Shown: positions 1-64,000 of the stretch, piece by piece
Layout: every line of letters starts with the position of its first letter
Numbering within the stretch: the first letter of the stretch is position 1
DNA from: Defluviitaleaceae bacterium
GTDB taxonomy: Bacteria; Bacillota; Clostridia; Lachnospirales; WQUN01
NCBI GenBank assembly: GCA_009787785.1
Contig: WQSR01000009.1
Location: 3,638 to 67,637, forward strand
DNA: 64,000 nt
Direction: 5' to 3'
Program-made: the position numbers and the translations under genes
The notes under the pieces: generated by a model
Told to the model about the DNA's origin: nothing
Database searches by the model: none
The model's input: the letters and a program-made list of their open reading frames with translations, nothing else

Positions 1-74
1 GTATTTTTCCTTTGGGAATGTTGTGATGTTAATATTATGACGTAAACGAGGACATATAGGGTAACGCTTGTTTT

Positions 75-1010
75 TTATGGATGGGTATAGTCTTGGACTA
101 TAACCCCGTATTCTGCCACAACAGATTTTAATTCTTCGAGATATAGGGTCGCTTGCTTGGTAAGCTGAATCGAACCGTGTGCAATCCAGCCCACTTCCAT
201 AAAATCGTCAATTTTCAAAGGCACGGCAATGATATTCTCACCATTCAAATCCGCGCTAAGTATGCCTGTTGATATGGTGTAGCCATTAAGCCCAATCATA
301 AGGTTAAAAATGGTGGCTCTGTCGCTCACACGGATGCTTTTCTTGCTAAACGCTGTGCTAAAAATTTCTTCCGAAAAATAGAAGGAATTATACTCGCCCT
401 GTTCAAAGGAAAGGCACGGGTAATCGGCCAAATCCTGTGTTGTTACATATTCCTTGGCGGCAAGGGGGTTTGCCGAACTGATAAAAACGTGTGGCTCGGC
501 GGTAAATAGCGGATAAAAAACCAACCCATTCTCACAGAGCAGTTTTTCTATCACTTTTCTGTTAAATGTGTTCATGTAAAGAATGCCCAATTCACTGCGT
601 AAATTTTTTACATCCGCTATGATTTCATATGTCCGTGTTTCCCGCAGGGTAAATTCATACTCATCTGCGCCGCTTTTTTTCACCATGTTTACAAAGGCGT
701 TTACCGCAAAGGCATAATGCTGGGTAGAAATTGAGCATAAACGGCGCGATGGCTTTTTATGCAAGTACCTCTGCTCCAAAAGACTCGCCTGTTCCATCAC
801 TTGCCGCGCATAGCCTAAAAACTCTATTCCGTCCGTGGTAAGACTAATCCCCTTGGGTGTGCGGGAAAAAAGTTCAATGCCCACTTCCCCTTCCAAATCC
901 TTGACTGCACTGGAAAGGCTGGGCTGGGTAACATAGAGGTTCTTGGCGGCTTTACTGATAGAGCCACAGTTTGCTATTTCTATAAAGTATTTCAAATGTT
1001 GTAACGTCAT
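75..1010 (-). CDS. LysR-family transcriptional regulator
   Basis: 311-aa ORF. The N-terminal wHTH MTLQHLKYFIEIANCGSISKAAKNLYVTQPSLSSAVKDLE is typical of LysR regulators. It is co-directional with the last cob-operon gene and 14 nt downstream of it. Confidence 0.9.
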   Translation of the reverse strand: MTLQHLKYFIEIANCGSISKAAKNLYVTQPSLSSAVKDLEGEVGIELFSRTPKGISLTTDGIEFLGYARQVMEQASLLEQRYLHKKPSRRLCSISTQHYAFAVNAFVNMVKKSGADEYEFTLRETRTYEIIADVKNLRSELGILYMNTFNRKVIEKLLCENGLVFYPLFTAEPHVFISSANPLAAKEYVTTQDLADYPCLSFEQGEYNSFYFSEEIFSTAFSKKSIRVSDRATIFNLMIGLNGYTISTGILSADLNGENIIAVPLKIDDFMEVGWIAHGSIQLTKQATLYLEELKSVVAEYGVIVQDYTHP

Positions 1011-1024
1011 ATGTGCATCCCCAT

Positions 1025-1273
1025 CTATCCGGCAGCGTTTGCTTCAATAATCTTTTTAATGATTACATCATAGTATTCCGGCACATGGGGCAGATGGCAG
1101 TCTATGCAAATTTTAAGCCCTCTTGCGCTACGGATAAATTTGCCGCCACACGCATCTGACGGGTAAAGGGGGCAGTAGCAAAACAGGCAATTAAACCGCG
1201 CTGATTCCGGTGCATTATGGCATGGAAAATGTTTGCATTCGTTGTTGTTGAAAAAACGCTCATTATTCTTCAT
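1025..1273 (-). CDS. Cysteine-rich small domain protein (cobalamin-cluster associated)
   Basis: 82-aa ORF with many Cys (CKHFPCH...CLFCYCPLYP...CGG...CIDCHLPH). It abuts the cobD stop. Domains of this kind are known to travel with cob genes. Confidence 0.7.
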   Translation of the reverse strand: MKNNERFFNNNECKHFPCHNAPESARFNCLFCYCPLYPSDACGGKFIRSARGLKICIDCHLPHVPEYYDVIIKKIIEANAAG

Positions 1274-2329
1274 CTAAATATCTCCCATCGCAGCTAACAA
1301 TTTGCTGTTGTTTTCTGCTGTTGACACAGCAATTCGGTAATAGCTGTCATCCAGTCCGTGGTAGTTCCCGCAAGCGCGGATGCGGATGCCTTTTCTATCG
1401 AGTTTTTCGCGCAAATCAAAAGGGTGCGGATTCCGAAAAAATATATAATTGGCTTCGGAAGTAGATATTTTGTATCCAAGCCGTGCCAGTTCTTTCACTA
1501 ATGTATTTCTTTGGGTGGATGTAAATGCTACTGTTCGTTTGATAAAATCTTCCGCGCCATCAAGTGCCGCCAGCCCTGCCCCCTGTGCTAAATTAGACAC
1601 AGCCCAATCCGCTCCATGAAAATATAAACTGTCAATCAAGGCTTCATCTGAGCATAGGGCATAACCAAGACGGATACCCGGCAAAGCGAACATTTTTGTA
1701 AATGCTTTCAAAATAACGAGATTTGGATATTCTTCAAGGTAGATTTTACTGGTATGTAAAACCGCCTGTTGCGCAAAATCCATAAAACATTCGTCAACAA
1801 CAACCCATGCGCCGATTTGCTTGGCGCAGTCCAGCAATTCGCCAATCAACCGAGCCTCTGTTAGCTTGCCGGTGGGATTATTAGGATTGCATACATAAAT
1901 AAGAGTGGGTTTTTCTTTCTGCACAGCTTTAATAAATCTACCATCCAGTGTAAAATCATCATCCCGATACATAACATGGCGGCATATTTCCGCGCCATAT
2001 GATTGTGCCGACCTTTCGTAATCAGCAAAAGTAGGCGCACAAACCATTACTTTTTTTGCCTTCATTGCTCTCGGCAAGCGGAAAATAATGTCAGATGCTC
2101 CATTACCAAAGAATATCCATTCTGGCTTTACGCCTTCAAATACTGCTGTTTTTTCGCACAGTAAAGTGTTGAAATTGTCGGGATAGCGGTTGATATTTGG
2201 AAATTCACGGATAATCGCGGACTCTACCCCTTCCGGCACACCCAGCGGGTTTATGTTGGCAGATAAATCAATGATGCCTTCATTTCCATGTTCAAAAACG
2301 GCATTTCCACCGTGGCTGTATTTATACAT
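1274..2329 (-). CDS. cobD: L-threonine-O-3-phosphate decarboxylase (class I/II aminotransferase fold)
   Basis: 351 aa. Starts HGGN...IDLSANINPLG and has the PLP-aminotransferase-like core (YVCNPNNPTG). ATG at 2327-2329. It overlaps the cbiB stop by 8 nt and ends in TAG. Confidence 0.88.
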   Translation of the reverse strand: MYKYSHGGNAVFEHGNEGIIDLSANINPLGVPEGVESAIIREFPNINRYPDNFNTLLCEKTAVFEGVKPEWIFFGNGASDIIFRLPRAMKAKKVMVCAPTFADYERSAQSYGAEICRHVMYRDDDFTLDGRFIKAVQKEKPTLIYVCNPNNPTGKLTEARLIGELLDCAKQIGAWVVVDECFMDFAQQAVLHTSKIYLEEYPNLVILKAFTKMFALPGIRLGYALCSDEALIDSLYFHGADWAVSNLAQGAGLAALDGAEDFIKRTVAFTSTQRNTLVKELARLGYKISTSEANYIFFRNPHPFDLREKLDRKGIRIRACGNYHGLDDSYYRIAVSTAENNSKLLAAMGDI

Positions 2330-3305
2330 AAATAAATCCTCTCAGAACGAAGCCGACTGCCGCCAGCACCACCACCGCAAGTACGGAAGCGGCGTACATT
2401 AAACGATTGGCGGCTTTGATATGCTTCGGGTCGGGAACATTAACATCATCACCGATTGTGGGTTTATGGACGAGAACACCGCGATAATAGCTGTCACCGC
2501 CAAGGCATAAGCCAAGCGCACCCGCGCAAACGGACTCGGTTTGTGCGGCATTGGGGCTTTTGTGGTTGTTTCGGTCTCTGGCATAAATTCGAGCCGCGCC
2601 TTTTATATCGCCGCCAACAAATATACTTCCCACCATCATCAGCAATGCGGAAATCCTCGCCGGAATAAAATTCACCACATCATCTAAACGAGCCGCAAAC
2701 TTGCCAAAATATTCATAATCATCGTTTCTGTAACCAATCATGGAATCCAATGTATTCACCGCTTTGTAAGCCATGCCCAAAGGTGCGCCTCCGATGAAGA
2801 TGAATATAAGTGGGGCAATAACGCCATCCGATAAATTTTCTGCCACCGTTTCCACAGCGGCTTTTGTAACGCCTTGTTCATCAAGGTTTTGTGTATCTCT
2901 GCCAACAATCCATGACAGATTTTTTCGCGCCTCTTGCAAATTCCCTGCGGCTAATGAGTGGTACACTTTCATACTCTCGACTTTGAGTGCCTTTGCCGCA
3001 ATTAGGAAATAGCAGATTACAGCTTCGGCAACTAAGCCAATCCACCAATTGATTTGATAAAATCCCCATGTGAGAAGCCTTGTAGCCACAAAAGAAAGGC
3101 ACACAACAGTTATTGTCAAAATCATTCCGGCTATAAACTGGATGGCGTGATTTTGCACTTTCACCTTTTTGAACGCCTTAATTCCCCAAGAGATACAATT
3201 TCCAATAAGCCGTATTGGATGGATGGGGTTTTGCGGGTCTCCAATAATGCTGTCGAGTAGAAATGCAATTATTATGACAATCGCAAAATTTTCTGTAAAA
3301 ATCAT
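2322..3305 (-). CDS. cbiB: Adenosylcobinamide-phosphate synthase (membrane protein)
   Basis: 327 aa, hydrophobic, with the CbiB signature DPQNPIHPIRLIG near the N-terminus. Its ATG (3303-3305) overlaps the TGA of the extended upstream frame as ATGA. Confidence 0.9.
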   Translation of the reverse strand: MIFTENFAIVIIIAFLLDSIIGDPQNPIHPIRLIGNCISWGIKAFKKVKVQNHAIQFIAGMILTITVVCLSFVATRLLTWGFYQINWWIGLVAEAVICYFLIAAKALKVESMKVYHSLAAGNLQEARKNLSWIVGRDTQNLDEQGVTKAAVETVAENLSDGVIAPLIFIFIGGAPLGMAYKAVNTLDSMIGYRNDDYEYFGKFAARLDDVVNFIPARISALLMMVGSIFVGGDIKGAARIYARDRNNHKSPNAAQTESVCAGALGLCLGGDSYYRGVLVHKPTIGDDVNVPDPKHIKAANRLMYAASVLAVVVLAAVGFVLRGFIYV

Positions 3306-3949
3306 ATCTTGTTTACAGGCAACATGGCATAGGTATCTCTTGTTATTTTTTCGCCAAAGGCAAAAGCGACCGGGTGGTTAAAAATTGCGCCATCGGAAAC
3401 AAATGTATGCTACTCTCCATTTTCACCGCATATATCTGCACCTTGGGAAGCGATACGCTCCGCGACTTCTTTAGTTAGCTGTTGCCCTAAAAATTCATCG
3501 CTTAGGTATTTAGTGTTTACAATGGATATGGTTGCAACAAAACCGCTGTCGATAATTTCATATACGACATCTTTCCGGCTCTCGCCCCAAAGTGGAAATA
3601 ATGCCTCTATACCAACATTTTTACATCTTTCGGTACACCATTCCAAATGCCCTTCGATGTCAATATCACCAAAGACACAGGCTTCCGCGCCTTGTTCCTT
3701 GGCACGTTGTAATGCCTTTTCAAAATTCTGCAAGTATTCTTCGCCGCTTGTTTTTATTAGCCACAGCGGAATATTTACCGATTTTGACACGCTGTCCAAT
3801 ACATCTTCTGTCAATCCATGAAAATGGGAACGGTCAGCATCGGTGTTGTATGTTGTGATTAGGGCAATCGGCTCATGCCCTTGTTTTATGGCTCTGTGAA
3901 CAGCTAACGCGCTTTCTTTGCCGCCGCTGTAAGATGCAACAAATTTCAT
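3302..3949 (-). pseudogene. PP-loop ATP pyrophosphatase of the MJ0570/Dph6 (diphthine-ammonia-ligase-like) family, interrupted by a single in-frame TAG at 3410-3412
   Basis: Starts MKFVASYSGGKESALAV (PP-loop SGGKES). The tracked ORF stops after ...ICGENGE. The same frame continues as HTFVSDGAIFNHPVAFAFGEKITRDTYAMLPVNKI and ends in a TGA that overlaps the cbiB ATG. TAG sits where the family motif GE.GE[Y/F].TFV has an aromatic residue. Confidence 0.65.
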
Positions 3950-4788
3950 TATTCCACACCTTCTTCTAATATTTTGTGTATCAATTCCATATCAAGAGAT
4001 TTGCGTACATTTTCCGCTATATGGTTAAACTGCGCCTCAAAATCTGTTGATGGCTCGAAGCTTACGTCATTATCAAACAGACCATCCTCTTCGGGCAGAT
4101 TAATTTCGGTGTAAGGGATTACCCCGGCAACGGGGCGATTGGTTATATCTGCAAGAATTTTCACTCCATCGGCAAAATATGAAGGTTCGCCTTTGAAGCG
4201 GTTTACTATGGTAGCTTTAACATAATTTTTTTCGGTTTCGTCCATTAAGCTAATTGTGCCGAACAGGGAAGCGAAAATGCCGCCTCGGTCGATGTCGGAC
4301 ACCAATATAACAGGGGATTTTGCTCTTTTTGCCATGCCCATGTTGACAATATCATCTTTGTTTAGGTTTAGTTCCACAGGGCTTCCCGCGCCTTCAATAA
4401 TAATCACATCATATTTATTACAGAGACGGATATACGCCGACATAATTTCCGGCACCAATTTTTGTTTAATTTCCTTGAAGTTATAGGCATTTATGTTGTC
4501 AAAATGTTTACCATTTAGAATAACCTGTGTTGATTTTTGTGGTGAGGGTTTCAAAATAATGGGGTTCATGTCGGGGGTTGGTTCTGCCCCTGCCGCCAAT
4601 GCCTGTAACCATTGCGAAATGGCGATTTCTTCCCGGTTGGCAGTTAGGCAAGTATTATTTGTCATATTCTGTGCCTTAAAGGGTGCAACAGAGTATCCGT
4701 CTTGTTTGAAAATTCTGCACAATGCAAGTGTGAGTATGGTTTTGCCAACGCCGGAAGCCGTACCTTGTATCATGAGTGATTTTGCCAT
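3949..4788 (-). CDS. Cobyric acid synthase-like protein: CobQ/CbiP synthetase domain only, without the glutamine amidotransferase domain
   Basis: 279 aa. The N-terminus MIQGTASGVGKT...CRIFKQDGYSVAPFKAQNM...NPIILKP matches the CobQ signature. Length is a little over half of canonical CobQ. TAATG overlaps on both sides (btuC stop, PP-loop start). Confidence 0.8.
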   Translation of the reverse strand: MAKSLMIQGTASGVGKTILTLALCRIFKQDGYSVAPFKAQNMTNNTCLTANREEIAISQWLQALAAGAEPTPDMNPIILKPSPQKSTQVILNGKHFDNINAYNFKEIKQKLVPEIMSAYIRLCNKYDVIIIEGAGSPVELNLNKDDIVNMGMAKRAKSPVILVSDIDRGGIFASLFGTISLMDETEKNYVKATIVNRFKGEPSYFADGVKILADITNRPVAGVIPYTEINLPEEDGLFDNDVSFEPSTDFEAQFNHIAENVRKSLDMELIHKILEEGVE

Positions 4789-5807
4789 TATGCTCGTTCC
4801 TTCCTTTTGTTGAAATAAATGTAAGCGAAAAACGGTGCGCCGATTAAAGCGGTAACAGCACCCACCGGCAGTTCAACGGGGGATGTCACCGTTCGTGCCG
4901 CAAGGTCGGCAAGTACCATAAAAGTGCCACCCAGCACAGCAGACATAGGAATAACGTGCCTATGCGCCGAGCCAAAAATCTTCCGAACGATATGTGGGGC
5001 AACTAAATCCACAAATCCGATAACGCCGACAAATGCAATGGTGCTTCCTGTCAAAGCGGCGGCTGTAATCAGTAAAGTCAGCTTCACGCGCCGAATATTC
5101 ACACCGATGGTTTGCGCTTGCTCTTCGCCAAAGGTCATGACATCCAATTCCCATTTGAAGCGTGAAATGAAAAAGATGCCAATCAATGCGACAGGGGCGA
5201 GGATATACACGGTCTGCCAATCGCGCATGGAAAAACTGCCCATTTGCCAAAATATCATCCGTTGCGCGTTTTCGCGAAACAATGCGAACATTAGTGTTGT
5301 AATGGCATTAATAAACAGCGCGAACACCATGCCCGCTAAAATAATGGTGTGGTTCTCCATGCGAACATCCAACTGCCGCGCAATCGCCATCACGATTAAA
5401 ATAGTAGCGAGCCCAAAAACGAAACCCAAAATCGGCAAAGTCAGCATGGGTAAAAACGGCAAAGCCACACCCATGAAAATGACCAAAGCCGCGCCAAGGG
5501 ACGCGCCGGAGGATACACCCAGCGTGTAAGACGAAGCCAGCGGGTTTCGTAAAACCGACTGCATAACCGCGCCGCTCACAGATAATGCCGCACCCGCAAT
5601 AAAAGCCAGTACAGCGCGAGGCAAACGCAAATTCCACACGATGGCGGCATGAGCAGGGGTAACGTGTTCGGGCAATTCAAACCCGAACACGTTATGCCCA
5701 ATTATGTGCAATACACTCATGGGAGGGATATTTACACTTCCAATTGCAATGCCCAAAAGTATCGCAACAACGCTCACGCATACAGCAATAGCTATTTTTG
5801 TTTTCAT
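4788..5807 (-). CDS. FecCD/BtuC-family ABC permease (corrinoid/siderophore type)
   Basis: 339 aa with about 9-10 hydrophobic segments and the typical RLPR...GAALS...G motif region. ATGA overlap with the upstream binding-protein gene. Confidence 0.9.
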   Translation of the reverse strand: MKTKIAIAVCVSVVAILLGIAIGSVNIPPMSVLHIIGHNVFGFELPEHVTPAHAAIVWNLRLPRAVLAFIAGAALSVSGAVMQSVLRNPLASSYTLGVSSGASLGAALVIFMGVALPFLPMLTLPILGFVFGLATILIVMAIARQLDVRMENHTIILAGMVFALFINAITTLMFALFRENAQRMIFWQMGSFSMRDWQTVYILAPVALIGIFFISRFKWELDVMTFGEEQAQTIGVNIRRVKLTLLITAAALTGSTIAFVGVIGFVDLVAPHIVRKIFGSAHRHVIPMSAVLGGTFMVLADLAARTVTSPVELPVGAVTALIGAPFFAYIYFNKRKERA

Positions 5808-6829
5808 CGGAAATATTCGGGGAATACTGCCTCCGCTATTTGCCGCAAAGCGATTACAATGTTATGGCTCGGACGATTACTGGCGTTGGCATCAATTTGG
5901 AACACATCGCCGTTTTGCACCGCTGTAATTACATTAAAACCCGGTCTTTCCATGATTTCGCCAAGGGGGTCATCCAGGAAGTCCGTGGAAGTAAGGATTA
6001 CATCGGGGTTTGCCTCAAGAAGCACCTCGTCCGTAACAGGAATCCAGCCTACTTGGCCGGCAAAAATATTGGTTGCGCCTACCAATTCAATCATTTCATT
6101 CAAGAATGTTTCTGTGCCAAAGCTGAACATCCACGGCGCGGGGGAAACTTCAAAGTAGACCGTCCGCGTCTCCGCAATGGTGGCGGCTATTTGACCAATT
6201 TCATCTATTGACCCTTGCATGGTAGAAATAATGCCTTCCCCGGCTTCGTTGGCTTCCATCACGGCTGCAATAAATCGTATATCCTCCATGATGGCGGCTA
6301 TGCTTACGCTGATGGGCATATAAATAACCGTAATACCCGCCGCCGAAACAGGGGCCAATGGGTCATCGCCGCCAACCCTTGTCATACCTGTTATCAGCAC
6401 AAGGTCGGGCATTAAATTGACAATATACTCTGCATCAAGTCCCATCATGTCCAGTTCGGTGGAAATGCGGTCGGGTATTCCCACAACGTCTGCCGAGAAC
6501 ATATCAGCGGCAATAATTCTGTCACTTAATCCCAAAGCAACAAGGATTTCTGTGTTAGACGGCCCGATGGAAATAATTGTGTTGATTTCATCGGGCAGGG
6601 AGATGGCATAACCTTCCCGGTCGGTGTCGGGTCGCACTCGCGCCGGGGCAGGTTCTTCCGGTGTAGGTGTTGCGGCCGGGGTTGGGGAAGGTGTTGCTTC
6701 AGCCGTTGGACTGGGGCTTGGTGATGGTGTTGCGACCGGGGTGGAGTTGTTACCACCGCAGGCTGTGAAAATCATGGCCATGATTAACAGCAAGCCGAGA
6801 AGCGTGATGAGGCTTCTTTTTTTGAGCAT
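5804..6829 (-). CDS. BtuF-like periplasmic-binding lipoprotein (ABC substrate-binding protein, cluster A type)
   Basis: 341 aa. Signal peptide with lipobox (LLIMAMIFTAC), a Pro/Thr/Ser-rich linker, then a PBP domain. It lies in a B12-riboswitch operon next to a BtuC-type permease. Confidence 0.85.
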   Translation of the reverse strand: MLKKRSLITLLGLLLIMAMIFTACGGNNSTPVATPSPSPSPTAEATPSPTPAATPTPEEPAPARVRPDTDREGYAISLPDEINTIISIGPSNTEILVALGLSDRIIAADMFSADVVGIPDRISTELDMMGLDAEYIVNLMPDLVLITGMTRVGGDDPLAPVSAAGITVIYMPISVSIAAIMEDIRFIAAVMEANEAGEGIISTMQGSIDEIGQIAATIAETRTVYFEVSPAPWMFSFGTETFLNEMIELVGATNIFAGQVGWIPVTDEVLLEANPDVILTSTDFLDDPLGEIMERPGFNVITAVQNGDVFQIDANASNRPSHNIVIALRQIAEAVFPEYFR

Positions 6830-6844
6830 TTGGAAATCTCTCCT

Positions 6845-7429
6845 TTAGATGGGTTGATATAGTTTAAGCCCATCGGGAACAATGGAATATCCTCGCCCCG
6901 GTTGTGGCTGCCACTCATAGAAATTTTTGGTATTGGGGAATAAATGCGCCATGATGGAAACAATTACACCGCCATGACACACTACAAATAAATCGCCTTG
7001 CCATTTTTCTGTCAGCATTTCAAACCCCTGTAAAACGCGGCGTGTGAAATCTTGCCTGTTTTCACCGCCGGGGCAAGAAACGCCCCCGGCTTCGTCGGTT
7101 ATCCATGCTTGGTAATCATCTTGCTCTTTTAACATCTCGTAACTTTTCATTTCAAAACTGCCAAAATTAAATTCTGCAAGCTGTGGAATGGCTACCCTTG
7201 GAACAGAGCCGTATAATAAATCGAGTGTCTGCTCGGTACGCATTAATCCGCTGGTGAAATAAAAATCTGCACATTTTGGGTATATGCCTTTCTCTTTTAA
7301 TTCCACGAGTTCTATAATCCCCGCATCCGATAAGGGAAGGTCTGTCGCGCCACAGTATAATTTCTGTTCATTCGCGGGGGTCTTGCCGTGGCGGATTAAA
7401 TGGATTTTAATATCGTTGGTATTCCGCAA
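6845..7429 (-). CDS. cobC: Alpha-ribazole phosphatase (histidine phosphatase family)
   Basis: 194 aa with the catalytic motif HLIRHGKT near the N-terminus. The first codon in the track is TTG, so the start is uncertain. Cob-operon context. Confidence 0.8.
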   Translation of the reverse strand: MRNTNDIKIHLIRHGKTPANEQKLYCGATDLPLSDAGIIELVELKEKGIYPKCADFYFTSGLMRTEQTLDLLYGSVPRVAIPQLAEFNFGSFEMKSYEMLKEQDDYQAWITDEAGGVSCPGGENRQDFTRRVLQGFEMLTEKWQGDLFVVCHGGVIVSIMAHLFPNTKNFYEWQPQPGRGYSIVPDGLKLYQPI

Positions 7430-7782
7430 AACAGCCGCACCACCTCACCGGAATTTTGTGCCAATTGCCCCATGGCCCTGCCCACCGCCTCTCGCCATTT
7501 CCGAAAGGTGGCATCAATCGGCACTATGCCGCCGGAAATGTCGTTACATATGACAATGGCGTCCGGGTTTTCTGTTATAAACTGCTTTATTGATTCTGTG
7601 GCATCGGCATTTTTCTTTATCATCGCAAGCATCCATTTGTCTATCTCGTAAACAACCGTCTTGCCTTTGGGCATATCGGTATCCGTGTCATTACAAAAAT
7701 GCACATCATCTTTTGAACGTCCAAACCGCTCCAAGGTGTAATCCAGCTTTCCTTGGTACGCGCCGCCAAAAATTAAAACCAT
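7396..7782 (-). CDS. Short CobU-like paralog with degenerate Walker A
   Basis: The internal ATG at 7780-7782 is preceded by GGAG. The product starts MVLIFGGAYQGKL (GxxxxGK followed by L instead of S/T). The C-terminal half VICNDISGGIVPIDATFRKWREAVGRAMGQLA...GIPTILK resembles the canonical CobU C-terminus. About 128 aa versus about 180 for CobU. Confidence 0.6.
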   Translation of the reverse strand: MVLIFGGAYQGKLDYTLERFGRSKDDVHFCNDTDTDMPKGKTVVYEIDKWMLAMIKKNADATESIKQFITENPDAIVICNDISGGIVPIDATFRKWREAVGRAMGQLAQNSGEVVRLFCGIPTILKSI

Positions 7783-8552
7783 ATCCGCATCTCCAATCCC
7801 TGCAACAGAGCCAGTGCAATAAGCCCGCAAACTTCACCTATAACAAGCGCGTATCCCAGCAAATCCCCGGATATGCCATTGAAATCTTTGTACACGATTC
7901 TGATTGCCGCGCCATAACCTACAATCACCGCAACCGAAACAATAAGACCGAAAGTTCCGGCGTATACATAGGAAAGGGCAACCGCGCCAATGGCGATAAA
8001 GATGATGAAAACCTTATTTCCTGTGCCGGCATTTTGCCCCAGCATCGCGCTGTAATTGCTGATGGGCATATGGCGTAAAAAGAATATAGAAAACGCAGAG
8101 CAAGCCCTTGACAGCACACATATGGTAATCAGCAATGCCAAAAACCGCCCATTTTCCACGATGGTATACATCGCCGCAAACTGTAATAAAAACAGAATTA
8201 CAAGCATCACAACGGCAAACGCACCCACATTTGGGTCTTTCAAAATGCGCAGTTTTTCTTCCAGTGGTCGGCGCGACAGCCGCGCATCGCTTGTATCCAT
8301 ATATCCATCCAAATGGATGAACCCTGCCGTAAAAAACGGAACGACGGTCATAAGTGCGGCCACCATTATGAGTGGGAAATTTGGCGCAAGCAGTAGCAAT
8401 CCGGCACCCCACCATATCGCGCCAAGAATCAACCCAACCACCGGGAGGGATGAAACCATGATGGCGGTCAGCTTCTCATCCCAAATATGGAAGGGTAGGG
8501 GTATTGCGCAGAACATTCCCAATGCCATGTAAAAGCCCCTAATAAATCGCAT
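7773..8552 (-). CDS. cobS: Adenosylcobinamide-GDP ribazoletransferase (cobalamin 5'-phosphate synthase)
   Basis: 259-aa polytopic membrane protein. CobS-like N-terminus (FYMALGMFCAIPLP) and DGYMDTSD-type motif (HLDGYMDTSDA). Confidence 0.9.
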   Translation of the reverse strand: MRFIRGFYMALGMFCAIPLPFHIWDEKLTAIMVSSLPVVGLILGAIWWGAGLLLLAPNFPLIMVAALMTVVPFFTAGFIHLDGYMDTSDARLSRRPLEEKLRILKDPNVGAFAVVMLVILFLLQFAAMYTIVENGRFLALLITICVLSRACSAFSIFFLRHMPISNYSAMLGQNAGTGNKVFIIFIAIGAVALSYVYAGTFGLIVSVAVIVGYGAAIRIVYKDFNGISGDLLGYALVIGEVCGLIALALLQGLEMRIWF

Positions 8553-9093
8553 TAAACAAATCCCTGCCTTTGTGTGTGATTATCTGCGTGTATGAAACTT
8601 CCAACACGACATCGCAATGTCGCGCCGCCAAGCGGTCAAGGGCCGCCAGTGATTTTCGGTATTCTTCTGTTAGTGATTCAAAAATATGGGCATCGCTGTA
8701 AATGTAATCTGAAACGATGACCATGTTTTGCACACGGTTTAATACTTTTTCCAATCCGGCGGCAATCCGCTCACAGGCACTTCCATCAAAATCCCCTGTG
8801 GCTGAGAACATTTCGTTTGCCAACAATGCCGTGAGGCTGTCCAGCAAAAATGAACCTTCGCAGTCATGTTTATCCAATATTTCCTCTATTTTTCGAGGTT
8901 GTTCTATGGTCGTAAAGCCCCAGCCATCCCGCTCCGCTTGGTGTTTAACAATGCGTTCCTCGTCCTCTTTATCTTTGGCAGACATGGTGGCGATGTAATA
9001 TAGCGGATGGGGAGGATTACTTTGGTCTTTCGCCATTTTCTGGGCATAAGTGGACTTTCCGTTTTTACAGCCCCCCGATATGAAAATCCGCAT
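8539..9093 (-). CDS. cobU: Adenosylcobinamide kinase / adenosylcobinamide-phosphate guanylyltransferase
   Basis: 184 aa. Walker A ISGGCKNGKS and an HQAER motif at the position of the guanylylated His region. GGAGGG RBS upstream of the ATG at 9091-9093. Ends in TAG. Confidence 0.85.
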   Translation of the reverse strand: MRIFISGGCKNGKSTYAQKMAKDQSNPPHPLYYIATMSAKDKEDEERIVKHQAERDGWGFTTIEQPRKIEEILDKHDCEGSFLLDSLTALLANEMFSATGDFDGSACERIAAGLEKVLNRVQNMVIVSDYIYSDAHIFESLTEEYRKSLAALDRLAARHCDVVLEVSYTQIITHKGRDLFNAIY

Positions 9094-10150
9094 CTTTTAT
9101 ACCCTCCACATATTCCTCGCTTATATTGCCTTGCTCAAACGTACCCATGTCGCGCATAATTGCACAAGCCGCATCCATAAGCACAAACATCAGCGGACAA
9201 CCGCTTCCTTCGCCAAGCCGCATATTAAGGTGAAGGCAGGGCTTTATATCCAAAAGCTGTGCCGCATATTTATATCCCTGCTCAAAGGAAGCGTGAGAAG
9301 CAAACATATACTCCTTAACAAGGGGATTCAGGCGCGCCGCAACCAAGGCGGCAACGATGGAAATAAATCCGTCAATTACCACAGGCACACGCATATATGC
9401 CGCGCCAATAAAAACGCCAGCCATTGCCGCAATGTCAAAGCCACCCACTTTTGCCAACACATCCACCGGGTCTGCCGGGTCGGGCTTGTTGTGTTTTAAG
9501 GCTGTTTGTATGACTGCTATTTTCCGGCGATGGGCCTCATCGTTTAATCCCGCGCCTTTGCCGGTGGCTTGTTCCGGTGTCGTGTCTGAAAGGGCGCACA
9601 AAACCGCCGACGACGTTGTTGTGTTTCCAATGCCCATTTCACCAACGCCAATTAGCTTATACCCATCATTCGCCGCTTCGATAGCGGTTTCTATACCCAC
9701 CGTTATGGCTTTTATAGCCTCGTCATGGGTCATAGCGGCTTGCTTGGCAATATTCCATGTGCCATTTCTAATCTTCTTGTTTTTAATCATAGGATGGCCG
9801 ATGTTTCCGTTCACACCTACATCTACTATAATTAAGTCTGTATTAAATTGTTTGGCGAGAACATTTACCCCGGTAATCCCCTTGGTGAAGTTCATGGTCT
9901 GCATATATGTAACGGATTGTGGCGCGAGTGAAATGCCTTCTTCTGCAACGCCATTGTCTGATGCCATGACAATCACACACCGCTTGGCGGTGTCATAGTT
10001 CATCTGCCCGCCAATGCCGGAAAGCCTTACCGCAATAGTTTCCAATTCACCCAAACTGCCGGGAGGCTTTACTAATCCATCCAGCTTGGACTGCGCCGCT
10101 TGCATCGCTTCTTTATTGATGGGGTTTATCCCGGTGACATACTTGTCCAC
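9065..10150 (-). CDS. cobT: Nicotinate-nucleotide--dimethylbenzimidazole phosphoribosyltransferase
   Basis: CobT signature KPPGSLGELE...GEMGIGNTT...GGFDIAAMAG...LGEGSG. I place the start at GTG 10148-10150, 8 nt after GGAGG. The tracked ORF start at 10207 has no RBS. Confidence 0.9.
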   Translation of the reverse strand: MDKYVTGINPINKEAMQAAQSKLDGLVKPPGSLGELETIAVRLSGIGGQMNYDTAKRCVIVMASDNGVAEEGISLAPQSVTYMQTMNFTKGITGVNVLAKQFNTDLIIVDVGVNGNIGHPMIKNKKIRNGTWNIAKQAAMTHDEAIKAITVGIETAIEAANDGYKLIGVGEMGIGNTTTSSAVLCALSDTTPEQATGKGAGLNDEAHRRKIAVIQTALKHNKPDPADPVDVLAKVGGFDIAAMAGVFIGAAYMRVPVVIDGFISIVAALVAARLNPLVKEYMFASHASFEQGYKYAAQLLDIKPCLHLNMRLGEGSGCPLMFVLMDAACAIMRDMGTFEQGNISEEYVEGIKDADFHIGGL

Positions 10151-10261
10151 TATAATTCCTCCACGCTTCGCGGTGCTAAACGTGTGCCACCGGCACACAG
10201 CACCCAATCAAAAATCCCGACCCAACGCGAACCACATCGCAATGAACCGGGATTGTATATT

Positions 10262-10560
10262 GTAAGAAAAAGGAACGATGGCAAAACCATCGCTGGGCAC
10301 ACCCACAATATCCATACCGCCCCATTCTCTGTGGAGTCGCTATAGCAACGGCAATGAGCCGTCAAAATGGGGCAGGTCTCCCGACTTAGACATTATCGCT
10401 TCAGCTTCGCCTTCTCAGATATAAAAATATCCAATGGCTGTTCGGGGCAACCGAACGAGAAACTTTGCTAGTCAATACGGTAGCAGGACTGCTCAGGATT
10501 CCAACCTGATTCCCTATTATCGCGTACCCTCCACAGCTTCATACGAGCCGCAGACTACGC
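10262..10560 (-). promoter_or_regulatory. Cobalamin (B12) riboswitch with intrinsic-terminator expression platform
   Basis: The minus strand reads AGGGAAUCAGGUUGGAAUCCUGAGCAGUCCUGCUACCGUA (conserved aptamer core). A B12 box AGUCGGGAGACCUGCC lies at about 10371-10386. The terminator is CGAUGG-UUUUG-CCAUCG followed by UUCCUUUUUCUU (10262-10292). All of this is upstream of cobT. Confidence 0.88.
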
Positions 10561-10567
10561 GCACCAC

Positions 10568-10595
10568 ATTCTATAAATATTCAATTTTTTGGCAA
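10568..10595 (-). promoter_or_regulatory. Putative sigma-A promoter of the riboswitch-cob operon
   Basis: Minus strand TTGCCA - 16 nt - TAGAAT, just upstream of the aptamer. Motif match only. Confidence 0.35.
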
Positions 10596-10671
10596 TTCCA
10601 ATGCCGTGACTTCGCCGTCACAGCAATTCTCATCATATTATACACATGGCCGCTTGTCAAACATCGAAGTA

Positions 10672-10729
10672 TAAAAACACCCTCCCCAAGGCAAGCTAAG
10701 CATTATTTCCTTTGGGAAGGGTGTTTTTT
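10672..10729. terminator. Hairpin flanked by an A-run and a T-run (bidirectional terminator-like)
   Basis: AAAAA-CACCCTCCCCAAGG-(17 nt)-CCTTTGGGAAGGGTG-TTTTTT. The stem is imperfect. The 3' arm also carries the possible RBS of the ORF at 10730. Confidence 0.45.
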
Positions 10730-11002
10730 ATGGAACAAAGCAGAATTGATAAAATGACCGCAGTGGCTAAAAGGCTGACCGATATCAATATCGGGGACTG
10801 TACCGGCGGTTGCAACGAGGTCAGGCTCGCCGCAGAAGCGTGGTTGCGTGCCGTGGAAGACGGGGTAGGGGAGGAGGAAGCGGGCACGCGTCTGCACATT
10901 GCCGCCAAGTCAACCTTGGCCAAGGATGATGCCTGTGGGCACCACCAGCGCGACGATTTGCTGAGTTATGTCGCTGTGCATGAGGAAGTGCTGGAAAGCT
11001 AA
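10730..11002 (+). CDS. Hypothetical small acidic protein (90 aa)
   Basis: ATG at 10730. The protein (MEQSRIDKMTAVAKRL...) looks like a real, helical sequence, and third-position GC is like neighbouring genes. It converges on rpmB with only 4 nt between the stops. No family recognised. Confidence 0.4.
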   Translation: MEQSRIDKMTAVAKRLTDINIGDCTGGCNEVRLAAEAWLRAVEDGVGEEEAGTRLHIAAKSTLAKDDACGHHQRDDLLSYVAVHEEVLES

Positions 11003-11006
11003 TTGC

Positions 11007-11210
11007 CTACACCGCGCGGGTCACTTTCTTAGAGCGAAGGCAACGGGTGCAGACTTTGGCACGGCGTACCGCGCCGTTTTTTTCCACTATCTGCACTTTT
11101 TTCACATTGGAACGCCAAATCTTGTTGGCGCGGCGGGAAACCTGACTGCGGGTAATGCTAACCCGGTGCCCGGTTTGGATGCCTTTATCGCATACTTCAC
11201 ATTTTGCCAT
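11007..11210 (-). CDS. rpmB: 50S ribosomal protein L28
   Basis: 67 aa, MAKCEVCDKG...VCTRCLRSKKV, typical of Firmicute L28. The GGAGG RBS overlaps the rplA stop. Confidence 0.92.
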   Translation of the reverse strand: MAKCEVCDKGIQTGHRVSITRSQVSRRANKIWRSNVKKVQIVEKNGAVRRAKVCTRCLRSKKVTRAV

Positions 11211-11221
11211 GGTTGTGCCTC

Positions 11222-11917
11222 CTAGTCGTTCACGCGGAGCGGGTTGACCTTCACACCCGGGCCCATGGTGGAGGCCAGCGTGATACTTTTTAAATACGTT
11301 CCCTTGGCGGCGGAAGGCTTGGCCTTGATGACCGCGCTCATGAGGGTCTGGAAGTTGTCGGTGAGTTTTTCCGTGCCGAAGCTTACCTTGCCCAGGGGAA
11401 CGTGGATGATATTGGTGCGGTCCAGGCGGTACTCGATTTTACCCGCCTTGATGTCGGCGATGGCTTTGCCCACGTCGGCGGTAACGGTTCCGGCCTTGGG
11501 GTTGGGCATCAGGCCCTTGGGCCCCAGGACGCGGCCCAAACGGCCCACCACGCCCATCATATCCGGGGTGGCTACCACGGCGTCAAACTCAAACCAGTTG
11601 TCGTTTTGAATCTTCGACACCATATCTTCCGCGCCTACATAATCGGCCCCGGCGGCTTCCGCTTCCACGGCCTTGTCCGCCTTGGCGAATACGAGCACAC
11701 GCAAGGTGCGGCCCGTTCCGTGCGGGAGAACTACCGCGCCGCGCACCTGCTGGTCGGCGTGGCGGGAGTCTACGCCCAAACGGATATGGGCTTCCACCGT
11801 GGCGTCAAATTTACTTGTGCTGGTCTTTTGTACTAAATCAATGGCCTCGTTTACGTCGTAGAGCTTCATTTTATCCACCAGCTTGGCGGCCTCGATATAC
11901 TTTTTCCCTTTTTTCAT
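11222..11917 (-). CDS. rplA: 50S ribosomal protein L1
   Basis: 231 aa, MKKGKKY...[14 protein letters not shown]...VVLPHGTG, unmistakably L1. Confidence 0.97.
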
Positions 11918-11929
11918 CTGTCAGCCCTC

Positions 11930-12358
11930 CTATTCCTGCACGACAATGCCCATGCTTCGGGCGGTGCCGGCTACCATGCGCATGGCCGATTCCACGTCGC
12001 TTGCGTTGAGGTCGGGCATTTTCAACTCTGCGATTTTGCGCACTTCGTCTTTGGAAATGGTTGCGACTTTGGCGTTGCGGTTGGCCTCGCCGGAGGCTTT
12101 TTCAATGCCGCAGGCTTTCTTGAGCAGTACCGCCGCCGGGGGGGTCTTCGTAATGAAGCTGTAGCTTCTGTCGGCATATACCGTGATGACCACGGGGATA
12201 ATCATGCCGGCTTGGGACTGGGTGCGCTCGTTAAATTCCTTGCAAAAGTTCGGAATCGCCAAGCCGTGCTGACCCAGCGCGGGCCCCACGGGGGGGGCGG
12301 GGGTTGCTTTTCCCGCTTGGATTTGCAATTTGACCAAAGCGGTGACTTTCTTTGCCAT
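11930..12358 (-). CDS. rplK: 50S ribosomal protein L11
   Basis: Start moved to the ATG at 12356-12358 (GGAGG 7 nt upstream). The product [32 protein letters not shown] is the canonical L11 N-terminus. Confidence 0.96.
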
Positions 12359-12464
12359 TCGGTTTCCTCCTTGTGGTGCCCTGGCGGGCGGCAAACGCGC
12401 TTCGCGCTGGCCTTGCCAGGCTTTCGGGTATTTACCCTCCCACTGAATATCTCAAAACCGCGTT

Positions 12465-13043
12465 TTACATGCGTTGCAAAACGTGGTAATCGAGTTCTAC
12501 TTGGGTTTCGCGGCCAAAGACGCTGAGGGCAATGGTGACGGTCTTCTTCTGGTGGTTGACCTCGCGCACATTGCCGATGGAGCCTTCGAAGGGGCCCGCG
12601 ATGATGCGTACGGTTTCGTCTACGTTCAAGTCCAGCTCGAAGTCGGGGACTTCTACGCCCATGGCGATGATTTCCTCATCGGTGAGGGGTACGGGCTTGC
12701 TGGCCGGCCCCACAAAGCTGGTGACGCCCCGGGTGTTGCGGATGACATACCAGGTGTCCTCGTTCATGACCATTTTCAGCAAGACGTAGCCGGGGTAGAT
12801 TTTACGCTGGACGATTTTTTTCTGGCCGTTCTTGATTTCCAGCGTGTCCTGCACGGGAACCACGGCCTGGATGATGACATCGTGCATCCCACGGGTGTCC
12901 ACGATTTTTTCGATATTCGCCTTGACCTTGTTCTCATAGCCGGAATAGGTGTGCACCACATACCACTTCGCGTCGGGGTGGATGGTGTCAACCATGGTTT
13001 CGGGCATGACTTCCAGGGTGGCTTGATTAATGGTATCCGTCAT
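12465..13043 (-). CDS. nusG: Transcription termination/antitermination factor NusG
   Basis: 192 aa with NGN and KOW domains (KWYVVHTYSGYENKV...GPFEGSIGNVREV). Classical secE-nusG-rplK context. Confidence 0.96.
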   Translation of the reverse strand: MTDTINQATLEVMPETMVDTIHPDAKWYVVHTYSGYENKVKANIEKIVDTRGMHDVIIQAVVPVQDTLEIKNGQKKIVQRKIYPGYVLLKMVMNEDTWYVIRNTRGVTSFVGPASKPVPLTDEEIIAMGVEVPDFELDLNVDETVRIIAGPFEGSIGNVREVNHQKKTVTIALSVFGRETQVELDYHVLQRM

Positions 13044-13051
13044 GGCCGCAC

Positions 13052-13285
13052 CTACACAACCAGCCCGATAAACTGGCGCAAGCCAAAGCTGAATATGCCG
13101 TCCAAAAGGGCGATGTACGCGCCGAAGAGCAAAGAAACGGCGATAACCGTCACGGTATGCTTGAACAGGATTGGCTTGGAGGGCCAGACAATGCGGCGAA
13201 ATTCGGTGCGGTACTCATTGACGATGCTTTTGACGGGGTCGGGACTGTGGTCGGCTTCTTTTTTGGACTTTTTATTTTCTTCCAT
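13052..13285 (-). CDS. secE: Preprotein translocase subunit SecE
   Basis: 77 aa with a single C-terminal TM and an E..KV.WP-like motif (EFRRIVWPSK). GGAGGG RBS. Confidence 0.9.
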   Translation of the reverse strand: MEENKKSKKEADHSPDPVKSIVNEYRTEFRRIVWPSKPILFKHTVTVIAVSLLFGAYIALLDGIFSFGLRQFIGLVV

Positions 13286-13299
13286 TATAATGCCCTCCC

Positions 13300-13449
13300 T
13301 TATCTCGTTTCACGGTGCTCGGTGTGGGCGTTGCAAAAACGGCAGAACTTTTTAACCTCCATGCGGTCGGGGTGCTTTTTTTTGTCCTTGGTGGTGCTGT
13401 AATTGCGCTGTTTGCACGGCACACAGGCCAGGGTAATCTTGGTGCGCAT
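13300..13449 (-). CDS. rpmG: 50S ribosomal protein L33
   Basis: Absent from the ORF track (under 60 aa). Manual translation gives [49 protein letters not shown], 49 aa, ending in TAA. Confidence 0.9.
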
Positions 13450-13539
13450 AGGTATCCCTCACTCTCATTATTTCATTGGCGCGGTACAAAATAAGCCGCA
13501 GACGGCACTAAAAAAGCGCGTCCGCGCTTTGTTTCGCGG

Positions 13540-13569
13540 AGAATACCACAGTTGCAATGAAATTGTCAA
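13540..13569 (-). promoter_or_regulatory. Putative promoter of rpmG-secE-nusG
   Basis: Minus strand TTGACA - 18 nt - TATTCT. Motif match only. Confidence 0.3.
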
Positions 13570-13625
13570 GAATGTAGTATAAGCGAGATACAGTTGAAAC
13601 ATTTTACCCCGAAGGGACGATATCC

Positions 13626-15041
13626 ATGTCAGCCAAGGCCGCGAGCGTAACCGTAAAACGTCTGCAATCCCCGCACCAGTCCGAATCCTTCACGCAGTAC
13701 AAGCCCCTTTCTTCCACGATGAAAGATGAAATTTTTTCCGCCGTAGCCGAAATATTCGAGGCCGCAGGGGGCAAAGCCCTGCTGAAGTCCAGCGGTGATG
13801 TGTACATCAAGCCCAACGCCATCGACTCGAAGCCCTACAGCCACACCCGGGTAGAGCTGGTGGAGGCCGTGATTCATTACTGGCGGAGCAAGGGCGCGAA
13901 CCGGATTTTCCTCTTCGAGAATTGCACCCAGAGCAATTTCACCCGTATGGTGTTCGCGCTGACGGGCTATAGCGATGTGTGCAAAAAATACGGCGTGAGG
14001 GAGGTATACCTCGACGAGGAAGAAAATACGCAATTCACTTTCCGGGGCAAAAGGCCGGAAGCTTCGGAAGAGGGGGGCTATGCAGAAACCACCTTCCGCA
14101 TCCCCAAATTTGTGACGGAAAATCTTATTGACCGTGCAGACGAAAATTTATATATCAATTTACCCAAGCTGAAAACCCACTCCATGGCCGGGGTCACGCT
14201 GGGGGTGAAGAACCAATGGGCCTTCCCCCAGCCCGCCGACCGCCGCGCCGACCACAATTATAATCTGGCCAGCAAGCTTGCGGATATGCTGGATTTTATC
14301 CGGCCGGACTTCACCCTCATCGAAGGGGTGGAGGCTACCATCCACGGGCATTATCCGGTGACGGCCTTTGCGGACAAGTGCGTGTTGCCCTTCAAGGTGC
14401 TCATCGGAAGCACCCATGTCCTTGCCGCCGACCTAGTGGGTGCCAAGCTTTTCGGCCTGACCCCGGAAAAGGACGCCCACCATTTGCAAATCGCGGTGGA
14501 GCGCGGCCATGGCATGGGCGTGAAAAGCCTTGACGATGTCGCAATCATCGGTGATATTGCGGATTTCGACAAGAGCTATGGCTGGGATTTGTACCCCAAA
14601 TACCCACAGGACGTAACAATCATCAAGGGCACCGAGCGGACCTGCCGGGAGGGTTGCCAAAACAATCCCCTGACATTGTTGCAATGCCTTGCCTATGACT
14701 ACCACGGCAAGGGCGGCTTTACGATTCTGATGGGGAAGGGCCACACCCCGGAGTGTATCGACGCCATCCAGGGCCGGGTGCTTGTGGTGGGCAAATGCGC
14801 TATAAAAGAAGCGGGGGACAAGCTTGTGGCGCGGCTGGGCAGGAAAAATGTGTATTTCAGCGGCTATTGCAACGACCTCTGCGCCACCACTAACGCCCTG
14901 TGCCACCTGATGAAGGTGAATCCCCTGGTGATGGCCCCCATGCCCTTTTTACGCTCTATCAAACTGCTCTTTATCGCAAAGAAAAACGGCACCCAAGCGC
15001 GGATACCCTTCTTCTTTGCCCATATCTTCAAGGTAGTGTAA
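13626..15041 (+). CDS. DUF362 domain-containing protein
   Basis: 471 aa. The core (VYIKPN...LPKLKTHSMAGVTLGVKN) recalls the DUF362 family. The start could also be the Met at codon 32. Confidence 0.6.
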   Translation: MSAKAASVTVKRLQSPHQSESFTQYKPLSSTMKDEIFSAVAEIFEAAGGKALLKSSGDVYIKPNAIDSKPYSHTRVELVEAVIHYWRSKGANRIFLFENCTQSNFTRMVFALTGYSDVCKKYGVREVYLDEEENTQFTFRGKRPEASEEGGYAETTFRIPKFVTENLIDRADENLYINLPKLKTHSMAGVTLGVKNQWAFPQPADRRADHNYNLASKLADMLDFIRPDFTLIEGVEATIHGHYPVTAFADKCVLPFKVLIGSTHVLAADLVGAKLFGLTPEKDAHHLQIAVERGHGMGVKSLDDVAIIGDIADFDKSYGWDLYPKYPQDVTIIKGTERTCREGCQNNPLTLLQCLAYDYHGKGGFTILMGKGHTPECIDAIQGRVLVVGKCAIKEAGDKLVARLGRKNVYFSGYCNDLCATTNALCHLMKVNPLVMAPMPFLRSIKLLFIAKKNGTQARIPFFFAHIFKVV

Positions 15042-15163
15042 AATATTTTTCGCCCACAGCCGAATAAACTTGCGCTTTCACGCACTATGTAGTATACTTC
15101 CGAAAAACATCCCCCAAATTTATACATATCTTTATTTGCCTTGCGATAAAAATGAGGTGGAAA

Positions 15164-16390
15164 ATGAAAGTCCGTAAAACCTATCTTTCTCATCTCCTTG
15201 CCTTCAAGGACAAGGAACAAGTCAAATTAATCACCGGGGTCAGGCGGTGCGGCAAGTCTACTTTGCTTGCGCAGTTCAAGCGCAACCTGACGGACAGCGG
15301 CATCCCCAAGGACCGGGTAATATACCTGGGCTTTGAATCTGCGGAGCACAAGCATTTGAAAAACGGCGAAGCCTTGTATGAGTATATCCGCTCGCACACA
15401 AGCGACACGGAGAAAAAATATGTTTTGCTTGACGAGATTCAGTGGGTCTCCGACTGGGAGCGGCACATCAATAATTTACGGATTGAATGCAACGCGGATA
15501 TCTACCTCACCACTTCCGGCATTGAATTGCCCGCCTCCCACCGGGCTTTTCTGGGCGGCCAGTTCGTGCGGATAAAAATGTTTCCCCTGTCCTTCAAGGA
15601 ATATGTACTGTTCAACCCCATAGACAACGAAAACGGCCCCATCACCTATGACGAGCTGGTGGAGATGAAATTCCGGGACGAGTATGTGAAATATGGCGCG
15701 ATGCCCGCCATTTCCGGGATGGAAATGCCCGAGACGGTGATAAACGCGGCTTTGCTGGACATGTTTGACGCGGCCATGGCCCGGGATGTCATCGAGCGCA
15801 ACACCGTGCGCGACGCCGCCTTGCTCCGCAGTGTGGCCCAGTATCTGGCGGAAAACATTGGAAGCAATTTTTCGTCGAAAAAAATCAGCGACCATTTATC
15901 CGCCGGCGGCAAGAAGACCACAAGCGAAACCATAGATAACTATTTGAACATATTGGAGGACGCATTCCTTTTTTATGGCGTGAAGCGGTACGACATAAAA
16001 AATAAACAGCATCTGAAGACCCTGGGCAAATACTACATTGCGGACACGGGCATGTGCGGTGCCTTGCTGGGCCACGCCAATATCAAATTTAAAACCATGC
16101 TGGAGAATGTGATTTACTTCGAGCTGGTGCGCAAGAGCGACCGGGTATACCTGGGCAAGCAAAACAATTACGAAATCGACTTTATGACCGATTCCTATAC
16201 CGACCGGAAATACTATCAAATCGCCGCCGATATCCCCGACGAGGCAAGCCTGAAAAAAGCGTTGAAGCCCCTGGAGGCCATCAACGACAACTACGAGAAA
16301 ATGATTCTGACCATGAACAGGGGCCTTCCCCCCTCTGTGAACGGCATTAAAATTATGAATATTATTGACTTTTTGTTGCATCACCGGTAG
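15164..16390 (+). CDS. AAA-family ATPase with DUF4143 domain (COG1373-type)
   Basis: The ATG at 15164 follows AGGTGG. Walker A is GVRRCGKST and Walker B is LLDEIQ. The C-terminal region is typical of DUF4143 ATPases. Confidence 0.8.
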   Translation: MKVRKTYLSHLLAFKDKEQVKLITGVRRCGKSTLLAQFKRNLTDSGIPKDRVIYLGFESAEHKHLKNGEALYEYIRSHTSDTEKKYVLLDEIQWVSDWERHINNLRIECNADIYLTTSGIELPASHRAFLGGQFVRIKMFPLSFKEYVLFNPIDNENGPITYDELVEMKFRDEYVKYGAMPAISGMEMPETVINAALLDMFDAAMARDVIERNTVRDAALLRSVAQYLAENIGSNFSSKKISDHLSAGGKKTTSETIDNYLNILEDAFLFYGVKRYDIKNKQHLKTLGKYYIADTGMCGALLGHANIKFKTMLENVIYFELVRKSDRVYLGKQNNYEIDFMTDSYTDRKYYQIAADIPDEASLKKALKPLEAINDNYEKMILTMNRGLPPSVNGIKIMNIIDFLLHHR

Positions 16391-16760
16391 GGGGCACCCA
16401 TTTTTCAAAATGGGCCTTGATGCAGGTATAGCTTTCCTCGCTAATGGCGTGTTCAATTTTACAGGCATCCTCGTATGCCTGTTTTTCATTTACCCCAAGG
16501 GCGATAAGCACCTGGGAAAGGAGTACGTGCCGCTGGTGGATGCGCTGGGCGATTTCCGCGCCTTTTTCCGTAAGGGTGATGTACCGCTCGTCTTCGATGG
16601 TGATGTAGCCGTTGTCCTTGAATTTCTTCACGATGATGCTTATGGTGGGCTTGGCGTAATTCATGTGGGCCACCAAATCCTTTGACCGTACCTTGCCGAG
16701 TTTCTGTGAAAGTATCCAGATGGCTTCGAGATAATCTTCTGCGGATGCTTGGATTTTCAT
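16362..16760 (-). CDS. DtxR/MntR-family metal-dependent transcriptional repressor
   Basis: Start set at the ATG at 16758-16760, 7 nt after GGGAGG. The product MKIQASAEDYLEAIWIL...YITLTEKG...RHVLL has the classic DtxR N-terminal HTH plus dimerisation domain. The 3' end overlaps the convergent ATPase gene by 29 nt. Confidence 0.85.
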   Translation of the reverse strand: MKIQASAEDYLEAIWILSQKLGKVRSKDLVAHMNYAKPTISIIVKKFKDNGYITIEDERYITLTEKGAEIAQRIHQRHVLLSQVLIALGVNEKQAYEDACKIEHAISEESYTCIKAHFEKWVPPTGDATKSQ

Positions 16761-16836
16761 GTGCATTCCTCCCAACCCGTCTTGCGTATTGTGTTTTCTC
16801 ATTATACAATATTCACAAAAAAAAGGAGAGGTTTTC

Positions 16837-17970
16837 ATGGCAAAACTTAAAGCGGGTATCATCGGTTGTGGCGGTATCGCCAACGGGAAGCACATGCCCT
16901 ATCTGGCAAAAACGGGCAGGGCCGAAATGGTGGCTTTCTGTGACATCGTAAAGGAGCGCGCCACCAAGGCCGCCAAAGAATATGGCACCCCCGGCGCGAA
17001 GGTTTATACCGATTATAAAAAACTGTTGAAGGATACGGCTCTGGACATGGTGTATGTACTTACGCCCAACAAGTCCCACTCCGTCATTACCATAGACGCG
17101 TTGGAATCGGGCAAGCATGTCATGTGCGAAAAGCCCATGGCCAAAACCGCCAAGGAAGCCCGCGCCATGGTTGCCGCCGCGAAGCGCACCGGGAAAGTCC
17201 TCACCATCGGGTATCAGACGCGTTTCGCCGCCGCCAGCCAGAATATCAAGGCCAGTGTGGAGCGCGGCGATTTGGGCGAGATTTATTTCGCCAAAGGCCA
17301 TGCCCTGCGCCGCCGCGCCGTGCCCACCTGGGGCGTTTTCCTCAACGAGGAGGAACAGGGCGGCGGGCCCCTGATAGACATTGGCACCCACGCGTTGGAT
17401 TTGACTTTGTGGCTGATGAACAACTACGCGCCCAAGTCCGTCATGGGCAACACGTATAAGAAGCTTAACGGCAACGGTGTGTGCGGGAACGCCTTCGGCC
17501 CCTGGAATCCCAAGGAATTTACCGTGGAGGACTCCGCCTTCGGCTTTATCACCATGCAAAACGGCGCGACCATTATTTTGGAATCCAGCTGGGCCCTTAA
17601 CATGGTGGACGCCTTCGAAGCGCAAACCACCCTGTGCGGCACGAAGGCCGGCGCGGATATGCGCGACGGTGTGCGCTACAATGGCGACGACTTCGGTCTG
17701 CTGTATGAAAAGAAGCCGGAACTGCGGGCGGGGAGCGTGGCCTTTTATGACGGTGCCAGCGGCGACCCCGGCGTGGACGAGCAGCTGGTCTTTATCAACG
17801 CCATTGAAAAAGGCACGCCGCTGGTAGTGGAAGCGGAGCAAGCCTGTGTCGTAACCGAAATCCTGGAGGCCATTTATGAATCTGCGGCCACAGGCAAGCT
17901 GGTGGAATTTGCGCCGCCCAAGCCGGTAAAAGCCACCAGAGGCAGACCCGCAAAGGGTGCACGCGTATGA
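16837..17970 (+). CDS. Gfo/Idh/MocA-family NAD(P)-dependent oxidoreductase
   Basis: The ATG at 16837 follows AAGGAGAG. Rossmann motif KAGIIGCGGIANGKH and EKPMA motif. Confidence 0.9.
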   Translation: MAKLKAGIIGCGGIANGKHMPYLAKTGRAEMVAFCDIVKERATKAAKEYGTPGAKVYTDYKKLLKDTALDMVYVLTPNKSHSVITIDALESGKHVMCEKPMAKTAKEARAMVAAAKRTGKVLTIGYQTRFAAASQNIKASVERGDLGEIYFAKGHALRRRAVPTWGVFLNEEEQGGGPLIDIGTHALDLTLWLMNNYAPKSVMGNTYKKLNGNGVCGNAFGPWNPKEFTVEDSAFGFITMQNGATIILESSWALNMVDAFEAQTTLCGTKAGADMRDGVRYNGDDFGLLYEKKPELRAGSVAFYDGASGDPGVDEQLVFINAIEKGTPLVVEAEQACVVTEILEAIYESAATGKLVEFAPPKPVKATRGRPAKGARV

Positions 17971-18932
17971 AGCTGGGCGTTTTGACCGTTCCCCTTAGCG
18001 GGAAATCCGTGGAGGAAGCCTTTGCCTATCTTGCCGGCTTGGGCGTGCAGAGCGTGGAAATCGGCACTGGGGGCTTCCCGGGCAATGCCCATCTGGACCC
18101 GGTGAAGGCTTTATCCGACCCGTCTGTTATTGATACGCTCCAAGCCGCGCTGAAAAAACACAACCTGACCATCAGCGCGCTGAGCGTACACGGCAACCCC
18201 GTCCACCCGGATAAGGCCGTGCGGGACAAGGACCACGAGGATTTTGTAAACACCTGTAAAGTGGCGCAAAAACTGGGCGTGGACACGGTCATCACCTTTG
18301 GCGGTTGCCCCGGCGACCATCCCGGCGCGAAATACCCCAACTGGGTGACTTGCGCGTGGCCGGCGGATTTTTTGGAAATCCTGAAATATCAATGGGACGA
18401 GGTGCTGGTACCCTACTGGAAGGAAGCCGCCGCGCTGGCCGCGTCCTATGGCGTGACCAAAATCGCCCTGGAGATGCACCCCGGCTTCTGCGTGTACAAT
18501 CCGCGTACCCTGATGCAACTCCGGGAAGCCGTGGGCCCCGCCATCGGCGCGAATTTTGACCCCAGCCATCTCTTCTGGCAGGGCATAGACCCGGTGGAGG
18601 CACTGAAGGCCATGAAGGGCGCGATTCACCATTTCCACGCCAAGGACACCCGCATAGACCCTGCCAACGTGGCCGTCAACGGCGTGCTGGAGACCACCCG
18701 CTACGACGATTTCCTGGGGCGGGGCTGGGTGTTCCGCACCGTGGGCTACGGCCACGGCGAAAAACAATGGCGCGACATGATTTCCACTTTGCGTGCCATG
18801 GGCTACGATGGTGCCATTTCCATTGAGCACGAGGATGGCCTGATGTCCATAGAAGAAGGGCTGGAAAAAGCCATCGACTTCCTCAAGCCCATTCTCATGT
18901 ACGAACCCGCCGCGCAGATGTGGTGGGCATAA
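17967..18932 (+). CDS. Sugar phosphate isomerase/epimerase (xylose-isomerase-like TIM barrel)
   Basis: 321 aa, ATGA-coupled to the oxidoreductase. Typical AP_endonuc_2-like pattern (IALEMHPG...HFHAKD...SIEHED). Confidence 0.85.
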   Translation: MKLGVLTVPLSGKSVEEAFAYLAGLGVQSVEIGTGGFPGNAHLDPVKALSDPSVIDTLQAALKKHNLTISALSVHGNPVHPDKAVRDKDHEDFVNTCKVAQKLGVDTVITFGGCPGDHPGAKYPNWVTCAWPADFLEILKYQWDEVLVPYWKEAAALAASYGVTKIALEMHPGFCVYNPRTLMQLREAVGPAIGANFDPSHLFWQGIDPVEALKAMKGAIHHFHAKDTRIDPANVAVNGVLETTRYDDFLGRGWVFRTVGYGHGEKQWRDMISTLRAMGYDGAISIEHEDGLMSIEEGLEKAIDFLKPILMYEPAAQMWWA

Positions 18933-18939
18933 TAGCCCG

Positions 18940-21876
18940 CTATTCCGTTTCGATAATTTTATTTATTTGTCCTATGGCATCCGGGTACATGCCCACAAAT
19001 ACATTGTCTAATAATGCCTTGAGCAACTCCTTCAGCGAGGGATGCTTGGCAAATTCGGTTATTGTTTTATTTGCTTCGTCGATGGCCAGCGCATCGTAGC
19101 TTTCCAGGGCTACTTTGAGCTGGCTTAGGGCGGAGTGTAGCGCGTCGCGGTCATAATCTTCTTGGGCCGAATCATCTGTTGCTTCATCTTTTTCCAGGTT
19201 CAACGTTTGCCCGATGCTTTCCTGCAAGGCCACCAAGCCTTTCAACAAGGCGGGATTGTGCATATGAATGAAGGAGAGGTCTTGCTGTATGGCGGCGGCC
19301 TCCAGCTTTGCGGCTTGCTCGGAAAGGGTGAGCGCGCCGATGTTGGCGCAGGCGGATTTCAGCGCGTGTACGTAGATGTTATACAAATTGAAATTGTTGC
19401 TGTTGGCCGCGTTGGTAAGCTGGGACACCTTCGCTTCGATATCTTGATGGAACAGGGTAAGGATATCGTGGTAAACGGCTTTGTTCCCGCCGGAAAGGGT
19501 TAGACCCCTTTTTGTATCAATGCCCGCTATGGTTAATTCCTCGGCGGGGGCCTCTTTCGGCGGGGGCACGACCTCGGCGCGAATTTGCTTCTCTGCGGGA
19601 ATCCACTTCGCGAGTATGGCGTTGAGCTTATCCAGCTCGATGGGCTTGGAGAGGAAATCGTTCAGCCCGTTGAGCAGAAACATTTCCTTCGCGCCCACAA
19701 TGGCGTTCGCGCTGAGGGCAATAATATTCAGCTTGGCAAACCTGCCCTCCTGCATTTCGCGGATGGTGCGGGTAGCCTCCAAGCCGTCCATGTCTGGCAT
19801 CATATGGTCCATGAACACAATATCATAATGCTTTTGCGTAACGGCCTTTAGTGCTTCGCGCCCGCTAAGGCATATGTCCACCATAGCCTCATAGGGTGCC
19901 AGCAAGCCCTGTGCCACACGCAGATTGGTGGGCACATCGTCCACCACGAGGATTCTTGCCGAAGGGATGCGGAACTGCTCAATACTCTTTTCCTTGAGGG
20001 TTTCCTCCAAGCGGGTGCGGCCGGTCAGCAGTATATTGTTTCCTGAATCATCCAATTCCGCTTCCTCCCAATGGCTCTCAAATTCCTCAAGGACGAACCG
20101 CTGGGGCAACGTGAGGGTAAAAATACTCCCCAAGCCATAGGTGGATTCCGCCGCGACATGCCCACCCATGAGCCGTACCAGGTTGTGGGTGATGGCCAGC
20201 CCAAGCCCCGTGCCTTCCACGTTTTTGTTCTTCTCCATGTCAAACTGCTGGAACTCGCCGAAAAGGTTTTTCAAATCCTCCGGCTTTATGCCGATGCCCG
20301 TATCCTTGATGCGGACAGTCAAAACAAGGCTGTCTTCCTCGGTTTTCTTCCAGGATACATCCAGGGTAATGCGCCCCTCCCGGGTGTACTTCACGGAATT
20401 GTTTAGCAAATTAATCAGCACCTGACGCAAGCGCACCTCGTCGCCTATGAGCCGGTTGGGTACATTGCGTTCCATGTAGGCCACAAAATTCACCTTGGGG
20501 TTAATCATCTTCGTGTTGATGATGTTTACCACGTCATTTATGGTGGAATGGAACAGATACTCCGATTCCACCACTTCCATTTTACCGCTCTCGATTTTTG
20601 AAAAGTCCAGGATGTCGTTGATAATCGACAGCAAGTGGTTGCCGGAGTTTTTGATAATAGTGGCTTGGTCCCGGGCGTTGGGGGAAAGCTCCTCCATGAG
20701 GATAAGCTCGGTCATGCCAATGATGGCGTTCATGGGGGTACGGATTTCGTGGCTCATCTTGGCAAGGAAATCCCCCTTGGCCTTCGACGCGCTCTCCGCC
20801 TCGATGATTAGCCGTTTCAGTGAAGTCACCACCTCCTCGAAGGAATCGAATGCAAGCCCGATTTCGTCGTTACGCTGTACGGTAAATTGTATATCCAGAT
20901 TTCCTTCGGCTACTTCCTTTGCGGTAAGGGCGAGGGTTCTCAGGGGCTTCAAGGTGCGCACAATGATAATCAGCACCAAAAATCCCGCAAGGGTAACGCC
21001 GGAAACCGTGGGCAACAGCGAGACGAATACCAGCCAGGTGGTACTTTCCACGGAATGGGCGTCGAAAAAGCTAACGATGGTCCAGTTCAGGTGGGGTTCA
21101 ATTTCGATGTACGCGATTTTATCCACGCCGGTGATGGCTGAGGTGTGGACAAAAACTTCATTGATGGGGATTCTGCCAAAGGCTTCGTACACGCCCAGGT
21201 CATCCACATGCATTCCGATGTAGCTGGCCCGGTTGGAAAAGAATAGCGTACCCGAGGCGTCGGCTACGTTGACAAAGCTGTCCGCGTCGTGGATGAAATC
21301 CCGTAAATAGATGTCCAGCCGTTGGGTATTTAACAAAATCGCCACAAGCCCGTACACATATCCGTCGCGTATAACAGGCTGGGTGTACAGCTTTTGCACG
21401 TATCCCGTGAAGGGGTTAATCCGTGCATATGAAATATGGGACATGCCCATGCCGGCCCGGACGGCGTTTTCGATAAACATTTCGGAAAGGAAAATTTCGG
21501 AGTGTGGATTGGTCTGGCCCATAAGGCGCAAATCCGTATCAAAAACAGAAATGTTTTCATACAGGGGCGAGCCCATGAAGGCGTCCAGGCTGTCGCTGAG
21601 CGGGTAGGGCTGATAGTGCTCATAAGGGGTTAGCGCGATGTGCACCCGGGGCAGATTGGCTACAATATCCAATATGCCCAGCGTGTGCTCCTGCACAGTT
21701 TCAAAGGTGCCCAAGGTGGTATTGATATTTCCCTTTAAGCGTTCGGCGATGAGGTTTTGCATCTGCGCGTTGGTCTGGGTTGCGCGAATCCACACCACGC
21801 CTGTGATAGCGAAAATAATGATGCCAAGAAAAATAAATCCAAGTGTAAAGGTGACACTGCGATATTTCTTAACCAT
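18940..21876 (-). CDS. Hybrid sensor histidine kinase (extracellular sensor, HAMP, HisKA, HATPase_c, REC, Hpt)
   Basis: 978 aa with two TM segments flanking a sensor region of about 270 aa. H-box is FLAKMSHEIRTPMN and the G-boxes are DTGIGI...GTGLGL. The REC domain reads ILVVDDVPTN...DHMMPDMDG. The C-terminal Hpt-like helix reads VHALKSACANIGA. Confidence 0.9.
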   Translation of the reverse strand: MVKKYRSVTFTLGFIFLGIIIFAITGVVWIRATQTNAQMQNLIAERLKGNINTTLGTFETVQEHTLGILDIVANLPRVHIALTPYEHYQPYPLSDSLDAFMGSPLYENISVFDTDLRLMGQTNPHSEIFLSEMFIENAVRAGMGMSHISYARINPFTGYVQKLYTQPVIRDGYVYGLVAILLNTQRLDIYLRDFIHDADSFVNVADASGTLFFSNRASYIGMHVDDLGVYEAFGRIPINEVFVHTSAITGVDKIAYIEIEPHLNWTIVSFFDAHSVESTTWLVFVSLLPTVSGVTLAGFLVLIIIVRTLKPLRTLALTAKEVAEGNLDIQFTVQRNDEIGLAFDSFEEVVTSLKRLIIEAESASKAKGDFLAKMSHEIRTPMNAIIGMTELILMEELSPNARDQATIIKNSGNHLLSIINDILDFSKIESGKMEVVESEYLFHSTINDVVNIINTKMINPKVNFVAYMERNVPNRLIGDEVRLRQVLINLLNNSVKYTREGRITLDVSWKKTEEDSLVLTVRIKDTGIGIKPEDLKNLFGEFQQFDMEKNKNVEGTGLGLAITHNLVRLMGGHVAAESTYGLGSIFTLTLPQRFVLEEFESHWEEAELDDSGNNILLTGRTRLEETLKEKSIEQFRIPSARILVVDDVPTNLRVAQGLLAPYEAMVDICLSGREALKAVTQKHYDIVFMDHMMPDMDGLEATRTIREMQEGRFAKLNIIALSANAIVGAKEMFLLNGLNDFLSKPIELDKLNAILAKWIPAEKQIRAEVVPPPKEAPAEELTIAGIDTKRGLTLSGGNKAVYHDILTLFHQDIEAKVSQLTNAANSNNFNLYNIYVHALKSACANIGALTLSEQAAKLEAAAIQQDLSFIHMHNPALLKGLVALQESIGQTLNLEKDEATDDSAQEDYDRDALHSALSQLKVALESYDALAIDEANKTITEFAKHPSLKELLKALLDNVFVGMYPDAIGQINKIIETE

Positions 21877-21927
21877 AATTGGTTCCCCCTGTCTAATGCC
21901 CTGGCTGTTTTATAAGTTAGGTATGGG

Positions 21928-23049
21928 CTATACCTCGATGTAATCATTGGCTCTTTGCAGTTTATCCGTCTTCTCAACGGATTCAAAAGCAATTTGCCGG
22001 AAAATGGGATGAATCTTTTGAATCAGGTTTATCAGGGCCGGGTCAAAGTGGGTGCCACAGCCATCCAGGATTATTTTCAACGCGTCCTCGTGGGACATGG
22101 CGTTCTTGTAGGGCCGCGCCGTAACCAAGGCATCATACACATCGGCAATAGCCATCATGCGCCCCGGCAAGGGAATTTCTTCGCCCTTCAGCCCATAGGG
22201 ATAACCGCTCCCATCCCACTTCTCGTGATGGTAGGCGGCAAACATGCGGGCATATTCCAGAAAATCGCTCTCCGAGGTCTTTTTCATTATGTTCAAAATA
22301 ACCTTTTCGCCAAAGGTGGTATGCTTCTTCATGTCGTTAAATTCCTCCGGGGTAAGCTTGCCCGGCTTAAACAAAATAGAATCGCTTACGGCGATTTTAC
22401 CCACGTCATGCAATTGGCACGATTGCATGATATAGGTCTCGTTCATCCCCGAAGCCTCCGATTCATACACGCCATATACCTTCATTCCATCAAGGAGAGC
22501 CTTGATATAATCCCGCGTCCTTTCAATGTGACCGCCGGTAATTTCGTCCCGGTATTCCACCAGCTCCGCCATGGTGGAAAGCAGGGCGTTTTGCAACTCT
22601 ACCACCTGGTGGGTCTTCCTTTCCACCATCTGTGTCAGGTTGTCGTTAAAGTTAATCAGCTCCAGCGTTTGGTCCTGCACCAGCAAATGGACATCCAGCC
22701 GTTTAAGTAACAAGGGTGTGGAGAAGGGCTTGTGGATGAAGTCAATGGCTCCCAGCGACAAGCCCTCCAGCTCCACTGCCTCGTCGGTCATGGCCGTAAG
22801 GAAAATCACGGGTATCTTTGCTGTCTTGGGGTTGGCCTTGAGCCGTTTTATCACCTCAAAGCCGTTCATGCCCGGCATATTCAAGTCCAGCAAAATTAAG
22901 TCGGGACTTACATTCTCCAGCATGTTCATCAGTACCATGCCGGAGTTAATGGTAAACACATTGTAGGTACCGGCCAGGGCATTCTTGCCAATGGCCAGGT
23001 TCGTTACCTCATCGTCCACTAAAATAACCGTTTTCCGCGTGTCGCTCAT
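21928..23049 (-). CDS. Response regulator with HD-GYP domain (putative c-di-GMP phosphodiesterase)
   Basis: Start at the ATG at 23047-23049, after GGGAGGA. REC domain (VILVDDEV...LLDLNMPGMNG), then HD (LHDVGK) and HHEKWDGSGYP motifs. Confidence 0.9.
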   Translation of the reverse strand: MSDTRKTVILVDDEVTNLAIGKNALAGTYNVFTINSGMVLMNMLENVSPDLILLDLNMPGMNGFEVIKRLKANPKTAKIPVIFLTAMTDEAVELEGLSLGAIDFIHKPFSTPLLLKRLDVHLLVQDQTLELINFNDNLTQMVERKTHQVVELQNALLSTMAELVEYRDEITGGHIERTRDYIKALLDGMKVYGVYESEASGMNETYIMQSCQLHDVGKIAVSDSILFKPGKLTPEEFNDMKKHTTFGEKVILNIMKKTSESDFLEYARMFAAYHHEKWDGSGYPYGLKGEEIPLPGRMMAIADVYDALVTARPYKNAMSHEDALKIILDGCGTHFDPALINLIQKIHPIFRQIAFESVEKTDKLQRANDYIEV

Positions 23050-23169
23050 GCAATCCTCCCTCAAAAACGCTCTACAAAGAAAAAACAGGCTCATCCCAGC
23101 CTGAAACAAAATTTATTAGCACCCATTCTAACCGACATTTTGTATCTGGGCAACTGTTGCGATTATAGC

Positions 23170-23691
23170 CTACTGCTCCCGCTCAACGACAATAACACCT
23201 GAACGCGGCATGGCGGCAAGCCGCGCCATTTCTTTTGTCAAGGCCCGCTCATACGCTTCAAGGCTACGTTGCATGGAGTTGATTAATCCGTTGCGTTCTT
23301 CGTCCGTTAAACGTGGGTCGAATATACCCGCTTCAAAATCCCGCAACCGGCCTCTGACGGAACGAATGTTTATATGTAGTTCCTGCGTGCGGGGAGATGA
23401 TGTATTTGATTGAAGAAAACTTCCTACCGGCACACGATTCTGGCCTTTTGGCACCACGAAGATTCTAACCGCGTCACGGTCGGTTAAGCCCAAAAACCGG
23501 CGAACCGATTCCACTAACGCTTTGTCCTCCTCCGAAGTGGCAAACAAGCCCCCCACTTCATTTCTTACACTGAGATGACTGTCTAATCCAGTGGAATCGC
23601 GCTGTGTTTGGATACTGTCATTCGATGGAGATGGGCTCTCGTTATACCGATTCAACACGGAACAAAAAGCCTGAGACTTTTCAACACGCAT
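23170..23691 (-). CDS. Hypothetical protein (173 aa)
   Basis: ATG preceded by GGAGG. No recognisable family. It lies between tRNA-Leu and the HD-GYP regulator on the same strand. Confidence 0.55.
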   Translation of the reverse strand: MRVEKSQAFCSVLNRYNESPSPSNDSIQTQRDSTGLDSHLSVRNEVGGLFATSEEDKALVESVRRFLGLTDRDAVRIFVVPKGQNRVPVGSFLQSNTSSPRTQELHINIRSVRGRLRDFEAGIFDPRLTDEERNGLINSMQRSLEAYERALTKEMARLAAMPRSGVIVVEREQ

Positions 23692-23760
23692 AAAATACCT
23701 CCGCCGGTGTTATCGTGGCTCTTGTATACCACATCGGCATATATACGACTTTTTCATTAA

Positions 23761-23814
23761 CAAAAATCCGAACCCCTCGCCGATGAATTTTATCTTCGGC
23801 TTATGGTTCGGATT
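23761..23814 (-). terminator. Intrinsic terminator downstream of tRNA-Leu
   Basis: Minus strand AAUCCGAACC-(loop with an inner GCCGA/UCGGC stem)-GGGUUCGGAUUUUUG. Confidence 0.6.
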
Positions 23815-23826
23815 ATTTGTAAGCTT

Positions 23827-23910
23827 TGCCCGAGAAGGGACTTGAACCCCCACCCCGTTGCCGGGAGCGGATTTTGAGTCCGCCGCGTCTGCCATTCCGC
23901 CACTCGGGCT
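23827..23910 (-). tRNA. tRNA-Leu (anticodon CAA), type II with long variable arm
   Basis: The minus strand reads GCCCGAGTGGCGGAATGGCAGACGCGGCGGACTCAAAATCCGC...GGGGGTTCAAGTCCCTTCTCGGGCA. The acceptor arm pairs, the T-loop is GTTCAAGTC, and the anticodon loop is CUCAAAA. No CCA is encoded. Confidence 0.9.
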
Positions 23911-23955
23911 TTGAGCCGGAAATCATGGGCATTATACAAATCTATTCCCAGAGTG

Positions 23956-26373
23956 TCAAATTTTCCCCCGTTCGCCCTTTTCTTTTATCTTTCCCTCCGG
24001 CAACCATTTCGCCAGCGCGCTGCTTAGCTGCGCGATGTCTACCGGCTTGGAGAGATAGTCATCAAAGCCGCTTTTCAAGAACATTTCCTTTGAGCCGGCG
24101 ATGGCGTTGGCGGTGAGGACGACGATGGGTATTTTTTGCTTGCCTTCCAGGGCACGGATAGCGCGCATGGTTTCGGTTCCGTTCATTGCCGGCATCATAT
24201 GGTCCATAAGGATTAGGTCAAAATGGTTGGCTTGGGCGGCTTTTACGGCTTCTTCGCCGCTTTGGCAAAGGGTGGTCTTTATTTTGAAATGCTCCAGCAT
24301 GGTTTCCACCACGGTAAGGTTTATCTCTACATCGTCCACGGCCAAAACGTGGGCCTCCGGCGCGGTAAAGATGGTCGGGGCGTCTATCTCCGGTATGGCT
24401 TCGCTTTCGCCGATTTCCTGTGGCAAGGTGATTAAGAATGCACTGCCCAGCCCATATTCGGATTCTACTTGTATAGTGCCGTCCATGAGCTGTATCAGGC
24501 TTCGGGTGATGGCAAGGCCAAGCCCCGTGCCTTCCACGTTGTGGTTCTTTTCCAGGTCAAATTGTGTGAAAATATCATACACCCTGTCCAGATTATCCGC
24601 GTCAATCCCGATTCCGCTGTCCTTTACCTGGATGTGTAGCACGCAAACCCCCGCCTCGGAGGGTGTCCCCGTTATGGTGAGGGTGATGCCGCCGTCGCGG
24701 GTATATTTGACCGCGTTGTCCAGTAGGTTGATGAGAATTTGTTGCAATTTCACTTCGTCCCCCACAAGCACCGGGGGTATATTCTTGTCGATGTCCGCAC
24801 TAAATTTCACCTTGGAATCCTTCAGGCGCAGCTGGATGATTTGCGTTACATACTCCACCATATTAAGGAAGCGATACGGGAATTTGATAATCACCATATG
24901 GCCGGTCTCGATTTTTGTTAAGTCGAGGATGTTGTTGATAATAGACAGCAGGTACCCGCCCGATTTGTAGATTATCGTGGCTTGGTCGTGTACTTTGTTG
25001 GAGAGCTTTTCCCGCAGGATAAGCTCGGTCATGCCTAGAATCGCGTTCATGGGCGTACGGATTTCGTGGGACATCTTGGCAAGGAACTCGGATTTGGCGT
25101 TTTTGGCCGCCAAAGCGACGCTGGCCCGGTTCCGCTCCGCCACCAGCTCTGCCTGGGTTTGGACAAAATGGATGCCCAGCGCGGCGGCGTTAATCACAAT
25201 GAAGGCCAAGGTGCCGAATTGCAGGTAGTTTACGCCCATTAAGGTGGGGTTAAATACAAAATGCAGGGATTCCATCGCGCCAAAGAATACGCTGGTGGTG
25301 CTGGCAATGAATACCAGAATATGCTCGACACTTCTCATGGCAGGGAATTTTATAATAATCCATACGGTATTACCCAGCATAGACACAGAAATCACCGTGA
25401 ACATGATATTGAAGAAAACAAGGAATTGCGTGTAGAAAGGGGTAGGGGTGGTGAGTACCAAAATGGACTGCGCAATGAAATATCCTATGGCGGGTACAAG
25501 GAAAACCCGGTTGAAGCCCCGCCGCTTTTTCCCGACATTGCGCATAAACATGGCGTTCATAAATAAGATGGCAAAGATGATAAAGCCATTGGTGCTTAGG
25601 TAGCTGAGCCGGTGCACGGTTTCCCAGCTTATCTCCGGGAAAAAGGTTGTAATCAGCACATGCTCCCGAATCAGCGTGCGCAACACCATCATCAAGCAAA
25701 TGAGGGCGGCGTACAAGCAACGCTTCCGGTTGTTGAAAATTAAATACATGCCCACGAAATAAAGGAAGGATATCGCGATTATACCCAGCATGATATTAAT
25801 ATTGACAAGGGTGCGGCGGTTTATATTCGTGATTAGGGTTTGCTCCCCAAGGAACAGGGGATTGAGGCTTCCGCCCCGGGCGTGGACAAAGCTGGAGCGT
25901 TGGATGACAATTTCCGTATAGCCCTGTGCCGCCACAAAGAACAAAGTGAAGTGGCTGGTTCTGGCGGTCATGGCCTCCAGGCTGTCGGCGGGTACGCCAA
26001 CGCAATACCGCAAAACCCCATCCACCCAAATAGCCATGGCATGTAAAGCGGAATAGCCGGAAAGGCCGTATATTACCCCCGGCTCCAAGGGAAGCAAAAG
26101 CCTGTAGGTGGCGTAAAGCTCCTGATTTGGCCTTACCGGCACCCTATGTACCCCCTGGGCAAAATCCGCCGGGGTAAGCAACGCCCGGGGAAAGGCGTCG
26201 AAGGCTTCCAGCTGTAAACGGGCCACGCGGGAGGATAAATCAAATGTCTCCAGCCGGGCCGTGTCATAGACGGGCTCTGTCTCTATGCGGGTCAGCACCG
26301 TAATGGTAGTAAAAATCACCAAGGCCAGCCCCATAAAACAAAATATGGCGAAAATCGTATACCTGGGGCTCAT
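23956..26373 (-). CDS. Hybrid sensor histidine kinase with 7TMR-DISM-type N-terminal sensor and C-terminal REC
   Basis: 805 aa. One N-terminal TM, an extracellular region of about 170 aa, then seven hydrophobic helices. H-box is FLAKMSHEIRTPMN, followed by HATPase_c and a REC domain (VLAVDDVEIN...DHMMPAMNG). The start overlaps the mutS stop as ATGA. Confidence 0.88.
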   Translation of the reverse strand: MSPRYTIFAIFCFMGLALVIFTTITVLTRIETEPVYDTARLETFDLSSRVARLQLEAFDAFPRALLTPADFAQGVHRVPVRPNQELYATYRLLLPLEPGVIYGLSGYSALHAMAIWVDGVLRYCVGVPADSLEAMTARTSHFTLFFVAAQGYTEIVIQRSSFVHARGGSLNPLFLGEQTLITNINRRTLVNINIMLGIIAISFLYFVGMYLIFNNRKRCLYAALICLMMVLRTLIREHVLITTFFPEISWETVHRLSYLSTNGFIIFAILFMNAMFMRNVGKKRRGFNRVFLVPAIGYFIAQSILVLTTPTPFYTQFLVFFNIMFTVISVSMLGNTVWIIIKFPAMRSVEHILVFIASTTSVFFGAMESLHFVFNPTLMGVNYLQFGTLAFIVINAAALGIHFVQTQAELVAERNRASVALAAKNAKSEFLAKMSHEIRTPMNAILGMTELILREKLSNKVHDQATIIYKSGGYLLSIINNILDLTKIETGHMVIIKFPYRFLNMVEYVTQIIQLRLKDSKVKFSADIDKNIPPVLVGDEVKLQQILINLLDNAVKYTRDGGITLTITGTPSEAGVCVLHIQVKDSGIGIDADNLDRVYDIFTQFDLEKNHNVEGTGLGLAITRSLIQLMDGTIQVESEYGLGSAFLITLPQEIGESEAIPEIDAPTIFTAPEAHVLAVDDVEINLTVVETMLEHFKIKTTLCQSGEEAVKAAQANHFDLILMDHMMPAMNGTETMRAIRALEGKQKIPIVVLTANAIAGSKEMFLKSGFDDYLSKPVDIAQLSSALAKWLPEGKIKEKGERGKI

Positions 26374-28796
26374 GAAGCGTCACCCCGCGCCACAGGGTTT
26401 AATTCGCGCAACAGCTTTTCCGCTCTTTCCAGCGTGGTTTTGGGCAAGCCCGCCAGCCGTGCCACATGTATGCCGTAGCTTTGCCCGGCCTCGCCGCGTA
26501 CCAGCTTACGCAAAAAGACGATATCCGCGCCTTGCTCCTGGGTGGTGAAGCAAAAATTAAGCACCCCCGGCAGTTGGCTTTCAAGCTGGGTCAGCTCGTG
26601 GTAATGGGTGGCGAAGAGGGTCTTCGCGCCGATGCCTTCGACGATATGCTCCAGCACCGCCCAGGCAATGGATAGGCCGTCGTAGGTGCTGGTCCCCCGG
26701 CCGATTTCATCCAGGATAATCAGGCTGTGGCGGGTGGCGTTGTGCAAAATGTTGGCTACCTCGGTCATTTCCACCATGAAGGTACTCTGCCCCGTGGCCA
26801 GGTCGTCCGACGCGCCTACCCGGGTGAAAATGCGGTCCACCGCGCCGACGCGGGCTTCCTCTGCCGGGACGAAGGAGCCGATATGCGCCATCAGCACAAT
26901 GAGGGCCACCTGGCGCATGTAGGTGGATTTCCCCGACATATTGGGCCCGGTGATGACGGACAGGCGGTGCGTGGCGTCCCCCATGTGGGTATCGTTGGGG
27001 ATAAAGCGGGTGTTGTCGCTTGCGGAACTTTCCAGTACCGGATGCCGCCCTTCCTTTATATATATCTCCGTAGAATTGTCCACTATAGGCCGGACATAAC
27101 GCCCCCGGTCGGCGGCCTCGGCCAAGGATTGCAACGCGTCCAGGGTAGCCAAGGCCATGGCGGTGAACTGCACCCGTGTCATTTGCTCCACCACTTCCCG
27201 GCGCACCGCATCGAAGAGGTCATACTCCAGCGCAGTGATTTCTTCTTCCGCGCCGGATATGGCCTCCTCCCATTTTTTCAACTCGGCGGTGGTGTAACGT
27301 TCGCCGTTGGCAATGGTTTGCTTGCGGTTGTAATGGGGGGGAACCTTCGAAAGATTGGCGGCGGTTACTTCAATGTAATAGCCGAAAACCCGGTTGTTTT
27401 TCACCTTGAGGGAATGGATGCCCGTCTCCTCCCGCTGGCGCAGTTCGTACCGCGCTATGAAATCCGCGGCGTTGTCGCGGATGCCGTTAAGCTCATCCAG
27501 CCGCGCATTAACGCCGGGGCGAATCATCCCCCCCTCGCGGGTGCTGTGGGGCGGGGCTTCCACGATACGGGCGGCGATATTTTCATGTATGTCGGCCAAA
27601 TTATCATAGGTGCGCGAAATTTCAGCCAGCGCGGCACTTTTACATTCCCTAAGCAACGCGCCGACGGCGGGTAAATCATGCAAGGAAGCCCGCAAGGTGG
27701 CTAAGTCCCGGGCGTTGGCGTTGCGGGCGGCCAGCCGGGCCATAATCCGTTCCAGGTCGTGGACGTTTTGAAGGCGTATCTGCAAGTCCGCACGGCGCAG
27801 GGGGTTTTCATGCCATTCGGCCACGGCCTGCTGGCGGCGGTTGATTTCTTCGGTGCAGAGTAGGGGAAGCTCCACCCAGCTGCGCAAAAGCCGGGCACCC
27901 ATGGCGGTTTTCGTATGGTCAAGCACGCCCAGGAGGGAGCCTTTCTTGCCCGGCTCCCGCATACGGGTGGTGAGTTCTAAATTGCGGCGGGAAGGGGCGT
28001 CCAGCACCATATAATTTTGCTGTGTGTAGGGCTTAATCGCCGTGACTTGCGCCAGGGCGTGCTTTTGCGTTTCGGCCAGATAAGAAAGCAATGCCCCCGC
28101 CGCAGGGATTTCCGGCGCGTGATGTGACAGGCCGAAGCCCTCCAGGTGCAGGGTATAAAAATGCTCGGTTAGGCATTTGAAGGCGTTGTGCTGGGTAAAT
28201 GTCCACGCCGGGACGGGGGTGGCCTTCAGTCCGGTGACATTTTCCACCACCCGCGTCAAGGGGAAGCCCTCGGGCAGGAGAATCTCCGCCGGGGCGATGC
28301 GGGTCAGCTCGTCGGTCATTTTCTGGCTGTCGGGTACGGCCGTGACCATGAACAAGCCTGTGGTAATATCTGCCGTGGCTATGGCGTATGTATCCTTTTC
28401 GTGGTGGACGCAAGCTATGTAATTGTGCCGGTTTTCCTCCAGGAGCTGTGCGTCCGTCACCGTGCCGGGGGTAATGACCCGCACCACGTCGCGCTTGACG
28501 ATGCCCTTGGCGAATTTCGCGTCCTCCACCTGGTCGCACAAAGCCACATGGAAGCCTTGCGCCACCAGCCGCGCTATATAGCCGTCCACCGCGTGGGCGG
28601 GTACGCCGCACATGGGGGCGCGCTCCTCTTGGCCGCAATCCCTGGCCGTAAGGGCGATGCCCAACGCCTGGGACGCGGTTTTCGCGTCTTCAAAGAACAT
28701 TTCAAAGAAATCGCCCAAGCGAAACAGCAAAATGCAATGCCGGAATTTTTCCTTAATCGTAAAATACTGTTGCATCATGGGGGTATAGCCGGACAT
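26370..28796 (-). CDS. mutS: DNA mismatch repair protein MutS
   Basis: Start moved to the ATG at 28794-28796, giving MSGYTPMMQQYFTIKEKF, the canonical MutS N-terminus. Walker A is GPNMSGKST. The tracked upstream extension is Cys/Tyr-rich junk. Confidence 0.95.
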   Translation of the reverse strand: MSGYTPMMQQYFTIKEKFRHCILLFRLGDFFEMFFEDAKTASQALGIALTARDCGQEERAPMCGVPAHAVDGYIARLVAQGFHVALCDQVEDAKFAKGIVKRDVVRVITPGTVTDAQLLEENRHNYIACVHHEKDTYAIATADITTGLFMVTAVPDSQKMTDELTRIAPAEILLPEGFPLTRVVENVTGLKATPVPAWTFTQHNAFKCLTEHFYTLHLEGFGLSHHAPEIPAAGALLSYLAETQKHALAQVTAIKPYTQQNYMVLDAPSRRNLELTTRMREPGKKGSLLGVLDHTKTAMGARLLRSWVELPLLCTEEINRRQQAVAEWHENPLRRADLQIRLQNVHDLERIMARLAARNANARDLATLRASLHDLPAVGALLRECKSAALAEISRTYDNLADIHENIAARIVEAPPHSTREGGMIRPGVNARLDELNGIRDNAADFIARYELRQREETGIHSLKVKNNRVFGYYIEVTAANLSKVPPHYNRKQTIANGERYTTAELKKWEEAISGAEEEITALEYDLFDAVRREVVEQMTRVQFTAMALATLDALQSLAEAADRGRYVRPIVDNSTEIYIKEGRHPVLESSASDNTRFIPNDTHMGDATHRLSVITGPNMSGKSTYMRQVALIVLMAHIGSFVPAEEARVGAVDRIFTRVGASDDLATGQSTFMVEMTEVANILHNATRHSLIILDEIGRGTSTYDGLSIAWAVLEHIVEGIGAKTLFATHYHELTQLESQLPGVLNFCFTTQEQGADIVFLRKLVRGEAGQSYGIHVARLAGLPKTTLERAEKLLRELNPVARGDAS

Positions 28797-28864
28797 GGAA
28801 CACCTCGGGGGAAATATGTAGCAAATGCATATGTCGCCGGAATTATAGCATACCGCGTAAATTA

Positions 28865-28873
28865 TGCTATAAT
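28865..28873 (+). promoter_or_regulatory. Putative extended -10 promoter element (TGcTATAAT) for the AKR/ABC operon
   Basis: TG at 28865-28866 and TATAAT at 28868-28873, 38 nt upstream of the ATG at 28912. No good -35 element. Confidence 0.35.
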
Positions 28874-28911
28874 AATATTCACAAATTTTGCAGTGCTTGG
28901 TGGGATACCCT

Positions 28912-30075
28912 ATGCAGTACCGCGAAGACAAGGCTTCGGGCAATCAACTATCCATGCTGGGCATGGGCTGTATGCGCTTCCCCGGCAATAAGGCCGAAAC
29001 CGAGCGCATGATTCTGGCCGCCATTCGAGGCGGGGTCAATTTCTTTGACACAGCGTACATCTACCCCGGCAGTGAGAAAACACTGGGCGATATCCTGGCG
29101 CGGCACAAAAAGCGCGAGGAGGTATACATCGCCACCAAGCTTCCTTTGCTCATGTGCAAAAGCACAGAGGACTTCGACCGCTTCTTCGACGAGCAACTGA
29201 AACGGCTCAAAACCGGTTACATAGACTATTATTTCCTGCACAGCATCACCGACTACAAGCAATGGGATAAGTTCCGCGCTTTGGGTCTGGATGACTGGCT
29301 GGCGAAAAAGAAAAAGGCCGGCCTTATCCGTAATGTCGGCTTCTCCTTCCACGGCACCTGCGACGATTTCTTGAAAATTCTGGTGGATTATGCCTGGGGC
29401 TTTTGCATGATTCAATATAATTATTACGACGAGAACTACCAGGCCGGGCGCAGGGGATTGGAGGCCGCCGCCCGGGGTGGGGTTTCGGTAATGGTAATGG
29501 AGCCGTTGCTGGGGGGACGGCTGGCCACGGGCCTGCCCAAGGAAGCGGTACATATTTTCGAGAAAGCGGTGCCCGGACGCCCCCCCGCCGAATGGGCCTT
29601 GCACTGGCTGTGGAACCAGCCCGAAGTAACCGTGGTGCTCAGCGGCATGAGCAGTACGGACGTGCTGGAAAAAAACCTGAAAGCCATGGACAATTTAAAT
29701 CCCAATGAAGACACCAACGCGCCTGTGTACGCGGCAGTTATCGAAGAATTTCGCAAGTCCTATAAAATCAACTGCACGGGATGCAATTATTGTCTGCCCT
29801 GTCCCATGGGCATTAACATCCCCGCCTGTTTCTCGGCCTACAACACGCGATACGCCCAGGGCTTCATCACGGGCATGACGCTGTACATGACCTCTACCGC
29901 CGCCATCCGCAAGGAAACCGCCAGCCCCCGAAAATGCAACCACTGCGGCAAATGTGAGAAAAATTGCCCCCAATACATCCCCATCCGCAAGGCGTTGAAA
30001 AAAGTGGCGGGCAAAATGGAGCCCCTTCCGGTACGGGCGTTGCTGGCACTGGTGCGGAGGGTGATGCCGCGGTGA
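28912..30075 (+). CDS. Aldo/keto reductase with C-terminal 4Fe-4S cluster-binding region
   Basis: ATG at 28912. AKR N-terminus (LSMLGMGCMRFP...FFDTAYIYPGSE). The C-terminal Cys motifs are CTGCNYCLPCP and CNHCGKCEKNCP. Confidence 0.85.
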   Translation: MQYREDKASGNQLSMLGMGCMRFPGNKAETERMILAAIRGGVNFFDTAYIYPGSEKTLGDILARHKKREEVYIATKLPLLMCKSTEDFDRFFDEQLKRLKTGYIDYYFLHSITDYKQWDKFRALGLDDWLAKKKKAGLIRNVGFSFHGTCDDFLKILVDYAWGFCMIQYNYYDENYQAGRRGLEAAARGGVSVMVMEPLLGGRLATGLPKEAVHIFEKAVPGRPPAEWALHWLWNQPEVTVVLSGMSSTDVLEKNLKAMDNLNPNEDTNAPVYAAVIEEFRKSYKINCTGCNYCLPCPMGINIPACFSAYNTRYAQGFITGMTLYMTSTAAIRKETASPRKCNHCGKCEKNCPQYIPIRKALKKVAGKMEPLPVRALLALVRRVMPR

Positions 30076-30752
30076 TTATCACCGCTACCGGCGTCAAGCG
30101 CGGCTTCCCCATCGGCGGCGATACCTTCTGGGCCCTGAAGGGCATTGACCTGGCCGTGGCCAAGGGGAAGCTTACGGTATTAAAGGGCCGCTCCGGTAGC
30201 GGCAAGACGACCTTGATGAACATTCTGGGTGCCTTGGATTATCCCACGGCCGGGGATGTTTTTTTTGATGGGCTTTCCCTCTGCGCGGCGTCGGAGGCCA
30301 AGCGGGACACATTGCGCCGGATGAAGATGGGCTTTGTGTTCCAGTCGGTGGCCCTCGTAAGCATGATGACCGCGTACGAAAACGTGGAATTTATCCTGCG
30401 CATCAGCGGCTACCCGGCGCGGGAACGGCGCAAGCGGGTGGAGGCTTGCCTGGACTGGGTGGGTCTGGCCGGGCGGATGCATCATTTGCCCCCGGAGCTT
30501 TCCGGCGGCGAGCAACAGCGCGTAGCCATCGCCCGCGCCATCGCACACCGGCCCCTGGTGATTTTCGCCGACGAGCCCACGGCAGAGCTGGACACCAACA
30601 CGGGCTTGCAGGTGATAAAAATTTTCAAGGATTTAATCGAGCACGAAGGCGCGACCATCGTCATGACCACCCACGACCCCGGCCTGATGGAAGTGGCCGA
30701 CAAGGTGTACGAGCTGGCCGACGGGGAAATCGCAGAGGGCGGGGCGGGATGA
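30072..30752 (+). CDS. ABC transporter ATP-binding protein (MacB/LolD/FtsE-like subfamily)
   Basis: The GTG start at 30072 overlaps the AKR stop (GTGA) and lies 10 nt after GGAGGG. Walker A is GRSGSGKTT, the signature is LSGGEQQR, and Walker B is IFADEP. Confidence 0.85.
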   Translation: MIITATGVKRGFPIGGDTFWALKGIDLAVAKGKLTVLKGRSGSGKTTLMNILGALDYPTAGDVFFDGLSLCAASEAKRDTLRRMKMGFVFQSVALVSMMTAYENVEFILRISGYPARERRKRVEACLDWVGLAGRMHHLPPELSGGEQQRVAIARAIAHRPLVIFADEPTAELDTNTGLQVIKIFKDLIEHEGATIVMTTHDPGLMEVADKVYELADGEIAEGGAG

Positions 30753-31636
30753 GCCCTGACAACGTAATCGTCGCGGAAAGCCTGGTCAAAATATACAAGA
30801 CCAAGGACATCGAGGTGCTTGCCTTGCAGGGGCTTGATTTGACCATTGCCCGTGGCGAGGTTATGGCCATCATAGGCAATTCGGGCAGTGGGAAGTCCAC
30901 ACTACTCAATATGATTGGCGGGCTGGATAAGCCCAGCGCGGGCTCCCTCATCGTGGACGGTAAGGATTTATTTAAAATGAAGGAAAAGGATTTGGTGGCG
31001 TACAAAACCGTCACCGTGGGCTTCGTATGGCAGAACAACGCCAGAAATCTCATCCCCTACCTCACCGCCATGGAAAATACGATGATGCCCATGCAGTTCA
31101 ATACGGCCCGGCCCGTGAAAAATAAAAAAGCCCGCGCCAGGGATTTGCTGGAGCTGGTGGGCATGGGGCATAGGGCTACCCACCAGTTGGGCCAGCTATC
31201 CGGCGGCGAACAACAACGGGTGGCCATCGCTTTGGCCCTGGCCAATCACCCGGCGGTGCTACTGGCCGACGAACCCACCGGCAGTGTGGACACCAAAACC
31301 ACCAACGCCATCCTCGATATGTTCCGCGCCGTCAACCGGGAGCTGGGCACCACCGTGGTCATCGTCACCCACGACCGCGAAATTTCAAAACGGGTGGAGC
31401 GGGTGGTGGCCATCCGCGACGGCAAGACATCCAGCGAATTTATTATGTCCTACGCCCACCAATTGGCCAACATCGAGGGCTTTGGGGGCAAGGGTGCCCA
31501 AGTCGAGCTGGCTGTGCTGGACCGAGCCGGGCGGGTGCAAATCCCACGGGAATTTTTAGACAAAATGGGGCTGGAGGGCAACCGCTTGCGCATACACATG
31601 GACGACGAAAACCGCGTCATTTTACAATCACCATAA
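30749..31636 (+). CDS. ABC transporter ATP-binding protein with C-terminal SpoVT/AbrB-like extension
   Basis: The ATG at 30749 overlaps the upstream stop (ATGA). Walker A is GNSGSGKST, followed by LSGGEQQR and LLADEP. The extra C-terminal tail of about 65 aa, ...LDRAGRVQIPREFLDKMGLEGNRLRIHMDDENRVILQ, resembles the swapped-hairpin AbrB/MazE motif. Confidence 0.8.
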   Translation: MSPDNVIVAESLVKIYKTKDIEVLALQGLDLTIARGEVMAIIGNSGSGKSTLLNMIGGLDKPSAGSLIVDGKDLFKMKEKDLVAYKTVTVGFVWQNNARNLIPYLTAMENTMMPMQFNTARPVKNKKARARDLLELVGMGHRATHQLGQLSGGEQQRVAIALALANHPAVLLADEPTGSVDTKTTNAILDMFRAVNRELGTTVVIVTHDREISKRVERVVAIRDGKTSSEFIMSYAHQLANIEGFGGKGAQVELAVLDRAGRVQIPREFLDKMGLEGNRLRIHMDDENRVILQSP

Positions 31637-31649
31637 AAGGAGGAACAGC

Positions 31650-32471
31650 ATGTCACTACCTGTAGCGTTGCAGTTGTATTCTGTGCGGGATGAATTTGCC
31701 GCCGACTTGCGGGGGACCCTGCAACAAGTGAAGGAAATGGGGTATGTGGGCGTAGAGCTTGCCGGATTTGGCAATTATTCGCCCATGGAGGTAAAAAACG
31801 CGCTGACGGAGGCCGATTTGCATTGCATATCCGCCCATGTGCCCTACGATGTCATCGCCGCCGACCCCGCGAAGGTTTTAGCCGATTACAAATCCGTGGG
31901 CTGTGCGTACATCGTCATCCCGTGGCTGGACATGGAGCGTGCGCCGGGCGGCGAGGATTTCGAGGGGATGATTCCCGAAATCGAAGCCATGGGAAAACAG
32001 GCAAAGGAAAGCGGCCTCACCCTCCTGTATCACAACCACGACTTTGAATTTAGAAAAATCGGTGACAAGTATGGGCTGGACGTACTCTATGAGCGCGTGC
32101 CGGCAGATTTGCTCCAAACCCAGATAGACACCTGCTGGATAAAATTCGTGGGCATCGACCCTGCCGACTATCTGCGCAAGTACAAAAACCGCGCACCGCT
32201 GGTGCATATCAAGGATTTCACCATGGGGGAAAACTTCACCGGCGTGCCCTATGGCTTAATCGGCGCGGACACAGAAACAAAAAAAGAAGCCATGAGCGGC
32301 TTCACTTTCAAGGCAGTGGGTAGCGGTATTCAGGATGTCCCCGCCATTTTGCAAGCGTCACTGGACGTGGCGGCACAGTGGGTTATCGTTGAATTTGACG
32401 CCTCCCCCGAACGCCCACCCCTGGAAACGGCACGGATGAGCCGTGACTATTTGCGCAAACTGGGATGGTAA
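31650..32471 (+). CDS. Sugar phosphate isomerase/epimerase (xylose-isomerase-like TIM barrel)
   Basis: 273 aa. AGGAGG RBS. Pattern LQLYSVRD...GYVGVELAG...LLYHNHDFEF...VHIKD. Confidence 0.85.
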   Translation: MSLPVALQLYSVRDEFAADLRGTLQQVKEMGYVGVELAGFGNYSPMEVKNALTEADLHCISAHVPYDVIAADPAKVLADYKSVGCAYIVIPWLDMERAPGGEDFEGMIPEIEAMGKQAKESGLTLLYHNHDFEFRKIGDKYGLDVLYERVPADLLQTQIDTCWIKFVGIDPADYLRKYKNRAPLVHIKDFTMGENFTGVPYGLIGADTETKKEAMSGFTFKAVGSGIQDVPAILQASLDVAAQWVIVEFDASPERPPLETARMSRDYLRKLGW

Positions 32472-32474
32472 AAT

Positions 32475-32652
32475 AAAAAACCCAGAATGTCGGTCCTATA
32501 TTTTGACACCTAGCCTTAGGGCTAGGTGGGTGTCCGCAGCGTGATTTCCGCCCTCCGCTACAAGGCGGCCCGGCGTACCTCACGCATAAATAAGACTCCC
32601 GTTTCACGTCTGTAGGTTCAAAATAATAGGTTGTCGAGCATTCCAGGCCCGT
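32475..32652 (-). ncRNA. Candidate structured small RNA with rod-like, 6S-RNA-like architecture
   Basis: In the minus-strand reading, the 5' and 3' ends pair over about 24 bp. CCUGGAAUG(C)UCG at 32647-32635 pairs with CGACAUUCUGGG at 32492-32481, including 2 G-U pairs. CCUAU(U)AUUUUGA at 32630-32618 pairs with UCAAAAUAUAGG at 32506-32495. The middle is unpaired, there is an apical GCGUGA/UCACGC helix, and the RNA ends in UUUUUUAUUU. A promoter-like TTGCGC-18-TATAAT lies just upstream. Confidence 0.45.
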
Positions 32653-32658
32653 GTCGGT

Positions 32659-32688
32659 ATTATACCCAATACGGGCCCTTTTGCGCAA
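32659..32688 (-). promoter_or_regulatory. Putative promoter of the 6S-like RNA
   Basis: Minus strand TTGCGC (32688-32683), 18 nt spacer, TATAAT (32664-32659). The predicted start falls at the 5' end of the closing helix. Confidence 0.35.
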
Positions 32689-32722
32689 GAGAAATATTTC
32701 CTGGAAATTACGTGTAAAATGT

Positions 32723-33451
32723 CTACTCCGCAGTCAAGCCCTCCCGCAGGGTTTGGAGCACCCGTTTTTCTATCCGGGACACCTGTACCTGGGAGACGCC
32801 GATGGCCTTGGCCACTTCCATTTGGGTCTTGTCCTGGAAATAACGGAGGATGATAACCTGCCGTTCCTTGGGCTTCAGCCGCCCGATGAGTTGCTTTAGC
32901 GCGAGGATATTTACTGTCTGCTCGCCGGCATCCTGACCCTGGCTTACCTTGTCTATCAAATATATGGGACTGCCGTCGCCCTGGTAAATGGTGGTGTATA
33001 GGGATTCCACCTCCAGCCCGGCTTCCATGGCCACCACCAGCTCCTCGGTCTCTACGTTGATTTCCTTTGCCAGCTCGCTTAGCGTGGGTGTGCGGTTCAG
33101 CTTTGCCGTGAGGGCTTCCTGCACATAGCGCGCCTTGGCCGCCAGTTCCTTTATGGGGCGCGAAACCTTGATGATGCCGTCGTCGCGCAGGAAGCGTTTG
33201 ATTTCGCCAATAATCATGGGTATGGCATAAGTAGAGAATTTCACGTCGAAGCCCAGGTCAAATTTGCGGATGCATTTCAGCAAGCCGATGGCCCCTATTT
33301 GGTAGAGGTCGTCCAGCTCATAGCCCCGCTTGGAAAATTTTTTTACCACAGACCAAACAAGGCCGCTGTTTTCCCGGATGAGCTGTTCAACGGCGGCTTC
33401 GTCACCTTGTTGGGCGCGGGCGATTAAGGCTCTTTTCGCGTCAAGCTCCAT
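32723..33451 (-). CDS. sigF: Sporulation sigma factor SigF (SpoIIAC)
   Basis: 242 aa. Region 2 reads DLYQIGAIGLLKCIRKFD...FSTYAIPMIIGEIKRFLRDD. Region 4 HTH is present. It lies directly downstream of spoIIAB. Confidence 0.93.
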   Translation of the reverse strand: MELDAKRALIARAQQGDEAAVEQLIRENSGLVWSVVKKFSKRGYELDDLYQIGAIGLLKCIRKFDLGFDVKFSTYAIPMIIGEIKRFLRDDGIIKVSRPIKELAAKARYVQEALTAKLNRTPTLSELAKEINVETEELVVAMEAGLEVESLYTTIYQGDGSPIYLIDKVSQGQDAGEQTVNILALKQLIGRLKPKERQVIILRYFQDKTQMEVAKAIGVSQVQVSRIEKRVLQTLREGLTAE

Positions 33452-33902
33452 GTTCGGCCCCGTTGCTTTTTATGTCCTTGGTCATGGTCACGGTGGTACC
33501 CACACCGGGGGTGGAGATGACATCCACAGTGTCCATGAAGGATTCCATTACGGTGAAGCCCAGCCCCGAGCGTTCCAGCTCCGGTAAGGTGGTGAAAAGC
33601 GGCTCGCGAGCCCCGGCGATATCGGTGATGCCGATGCCGTTGTCGGTGACTTCCACCGTAAGCAACCGCCCGGAAAGGGTCAAAGTCATACGCACGATAT
33701 GGGCCTCGTCCTCGCCGTAGCCATGGATGATGGCGTTGGTCACGGCTTCAGAGACGGCGGTTTTTATATCGGAGAGCTCCATCACGTCGGGGTCCACCGG
33801 CGCGATAAAGGCCGCAACCATGACCCGGGCAAGGGAAACATTGCACGAACGGCTTTCCATTTCCAGCACGGTTTTATTTTTCCCTTCATTATGCGTTTGC
33901 AT
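33441..33902 (-). CDS. spoIIAB: Anti-sigma F factor (serine protein kinase SpoIIAB)
   Basis: 153 aa. HATPase-like motifs AVSEAVTNAIIHGY, DNGIGI and GLGF. Overlaps sigF by 11 nt. Confidence 0.92.
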   Translation of the reverse strand: MQTHNEGKNKTVLEMESRSCNVSLARVMVAAFIAPVDPDVMELSDIKTAVSEAVTNAIIHGYGEDEAHIVRMTLTLSGRLLTVEVTDNGIGITDIAGAREPLFTTLPELERSGLGFTVMESFMDTVDVISTPGVGTTVTMTKDIKSNGAEHGA

Positions 33903-34263
33903 GTTTCATGCCTCCTTGCGCGGGATTTCCCACAAATGTTGCCAGGGCATCCTGTGTGGTGGGGAAACTTTTAATAATTTTCGCCAGCCCGGAAATGGTA
34001 TACAAGCGGTTCATTTCGTCGCCCATGTTGGCCAAAGCCAGCGCGCCGCCGCGTTTTTCCGCCTGCTTATACCGCCCAATCAGCATCCCGATACCCGACG
34101 AATCCATAAACCTCACCTGGGAAAAATCAAATACCATATACATGCAAGCCGACTTTTCAAAAGCCGCGTCTATGGCGGAGCGCAAGCGTTCCGCGCTGTG
34201 GGCGTCTATTTCCACGCTGGGTGAAACAAGCATGACCTTACCCTGGGTATCAATGTGCAACAT
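33889..34263 (-). CDS. spoIIAA: Anti-sigma F factor antagonist (STAS domain, SpoIIAA)
   Basis: STAS domain with the phosphorylatable Ser context FMDSSGIGMLIG. The start is uncertain: ATG at 34263, or ATG 34275, or TTG 34281. Confidence 0.88.
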   Translation of the reverse strand: MLHIDTQGKVMLVSPSVEIDAHSAERLRSAIDAAFEKSACMYMVFDFSQVRFMDSSGIGMLIGRYKQAEKRGGALALANMGDEMNRLYTISGLAKIIKSFPTTQDALATFVGNPAQGGMKHANA

Positions 34264-34392
34264 AGCGCACCTCATTTCCAATTATTTACATCCGGCACAA
34301 TAATAATGAAAAATTATTGGATATGCAATAGCTTTTGCCGGAAATGTGTTATAATGCTCTGCGTAGTACACCGCAGAGCGTGGAGGGAACAT

Positions 34393-34833
34393 ATGTTATT
34401 TGGTTCGAAAAAGGCACTCCCGGCAGAAATAGATTCCCCAAATACCGTTATCGGCTCGGGGATAACTATTGAGGCGGCGCGGCTTACGGGGCGCGATTCG
34501 GTGCGTATAGACGGCGAGTTCAAGGGCAATATCGAACTGCAAGGCTCGCTGGTGCTGGGCGAAGGCGGTAGCATCACCGGGGAGGTGCGTTCCAGCTACT
34601 TCCTGGTGGCCGGGGAGGTCAATGGAAATATCTATTGCGATACCCAGCTACATTTCGCCGCCACGGCACGGGTGGTGGGGGACGTCAACACCCCCAACCT
34701 CATCCTGGACGAAGGCAGTCAAGTGACCGGACGCTACAACGTGGGCGAGGTGACGCAACCCGCCACCTATGTGGAAAACCCGCCCGAGGACGATATCTTG
34801 GAGGACAGGCTTCGCTTCTTAGAAGGGGTTTAG
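34393..34833 (+). CDS. Bactofilin-family polymer-forming cytoskeletal protein
   Basis: The ATG at 34393 follows GGAGGG. Repetitive beta-helix pattern (IEAARLTGRDSVRIDGEFKGNIELQGSLVLGEGGSITGEVRSSYFLVAGEVNGNI...). Confidence 0.8.
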   Translation: MLFGSKKALPAEIDSPNTVIGSGITIEAARLTGRDSVRIDGEFKGNIELQGSLVLGEGGSITGEVRSSYFLVAGEVNGNIYCDTQLHFAATARVVGDVNTPNLILDEGSQVTGRYNVGEVTQPATYVENPPEDDILEDRLRFLEGV

Positions 34834-34841
34834 CAAGTTAC

Positions 34842-35621
34842 ATGGACGCGCAACGTATCGGGCGGCATGAGGCTTTGCTTTTACTTGCGCACATCACCGG
34901 GAAAAATAAATTACAATTGTTATTGGAAGAAAATATACCCGAGGAACAAGCTCGTGTTTTTTTTAATGCCTTGGAGCGGCGCGTGTCGGGGGAGCCGTTG
35001 CAATATATACTGGGGGAATGGGATTTTTACGGGCTGACCTTTAAAGTGGATAAACGCGCCCTGATACCCCGCCCGGAAACAGAACTGCTGGTGGAGGAAG
35101 TGCTGGCATTGAATCCCCTGCGTGTGCTGGATATATGTACAGGCAGTGGGTGCATTGCCGTCTCGCTGGCGGTATTTTTAAAGGATGCGGAAATAACGGC
35201 GGTGGACATCAGCGCGGACGCCCTGGCACTGGCAAGGGAAAACGCCGAATGGCATGGGGTGGCCCACCGGGTACGCTTTGTGCAATCGGATTTGGCCGGG
35301 GGCTTACTCCGGGAGCCGGGGCAGGGGTTCGATGCCATCGTATCCAACCCGCCGTATATCCCTACGGGTGAATTGCACGGCTTGCAAACCGAGGTGCGGG
35401 ATTTTGAGCCACACTTGGCCTTGGACGGCGGTGTGGACGGCATGGACTTGTACCGCAAGCTGCTGCCCCAGGCGAAGGCATTACTACGGCCCGGCGGGGC
35501 ATTATTTTTGGAAATCGGGCCCGGTGGGGTGGGGGAGCTGGCCACCGCCGCAGGGTTCGGGGCTGTACGGATAAAAAAGGATTACTCGGGGCTGGATAGG
35601 GTAGTCATTGCATTCTTATAA
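34842..35621 (+). CDS. prmC: Peptide chain release factor N5-glutamine methyltransferase
   Basis: Start at the ATG at 34842. Motifs GEPLQYILGEWDFYGL, LIPRPETE, DICTGSGCIA and the catalytic NPPY. Confidence 0.9.
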   Translation: MDAQRIGRHEALLLLAHITGKNKLQLLLEENIPEEQARVFFNALERRVSGEPLQYILGEWDFYGLTFKVDKRALIPRPETELLVEEVLALNPLRVLDICTGSGCIAVSLAVFLKDAEITAVDISADALALARENAEWHGVAHRVRFVQSDLAGGLLREPGQGFDAIVSNPPYIPTGELHGLQTEVRDFEPHLALDGGVDGMDLYRKLLPQAKALLRPGGALFLEIGPGGVGELATAAGFGAVRIKKDYSGLDRVVIAFL

Positions 35622-35672
35622 TTTTTTCGCTAAACTGGCTAAAATTTCATATCCACCAAGGGAGAGCGGGCA

Positions 35673-36980
35673 ATGGCTACAGGTGTATTGATGCCGAAGG
35701 CGGGCATATCGGTTGAAAGCTGTATTATCGGCACATGGCACAAACAGCCCGGCGACCCTGTCCAGATGGGTGACATCCTCTTCGATTATGAAACGGACAA
35801 GGCTACCTTTGAGTGCGAGTCTACGGCAGTGGGGCATCTCATTGAAATTTTTTTCCAGAGCGGCGACGAGGTGCCGTGCTTGACGGTTGTGTGCGCCGTG
35901 GGGCAACCGGGCGAGGATGTTTCCGGTTTGAAGACCGGTAGCCCGCCCGTATCCGAACCCGTACCCGCATCTGCACCCGCACCCGTATCCACGCCTTCCA
36001 TAGTTGAGCCTTCCATAGCTGAGACTTCCATAACCGCGCCGCCCGCAGTGCAAGCCGGCTCCGGTATAGTGGGTGCCGTGTCCCCCCGCGCCAGAAAATT
36101 AGCGGAACGCTTGCGGGTGGATTTGCAATATGTCACCCCCACGGGCCCCCGGGGACGCGTCATCGAAAGGGATATCCAGACGGCGGCGCGTACGCTGAAA
36201 ACCGGGGACGGCATCGGCGGCCGCAGGCAGGACGGTTTTATCGGTGGGGCGGGTGCCGCTTCGGGGGTTTCTCTTGCCGCCGGCGCGGGATATACCGACG
36301 AAAAAATGTCCCCCATCCGCAAGGTTATCGCCAAATCCATGCTCAAATCCCTTACGGAAATCGCACAGCTCACCCATGTACATTCCTGCGACGCCACGGT
36401 TTTGCTAAGCCTACGGCGGCGTTTCAAAGATTCCGGCAAAGGTCTTGAGGGTATTTCCCTCAATGACCTTGTTATATTTGCCGTTGCGCGGACACTGGCC
36501 GCCCACCCCGATTTAAACGCCCACTTGGTCAATGGGGATACCTTGCGTAGGTTCAACGGGGTGCATTTGGGCATGGCGGTGGATACGCCCCGGGGCTTGC
36601 TGGTGCCGACGATTTTCAATGCCGACAAAATGAGCCTTTTGCAATTGTCGGCGGCAACAAAGGACGTAGCCGACATGGCGAAATCCGGTAGCATCAGCCC
36701 GGATTTGTTGCAGGGCGCGTCCTTTACCGTATCCAATTTAGGCGCGCTGGGGGTGGAAATGTTCACCCCGGTGATAAATCCGCCCCAGGTGGCGATTTTG
36801 GGTGTGTGCGGACTTTCCCCCAAGGTGAAGGAAGAAAATGGGAAAATTGCGGTGTATCAAAGCATGGGGCTGGCCCTGACTTACGACCACAGGGCCGTGG
36901 ACGGCGCACCCGCCTCGCGGTTTGCCGCCAATCTGGCCAAGAATCTGGAAAATATAGATTTGCTAATGATGTCTTTATAA
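35673..36980 (+). CDS. Dihydrolipoamide acyltransferase (E2) of a 2-oxoacid/acetoin-type dehydrogenase complex
   Basis: 435 aa. One lipoyl domain (ETDKATFE), a Pro/Ala linker, a subunit-binding domain (SPRARKLA...GPRGRV), and a catalytic domain with DHRAVDG. Confidence 0.93.
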   Translation: MATGVLMPKAGISVESCIIGTWHKQPGDPVQMGDILFDYETDKATFECESTAVGHLIEIFFQSGDEVPCLTVVCAVGQPGEDVSGLKTGSPPVSEPVPASAPAPVSTPSIVEPSIAETSITAPPAVQAGSGIVGAVSPRARKLAERLRVDLQYVTPTGPRGRVIERDIQTAARTLKTGDGIGGRRQDGFIGGAGAASGVSLAAGAGYTDEKMSPIRKVIAKSMLKSLTEIAQLTHVHSCDATVLLSLRRRFKDSGKGLEGISLNDLVIFAVARTLAAHPDLNAHLVNGDTLRRFNGVHLGMAVDTPRGLLVPTIFNADKMSLLQLSAATKDVADMAKSGSISPDLLQGASFTVSNLGALGVEMFTPVINPPQVAILGVCGLSPKVKEENGKIAVYQSMGLALTYDHRAVDGAPASRFAANLAKNLENIDLLMMSL

Positions 36981-36993
36981 GAAGGTGAAAGCC

Positions 36994-38364
36994 ATGTCCC
37001 AACGGCATAGCGATGTACTGATTATCGGCGGCGGCCCCGCCGGATATCTGGCCGCAGAAAGAGCGGCCCAGGGCGGCCTGACGGTGACGCTGTTTGAGAA
37101 ACGCGCCATGGGTGGCGTGTGCTTGAATGAAGGATGCATCCCCACGAAAACCCTTTTGCACTCCGCGAAAATCTACGAAACCGCCTTAAAAGGCGGCGCG
37201 TATGGCGTCACCGCCGACAATGTAAGGCTGGACCACAACGCCGTAGTCACCCGCAAGGACAAGGTAGTGAAAATGCTTGTCTCCGGTGTGGAAGGCAAGA
37301 TGAAGGCGGGCAAAATATCCGTAATAAAATCAACTGCGGTTATAAACGAAAAAAACGGAGCCCATTTTATCGTGGAAGGGGCGGGGGAAAAATACAGCGG
37401 GCGGTATATATTGCTTGCCGCAGGTTCAGAGCCCATGATTCCTCCCATACCCGGCTTGAAGGAAGGGCTCGAAAAGGGCTTCGCCGTAACCAGCCGCGAA
37501 ATCCTCGAACTGCGGGAAATACCTGAAAAGTTAACGGTTATCGGCGCGGGGGTGGTGGGCTTGGAAATGGCGGCCTACTTCGCCACGGCAGGGTCGAAAG
37601 TCAGCGTCATTGAAATGACGGAAAAGATTGCCGGCTACACCGACGCGGAAATCGCCAGCATCCTGTTGAAGGACATGCAACATAGAGGCATTGATTTCAA
37701 GCTGGGGTGCCAAGTGACCGGATTGTCCCCCGGCTCCGTTACCTATGAGAAAAACGGCAAGGCCGAAAAACTGTCAACCGACTGTGTGCTCATCGCCATA
37801 GGCCGCCGCCCCACGATTCAAAACTTGGGCTTCGAGAAATTAAACATCCACACAGAGCGGGGCGCAATCCCCACGGACAATCAACTGCGCACCAATGTTT
37901 CCGGTGTATACGCCATAGGCGACATCAACGGCAAAAGTATGCTGGCCCATACCGCCTACCGGGAGGCCGAGGTCGCCGTCAATCACATTTTGGGTAAAAA
38001 GGACACCATGCGCTATGACGCGATTCCGGCGGTGATTTACACCGCCCCCGAGGTCGCCGGGGTGGGGGAAACGGAGGAATCCGCCCGGGAAAAGGGACTG
38101 GCCTTTTCCGTGAAAAAATTATCCACGCGCTATTCCGGGCGTTTTGTGGCGGAGAACGACAAAGCCGACGGCTTATGTAAGCTTCTTATCGAAAACGGTA
38201 CGGAACGTCTCATCGGCGCGCATTTGATTGGCCCCTATGCCTCGGAAATGATTTACGGGGCGTCTATGATGATTGAGTCCCGCTGGCCGGTGGGCGATTT
38301 GAAGGAACTGGTCTTCCCCCATCCCACGGTGAGTGAAATTATACGTGAAACATTCTTTAATTAA
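36994..38364 (+). CDS. lpd: Dihydrolipoyl dehydrogenase (E3)
   Basis: The ATG at 36994 follows AGAAGGTGA. FAD motif IIGGGPAGY, redox disulfide GGVCLNEGCIPTK, and the C-terminal interface HPT.SE. Confidence 0.95.
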   Translation: MSQRHSDVLIIGGGPAGYLAAERAAQGGLTVTLFEKRAMGGVCLNEGCIPTKTLLHSAKIYETALKGGAYGVTADNVRLDHNAVVTRKDKVVKMLVSGVEGKMKAGKISVIKSTAVINEKNGAHFIVEGAGEKYSGRYILLAAGSEPMIPPIPGLKEGLEKGFAVTSREILELREIPEKLTVIGAGVVGLEMAAYFATAGSKVSVIEMTEKIAGYTDAEIASILLKDMQHRGIDFKLGCQVTGLSPGSVTYEKNGKAEKLSTDCVLIAIGRRPTIQNLGFEKLNIHTERGAIPTDNQLRTNVSGVYAIGDINGKSMLAHTAYREAEVAVNHILGKKDTMRYDAIPAVIYTAPEVAGVGETEESAREKGLAFSVKKLSTRYSGRFVAENDKADGLCKLLIENGTERLIGAHLIGPYASEMIYGASMMIESRWPVGDLKELVFPHPTVSEIIRETFFN

Positions 38365-38385
38365 TTCCCAAAAGGAGTAAAAATC

Positions 38386-40851
38386 ATGCCCAAATCCCTG
38401 CACATCAGTCCTGCCGAGTTGAAAAAAACCGGTAAAATTACCTTCAAGGACATTCCCGTAAACAGCTACAAAAAAACCGCAAAGCAAGCGCGGAAGGATT
38501 TTTCCGATGCGGAGCTGGTGCGGATTTACCGCGATATTACGATACTGCGCGAGTTTGAGCATATGCTCAACCAGATAAAAACCCAGGGTGTGTACAGCGG
38601 CATCGAGACCCAATACCCCGGCCCCGCCCATTTGTCTTTGGGGCAGGAGGCCGCCGCCGTGGGCCAGGCGTATCTGCTGGACAAGGATGACTTCATCTTC
38701 GGTAGCCACCGCAGTCACAGCGAAATTCTGGCGAAATCCCTGTCCTGCATCGAAAAGCTAAGCGACAAAGAACTCATGGAAATCATGGAGAATTTCCTGG
38801 GTGGGCGCATATTGAAGACCCTGACGAAAATATACAAGCATTCCTCCGTGAAGGAGCTGGCCATTACCTTCATTATATATGGCACGCTGACGGAGATTTT
38901 CGCCAGGGAGAACGGCTTCCATATGGGGCTTGGCGGCTCTATGCACGCCTTTTTCCTGCCCTTCGGCGTGTACCCCAACAACGCCATTGTGGGCGGCTCG
39001 GGGCCGGTGTCCATCGGCGGCGCGTTGTACAAAAAATGCAACAATAAGAAGGGCATCGTGGTGTGTAATATCGGCGACGGCTCTTTGGGATGCGGGCCTG
39101 TGTGGGAAGCCTTGAATTTCGCCGCCATGGGGCAGTTTGATACCCTGTGGAAGGATAAGCCCGGCGGCCTTCCCATTATTTTTAATGTTTTTAATAACGG
39201 CTACGGCATGGGTGGCCAAACCAGCGGCGAAACCATGGCCTATGATATGCTGGCGCGCCTGGGCGCGGGCGTGAACGCGGAGCAGATGCACGCCGAGCGG
39301 GTGTGGGGCAACGACCCGCTGGCGGTAATTGACGCTTACAAACGCAAAAAAGCCATCATTAAGAAAAACGGCGGCCCCGTGCTGTTGGATGTGGTCACTT
39401 ACCGTCATTCCGGGCATTCCACCTCGGACCAAAACGCCTACCGTTCCAAGGAGGAAATGGACGAATGGTTCGCCCTGGACCCGTGCACGGTTTTCCGCAA
39501 TGAACTGGTGGAGGCGGGGGTCGCCGCCGACGGAGTTTTCGACGACATCTGGACGCAAACCCGGGAACGCATGAAGCAAATTTGCCAATGGGCCTCCAGC
39601 GAAGAGATTTCCCCCTACATGGATTTGAAAAAAGACCGCGCCGCCGTGGAACGCATTATGTTTTCGAATACGAAAATCCCCGTCCTTGGAAAGGAAAAGC
39701 CGGTTGTGCTGATTCCCAAGGAGGAATGCTCACGGGTGAAGCAAATCGCGGGCAAGGAGCGGTTCGCCCTTAAAAATGGCAAGCCCGTGAGCAAGATGAA
39801 ATGCTACAACTACCGCGACGCCATTTTTGAGCCCATTTTGGATAAATGCTACGAGGATTCCTCGTTGATACTCTATGGTGAGGACGTGCGGGACTGGGGC
39901 GGGGCCTTCGCGGTATACCGCGGCCTGGCCGAGGTTTTGCCCCATTCCAGATTGTTCAACGCGCCCATTTCCGAGGCCGCCATTGTGGGCAGTGCCGTGG
40001 GCTATGGGCTTTGCGAGGGCCGTGCGGTGGTAGAGCTTATGTATTGCGATTTCATCGGTAGGGCAGGGGACGAGATATTCAATCAGCTTTCGAAATGGCA
40101 ATCCATGAGCGCGGGTATTTTAAAGATGCCTGTGGTATTGCGGGTTTCCGTTGGGTCGAAATACGGTGCCCAGCATTCCCAGGACTGGACCGCGCTGTGC
40201 GCCCACATTCCGGGGTTGAAGATTTGCTTCCCCGCCACGCCCTATGAGGCCAAGGGCCTGATGCAAACCGCGCTGAACGGCACCGACCCCGTTGTATTTT
40301 TCGAGAGCCAGCGGCTCTATGATATGGGCGAGCAATTCCAGGAAGGCGGCGTTCCCGCCGAGCCCTACGAGCTGGAAATCGGCGACGTGAACGTGGTGCG
40401 CACGGGCAAGGACATTACCATTTTGACCATCGGCGCGACGCTGTACAAAGCCGTGGAAGCCGCAGAGATTTTGAAGGATACATTCGGCATGGAAGCGGAT
40501 ATTATCAACCTGTACAGCCTTGTCCCCCTGGACTATACGAAAATCGTGGCGTCGGTGAAGAAGACCGGGAAGCTGGTGCTGGCCTCCGATGCCTGTGCGC
40601 GGGGCTCCTTCCTGAGCGACATTGCGCGGAATGTAACCGAGCTGTGCTTCGACGATTTGGACGCGCCGCCGGTGGTGGTGGGTGCGAAAAACTGGATAAC
40701 CCCGCCCTTTGAGTTCGATGAATTTTTCTTCCCCCAGGCGGGCTGGATTCTGGACGCGATAAACGAAAGCATCATCCCGCTACCCGGCCATGTACCGGTT
40801 GAAAGCTTTACCGTGATGGAGCAACTACGCAAGGCTAAACTGGGGGTTTAG
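38386..40851 (+). CDS. Fused E1 alpha-beta thiamine-diphosphate-dependent dehydrogenase component
   Basis: 821 aa. The N-terminal half is E1-alpha-like (HLSLGQEA...GDGS...N.YG). The C-terminal half is E1-beta/transketolase-pyrimidine-like (FNAPISEAAIVG...) with a transketolase_C domain. Confidence 0.88.
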   Translation: MPKSLHISPAELKKTGKITFKDIPVNSYKKTAKQARKDFSDAELVRIYRDITILREFEHMLNQIKTQGVYSGIETQYPGPAHLSLGQEAAAVGQAYLLDKDDFIFGSHRSHSEILAKSLSCIEKLSDKELMEIMENFLGGRILKTLTKIYKHSSVKELAITFIIYGTLTEIFARENGFHMGLGGSMHAFFLPFGVYPNNAIVGGSGPVSIGGALYKKCNNKKGIVVCNIGDGSLGCGPVWEALNFAAMGQFDTLWKDKPGGLPIIFNVFNNGYGMGGQTSGETMAYDMLARLGAGVNAEQMHAERVWGNDPLAVIDAYKRKKAIIKKNGGPVLLDVVTYRHSGHSTSDQNAYRSKEEMDEWFALDPCTVFRNELVEAGVAADGVFDDIWTQTRERMKQICQWASSEEISPYMDLKKDRAAVERIMFSNTKIPVLGKEKPVVLIPKEECSRVKQIAGKERFALKNGKPVSKMKCYNYRDAIFEPILDKCYEDSSLILYGEDVRDWGGAFAVYRGLAEVLPHSRLFNAPISEAAIVGSAVGYGLCEGRAVVELMYCDFIGRAGDEIFNQLSKWQSMSAGILKMPVVLRVSVGSKYGAQHSQDWTALCAHIPGLKICFPATPYEAKGLMQTALNGTDPVVFFESQRLYDMGEQFQEGGVPAEPYELEIGDVNVVRTGKDITILTIGATLYKAVEAAEILKDTFGMEADIINLYSLVPLDYTKIVASVKKTGKLVLASDACARGSFLSDIARNVTELCFDDLDAPPVVVGAKNWITPPFEFDEFFFPQAGWILDAINESIIPLPGHVPVESFTVMEQLRKAKLGV

Positions 40852-40852
40852 T

Positions 40853-41923
40853 ATGCTGACGCAAATTATTCCGGCGTTGCGGATGCTGTATTCCCTGGAA
40901 ATGGGGCGGCTGGCGACGGCGACATTCCATGCCGGGGCGCAGGACGGGGAGCTGACCCTCAGCGAGGAGAACAATTTTTCGGATGTAGACATAAAAAAAT
41001 CATTTCAGGATTATTGCAAATCCGGGGGCGTACCCCCCCAGCGTGTTGTAGTGGGGATCATGGGCGTTGTCGAATTGGCTTGCCACGCATCCCCCGGAGG
41101 ACGCCTGGCCGGGAAAATCGCCATCGTTACGGGCAGTGCCCAGGGCTTCGGCAAGGGCATCGCGGAAGCCTTGGCCGCCGAAGGCGTGTATGTGGTCATC
41201 GCTGACATCAACGCCGGGGGCGCGGCGGAATGTGCCGCCGGGCTGAATGAAAAATATGGGGCGTACCGTTCCCTTCCCGTTGCGGTCAACGTGACCGACG
41301 AAGCCTCCGTGGAAAACATGGTGCGCGAAACCGTCTTGGCCTATGGCGGCTTGGATATTTTGATTTCCAACGCGGGGGTAGTGCGCTCGGGCAATTTATT
41401 TGAGTTGACCAAGGAAAATTTCGAATTTGTGACGGCGGTGAACTATACCGCCTTCTTTTTATGCGCCAAGCACGCCGCCGCTGTGATGAAACGCCAGCAC
41501 GACATCACCCCGGCTTTTCCCGCCGATATCATTGAAATAAATTCAAAATCCGGCCTGGAGGGTAGTAATAAGAATTTTGCCTACGCGGGGAGCAAGTTCG
41601 GCGGGATTGGCCTGACCCAGTCCTTCGCCATGGAATGCATCGAGTATGGCATAAAGGTCAACGCCGTGTGCCCGGGGAATTTCCTGGACGGCCCCCTGTG
41701 GGCGGACCCGGTGAACGGGCTGTTCAAGCAATATCTGGACGCGGGCAAGGTGAAGGGCGCGAAGACCATCGCCGATGTGCGCAAATACTACGAAAGCCGC
41801 GTGCCCATGGGGCGCGGCTGTGAAATCGCCGACGTGGCCCGCGCCATCTTCTACGCGGTGGAGCAACAATACGAAACGGGCCAGGCCATTCCCGTGACGG
41901 GGGGGCAGGTGATGCTGAAATGA
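40853..41923 (+). CDS. Short-chain dehydrogenase/reductase (sorbitol-6-phosphate-dehydrogenase-like) with an N-terminal extension of about 95 aa
   Basis: SDR core: GKIAIVTGSAQGFG, NAG, and YAGSK as the YxxxK catalytic motif. The ATG at 40853 lies 1 nt after the E1 stop. The extension has no recognised family. Confidence 0.8.
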   Translation: MLTQIIPALRMLYSLEMGRLATATFHAGAQDGELTLSEENNFSDVDIKKSFQDYCKSGGVPPQRVVVGIMGVVELACHASPGGRLAGKIAIVTGSAQGFGKGIAEALAAEGVYVVIADINAGGAAECAAGLNEKYGAYRSLPVAVNVTDEASVENMVRETVLAYGGLDILISNAGVVRSGNLFELTKENFEFVTAVNYTAFFLCAKHAAAVMKRQHDITPAFPADIIEINSKSGLEGSNKNFAYAGSKFGGIGLTQSFAMECIEYGIKVNAVCPGNFLDGPLWADPVNGLFKQYLDAGKVKGAKTIADVRKYYESRVPMGRGCEIADVARAIFYAVEQQYETGQAIPVTGGQVMLK

Positions 41924-43068
41924 TAAACAATCACATCCACACGATTTATTCCTTTTCGCCCTACACCCCAGCGACGGCGGTGCGCCTTGCCAAGGAAAAC
42001 GGATTGCAAACCGCCGGCATCATGGACCACGACAGTGTGGCTGGTTTGCGGGAATTTATCCGGGCCGGGCAGGAAGAGGGCATCGGCGTGACGGTGGGCT
42101 TCGAGTTGCGCACCTGCTTCAAGGGCACGCCCTTTGCGGGGCGGCGCATTAACAATCCCGACCAGGATTCGGTGGCGTATTTGGCCATGCACGGCATCCC
42201 CCATGATAAAATCGACGCGGCCGACGCCTTTTTGAAGCCGTACCGGGAAGCGCGGAATATCCGCAACCGGAGGATGACCGAGAAGCTGGATGCCTTCGTC
42301 CGAGGGGCGGGGCTGGCAATGGATTTCGACAAGGACGTGTTGCCCCTTTCCCAGCATGAAAAAGGCGGCTCAGTTACCGAGCGGCATATCCTCTTCGCGC
42401 TGGCGGAAAAAACAATGGGGCAGGTGGCCCCCGGCCCGGCTACCATTGCTTTCTTGAAAGACCATTTCGGCATCGAAGCAAGGGGAAAAAACCTGCAAAT
42501 GCTCAGTGACTCCGGCAACGCGTGGTACGCCTATTATTTGCTGGGCGTGCTGAAAGCGGATATGATGGCGCATTTTTACCTTGACGCGGACGCAGAATTG
42601 CCAGATTATAAGAATTTTATTTCCCTGGCCGAAGAAATCGGCGCGATTCCCGCCTATGCCTATTTGGGTGATGTGGGCGACTCCATTACAGGAGATAAAA
42701 AAACGCAGAAATTTGAAGATGAATTTTTGGATGAACTCATTATTTTTTTGAAGGAAGCCGGATTTAGAGCCATTACCTACATGCCGGCAAGGAACACAAG
42801 TGAACAACTTGCGCGTTTAATTACACTATGCGAGCAACATGAAATATTCGAAATTTGTGGCGAGGACATCAATTCCCCCTTCCAGCCCTTCGTGTGCAAG
42901 GAGCTCGAAAGGGCGGAATACAAGCATCTTGTGGACGCCGCCTGGGCGTTGATTGGCCATGAGAAGGCGGGCTTCGGCGCGGGGTTGTTTTCCCAAGGGG
43001 CGATACACAATTATCCCGCCCTGAAGGAACGCGTAAAACATTTTGCAAATATGGGGAGAGCGCGATGA
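41920..43068 (+). CDS. PHP-domain (polymerase/histidinol-phosphatase-like) metal-dependent phosphoesterase
   Basis: 382 aa. N-terminal NNHIHTIYS His motif and GIMDHD. ATGA overlap with the SDR stop. Confidence 0.7.
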   Translation: MINNHIHTIYSFSPYTPATAVRLAKENGLQTAGIMDHDSVAGLREFIRAGQEEGIGVTVGFELRTCFKGTPFAGRRINNPDQDSVAYLAMHGIPHDKIDAADAFLKPYREARNIRNRRMTEKLDAFVRGAGLAMDFDKDVLPLSQHEKGGSVTERHILFALAEKTMGQVAPGPATIAFLKDHFGIEARGKNLQMLSDSGNAWYAYYLLGVLKADMMAHFYLDADAELPDYKNFISLAEEIGAIPAYAYLGDVGDSITGDKKTQKFEDEFLDELIIFLKEAGFRAITYMPARNTSEQLARLITLCEQHEIFEICGEDINSPFQPFVCKELERAEYKHLVDAAWALIGHEKAGFGAGLFSQGAIHNYPALKERVKHFANMGRAR

Positions 43069-44321
43069 AAACAAAAGCGGTTCGATTGTATGGCGTGGAC
43101 GACTTGCGGCTGGAGGAATTTGAACTACCTCCCGTAGGCGCGGAGGAATTGCTGGTGAAAATCGTCGCGGATTCCGCGTGTATGTCCACCTACAAAGCGG
43201 TAAAGCAGGGAAGCGCGCACAAGCGCGTGCCGGACAATGTCCATGAAAATCCTGTCATTGTGGGCCATGAGTTCTGCGGGGAAATAGTGGAAGTGGGGCA
43301 AAATCTGGCCGGACAATATCAGCCCGGACAGAAATTCACCATGCAACCGGGGATGAAGGGCACCATGGAGGCGGCGGGATATTCCTTCCCGCACCTCGGC
43401 GGCAATATGACCCACGGGATTATCCCCAAATGTTATTTTGACCAGAGCTGTGTATTATTATATGAAGGGGAGGGTTTTTTCCACGGCTCACTGACGGAGC
43501 CCCTCTCCTGCGTGATTGGGGCCACCCGCGCCAATTATCACACCCGCCAAGGGGAATATATCCACGACATGGATATAAAAGAAGGCGGAAATATGGCCAT
43601 CTTGGGGGGTTGCGGGCCCATGGGCTTTGCCCATATTGATTATATTTTGCACCGCGACCGGAAGCCGGGCCTGCTGGTGGTTACGGATGTGAAGCAGGAT
43701 AATCTTGACGCGGCGGCGGCGGCTCTTACTGTGGCGAATGCCTTAGAAAACGGCATAAAGCTGGTTTATTTTAATCCCGCGTCCTCCCCTGACCCGGTGG
43801 GAGAGCTCATGAAGCTGACCCATGGGCGCGGGTACGATGACGTTTTCGTATTTTTCCCCCTGGCTGGGCTGGTGGAGCAAGCCGACGCGATACTGGCCAA
43901 CGATGGATGCCTTAATTTTTTTGCCGGGCCAGCGGATACGGCGTTTTCCGCGAAATTGAATTTCTACAATGTGCATTACAACGCCACCCATGTGGTGGGC
44001 ACCAACGCGGGCAACATCGACGACATGAAAGAAGCCTTGGCCATGGCGGCGGCGGGGAAAATTAACCCCGCGGTGCTGGTCTCCCACGTGGGGGGGCTGG
44101 ACGCGGTTGCGGAAACGATTCTAAACCTGCCCGGCATACCCGGCTTCAAAAAGTTAATCTACAATGAAATTTCCATGCCTCTCACCGCGATAAAAGATTT
44201 TGCGGATAAAGGGGAAAAATGTCCGTTTTATAAAACATTAGCGGATATATGCAAGCAAAATAATGGCCTTTGGAGTGTTGAAGCGGAAAAATATCTATTG
44301 GAACACGCGCCAAGGCTGTAA
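43065..44321 (+). CDS. Zinc-type medium-chain dehydrogenase/reductase (L-sorbose-1-phosphate-reductase-like)
   Basis: 418 aa. Motifs CMSTYK...GHEFCGEIVEVG and the Rossmann motif GGCGPMG. ATGA overlap upstream. Confidence 0.8.
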   Translation: MKTKAVRLYGVDDLRLEEFELPPVGAEELLVKIVADSACMSTYKAVKQGSAHKRVPDNVHENPVIVGHEFCGEIVEVGQNLAGQYQPGQKFTMQPGMKGTMEAAGYSFPHLGGNMTHGIIPKCYFDQSCVLLYEGEGFFHGSLTEPLSCVIGATRANYHTRQGEYIHDMDIKEGGNMAILGGCGPMGFAHIDYILHRDRKPGLLVVTDVKQDNLDAAAAALTVANALENGIKLVYFNPASSPDPVGELMKLTHGRGYDDVFVFFPLAGLVEQADAILANDGCLNFFAGPADTAFSAKLNFYNVHYNATHVVGTNAGNIDDMKEALAMAAAGKINPAVLVSHVGGLDAVAETILNLPGIPGFKKLIYNEISMPLTAIKDFADKGEKCPFYKTLADICKQNNGLWSVEAEKYLLEHAPRL

Positions 44322-46207
44322 TGAACGCGGATAATATTATCTTCATCGAAATGGAAAGCCGTGACGCCGCTTTCCATTTTTCGCTTGAGGAATATTTAAT
44401 GCAGGGGCATGTCCACGGCACAGCGGATATCATGATGCTCTGGCAGGTTGACCCGTGTGTGATGCTGGGCAACAATCAAATTGCCCAGGCCGAAGTGGAT
44501 ACGCATTTCGCACAGCGCGAGGGGATTCAGCTTACGCGCCGTTCCAGCGGGGGAGGGGCGATTTACGCCGACGGGGGGACGTTATTTTATACCTGGATTT
44601 CGTGCCACGCTTCACCGGAATCCGCTAAGGAACAATTCGCGGATTCCATCGTGGACGCATTGACCGGCATGGGCATCCCCGCGAAAAAGGAAGGCCGCAA
44701 TGACATCTGCGTGGAGGGGAAAAAAATCACGGGCATGGCCCAATACGCAAGGCACGGCAGGATTTGCACCCACGGTTCCCTGCTATATGACACAGATTTG
44801 GAAAAGCTTGCCTGTGTCCTGCAACCGGACAATAAAAAATTTCAGGGGAAGGCTGTGCGCTCGGTGCGCAGTCGGGTGGGGAATGTAAAGGATATCGCGG
44901 GCTTGACCCGCAACTCCCTAAGCGAAACTACCATCGGCAAATTCAAAACGAAATTAAAACACAAATTATTGCACGAAAAGAAATTTATCGAATATTCCCT
45001 GACAAAAAATGACATTCACGAAATAAACAAAATAAATAAAAACAAATACGCGAACCCTGTTTGGACCTTCGGTCACGCGCCGAATTTTACTTTTCACAAC
45101 AGCAAGCGTTTCCCCGGCGGCACAGTGGGGATATATATAAATGTAGAAAAAGGCGTGGTGCAGGATTGCGCCATTCGCGGGGATTTTTTGGGCATCGCCC
45201 CCATAAATGAACTGGAGCGGCACTTCATAGGCAAGCCCTTCCGGTACGACGCCCTTTGCGACAGCATCAACGGCGTAGAGCTCCAGCCCTACCTGGGCAA
45301 TATCAGCCGGGACGAATTTTTATCCCTCCACGCACCGGAGCGCAAGCCGGACTGGCTACGCCTTCGCCATGTTGAAAACCCCAATCAGGAATATGTTGAA
45401 AAAATTTTGCGCGAAAATAACCTGAACACCGTATGCCGCGAGGCCAACTGTCCCAACCAAGGAGAATGCTTCTCCCAAAAAACCGCGACTTTTATTATTA
45501 TGGGGACACACTGCACGCGGAGCTGTCGTTTTTGTAATATTCAAAATGGCCCGCCCAAGCCCCTCGACTCCGGCGAGCCCCAACGCGTGGCCAATGCGAT
45601 AAAATCGCTGGAATTGAAATACGCGGTCATCACCTCGGTGACGCGGGACGACTTGCCCGACGGCGGCGCGGCCCATTTCGCCAAAACCATCGCGGAAATC
45701 CGCAAGGCCACCCCGGAAACCCTCATCGAGGTGCTGATACCCGATTTCGCCGGGGATTTCGCCGCCCTCAAAACCGTAACGGACGCCACCCCCGACGTAA
45801 TCAGCCACAACATGGAGACCGTGGCCTCCCTCTACGATATTGTCCGTCCCCAAGCCGGGTACCGCCGTTCCCTGGAAATAATCCACAAAATAAAGCAGTT
45901 AAATCCCCGTATCCGCACAAAAAGCGGCATCATGCTGGGCATGGGCGAAACCGACGAAGAAATCCACGCCGTTATGCGCGACCTGCGGGAGGCGGACTGT
46001 GCAATTTTGACCATCGGGCAATATCTCCCGCCTTCTGACCGCCACCACCGTGTGGCGGAATATGTAACGCCGCAAAAATTCGAGGCATGGGGCGTGGCGG
46101 CCCGGGAAGCCGGCTTCGCCTTCGTGGCGTCCGCGCCCCTCGTCAGGAGCTCCTTCCGCGCAGGTGAGGCGGGCAAACTACTCCCACTAAACGGAGGCAT
46201 ACAATGA
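44321..46207 (+). CDS. Fusion protein: lipoate-protein ligase A (LplA) N-terminal half and lipoyl synthase (LipA) C-terminal half
   Basis: 628 aa. Residues about 1-330 are LplA-like (RRSSGGGAIYADGG...KITGMAQ). Residues about 335-628 are LipA, with the auxiliary cluster CREANCPNQGEC, the radical-SAM motif CTRSCRFC, and the C-terminal RSSF. Confidence 0.85.
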   Translation: MNADNIIFIEMESRDAAFHFSLEEYLMQGHVHGTADIMMLWQVDPCVMLGNNQIAQAEVDTHFAQREGIQLTRRSSGGGAIYADGGTLFYTWISCHASPESAKEQFADSIVDALTGMGIPAKKEGRNDICVEGKKITGMAQYARHGRICTHGSLLYDTDLEKLACVLQPDNKKFQGKAVRSVRSRVGNVKDIAGLTRNSLSETTIGKFKTKLKHKLLHEKKFIEYSLTKNDIHEINKINKNKYANPVWTFGHAPNFTFHNSKRFPGGTVGIYINVEKGVVQDCAIRGDFLGIAPINELERHFIGKPFRYDALCDSINGVELQPYLGNISRDEFLSLHAPERKPDWLRLRHVENPNQEYVEKILRENNLNTVCREANCPNQGECFSQKTATFIIMGTHCTRSCRFCNIQNGPPKPLDSGEPQRVANAIKSLELKYAVITSVTRDDLPDGGAAHFAKTIAEIRKATPETLIEVLIPDFAGDFAALKTVTDATPDVISHNMETVASLYDIVRPQAGYRRSLEIIHKIKQLNPRIRTKSGIMLGMGETDEEIHAVMRDLREADCAILTIGQYLPPSDRHHRVAEYVTPQKFEAWGVAAREAGFAFVASAPLVRSSFRAGEAGKLLPLNGGIQ

Positions 46208-49200
46208 AGATAAGCGTGAAAAAAGGGCTTGTAAGCTTTGTGTACGGCCTGATTTTTGGGGTTGGCAGTCCCGTTCCGGGGGTCAGTGCGGGAACGGTGG
46301 CGATTTTGCTCAATGTGTATGACAAATTTTTCAATTCAATTAACAAGGCCGCCGCGAAGAAGAATTTGCTCCCCATTATTATTTTTTTGCTGGGGTGGAT
46401 TGCGGGTCTTTTAAGCATCAGCAATGTGATGCTGTTTCTCTTTGAAAACCACGGAAAATTAATTTCCTTTACCTTCATCGGGCTGGTGTCGGGGTGCATC
46501 CCCATGATTTATCGAAAGGCAAAGGCAGGCCCCGGGAAAATCTGGCACGGCGTTGCCTTCCTGGCGGCACTGGGATTTATGTTTTTCCTTGCCTTCTACG
46601 GCGGGGATTTAACGACAAACAATACCCTCGAACAACTGGGGGGTGTGACGCCAACCCTGCTGATTTGGCTTTTTGTCGCGTGTTTTTTCAGCTCCATGGC
46701 CATGCTCATCCCCGGGGTGGGCGGGTCGCTGATGATGATTGTATTCGGCATTTATACGATTTACATTGAAGCGGTGGCCACCTTTGATATTGTTGTACTG
46801 GGTGTTTTTGTCGTCAGCATGGTCTTGGGGGTGCTGGCGGGCATTTTAATTACGAAAAAAATATTGGAGCGTTTCCCCAAAATGCTGTACTGCGCGATTT
46901 TGGGTTTAATCCTTGGCTCTTTGTTGCTGTTGTACCCCGGATTTACCTTTGGCTTGGAGGGCATGTTGGCCATCGCGCTGGCCGGTGTGGGATTTGGGTT
47001 TGCCTACTGGCTTTCGAAAAAGGAGGCGCGGGAGCCGGAAATCAGCCTTCCCGAAGCCTCGCCTCGTGAAATTGCCCATCAAAACCTCGCCCGTCAGGCC
47101 GCCGCCGAAGGCATTGTACTGTTGGAAAACGACGGTACGCTACCCATCCCGCCTGGCCGGATTGCGCTATACGGCGCGGGGGCGGCGGCCACGATTAAAG
47201 GCGGGACGGGCAGTGGTGAGGTCAACGAGCGGCATTCCGTGACTATCCGCGAGGGGCTCGTCCGTGCCGGATTTGAAATCACCACCCCGGCGTGGCTGGA
47301 CGAATATGTACACCTGCTGGCGGCGAAAAAGAAGCAGTTTTACCGCAAATTCTTTAGAAAGGCGTGGGTTGCGGCCTTCGGCGACGACGACTTGCGCATT
47401 AACATCATGGCGGATTTCTTCCGTTATCCCGTGGGGCCGCTGATAGCAGATATTTCCGACGATGCCGATACCTGCATTTACGTTATCGCAAGGCAAGCCG
47501 GGGAATGCTCCGACCGCAGTTTGGAAAAATTCGATTACCTCCTGGAACCTGACGAAATAGCTAACATAAAAACGGTGGCCGCGCACTACCGCAAGACCAT
47601 CATCGCCATCAACGTGGGCGGCTACATGGATTTGACCCCCTTGGATGAAATGGAAGGCATTAACGCGGTGGTCTTCTTTTGCCAGCAGGGCATGGAGGGC
47701 GGGAATGCATTTGCCGATGTTATAACCGGAAAAATTTCGCCTTCGGGATGCTTGTCCGGCACATGGACGAAAAAATATGACGATATTCCTTTCGCCCGAG
47801 AATACAGTTACTTCAAAGGGGAGCGCGTACAGAACAAAATAAAGGAATACTATAAGGAGGGCATCTATGTCGGCTACCGTTATTTTGACAGTTTTGGGGT
47901 GGTGCCCAGATATGAATTTGGATATGGCCTGACCTATTCAGAGTTCAAAATCGAATACGTCCATTCAACCGTGGAGAAAACAAAAATAGTAACGTCAGTA
48001 CGTGTAATCAACACCGGGAAATACGCCGGGAAAAAAGTCGTCCAACTCTACGCAAGCTGTCCCCACGGGCGGCTCACCCGGGAATACCAGAGCCTTGCCG
48101 CCTTCGGAAAAACCCGCACCCTTCAACCCGGCGAAGCCGAAACCATCGCCATGTCCTTTGATTTTGCCGCCTTGGCGGGATACGACACGCCGTCCTCCTC
48201 GTTTTTGCTGGAGGCGGGGGAGTATATTTTGCGCCTGGGTTCTTCCTCCAGACAAGCGGAGGCCGTGGCGGTGGCCACCCTGGACAAGCGCGTAATCACC
48301 GAGCAATGCAAGCCCATTTGCCCCCTGGCAGACATCCTGGATGAAATAATCCCCCCAGCCGGCACCCGCGAAGAAATGTGCGTTACAACCGAAAAACTAA
48401 CCATCCGCGCCGATGATTTTTTCACAAAAAAAATTACCTACGACTTGCCGGAGCCCCAATACAGCCCGAAGGTACAGGAATGGATGAAATCCCTCACCTT
48501 GGACGACATGATGAAATGCGTGGTGGGAACGGGATTTTTCTCCTCCAGCAGAAAAGGGCTGACCGCTCCCGGCGCGGCGGGGAGGACGACGCGGGATTTT
48601 GTGGACAAGGGCATCCCGGAGGTGATTTTTTGCGACGGCCCGGCGGGGCTTAGGTTGCGCAGAACATCGGTTATAACCCCCTCGGGCAAAATCAAGCCCG
48701 CAGACGCCATGCTGGAAATGCTGAACCATATCCCCGCCATATTCAAGAAATGGGTCTTCGCCGACCCCAGCAAAGGCCGGCCCTCTTACCAATTCGCCAC
48801 GGCCTTCCCCGTGGGCATGGCCATAGCCCAGACCTGGAGCGTGGATTTGCTGGAACGCTTCGGTCAAGCCATAGGCACGGAAATGAAGGAATTTGGCGGG
48901 AATTACTGGCTGGCCCCCGGCATGAACATCCACCGCAACCCCCTGTGCGGCCGCAATTACGAATACTACAGCGAAGACCCGCTACTCTCTGGCAAGCTGG
49001 CCGCCGCGGCAACCATTGGCTTGCAAAGCTTTCCCGGATGCGCCGCCACCATCAAGCACTTTGTGGCCAACAACCAGGAAACCTGGCGCAACCATTCCGA
49101 CAGCGTCGTCTCCGAACGCGCCCTGCGCGAAATTTACCTGCGCGGCTTTAAAACCGCCGTCACGGAAGGCGGCGCGAAGTCCGTCATGACCAGCTACAAC

Positions 49201-49545
49201 CTCGTAAACGGCACCTACACCCCCAACAGTCACGACTTGTGCACAAAAGTCCTGCGCTGTGAATGGGGCTTCAACGGCGTGGTCATGACCGACTGGCTCT
49301 CCACCGGAAAAAATATGGCAAAGAACGGACTGGCCCTGAAAAGCGGCAACGATTTAATCATGCCGGGCGGGAAGGGGTACCTGAAGAAATTGCAAGCAGA
49401 TTTCGCGAAGGGCGAGGTATCGGAAGCAGACATTCGCCGCTGTTGCGGCAATATATTGGAAGCTATTCACACGGAGGAAAAATATGGGAGAAACAGCGCA
49501 GTCTTTGAGAGAAAAAGGCATATGCCCAACTTGTTACAATCGTGA
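46204..49545 (+). CDS. Fusion protein: DUF368 polytopic membrane domain and permuted family-3 glycoside hydrolase
   Basis: 1113 aa. Residues 1 to about 280 carry two DUF368 repeats (VPGVSAGT and IPGVGGSL) and about 8 TM segments. The rest is GH3 in the order sandwich domain, Fn3-like domain, then barrel. It contains KHFVANNQE and the nucleophile context GVVMTDW. ATGA overlap with the upstream stop. Confidence 0.85.
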   Translation: MKISVKKGLVSFVYGLIFGVGSPVPGVSAGTVAILLNVYDKFFNSINKAAAKKNLLPIIIFLLGWIAGLLSISNVMLFLFENHGKLISFTFIGLVSGCIPMIYRKAKAGPGKIWHGVAFLAALGFMFFLAFYGGDLTTNNTLEQLGGVTPTLLIWLFVACFFSSMAMLIPGVGGSLMMIVFGIYTIYIEAVATFDIVVLGVFVVSMVLGVLAGILITKKILERFPKMLYCAILGLILGSLLLLYPGFTFGLEGMLAIALAGVGFGFAYWLSKKEAREPEISLPEASPREIAHQNLARQAAAEGIVLLENDGTLPIPPGRIALYGAGAAATIKGGTGSGEVNERHSVTIREGLVRAGFEITTPAWLDEYVHLLAAKKKQFYRKFFRKAWVAAFGDDDLRINIMADFFRYPVGPLIADISDDADTCIYVIARQAGECSDRSLEKFDYLLEPDEIANIKTVAAHYRKTIIAINVGGYMDLTPLDEMEGINAVVFFCQQGMEGGNAFADVITGKISPSGCLSGTWTKKYDDIPFAREYSYFKGERVQNKIKEYYKEGIYVGYRYFDSFGVVPRYEFGYGLTYSEFKIEYVHSTVEKTKIVTSVRVINTGKYAGKKVVQLYASCPHGRLTREYQSLAAFGKTRTLQPGEAETIAMSFDFAALAGYDTPSSSFLLEAGEYILRLGSSSRQAEAVAVATLDKRVITEQCKPICPLADILDEIIPPAGTREEMCVTTEKLTIRADDFFTKKITYDLPEPQYSPKVQEWMKSLTLDDMMKCVVGTGFFSSSRKGLTAPGAAGRTTRDFVDKGIPEVIFCDGPAGLRLRRTSVITPSGKIKPADAMLEMLNHIPAIFKKWVFADPSKGRPSYQFATAFPVGMAIAQTWSVDLLERFGQAIGTEMKEFGGNYWLAPGMNIHRNPLCGRNYEYYSEDPLLSGKLAAAATIGLQSFPGCAATIKHFVANNQETWRNHSDSVVSERALREIYLRGFKTAVTEGGAKSVMTSYNLVNGTYTPNSHDLCTKVLRCEWGFNGVVMTDWLSTGKNMAKNGLALKSGNDLIMPGGKGYLKKLQADFAKGEVSEADIRRCCGNILEAIHTEEKYGRNSAVFERKRHMPNLLQS

Positions 49546-49939
49546 ACATGGCGGCATTTATGAGGACATAGCCGAAAGAATGTTATATGAAGATGATTTA
49601 TTAGCATGTTTTTTTGAAATCAAACCCCGCCAAGTTGGGCACACGATTATTTTATTAAGAGAACATTATCATGATATGTCTTTTATACCGGATGATGTAT
49701 GCGCGGCAGTTTATGTGTTTGCTAAAAAAGTTATGAATGTATTAAAAGAAGTATTACATGTCGAGAGGGTTTATTTGTGTACAATGTGTGATACAAAAGC
49801 GAACCATTTTCATGTTCAGTTGATTCCAAGACACCCTGATACAATTCATGGTTCAGTTAATTTTGTAAAAGAACGCATGGATTATGTAGAAAACAAAACA
49901 CACATAAGCATGATTAGAGAAAAGTTAAAAAATGACTAA
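49484..49939 (+). CDS. HIT-family (histidine triad) protein
   Basis: 151 aa. GGAGGAAAAAT RBS. Triad variant NHFHVQLIP. Overlaps the GH3 3' end by 62 nt. AT-rich. Confidence 0.75.
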   Translation: MGETAQSLREKGICPTCYNREHGGIYEDIAERMLYEDDLLACFFEIKPRQVGHTIILLREHYHDMSFIPDDVCAAVYVFAKKVMNVLKEVLHVERVYLCTMCDTKANHFHVQLIPRHPDTIHGSVNFVKERMDYVENKTHISMIREKLKND

Positions 49940-49978
49940 TGGTATTATTTCAGTTACTAAAAAGGGGGGAATTATTTA

Positions 49979-50596
49979 ATGAACATTGAAATACGGAAGC
50001 TAACACCTAACAATGTGGATGATTACGCTTGCTTTTTCGATACTACACCGCACAACAACGCAAACAAAGGTGATAAATGTTATTGTGTGACATTTTGCAA
50101 TGACAAAGTTTATCACGGCGGCGGCGAACATTGGTATCCAACGCCGGATGAACGCAGAACGCACGGCATAAAGCGCGTAATGGAAGGCGATATACAGGGT
50201 TATTTAGCTTACAGCGAAGATAATGTAATCGGTTGGTGCAACGCCAACGCTAAGACAAATTGCCAGTTTGTTATAGCTAATATGCAAACCAGAGCGGGTG
50301 TTCCTGTAGAGGATTGCAGAGCAGACGAAAAAATAAAATCCGTTTTTTGTTTTGCGATTGCGCCAAAGGTACAAAAAATGGGCATTGCCACGCGATTGCT
50401 TGAGCATATTTGCAAAGAAGCCGCCACAGAGGGTTTTGACTTTGTTGAAGCATATACACATAGAGATTTTATACAAGACGGTTTTAGAGGAACTTTAACA
50501 TTGTATAAAAATTGTGGGTTTAGCATATACGCAGAAAAGGACGGCAAATTAGTTGTGCGAAAAGAATTAAAAAACATGCATCGTTTCGTACATTAA
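49979..50596 (+). CDS. GNAT-family N-acetyltransferase
   Basis: 205 aa. Acetyl-CoA motif region IAPKVQKMGIATRLLEHI. AT-rich. Confidence 0.75.
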   Translation: MNIEIRKLTPNNVDDYACFFDTTPHNNANKGDKCYCVTFCNDKVYHGGGEHWYPTPDERRTHGIKRVMEGDIQGYLAYSEDNVIGWCNANAKTNCQFVIANMQTRAGVPVEDCRADEKIKSVFCFAIAPKVQKMGIATRLLEHICKEAATEGFDFVEAYTHRDFIQDGFRGTLTLYKNCGFSIYAEKDGKLVVRKELKNMHRFVH

Positions 50597-50805
50597 CCCG
50601 CTTGTTGGCTTGTATAAATCATGGGCTTGGGGATAAATATGCCTTTGTTATGCATTACTTCTAATTGTAGCTGTATTGCTTCTTGTATTTCCCGTATTGC
50701 TTCCTCTCTTGTGTCGCCATGAGCCATGCATCCCTTTAATTCAGGAACAGACGCCACATATATTTTGTCGATGTCATCATATTGAATCAATATTGAATAT
50801 TGCAT
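50593..50805 (-). CDS. hicB: HicB-family antitoxin
   Basis: The ATG at 50803-50805 follows GGAGGTG. The product MQYSILIQYDDIDKIYVASVPELKGCMAHGDTREEAIREIQEAI has the typical HicB N-terminal fold. Confidence 0.8.
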   Translation of the reverse strand: MQYSILIQYDDIDKIYVASVPELKGCMAHGDTREEAIREIQEAIQLQLEVMHNKGIFIPKPMIYTSQQAG

Positions 50806-50821
50806 ATTGCACCTCCATGAA

Positions 50822-51061
50822 CTAAAGACCATGTGCCATTATTATTCCACGTAATTGTCTAACTTGATACCCTTTTGCCTTATTACCGTCTGGTTGAATG
50901 TTCATAAATTCGCCGATTCCATTATGGTAATAAATAACATGTGACCCTTTTTGCCGTTCAAATATAAACCCCAAATCTATAATAAGATTTTGAAAGTCAG
51001 CATATCTAATATTATTATCTGATTGTCCATTTATTACAACGTAGTATATTTTATTTTTCAT
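50822..51061 (-). CDS. hicA: HicA-family mRNA interferase toxin
   Basis: The ATG at 51059-51061 follows AAGGTG. Motif ERQKGSHVIYYH. Immediately upstream of hicB. Confidence 0.8.
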   Translation of the reverse strand: MKNKIYYVVINGQSDNNIRYADFQNLIIDLGFIFERQKGSHVIYYHNGIGEFMNIQPDGNKAKGYQVRQLRGIIMAHGL

Positions 51062-51118
51062 TCGGCTATACACCTTGAATAATGAGAGTGAATAAGAATG
51101 CTTGACAACATCTCTTGG

Positions 51119-51153
51119 AAAAACCCCGCAAATGTTGATTTTGCGGGGTTTTT
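51119..51153 (-). terminator. Intrinsic terminator after tRNA-Trp (flanking A and T runs make it bidirectional in shape)
   Basis: CCCCGCAAA-(7 nt)-UUUGCGGGG followed by UUUUU on the minus strand. Confidence 0.7.
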
Positions 51154-51158
51154 ATTTC

Positions 51159-51231
51159 CAGGGGTAGTAGGATTTGAACCCACAACTTTCGGTTTTGGAG
51201 ACCGACGCTCTACCAATTGAACTATACCCCT
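51159..51231 (-). tRNA. tRNA-Trp (anticodon CCA)
   Basis: The minus strand reads AGGGGTATAGTTCAATTGGTAGAGCGTCGGTCTCCAAAACCGAAAGTTGTGGGTTCAAATCCTACTACCCCTG. The cloverleaf arms pair and the anticodon loop is CUCCAAA. Confidence 0.9.
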
Positions 51232-51302
51232 TAGCGGCAACCATTATAATCCCAGGGGCAAATCCTGTCAAACGCAAGGTGGCGGGCTGGGGGGCTTTTG
51301 CG

Positions 51303-52418
51303 CTATCCAAACAGCTCCCGCTTCAAGTCCAGGTAGAATAAATAATTTTCGGGGGTTACGTCCGGGGGGCAGCGGTGGTCGCAGAAGGGTATGAACCCGC
51401 CGCGCTTTACATAGGGCACCAGACTTTTTAAGTAGGATTCAATGGCCGCCGGGCCGGCAATCATTTGCATTTTGTCAACGCCGCCCATGATGCGGAGGGT
51501 GGGGTATTGGTCCAGCAATTCGCCGGGGTGGGCGCAGGAGTTTACCTCGTAGGGGAAAAGGCAGTTGATTCCCGACTCCAGAAAGATGGGTAGCAGGGGG
51601 CGGACATCGCCGTCGCAGTCGGTATACCAAATATCAATGCCGTGGTTGAGCAGTTTTTTATGGATGCGGCTATACCGGGGCATCACCACTTCCTTGAAAA
51701 ACAAGGGCGGCAAAATGGGCCCGTAATTGAAGCAGATATCCTCCCATCCGCTGGCGTAGTCGAAGTCAATCCGCCCCAGTACCTGGTCAAGCATATTCTC
51801 CACCAGCGTACAGCAAGTCTCCACCATGTCCTCCAGCATGTCGGGGTAATCCGCCCAGGTGTAGCACAGCCCTTCGAAGGTGAGCATGTCGCGGATTTTC
51901 CCTATCATGGAGCCGCAATGTATGCCCAAGGGATAATCCCGCCCGGGGGGATGGGCTCGGATAAGCGCGTCCACGTCCATTTTCCGGGCGGGGCTGTTTA
52001 ACCGGAAGCGTTCCTCCTTCACTTTTTTCCAATCGTCTGGCGTTTTGATGGTGGAATCGGTAAAATGGGGGATGGAGGAACGCTTGTCCTGGGCGATTTG
52101 GGCCGTGAGGCCGTCCTCGTTTTGGACGATTAGCTTATTGCCGTTGCGCCCGATTTCCTTGTACGGGAAGGGCGGGTCCATCCACACCCCGCCAAACACC
52201 ATGGCAATAGGGTCGAAGGAGAAAAACACGTTGGCTTCCTCTTCACAGGTGATGCCGTTTTGCACAAATATATCCCATTGGGTATAATTTTCATCCCAGT
52301 AGCCAAATTCCATGTTAAAGCTACGGTCCACGTCCTGAAAGCGCATTTGGCGGCTGAACCGTTCGCGGGGGGTAAGCTCCCCCTTCCATGCGGCTCGTAT
52401 GGGCGCGAAATTTTTCAT
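51303..52418 (-). CDS. Uroporphyrinogen-decarboxylase (URO-D) family protein
   Basis: Start at the ATG at 52416-52418, after AAAGGATGG. 371 aa. Overall resemblance to clostridial URO-D/MtaA-like proteins. The specific function is unknown. Confidence 0.65.
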   Translation of the reverse strand: MKNFAPIRAAWKGELTPRERFSRQMRFQDVDRSFNMEFGYWDENYTQWDIFVQNGITCEEEANVFFSFDPIAMVFGGVWMDPPFPYKEIGRNGNKLIVQNEDGLTAQIAQDKRSSIPHFTDSTIKTPDDWKKVKEERFRLNSPARKMDVDALIRAHPPGRDYPLGIHCGSMIGKIRDMLTFEGLCYTWADYPDMLEDMVETCCTLVENMLDQVLGRIDFDYASGWEDICFNYGPILPPLFFKEVVMPRYSRIHKKLLNHGIDIWYTDCDGDVRPLLPIFLESGINCLFPYEVNSCAHPGELLDQYPTLRIMGGVDKMQMIAGPAAIESYLKSLVPYVKRGGFIPFCDHRCPPDVTPENYLFYLDLKRELFG

Positions 52419-52520
52419 TGAAACCATCCTTTCCGGGATTGGGTTGACCAGTATGGGGGGTATTGATACAATTTCCACGGTTTATATTGGTAATTCTACC
52501 ACAAAAGGAGAAAACAGCCC

Positions 52521-54761
52521 ATGATATCCACCAACATGCACGAACTCATGCAAGTTGTAGAAGGCAACCATGCCGACCCCCATCATATTTTGGGGATGCA
52601 TGAAGCAACCATTGGGAAGAAGACCCATACGCTGGTGCGGGTTTTCAACCCAGAGGCCAAGGAAGTCGCGGTCATTGGTAAGGACGGCACGCGTCACCCC
52701 ATGAAGCTGGAGCATCGGGCGGGCTTCTTTACGGCACAGTTGCCCAAGACGGCCCATTTTCATTACAAACTGGCGTACACCGGGCACGATGGGCAACAGT
52801 GGGAGGCGTGGGACCCGTATGCCTTCGCGCCGCTGGTTTCGGAATTTGACCTGCATCTTTTTGGGCAGGGCACCCATTACAAGATATATGAAAAGCTGGG
52901 GGCGCATCCCATGACGGTGGAGGGCATCGACGGGGTGCTTTTTGCTGTGTGGGCTCCCAACGCCAAGCGCATTAGCGTAGTGGGGGATTTTAACACCTGG
53001 AACGGTCTGCGGCATCCCATGCGTTCCATGGGGCCCTCCGGGGTGTGGGAGCTGTTTATCCCCGGCCTTGCGAACTATGACAAATATAAATTTGAGCTGA
53101 AGCTTCCCTCGGGGGATATTTTACTTAAATCCGACCCCTATGCCAGCTTCGCCGAGCTGCGCCCCGGAACCGCATCCATGGTCTACGATATCAACGGCTA
53201 TACCTGGGGCGACGGGGAATGGCTGAAAAACCGCACCCGCAAAAATCCTTTGGATGGGCCCATGAACGTATATGAATTTCACCCCGGAAGCTGGAAGCGG
53301 GTGGAGCACGACCATTATCGTTTCCTGTCCTGGCCGGAGCTGACGGCGGAGTTGATTCCCTATGTGCAGGATATGGGCTATACCCATGTGGAAATCATGG
53401 GGGTTTCGGAGTTCCCCTTCGACGGCTCCTGGGGGTATCAGGTGACGGGGTATTACGCGCCCACCAGCCGTTATGGAAATCCGCACCAATTCATGGCCTT
53501 TGTGGACGCTTGCCATCGCGCGGGCATCGGCGTAATCTTGGACTGGGTGCCCGCCCATTTCCCCAAGGACGCCCACGGACTGGCCTTGTTCGACGGTACG
53601 CGCCTGTACGAGCATGAGGACCCCCGCCAAGGGGAGCATCCCGACTGGGGGACGCTGATTTTCAACTACGGGCGCAACGAGGTGAAGAATTTTCTCATCG
53701 CCAACGCCTTGTACTGGGTGGAGAAATTTCACATTGACGGTCTGCGGGTGGACGCGGTGGCCTCCATGCTGTACCTCGACTACGGGAAGAATTATGGCCA
53801 ATGGGTGCCCAACCGCTATGGCGGCCGGGAAAATATCGACGCGGTAGAGTTTATGAAGCATATGAATTCCGTTTTGCTGGGGGCGCACCCCCATGTGCTG
53901 ATGATAGCCGAGGAATCCACCGCCTGGACCGGCGTGACCCGCCCCGCCGCCGAGGACGGCCTGGGCTTCTCCCTGAAATGGAATATGGGCTGGATGAACG
54001 ATTTCCTCACCTACATGACCAAGGACAGCATCTACCGCAAGCACCACCACCACAATCTGACCTTCGGCATGGTGTACGCCTATTCGGAGAAATACATTTT
54101 GGTGCTGTCCCATGACGAGGTGGTGCATGGCAAGGGCTCCATGGTCAACAAAATGCCCGGCGACCTCTGGCAGAAGATGGCCAACCTGCGCGCCGCTTAC
54201 GGCTTCATGATGGGGCATCCGGGGAAGAAGCTGTTATTCATGGGCGGGGAATTTGCCCAGTTTGATGAATGGGGCGAGAACCGCTCCCTCAATTGGTTCC
54301 TCCTGGACCAATACGAGCATCACCGCCAGATGCACCGCTTCGTGAAGGACTTGAATCATCTCTACCTCAAGGAGCGCGCCTGCTGGCAGAATGATTTCCA
54401 CGGCGGCGGCTTCCATTGGCTCAATTGCAATGACTATCAGCGGAGCCTGATTTCCTTTTATCGCGTGACGGAGAAGAAACGCCGCACCAAGGCCGAGCAG
54501 GAAGCCCTGGGGCCGGCCTACGAATATCTAATTTTTGTATGTAATTTCACCCCGGTGCCCCATGTGGATTACCGGGTGGGCTTGCCCGCGCCCGGCAAAT
54601 ACAAGGAAATCCTGAACAGCGATGACGTGAAGTATGGCGGCGGCGGGATTGTGAATCCGGGGCCGTTGATTTCCGACGAGTTCCTCTGCGACGGACGGCA
54701 ACATAGTCTGCACATGAAATTACCGCCACTGGCGGTGGTGGTGCTAAAGGGAGTGGTGTGA
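52521..54761 (+). CDS. glgB: 1,4-alpha-glucan branching enzyme
   Basis: 746 aa. GH13 motifs GVILDWVPAHF, GLRVDAVASM, IAEEST and SHDEVVHGK. Confidence 0.96.
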   Translation: MISTNMHELMQVVEGNHADPHHILGMHEATIGKKTHTLVRVFNPEAKEVAVIGKDGTRHPMKLEHRAGFFTAQLPKTAHFHYKLAYTGHDGQQWEAWDPYAFAPLVSEFDLHLFGQGTHYKIYEKLGAHPMTVEGIDGVLFAVWAPNAKRISVVGDFNTWNGLRHPMRSMGPSGVWELFIPGLANYDKYKFELKLPSGDILLKSDPYASFAELRPGTASMVYDINGYTWGDGEWLKNRTRKNPLDGPMNVYEFHPGSWKRVEHDHYRFLSWPELTAELIPYVQDMGYTHVEIMGVSEFPFDGSWGYQVTGYYAPTSRYGNPHQFMAFVDACHRAGIGVILDWVPAHFPKDAHGLALFDGTRLYEHEDPRQGEHPDWGTLIFNYGRNEVKNFLIANALYWVEKFHIDGLRVDAVASMLYLDYGKNYGQWVPNRYGGRENIDAVEFMKHMNSVLLGAHPHVLMIAEESTAWTGVTRPAAEDGLGFSLKWNMGWMNDFLTYMTKDSIYRKHHHHNLTFGMVYAYSEKYILVLSHDEVVHGKGSMVNKMPGDLWQKMANLRAAYGFMMGHPGKKLLFMGGEFAQFDEWGENRSLNWFLLDQYEHHRQMHRFVKDLNHLYLKERACWQNDFHGGGFHWLNCNDYQRSLISFYRVTEKKRRTKAEQEALGPAYEYLIFVCNFTPVPHVDYRVGLPAPGKYKEILNSDDVKYGGGGIVNPGPLISDEFLCDGRQHSLHMKLPPLAVVVLKGVV

Positions 54762-54994
54762 TGGAATTTTTGGTTGAATTTTCATGGTATGAGGACGAGC
54801 GGATTTGGCTTGCCACATCATCCAACGACAAATTCGCCATGACACTGGACCATGGCTCCTTTGACGCTTTGCTGGAAAGGGTAAAAATTGCCCTGTATGA
54901 TATAGCGGAAAATGACCTTGGATATCATGGTGAGGTTAAAATTAAATTAATGGTTGACCGCACTGTCAGTATGGATGTGCTGGCTACCGCGTAA
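54761..54994 (+). CDS. DUF1902-type (HicB-like) putative antitoxin
   Basis: 77 aa. The pattern WYEDERIWLATSSND...SFDALLERV matches DUF1902. TGATG overlap with the glgB stop and TAATG overlap with hicA. Confidence 0.65.
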   Translation: MEFLVEFSWYEDERIWLATSSNDKFAMTLDHGSFDALLERVKIALYDIAENDLGYHGEVKIKLMVDRTVSMDVLATA

Positions 54995-55188
54995 TGGCTG
55001 ATTATACGAAGCAGGTGCTGAGGTTATTGTCTGATAATGGGTGCTATTTTCTTCGGCGTGGCAAGGGCTCGCATAAAATGTGGTACAGTCCGATTACCAA
55101 TAGACCCTTTGCTGTTGTTGACAAAATTGAAAACAGGCACACAGCGAACGGTATTTTAAAAGATGCCGGAATTAAAAAGAAGGTGTAA
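54994..55188 (+). CDS. hicA: HicA-family toxin
   Basis: 64 aa. Motif RRGKGSHKMW, with a lysine-rich C-terminus. Confidence 0.8.
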   Translation: MADYTKQVLRLLSDNGCYFLRRGKGSHKMWYSPITNRPFAVVDKIENRHTANGILKDAGIKKKV

Positions 55189-55192
55189 CCTT

Positions 55193-56257
55193 TTATTTGT
55201 TAAGTAACACCGCCATCACGCGTTCAATCCCATTCGTATTTTCCTGGGCGGTCATGGCGTTAATATAGTCATGGCGGGATTTATAAAGCGCGTTGATTTC
55301 CGTCAGGAGTCTTTCCGGGGTCATATCTTCTTCGGGTAAAACCGCAGAAAATCCCCGTTTGGCGAAGGATGCCGCGTTATCAATTTGGTCGCCCCGGCTG
55401 GCTTCCCTTGAAAGGGGGATGAGCAGGTGGGGCTTCTTCATGGCCAACAGCTCGAAAAGGGTACCCGCGCCGGCGCGGGAGAGGACGATATCGGCGGCGG
55501 CGTAGAGGTCCGCCAGGCCCTCCTGCACGTATTCAAACTGGGCGTAGCCGAAAAAGGCGTCATGGGGCGTGCTCATCTGGTTTCCCATGCCGCATAGGTG
55601 AATCACGCGGTATTTTTTAAGGAGTGGGGGAAGGGTTCCCCGCAGGCAGGCGTTGATTGCCGCCGCGCCCTGGCTCCCGCCGGTGACGAGCAACACCGGC
55701 CTGTCGGCATTGGGGAAGCCGCACAAGGCAAGCCCCTTGGCGCGGGTGCCCGTTAAGAGCTCCCCACGAATGGGAATCCCCGTAAGCACCCCCTTTTTTT
55801 CGGGTATACGCGTCAAAGTTTCCGGGAAGGCGGTGCAGATTTTTTTCGCGAAGGGGGCGGCGAGGCGGTTGGCCAGCCCGGGGGTGAGGTCCGACTCGTG
55901 GATTACGCAGGGTATACCCAGTATTTTTGCCGCCAATACTACGGGTACGGTGACAAAGCCGCCCTTTGAAAACAGCAAATCCGGCTTTAAGCGGCGCAGG
56001 ATGCGAAGGGAGCCGCCCAGTCCCCGCGCCACGCGGAACAAGTCGGTAAGGTTGCGCACATCCAGATACCGGCGAAGCTTCCCCGAGTAAATGGGATGAT
56101 ATGTAAGCCCTGCCTTTTGCACCAGTTCCCGCTCCATGCCGCTGTGGCTCCCGATATAGTGTACCTCGAACCCCGCTTCCTTGAGCGCGGGGAGCAAAGC
56201 GAGGTGGGGTGTGACATGGCCCGCCGTTCCGCCGCCGGTAAGAATTATTTTTTTCAC
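55193..56257 (-). CDS. murG: UDP-N-acetylglucosamine--N-acetylmuramyl-(pentapeptide)-pyrophosphoryl-undecaprenol GlcNAc transferase
   Basis: GTG start at 56255-56257, 8 nt after GGAGG. Motifs TGGGTAGHVTP and GGSQGA. Confidence 0.93.
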   Translation of the reverse strand: MKKIILTGGGTAGHVTPHLALLPALKEAGFEVHYIGSHSGMERELVQKAGLTYHPIYSGKLRRYLDVRNLTDLFRVARGLGGSLRILRRLKPDLLFSKGGFVTVPVVLAAKILGIPCVIHESDLTPGLANRLAAPFAKKICTAFPETLTRIPEKKGVLTGIPIRGELLTGTRAKGLALCGFPNADRPVLLVTGGSQGAAAINACLRGTLPPLLKKYRVIHLCGMGNQMSTPHDAFFGYAQFEYVQEGLADLYAAADIVLSRAGAGTLFELLAMKKPHLLIPLSREASRGDQIDNAASFAKRGFSAVLPEEDMTPERLLTEINALYKSRHDYINAMTAQENTNGIERVMAVLLNK

Positions 56258-56337
56258 GTATAGTGCCTCCACCTTTTAAAATCTGTTATAATTATACCTA
56301 TTCTACAGTATAACGAAACGTTCCGGGAGCGATTTAG

Positions 56338-57447
56338 ATGAAAATTGCGTACATTAGCGGGAATTTGCCCCATTTCGATAAAGGGCTGGCGAAGTTGCTG
56401 GCGTATACCAAGGATGTGTTCGCCGAGCTGGGCGTGGAAATGTCTGAGCTGAATCTTGGCGTGGTGCATCCGCCCTATTTTGACGGAGTGCGGAACGCCC
56501 ACCTGGACGGGCAAATGGCATCCATAAAGGAAGCGGACGGCATCATCCTTGCCTGTTCGGCTTCCTTTTTCGCGCCGTCGGCAATTTTGCAGACATTTTT
56601 GGAATACTTTGAGTTGCCCGAATACGCACGACTGCTCCAAGCCAAGCACTGCGCGCTGATTGTTGTCTCAGATGAAGGGGGCGAGCGGGGGGCATTGCAA
56701 TACCTTTCCCGGGTGGTACAGCACATGGGCGGGTATGATACCACGCAAATCGGATTGCAAGCGTCCCACATGGAGGCTTTGGAGGAAAGCGATTATATCC
56801 GGGATTTTATCGACAAGGAACTGGAGGTCTTTTATCGCGCCGTCCACCAAAACCGGAAGAAAATCATTCCCCAAGACTATGTCCAGGGGGTTGCGGGAGC
56901 GGTTCCATCCGGCGGCGGCAAGGCCAGTGGCAAATCCACGCACACACACAAGCGGCTGGACGCCTTCACCGAGCAACAGGAGCGCGATATCGAGGAGCTT
57001 TCCCGCCTGTTCGCGGAGAAATACACCGAGCCGGGGGAAGAGGGCGAAGATGATTTCATCAACGAAGACGACGATTTAATCCTGGCACCCATCACACCCC
57101 TTGTGGCCGCGCCCGCCCGTAAGAAAACGGCGCGCCAGCTTACCCAAAACCTGCCCCATTATTTCCAGCCCCAACTGTCGGCGGGAACCCAGGCTGTCAT
57201 CCAAATCAGCATTAACGGAACGGAAACCTTCGAAGGATATTTGACCATCCAAAGCAAGGAATGCACCTACACCGACGGCATTGCCGAAGCCCCGGATGTC
57301 ACCGTTATCGCGGATGCCGCCCTGTGGCTGGACGTGCTCAACGCCAAGTTTACCGCACAAAAGGCGTTTATGATTGGCGGGCTGAAGGTACGTGGGGCGT
57401 TGGCGTTGTTTACCAAATTTGATACTTTGTTCAAGCTGGCGGCATGA
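56338..57447 (+). CDS. Flavodoxin-like (NADPH-dependent FMN reductase-type) domain fused to a C-terminal SCP2 sterol-carrier-like domain
   Basis: 369 aa. The N-terminal 170 aa or so are flavodoxin-like, followed by an acidic linker. The C-terminus KFTAQKAFMIGGLKVRGALALFTKFDTLF is SCP2-like. Confidence 0.6.
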   Translation: MKIAYISGNLPHFDKGLAKLLAYTKDVFAELGVEMSELNLGVVHPPYFDGVRNAHLDGQMASIKEADGIILACSASFFAPSAILQTFLEYFELPEYARLLQAKHCALIVVSDEGGERGALQYLSRVVQHMGGYDTTQIGLQASHMEALEESDYIRDFIDKELEVFYRAVHQNRKKIIPQDYVQGVAGAVPSGGGKASGKSTHTHKRLDAFTEQQERDIEELSRLFAEKYTEPGEEGEDDFINEDDDLILAPITPLVAAPARKKTARQLTQNLPHYFQPQLSAGTQAVIQISINGTETFEGYLTIQSKECTYTDGIAEAPDVTVIADAALWLDVLNAKFTAQKAFMIGGLKVRGALALFTKFDTLFKLAA

Positions 57448-57474
57448 CCGCGCTGTGGCGGCCCGTTCCCGTTT

Positions 57475-57590
57475 TATAGCAAATTAATTCGAAATCGGTC
57501 TCGCCTATCGCGGCAAAATCGCCCGAAACTGCACGTTTTGCAGTTTCGGGTGCCGCTCTGCCGGGACCGTTTCTCATTGAATTTGCTATA
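57475..57590. repeat. 116-nt imperfect palindrome (long hairpin) between convergent genes
   Basis: Outer arms are TATAGCAAATT...AATTTGCTATA. Inner helices are GAAA(T)CGGTC/GACCGTTTC and GCGGCA/TGCCGC. The core is a perfect 12-bp stem, CCCGAAACTGCA-CGTTT-TGCAGTTTCGGG (57522-57550). No T-run follows. Confidence 0.7.
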
Positions 57591-57629
57591 TTCGGCTATA
57601 AATATGTATAATCCACGATTCAAGCTAAC

Positions 57630-58088
57630 TTACTGAAATAAGCCAAACTCGATTTTCAATAGCTCCGACAGCCGTTGCAACATACATTTTATGTCCACCA
57701 TCTGAAAATGCTGAACCGCGTCGTCGCTGTGGGCGACAAAGCGCAGTTTGGCGTTTTTTTTGTACAGGGACAACGCCTCGTCCACCTGCTTTACCGACTG
57801 AAAATCCACCGTATCGTTGGGCATGGTGGTCAGCACGGTGAGGTAGGGGTTTACGATGGTCTGCTTCGGGGCAGGGGAGCGAAGGTTCCTGCCGGGGGCT
57901 TGCACCACGGGCAGATTTATCCCCACCAGGGGATTGCTAATCAGCGCGGCCCCTTTGCGGATATTCACCCGGGCGGCTACCAGCACTTCCATAGCCGGCG
58001 CGTTCACCCATTTTACGGTGCAGTTGAGCTCCGGCTTTTGCTTGAAAAACTCCGCCACCGCATTATTGTTAGTAAATACCGTATACAT
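57630..58088 (-). CDS. GrdX-like protein (hypothetical)
   Basis: 152 aa. N-terminal FTNN... and R..I.KGA.LISNPL.G resemble the small GrdX family. The assignment is tentative. Confidence 0.45.
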   Translation of the reverse strand: MYTVFTNNNAVAEFFKQKPELNCTVKWVNAPAMEVLVAARVNIRKGAALISNPLVGINLPVVQAPGRNLRSPAPKQTIVNPYLTVLTTMPNDTVDFQSVKQVDEALSLYKKNAKLRFVAHSDDAVQHFQMVDIKCMLQRLSELLKIEFGLFQ

Positions 58089-58091
58089 GGG

Positions 58092-58352
58092 CTACGCGGG
58101 CTCGGATGACGTGCCCAAAAGCTGTTCCAGCACGGGCAGGGCCGATTGCTCGTCCTCCCCGTCGGCAATGATTCTCACGGTTTGGCCGCTTTTTAAATCC
58201 AGCGAAATGATGCCCATGATGCTTTTGGCATTGGCTGTTTTGTCTTCGTGCATGAGGGAAATTCGGCTGTTGAACCGGCTGGCCGTCTGCACAAGCACAG
58301 CCGCTTCCCCCGATTCAAACAGCGAATGCACCCGGATTGAACGCTCAATCAT
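58092..58352 (-). CDS. crh: HPr-like phosphocarrier protein of the Crh type (Ser46 present, no His15)
   Basis: 86 aa. Contains LVQTASRF and the KSIMGIISL motif (Ser46). The position of the GIHARPA His-15 loop reads LFESGEAA. Confidence 0.8.
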   Translation of the reverse strand: MIERSIRVHSLFESGEAAVLVQTASRFNSRISLMHEDKTANAKSIMGIISLDLKSGQTVRIIADGEDEQSALPVLEQLLGTSSEPA

Positions 58353-58364
58353 TTTGGTTTGCTC

Positions 58365-58994
58365 CTATTCTCTTGCAAGCTCTGTTGCAATGATGTGTAT
58401 TTTACGTAACCGGTGGTTGACGCCGGATTTGCCAATGGGCGGCTCCAGCATCGCACCGATTTCTTCCAGGCTGGCGTTTTCGTGGGTCAAGCGCAATTGT
58501 GCCACTTCCTCCAGGGATTTGTCCAGATACCCCGGCCCCGTGTTTTCCAGGATGAACCTTATGGTTTCAATTTGACCCAGCGCGGCGGCAACGGTCTTAT
58601 TCAAATTGGCGGTTTCGCAATTCACCTTGCGGTTCAAATGATTGCGCAATTCCTTTTCCACACGGATGCTTTCAAACCGGAGCAAAGACTTATGCGCCGT
58701 CATGATGTTGAGTATATCCGCGATTTCCCCCGCTTCCTTTACATACACCGATTCCAAGCCCCGCCGCATGGTTTGCTTAGGATTCAACCCAAATCCGCGT
58801 AGTATGCGTACCAATTTTTCTGCTACAAAGAACTCCAGGGAAAATTCCAAATGGTACGAGCGGTTGGGGTCGGAAACCGTTCCCCCTGAAAGGAAGCACC
58901 GCTGTACAAAGGCGCGGTTTTCTTCGTCATCCGCCGGAAGCCCCCTTATTTCTGCCTTCACCGCCGCAGAAAATGAGTCTTTTTTATTTCTCAT
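58365..58994 (-). CDS. whiA: Sporulation/cell-division regulator WhiA, unusually short form
   Basis: ATG at 58992-58994. The product MRNKKDSFSAAVKAEI... has the LAGLIDADG-like segment (FLSGGTVSDPNRSYHLEF) and the C-terminal HTH (KSGVNHRLRKI). It is 209 aa, against roughly 310 as usual. Confidence 0.8.
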   Translation of the reverse strand: MRNKKDSFSAAVKAEIRGLPADDEENRAFVQRCFLSGGTVSDPNRSYHLEFSLEFFVAEKLVRILRGFGLNPKQTMRRGLESVYVKEAGEIADILNIMTAHKSLLRFESIRVEKELRNHLNRKVNCETANLNKTVAAALGQIETIRFILENTGPGYLDKSLEEVAQLRLTHENASLEEIGAMLEPPIGKSGVNHRLRKIHIIATELARE

Positions 58995-59871
58995 ACCTTC
59001 CCCCGGAGTGCCGTGCAGGGTCCTTGTCAATATCACGGTGGCTCAACACCACGGAATGGCCATGCTTCAGCGCGGTGAATAGCTCATTTGCCAACGCCAC
59101 CGAGCGGTGACGCCCGCCCGTACAGCCGATGCTTACAATCAGCTGGTTTTTCCCCTCGCTTATGTAGTGGGGAATCAACGAGCGTAGCATAGCAAGCAAA
59201 CTCTCCGAGAAGCGGACGCTTACGGAATGATTCATCACATAATCGCGCACATCCCGGTCCAGCCCCGTAAGGGCCCGCAGTTCGGGATTATAAAAGGGAT
59301 TGGGCAAAAACCGCACATCGAATACCAAGTCTGACTCATCGGGAATGCCAAACTTGTACCCAAAACTTACTACGTTAATCATCATGCTGTCAAATTCCGC
59401 GTTCTCCACGAAGATGTGCAGGATTTTTTCCTTTAGCTGGCGCGGGAGGATAAAACTCGTGTCGATTACATAGGTGGCGCGGGGTTTTACGTCCTCCAGC
59501 AGAACCCGCTCCTTGGCAATCCCGACGCTGACCAGGTCATTCTTCGCCAGTGGGTGCACATGCCGGGTTTCCTTGTAGCGGTTGAGCAGTACGTCGTTGC
59601 TGGCGTCGAGGAACAAAATCGAATAGGCAACGCCCTGGGTTTCGAGCTCCTCCAAGCCCTGGGACAAATCGTCGAACATCTTCCCGCCGCGGATATCAAT
59701 GCCCAAAGCTACCTGGGTAATACCCGTATCCCGCTCTACGCACAGCTTGGCGAAACTCCCGATGAACGTAGGCGGCAGATTGTCCACGCAATGCCATCCC
59801 GCGTCCTCGAAAATTTTAAGCACCGTGGTCTTGCCCGCGCCGGACATACCCGTGACAACAACTATCCGCAT
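58984..59871 (-). CDS. rapZ: RNase adapter protein RapZ (YvcJ, P-loop)
   Basis: 295 aa. Motifs VVTGMSGAGKT and GCTGGRHRSV. Confidence 0.93.
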   Translation of the reverse strand: MRIVVVTGMSGAGKTTVLKIFEDAGWHCVDNLPPTFIGSFAKLCVERDTGITQVALGIDIRGGKMFDDLSQGLEELETQGVAYSILFLDASNDVLLNRYKETRHVHPLAKNDLVSVGIAKERVLLEDVKPRATYVIDTSFILPRQLKEKILHIFVENAEFDSMMINVVSFGYKFGIPDESDLVFDVRFLPNPFYNPELRALTGLDRDVRDYVMNHSVSVRFSESLLAMLRSLIPHYISEGKNQLIVSIGCTGGRHRSVALANELFTALKHGHSVVLSHRDIDKDPARHSGGRYEK

Positions 59872-59996
59872 AATCTACTGCCCCTCCCTCCGCCACATCC
59901 ACGCTTCATTGCGGGCGCATTCTTCGCTCCGCTCGAATTTGCCTCGCATTCAGCGATGCTCGCCCTCCCTCCGTCTGCCCCTGGCAGCGGTCGGGC

Positions 59997-60920
59997 TCAC
60001 ATCCAAGGATATTTTTGGCCCAATATTTTTACTTCCGGCTCTAGCCACACGCCCGCATTCGAATACACATCCTTGCGCACGATTTCCATAAGCCCGCACA
60101 CGTCCTGTGCCGTCGCGCCGCCCTTGTTAATAATAAAGCCCGCGTGCTTTTCGCTTACCTGGGCCGCGCCCACGGTGCGCCCCATCAGCCCCGCCTCGCG
60201 AATCAGCTTCCCCGCGAAATGTCCCTTGGGCCGCTTGAAGGTACTGCCCGCGCTGGGCTCAAAGGGCTGTTTTTCCCGGCGTTCGGCGTTTAGTTTGTTT
60301 ATCGTGGCGCGGATTTCCCCGGGGTCGCCGGGCAACAGACGAAAAATGGCTTCTATTATACAGCCGCCCTCGTTTTGCACGCGGCTGGTGCGATACCCAA
60401 AGGCCATTTCCTTGCCGGGTATTTTTATGATTTTGCCGGTTTTCAATAGGGTTACGGCAGTGCACACCTCTTCGATATCATGCCCATATGCCCCGGCGTT
60501 CATATATACCGCGCCGCCTACAGAGCCGGGTATGGATTGGGCAAATTCCAGCCCCTGCAACCCCGATTCGCAAGCCGCGTCGGCCAGCTTGGAAAGCCGC
60601 ACCCCGGCGGCGGCGGTGATATAGCCGATTTCCCCCGGCTTCGCGTCAATTTGCAGGGTATCCAGCCCTGTGGTTAGCATAACCACCCCATGGATGCCCT
60701 CGTCAGCCACCAGCACATTGCTACCCTCACCCAGCAAGGTCAGCGGCCAGTTGTGGGTGTGGCACAGCGCGGAAATCTCTTGCAATTGCGCCACGGTTGA
60801 CGGCTTAGCCAGTACCTCTGCCGGGCCGCCGATGTTAAAGCTCGTATATTTTGCCATGGGTTCGTTTGTTAGCAATGCCCCGGCGGGCAGTATCTTTCGC
60901 AACGCTTTAATAAACGTCAT
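59997..60920 (-). CDS. murB: UDP-N-acetylenolpyruvoylglucosamine reductase
   Basis: 307 aa. FAD-binding motifs TSFNIGGPA and LGEGSNVL, plus the C-terminal GSTFKRP. Confidence 0.94.
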   Translation of the reverse strand: MTFIKALRKILPAGALLTNEPMAKYTSFNIGGPAEVLAKPSTVAQLQEISALCHTHNWPLTLLGEGSNVLVADEGIHGVVMLTTGLDTLQIDAKPGEIGYITAAAGVRLSKLADAACESGLQGLEFAQSIPGSVGGAVYMNAGAYGHDIEEVCTAVTLLKTGKIIKIPGKEMAFGYRTSRVQNEGGCIIEAIFRLLPGDPGEIRATINKLNAERREKQPFEPSAGSTFKRPKGHFAGKLIREAGLMGRTVGAAQVSEKHAGFIINKGGATAQDVCGLMEIVRKDVYSNAGVWLEPEVKILGQKYPWM

Positions 60921-61899
60921 GAATCCTCATCACTCCACTCGAATTTTTCAATACACGCTCGGTCAAAGCTTCTGCGGCATTGTAGCCAAGCTTTTTTTGT
61001 CGATGGTTTATGGCGGCGGATTCACACAAAATAGAAAGGCTCCGCCCCGGGCGTATAGGAATTGAGTGGCTGCACACTTTGTTACCCAATACATCTGTAT
61101 ATTCCTCCACCTGGCCCAGCCGGTCGTACACACGGGTGGGGTCCCACAGCTCAAGGTTGATAATCAGCTCGATGGACTGGGTGGGCTTAATGGATTGCAC
61201 GCCGAACATCTGCATGATGTCAATGATGCCGATGCCGCGTAGCTCCAGAAAATAGCGGATATTCGCCGGGCAGGAGCCGATGAGGGTTTCAGAAGACACG
61301 CGGCGCACCTCCACGGCGTCGTCGGCTATGAAACGATGCCCGCGCTTGATAAGCTCCAGGGAGGTTTCCGATTTACCCACGCCGCTTTCGCCCACAATCA
61401 GCGTACCCACACCGTAGATATCCAGCAAGCAACCGTGCATGGTGATGCGTGGCGCGAGCTGTACCTTCATCCAGCGTATAATTTCGCTGATAAAATCGGT
61501 GGTGGACCAGGGGGTGGAGAAAATGGGCACGTCATACCGCTCGGCATAATCCAGCATTTCCGGGAAGAGGCCCAGTTTCCGGCACATGACTATGGCCGGG
61601 ATACGATGCTGGAAGATGCGGCGCAGGTTTTCGTTGCGGAAATTTTCCTCCAGCTTGGTGAGGTAGGTATGCTCCACCATGCCGATAACTTGCAGGCGCG
61701 TCGGGTCAAAATAATCGAAAAAACCCGCCAACTGCAGGGCAGGGCGGTTAATATTGGCGCGGGTTAATACTTTTTTTTCAATGTCTACGGCAGGGGTGAG
61801 CAAGTCGAGGTTGAACTCGTTCATAAGAAGGTCGAGGGGAACGGTATAACCCGTACTGGGCGTATTGAGCACGCCGCTTGCGGCTAACCCCGCGCTCAT
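60907..61899 (-). CDS. hprK: HPr kinase/phosphorylase
   Basis: 330 aa. Walker A is GESGVGKSE, followed by the signature LELRGIGIIDI. The start overlaps the upstream stop as ATGA. Confidence 0.94.
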   Translation of the reverse strand: MSAGLAASGVLNTPSTGYTVPLDLLMNEFNLDLLTPAVDIEKKVLTRANINRPALQLAGFFDYFDPTRLQVIGMVEHTYLTKLEENFRNENLRRIFQHRIPAIVMCRKLGLFPEMLDYAERYDVPIFSTPWSTTDFISEIIRWMKVQLAPRITMHGCLLDIYGVGTLIVGESGVGKSETSLELIKRGHRFIADDAVEVRRVSSETLIGSCPANIRYFLELRGIGIIDIMQMFGVQSIKPTQSIELIINLELWDPTRVYDRLGQVEEYTDVLGNKVCSHSIPIRPGRSLSILCESAAINHRQKKLGYNAAEALTERVLKNSSGVMRIHDVY

Positions 61900-62198
61900 A
61901 CGATAGCTATTCCCATCACTTCGCGCTGACTGTTAAACTCCACCTTCATTTCAACGCCGTTGTATATGATGCGTACCGGGTAGAAGGAGTCATAATCCGT
62001 TAGCATCCGCTTCAGCACATCTTCGGAATACTCGCGCATTACACTGTCGATTTCCCGGATGGTCATCATAAAATTGGGGGTAAGGGTGACGCGTCCATCG
62101 GTATCCGATATTTCCAGCGTGATGCGTACCTGCCGGAACTCATCGCTTTCATCTGCGTTGTACACATAATCCATGTCCCAAATAGGTTTATATGCCAT
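61896..62198 (-). CDS. Hypothetical small protein (100 aa)
   Basis: The ATG at 62196-62198 lies 7 nt after GAAGGAGGAGG. ATGA-coupled to hprK. No family recognised. Confidence 0.6.
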   Translation of the reverse strand: MAYKPIWDMDYVYNADESDEFRQVRITLEISDTDGRVTLTPNFMMTIREIDSVMREYSEDVLKRMLTDYDSFYPVRIIYNGVEMKVEFNSQREVMGIAIV

Positions 62199-62273
62199 GG
62201 CGCAACCTCCTCCTTCAAGTGAAGTAAAATTTGCAGGCTCCTCTTGCAAATTTTACTCTGGTTTTATTATACA

Positions 62274-64000
62274 CTAATTTGTTTGTGTGTGAAAGAAGCG
62301 ATGTACCGCTTCCGCGCTTGCCTTGTTCATGGAATCCACTTGCGATAAATCCTTTATTTCCGCCGTGCGGATGGCCTCGATATTTTTAAAATGGGCCAGC
62401 AACGCCTTGCGCCGGGTGGGGCCCACACCGGGGATATCGTCCAGCACGGAGCGCACCTGGGTATCGGTGCGCAATTTTCTGTGATACTCCAGGGCGAAGC
62501 GATGCACCTCGTCCTGTATGCGCGTCACCAGCTTGAAGCCCTCCGAGGTGCGGGGTAGGGGAGCCTCCTTGCCTTCGAAGAGTAATCCCCGGGTGCGGTG
62601 GCGTTCGTCCTTCACCATGCCGCATACGGGAATATCCATCCCAAGGGTGGCGAGGGCTTTTTTCGCCGCCGAAATCTGCCCCTTGCCGCCGTCCACGAAA
62701 ATAATGTCCGGTAGCTTTGAAAAAGCCGTATGGTTCTGGCGGTAGCGGGTCAGGCGGCGGGTGAGGACTTCTTCGATGCCGGCATAATCGTCGGGGCCTA
62801 CCACGCCCTTTAATTTAAATTTCCGGTAATCGCTCCGCTTTGCCTTGCCGTCCTCGAAAACAATCATGGAGCCCACGGATTCGAAGCCCTGGGTATTGGA
62901 TATGTCCAGTGCCTCGATGCGGGTCAGCCGCGCCTCGAAGCCCAGGGCGTCGGTGATTTCGTGCAAAGCGCGGCGGTTGCGCTCCAGCTCGTTGCGTACA
63001 TGGGCACCGAACTGAGCCAGCGTGAGCTGGGCGTTGGTTTGCGCCAGCTTTACCATGTCGCGCTTCTCGCCCTTTTGCGGGACATGGATTTGCACCTGCC
63101 GCTCGGCAAGATGAGACAGCCAAGCGGCGATGGCGTCCTTCTCCGCCGGGGCCGAGATAAGGGACAATTCCTTGGGGATGTAGGCGGCCTCGCTGTAGAA
63201 TTGCTTGAGGAAGGCGGCCAAAATCTCGCCATCGGCGGCGTGGGCGTCCGGCTCCATCATAAAATGCTCACTACCCGCCATTTTTCCATCCCGGACAAAG
63301 AAAATTTCCACCAAGGCGTCGGCGTTGTCCCTGGCCAGGGCGATTACGTCCCGGTCGTCGCCCCCGGTGTCTATTTTTTGCTTCTCGGACAATTCCCCCA
63401 GCATGGCAAGGGTATCGCGGATTTCGGCGGCCCGCTCAAATTGCATTTCCTCGGCGGCGGCGGCCATTTCCTGCTTCAGGCGGGATACCACCGGGGTGGT
63501 TTTGCCCTGGATGAACCGCTCCGCTTCGGTAATATATTGGCGGTAGGTTTCCTCATCGAACAATTTATTGCAGGGTGCGCGGCATTGGCCAATATGATGG
63601 TTCAGGCAGGGGCGTCCCTTATTAAAATCCCGGGGGAAAATCTTCGTGCACCGCCGGATGGGCCAGAGCTTGTGGAGCATATTCAAGATTTCGCGCACCC
63701 GCTCACCGGAGCGGAAGGGGCCGAAATACTTTGCCCTATCCTTCCCTCGTTGCCGCGCAAACAAGATGCGGGGCAGACGTTCGTGTATGGTGATGCGGAT
63801 ATACGGGTATGCCTTATCGTCCTTCAGGCGGATATTGTATTTGGGGCAGTGGCGTTTTATCAGCGCGTTTTCCAGTATGAAGGCTTCCATTTCGCTGTCG
63901 GTGACGGTGTAGGAAAAATGGGTAATGTATTTCGCCATATGCCGCGCCTTATAGTTGGCCGACGCGCCCGTCTGAAAATAACTGCGCACCCGGTTGTGCA
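62274..64000 (-). CDS. uvrC: Excinuclease ABC subunit C (5' end beyond the window)
   Basis: The rest of the GIY-YIG domain (ENALIKRHCPKYNI), the UVR domain, the RNase-H-like endonuclease domain and the C-terminal (HhH)2 (IPGVGPTRRKALL). The frame stays open to the window edge. Confidence 0.94.
   Translation of the reverse strand, partial: HNRVRSYFQTGASANYKARHMAKYITHFSYTVTDSEMEAFILENALIKRHCPKYNIRLKDDKAYPYIRITIHERLPRILFARQRGKDRAKYFGPFRSGERVREILNMLHKLWPIRRCTKIFPRDFNKGRPCLNHHIGQCRAPCNKLFDEETYRQYITEAERFIQGKTTPVVSRLKQEMAAAAEEMQFERAAEIRDTLAMLGELSEKQKIDTGGDDRDVIALARDNADALVEIFFVRDGKMAGSEHFMMEPDAHAADGEILAAFLKQFYSEAAYIPKELSLISAPAEKDAIAAWLSHLAERQVQIHVPQKGEKRDMVKLAQTNAQLTLAQFGAHVRNELERNRRALHEITDALGFEARLTRIEALDISNTQGFESVGSMIVFEDGKAKRSDYRKFKLKGVVGPDDYAGIEEVLTRRLTRYRQNHTAFSKLPDIIFVDGGKGQISAAKKALATLGMDIPVCGMVKDERHRTRGLLFEGKEAPLPRTSEGFKLVTRIQDEVHRFALEYHRKLRTDTQVRSVLDDIPGVGPTRRKALLAHFKNIEAIRTAEIKDLSQVDSMNKASAEAVHRFFHTQTN

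Follow-up and report, generated by a model that had tools for sequence, protein, structure and literature searches.

A Defluviitaleaceae MAG from a termite-gut-type Firmicute encodes a complete DUF368 membrane domain joined in frame to a complete permuted GH3 glycosidase. The fusion ORF (1113 aa; DUF368, linker and permuted GH3) runs without interruption from 46204 to 49545 on the + strand of the window (the whole 64,000-nt stretch of DNA analysed), as seen from the reading frame, Pfam domains and protein searches. It is probably a real, lineage-specific fusion of two complete genes, near-neutral in effect, that tethers a cytoplasmic GH3 enzyme to the membrane. Conserved residues are intact in both halves, the join is unique to this protein, the two families are not adjacent in the relatives examined, and the junction runs from the natural end of one protein to the natural start of the other. 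Nothing indicates functional cooperation of the two halves.

Architecture and database records

Pfam profile searches place DUF368 (PF04018), GH3_C, Fn3-like and GH3_N domains in that order, from N to C terminus, on one continuous ORF. The fusion of DUF368 to a permuted GH3, as described in an initial annotation of this DNA, is thereby confirmed, and the region 47030-47060, where a stop or frameshift might have separated two genes, has neither. Codon usage and GC3 of the DUF368 half and of the GH3 half both agree with those of the upstream operon. The protein is identical to GenBank MCL2202396.1 and MCL2239006.1, and it is also found on contigs of differing length (184,679 and 187,944 bp). Over 15,342 nt an ENA contig matches the window exactly, so the assemblies may stem from overlapping read sets. 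The same sample also contains other Defluviitaleaceae contigs with DUF368, which may belong to other species.

The DUF368 half and its topology

Residues 1-271 (46204..47016, +) form a complete membrane domain of the DUF368/PopT family, as judged from Pfam, NCBIfam, homologs, an AlphaFold2 model and charge distribution. The VCA0040-like/DUF368 profile PF04018 matches aa 19-245 at 95.7 bits (cut-off 26), covering profile positions 2-230 of 246, in agreement with the family assignment made initially. The duplicated motif is present as VPGVSAGT in repeat 1 (aa 24-31; 46273..46296, +) and IPGVGGSL in repeat 2 (aa 169-176; 46708..46731, +), which the AlphaFold2 model places at the tips of the first and second re-entrant hairpins, respectively. 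Residues P25, G26 and G30 of repeat 1 and P170, G171 and G174 of repeat 2 are invariant among 100 DUF368 homologs; against the same homologs, the fusion keeps 14/14 invariant columns and 41/41 columns that are at least 90% conserved. Its score with the NCBIfam PopT equivalog NF052563 (102.3 bits) lies below the cut-off of 400. Judged by sequence, the domain is a member of the family and not a demonstrated PopT orthologue, and it is presumed to be a polyprenyl-phosphate transporter.

The AlphaFold2 model of this half (pLDDT 91) has short helices on either side of both PGxxGx motifs, and lysine plus arginine residues are distributed 18 inside to 1 outside. Model and charges fit six membrane-spanning helices plus two re-entrant hairpins, N-in/C-in, in place of the approximately eight transmembrane helices first counted; parity is even under either count. 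With an even number of crossings and both termini inside, GH3 is predicted to stay cytoplasmic. This location is as expected because GH3 homologs have no signal peptide; a hydrophobic N terminus is absent from 118 of 119 of them. The published PopT model is an inverted repeat with re-entrant loops at both bilayer sides (10.1101/2022.02.03.479048). A Foldseek search of the DUF368 model against the PDB gave no match with E below 0.05, and there is therefore no experimental topology reference for DUF368.

The GH3 half

Three domains make up the GH3 half: an (alpha/beta)6-sandwich (Pfam GH3_C, aa 304-558; 47113..47877, +; 111.6 bits), an Fn3-like domain (aa 612-682; 48037..48249, +; 50.3 bits) as well as a (beta/alpha)8-barrel (Pfam GH3_N, aa 854-1080; 48763..49443, +; 130 bits). 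Both catalytic residues are kept on alignment with Thermotoga neapolitana Bgl3B (TnBgl3B). The nucleophile Asp1030 (49291-49293, +), within the intact VMTDW context noted initially (aa 1027-1031), aligns with Asp242, and the acid/base Glu434 (47503-47505, +), in QAGECSDR of the sandwich domain, aligns with Glu458. The barrel carries GRNYEYYSEDP (aa 916-926) and KHF (aa 951), the motif EFGYGLTYS is present, and the half agrees at 195/197 columns that are at least 95% conserved. With hundreds of stand-alone enzymes that lack a signal peptide it shares 50-63% identity, and its best NCBIfam equivalog scores are far under their cut-offs. The permuted domain order defines a subfamily already described (PMC5104943, PMC11233000), of which one member, BrGH3A, has no signal peptide and has been proposed to act intracellularly (PMC11233000). 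The GH3 half is, from its sequence, an ordinary intracellular three-domain permuted exo-beta-glycosidase of the BrGH3A/GlyA1 type, and the 50-63% family identity suggests beta-glucosidase or beta-xylosidase activity towards soluble oligosaccharides.

The junction

Homolog ends, an indel test and AlphaFold2 delimit the junction and linker, KKEAREPEISLPEASP (aa 272-287; 47017..47064, +); taken from aa 271, the segment SKKEAREPEISLPEASP (aa 271-287) is the short, charged linker of the initial annotation. It is modelled with low confidence (mean pLDDT 67-74). Of 40 close stand-alone DUF368 proteins, the majority terminate in YWLSKK(G/E), equivalent to aa 268-274 of the fusion, and the rest have variant endings or short extra tails. 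Among the close GH3 homologs examined, RE(I/V)AH is in most cases preceded by 16 residues, so that Met1 of these proteins aligns with K272. Neither a stop codon nor a spacer nor a canonical start codon lies at the junction. A Shine-Dalgarno-like AAGGAGG at about 47020-47026 might have served as an internal ribosome-binding site, but it codes for the KKE conserved at the C terminus of DUF368 proteins and is followed by no canonical start within 5-12 nt, only by an ATC 14 nt downstream; it is probably incidental. Promoter and terminator counts across 44000-51500 differed by no more than about 1.4 sd from the counts in shuffled sequence, with no convincing internal signal at the junction.

A small error could have merged two real genes here, a DUF368 gene with its own stop and a GH3 gene with its own start. 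The junction coincides exactly with the natural ends of the genes, and an error of 2 bp within an ATGA overlap there would suffice; the architecture is a singleton out of metagenome assemblies, and the agreement with the ENA contig may be dependent at the read level. We nevertheless regard such an error as improbable. No single-base indel at the junction recreates two normal genes, which rules out a simple frameshift artefact, and ATG, GTG and TTG are all missing from the GH3 frame between aa 263 and aa 306, leaving no start before aa 307. The junction DNA has no repeat of at least 14 nt elsewhere in the window that could seed a chimera, and the identical protein appears under two accessions, and on contigs of differing lengths. 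From their names (k141_...), the contigs look like products of short-read MEGAHIT assembly, in which case 2-bp deletions would be rare errors. Searched as an exact or gapped pattern, the junction DNA had no match in JGI metagenome contigs, a set to which the source sample evidently does not belong.

Uniqueness of the join

A full-length search of 5.8e9 clusters returned PF04018 and GH3 together only in the query among the 120 best matches, the remaining 119 being stand-alone GH3 proteins (813-946 aa, at most 63% identical), and when 1.84e9 representatives were searched exhaustively by HMMER with query aa 1-400, no match crossed the junction; cluster and representative searches of this kind could overlook a fusion in a cluster whose representative is a stand-alone protein. 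Word-index searches with DUF368-only and junction-centred queries miss long targets, even the fusion itself, and were kept out of the uniqueness claim. The initial annotation knew of no description of the link, and we likewise found none: in large protein searches only the query sequence shows it, as a singleton with no taxonomic spread. Among the papers searched, DUF368 and glycoside hydrolase are co-mentioned in one alone, a study of ampC induction.

Nor are the two families neighbours in the loci surveyed. In five neighbourhoods, GH3 relatives had no DUF368 nearby and DUF368 relatives had no GH3 nearby; GH3 was found in 0/80 metagenome DUF368 loci, and 80 LipA loci had no GH3-DUF368 adjacency. 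Recurrent fusion or adjacency across independent lineages, which marks a functionally linked (‘Rosetta-stone’) fusion, was thus not seen, and from a lone fused architecture in a MAG no functional link should be read without recurrence.

Genomic context and origin

Immediately upstream lies a tightly packed operon (35673..46207, +), given here as context, that encodes E2, E3 and fused E1 alpha/beta subunits of a 2-oxoacid dehydrogenase complex, an SDR, a PHP protein, a Zn-ADH and an LplA-LipA fusion for lipoylation. The start codon of the DUF368-GH3 gene overlaps the stop codon of the LplA-LipA gene in an ATGA (46204..46207, +), suggesting translational coupling, and two other gene junctions of the operon have the same overlap. 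This is not a glycan operon, and no sugar transporter, glycan-utilisation or envelope-glycan genes lie near the fusion. Synteny with the closest relative carrying the same operon (L014) stops at about 46170, where unrelated genes follow LipA, and a further relative (L016) likewise has the operon without DUF368 and GH3. The fusion gene is not part of the operon as a conserved unit, given that the nearest relative with this operon has other genes in its place. The same evidence lends no support to the proposal that DUF368 is the uptake module for a catabolic operon: the operon is of the 2-oxoacid dehydrogenase type, and its L014 and L016 versions contain neither gene.

The end-to-start junction is consistent with a stop/start overlap having been lost within a tightly packed operon. 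DUF368 and GH3 genes would have become neighbours at the end of such an operon, and the stop/start junction between them would then have been lost. The simplest route would be the loss of 2 bp (TG) from an ATGA overlap (TCG AAA TGA AG GAG to TCG AAA AAG GAG), which would take out just the stop codon and the GH3 Met. No close relative is present in the databases, where the DUF368 half finds at most 70% identity and the GH3 half at most 63%; we therefore infer rather than observe the ancestral adjacent-gene state and the TG deletion. As such, the gene offers a clean example of a seamless fusion arising from tightly packed operons with ATGA overlaps.

Functional interpretation

We assume that the fusion is most likely near-neutral and not a coupled machine. 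The GH3 enzyme would sit at the inner membrane face on a linker of ~16 residues, both termini of the membrane domain being cytoplasmic; it is predicted that it probably still hydrolyses imported beta-gluco- or xylo-oligosaccharides, and the DUF368 part probably keeps its own role. That both halves are fully conserved is compatible with maintained function and with a very recent event alike. The latter admits a recent, as yet unpurged, mildly deleterious mutation that impairs one or both halves through GH3 misfolding, lost oligomerisation or disturbed DUF368 insertion, with the cell relying on other copies. The fusion is a singleton without conservation, its intact halves are what a very recent event would leave, and the additional DUF368-bearing contigs of the sample, if not from other species, could supply such copies. 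We consider this unlikely, as the gene stands in a translationally coupled operon without signs of decay and C-terminal cytoplasmic passengers on DUF368 are known elsewhere (for example, P0241, described below).

Tethering could instead be adaptive, with DUF368 anchoring GH3 beside oligosaccharide importers or co-opted for uptake, and no lipid-carrier chemistry involved. The cytoplasmic orientation and ~16-residue linker would hold the enzyme near the membrane, and the habitat is one of lignocellulose-degrading gut communities in which this GH3 subfamily is common (PMC5104943). This is a doubtful explanation, however: the locus has no sugar transporter or glycan-utilisation genes nearby, the fusion is absent from other lineages despite hundreds of homologs of each half, and the DUF368 half has all family-invariant residues, which a mere anchor would not need.

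Less probable still is a coupled machine in which the substrate of GH3 is a glycan, either polyprenyl-phosphate-linked or membrane-proximal, and hydrolysis is linked to carrier-lipid flipping by DUF368. Some GH3 members use phosphate as nucleophile acceptor, and the enzyme would sit at the leaflet that receives UndP. We know of no link between GH3 enzymes and a lipid carrier. DUF368 proteins are candidate C55-P translocases, with meaningful fusions to PAP2 and BacA (PMC9876793) and to WecG/TagA. Against coupling, which the initial annotation had raised, neither the fusion nor adjacency is conserved, the two genes never being neighbours in the relatives examined; the GH3 half resembles stand-alone enzymes of an oligosaccharide-active subfamily (195/197 positions), with no sign of new specificity; and no envelope-glycan genes lie near the fusion, unlike at the P0241 locus. 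If true, coupling would tie the hydrolysis of glycosides to recycling of the lipid carrier, an idea that envelope biology has yet to explore. More speculative still, and very improbable, is that the tethered GH3 is a carrier-lipid salvage enzyme, cleaving beta-glycosyl-phosphoryl-polyprenols or other dead-end lipid-linked sugars by hydrolysis or phosphorolysis and freeing polyprenyl phosphate where PopT delivers it; this would make it the first glycoside hydrolase to form part of the undecaprenyl-phosphate cycle. The evidence points to the isolated, near-neutral fusion of two well-populated families favoured above, and its value is modest: a DUF368 C terminus that tolerates a large cytoplasmic passenger could be useful for tagging and topology work on PopT proteins, which have no solved structure.

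Comparison with known systems

The N-terminal 271 aa resemble PopT/DUF368 proteins (Staphylococcus aureus SAOUHSC_00846 and Vibrio cholerae VCA0040; PMC9876793, 10.1101/2022.02.03.479048) in their nearly full PF04018 match, duplicated PGxxGx motifs and confident inverted-repeat model with two re-entrant hairpins, but differ in being followed by a soluble C-terminal passenger of 840 aa, which no other DUF368 protein was seen to carry. That passenger shares its sandwich-FnIII-barrel order with GlyA1 (PDB 5K6L, PMC5104943; match collinear over query residues 20-544, 369 bits), BrGH3A (814 aa, PMC11233000) and the P. barengoltzii enzyme (PDB 5WUG), and like BrGH3A it has no extra C-terminal domain (~840 aa); unlike these permuted enzymes, it has a covalent link to a membrane protein in place of the N-terminal Met. 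The best PDB sequence match is T. neapolitana Bgl3B (PDB 2X40; 474 bits), a canonical-order GH3 whose D242/E458 correspond to D1030/E434, with a domain order circularly permuted relative to that of the fusion. Functionally coherent DUF368 fusions have been described as DUF368-PAP2, PAP2-DUF368 and DUF368-BacA (PMC9876793). We also found a DUF368-WecG/TagA fusion (P0241) whose enzyme is a C-terminal cytoplasmic domain and whose locus is a polysaccharide-synthesis cluster. As in those proteins, DUF368 is here covalently joined to an enzyme, and the P0241 passenger is C-terminal and cytoplasmic as in our fusion; their partners (PAP2, BacA and WecG/TagA), in contrast to GH3, act on undecaprenyl-(pyro)phosphate-linked substrates. 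DUF368-WecG/TagA is the biologically more meaningful lead on PopT function than DUF368-GH3.

A membrane-glycosidase fusion with intact halves

The initial annotation, made from sequence alone, reported a DUF368 membrane domain joined to a permuted GH3 enzyme, and this architecture is borne out by an uninterrupted 1113-aa open reading frame (46204..49545, + strand) with four Pfam domains in order: PF04018 (VCA0040-like/DUF368; aa 19-245, 95.7 bits), GH3_C (aa 304-558), Fn3-like (aa 612-682) and GH3_N (aa 854-1080). The paired motif, short charged linker and VMTDW sequence that it described were each found where it had placed them, and its N-terminal family assignment and catalytic residues also held on comparison with family models and alignments. 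In the GH3 part, D1030 of VMTDW, the nucleophile, aligns to D242 of Thermotoga neapolitana Bgl3B, and E434 (QAGECSDR) aligns to the acid/base E458. The nearest NCBIfam models are GH3 glucosidase, xylosidase and arabinopyranosidase, with scores far under their cut-offs. The best 119 database relatives all stand alone, at lengths of 813-946 aa and 50-63% identity; 118 of them lack a hydrophobic N-terminus, and the fusion matches 195 of 197 columns that are ≥95% conserved among GH3 relatives. In comparisons with PDB sequences, Bgl3B (2x40) matches the GH3 part at 474 bits in circularly permuted domain order, whereas GlyA1 (5k6l) has the same order and is collinear over query residues 20-544. By sequence, the GH3 half is an ordinary member of an already described subfamily: GlyA1 is the enzyme for which, in 2016, the permuted topology was defined (PMC5104943), and it was extended to BrGH3A, an 814-aa enzyme without signal peptide for which an intracellular role on beta-1,3/1,4-gluco-oligosaccharides has been proposed (PMC11233000).

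The DUF368 half is likewise a complete, intact family member, retaining 41/41 columns ≥90% conserved among its homologs. Its nearest NCBIfam model is the polyprenyl-phosphate transporter PopT (102 bits, far under its equivalog cut-off, 400). The closest relatives of this half stand alone; most are 260-290 aa long, identity reaches 70%, and many come from termite-gut-type metagenomes and other Defluviitaleaceae metagenome-assembled genomes (MAGs). An AlphaFold2 model of aa 1-310 (100 homologs; pLDDT 91, pTM 0.82) loses confidence only in the linker (aa 273-286), and a structure search of the PDB with the DUF368-half model found no similar solved structure. The helices were assigned to six membrane-spanning segments and two re-entrant hairpins, each with a PGxxGx motif at its centre; Lys and Arg then number 18 on one face of the membrane and 1 on the opposite face. 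Re-entrant loops entering from either side of the bilayer, in an inverted repeat, have also been described for a model of PopT (10.1101/2022.02.03.479048). The number of crossings, which the initial annotation had named as deciding the location of the enzyme, is even whichever way the hairpins are counted, and the N-terminus is Lys-rich, so the DUF368 C-terminus should lie on that same, cytoplasmic side. The GH3 enzyme is thus predicted to remain in the cytoplasm, where its homologs work.

Junction, origin and genomic context

Of 40 close stand-alone DUF368 proteins, most terminate in ...AYWLSKK(G/E), corresponding to fusion aa 268-274; the remainder vary in their endings or run on for a short extra stretch. 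Among the close GH3 homologs examined, the majority start MKK..., exactly 16 residues ahead of a conserved RE(I/V)AH, so that their Met1 aligns with fusion K272 and the join is end-to-start. The junction has neither a spacer nor a stop codon nor a start codon for GH3; between aa 263 and 306 there is no canonical in-frame start, and no single-base indel at the junction recreates two normal genes. ATGA stop/start overlaps occur at three operon junctions, one of them where LplA-LipA meets the fusion gene. Loss of 2 bp (TG) from an overlap of this kind (TCG AAA TGA AG GAG to TCG AAA AAG GAG) would yield exactly the present junction and would leave the GH3 N-terminus just as long as in the homologs. 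That the fusion is a recent, mildly deleterious mutation seems rather unlikely.

An artefact is improbable. Over 15,342 nt the ENA contig and the window do not differ, so the assemblies may draw on overlapping reads; against an artefact, two GenBank accessions carry the identical protein, as do ENA and JGI (contigs of 184,679 and 187,944 bp), both halves match the operon in GC3 and codon usage, unlike the next downstream genes, and the junction has no repeat of at least 14 nt elsewhere in the window.

Upstream lies a tightly packed operon (35673-46207, +) encoding E2, E3 and a fused E1 alpha/beta (821 aa) of a 2-oxoacid dehydrogenase complex, an SDR, a PHP-domain protein, a Zn-ADH and LplA-LipA, with no evident glycan connection. 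Large parts are common to a Defluviitaleaceae MAG (L014; E1 88% identical) and, rearranged, to a Treponema MAG (L016; E1 55% identical), a hint that the operon is a catabolic module that is mobile, or has been kept convergently, among bacteria of the termite-gut type. A single 628-aa reading frame (44321-46207, +) encodes both the lipoate-protein ligase LplA, with its catalytic and C-terminal domains, and LipA, the radical-SAM lipoyl synthase. Single-HSP matches suggest the same fusion at three loci (L011-L013; Lachnospiraceae, Oscillospiraceae and Family XIII), and in the closest relative, L014, lipoate ligase and LipA are two overlapping reading frames (373 and 290 aa).

Composition breaks sharply at the 3' end of the fusion gene (49484-50600, on to ~51300), where HIT and GNAT genes (GC3 0.28 and 0.37; operon genes 0.62-0.73) have low codon-usage similarity to the operon and lie near HicB-like and HicA-like genes. 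The region was probably inserted by horizontal transfer, and rearrangement at the break may have brought the fusion partners together. The longest HIT reading frame overlaps the fusion gene by 62 nt (49484-49545); because the HIT domain match begins only at residue 29 and another Met follows at residue 33 (nt 49580), HIT translation probably starts downstream of the stop codon of the fusion.

Recurrence and comparison with a second DUF368 fusion

The combination of DUF368 and GH3 was seen nowhere else, both parts being of already known kinds, and the fusion is not recurrent in the data reached. Among the best 120 matches in a database of 5.8e9 clusters, only the query itself combined PF04018 with GH3. 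In an exhaustive HMMER search of 1.84e9 representatives with aa 1-400, every match lay on one side of the junction, never both; in the 50%-identity library the fusion protein is represented by another sequence. Long targets, the fusion protein among them, are missed by word-index searches that start from short queries, and such searches are not counted for uniqueness. No DUF368 gene was found near P0005 or P0008, the two close GH3 relatives whose neighbourhoods were inspected, no GH3 gene near the Defluviitaleaceae DUF368 genes looked up, and none among 80 metagenome loci with DUF368 relatives (72/80 with ≥300 nt downstream). The closest genome fragment to share the upstream operon, L014 (E1 88% and ADH 80% identical), continues after LipA into unrelated genes, synteny with the window ending at ~46170.

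We favour, as the probable reading, a real, lineage-specific and probably near-neutral fusion in which a normal cytoplasmic beta-glycosidase is tethered to the inner membrane face via a PopT-family protein, both halves keeping their own roles. Adaptive tethering, or use of DUF368 as an anchor, is an unlikely alternative. Nothing found supports a new mechanism arising from the fusion.

A second fusion indicates how a functionally coherent DUF368 fusion looks. P0241, a 526-aa protein (L171:5001-6581; L172:2820-4400) 49% identical to the DUF368 half, ends in a WecG/TagA/CpsF glycosyltransferase domain (PF03808, 174 bits). Enzymes of the WecG/TagA family act at the cytoplasmic face, and this C-terminal domain independently supports a cytoplasmic DUF368 C-terminus. 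P0241 was assembled independently twice (ENA ERZ27257345 and Logan SRR5247065) and is followed by Polysacc_synt_2 and RmlD-like genes of a surface-polysaccharide cluster. The DUF368 fusions in the part of Sit et al. 2022 considered here are with PAP2 and BacA only. The coupling of hydrolysis to carrier-lipid flipping proposed in the initial annotation is very improbable. The GH3 fusion has none of these features of P0241: an undecaprenyl-linked partner enzyme, a polysaccharide cluster and two independent assemblies. Unlike the GH3 fusion, P0241 carries a partner enzyme that uses undecaprenyl-linked substrates, and it ties PopT-family proteins to Und-PP-sugar glycosyltransfer in a functionally coherent way.
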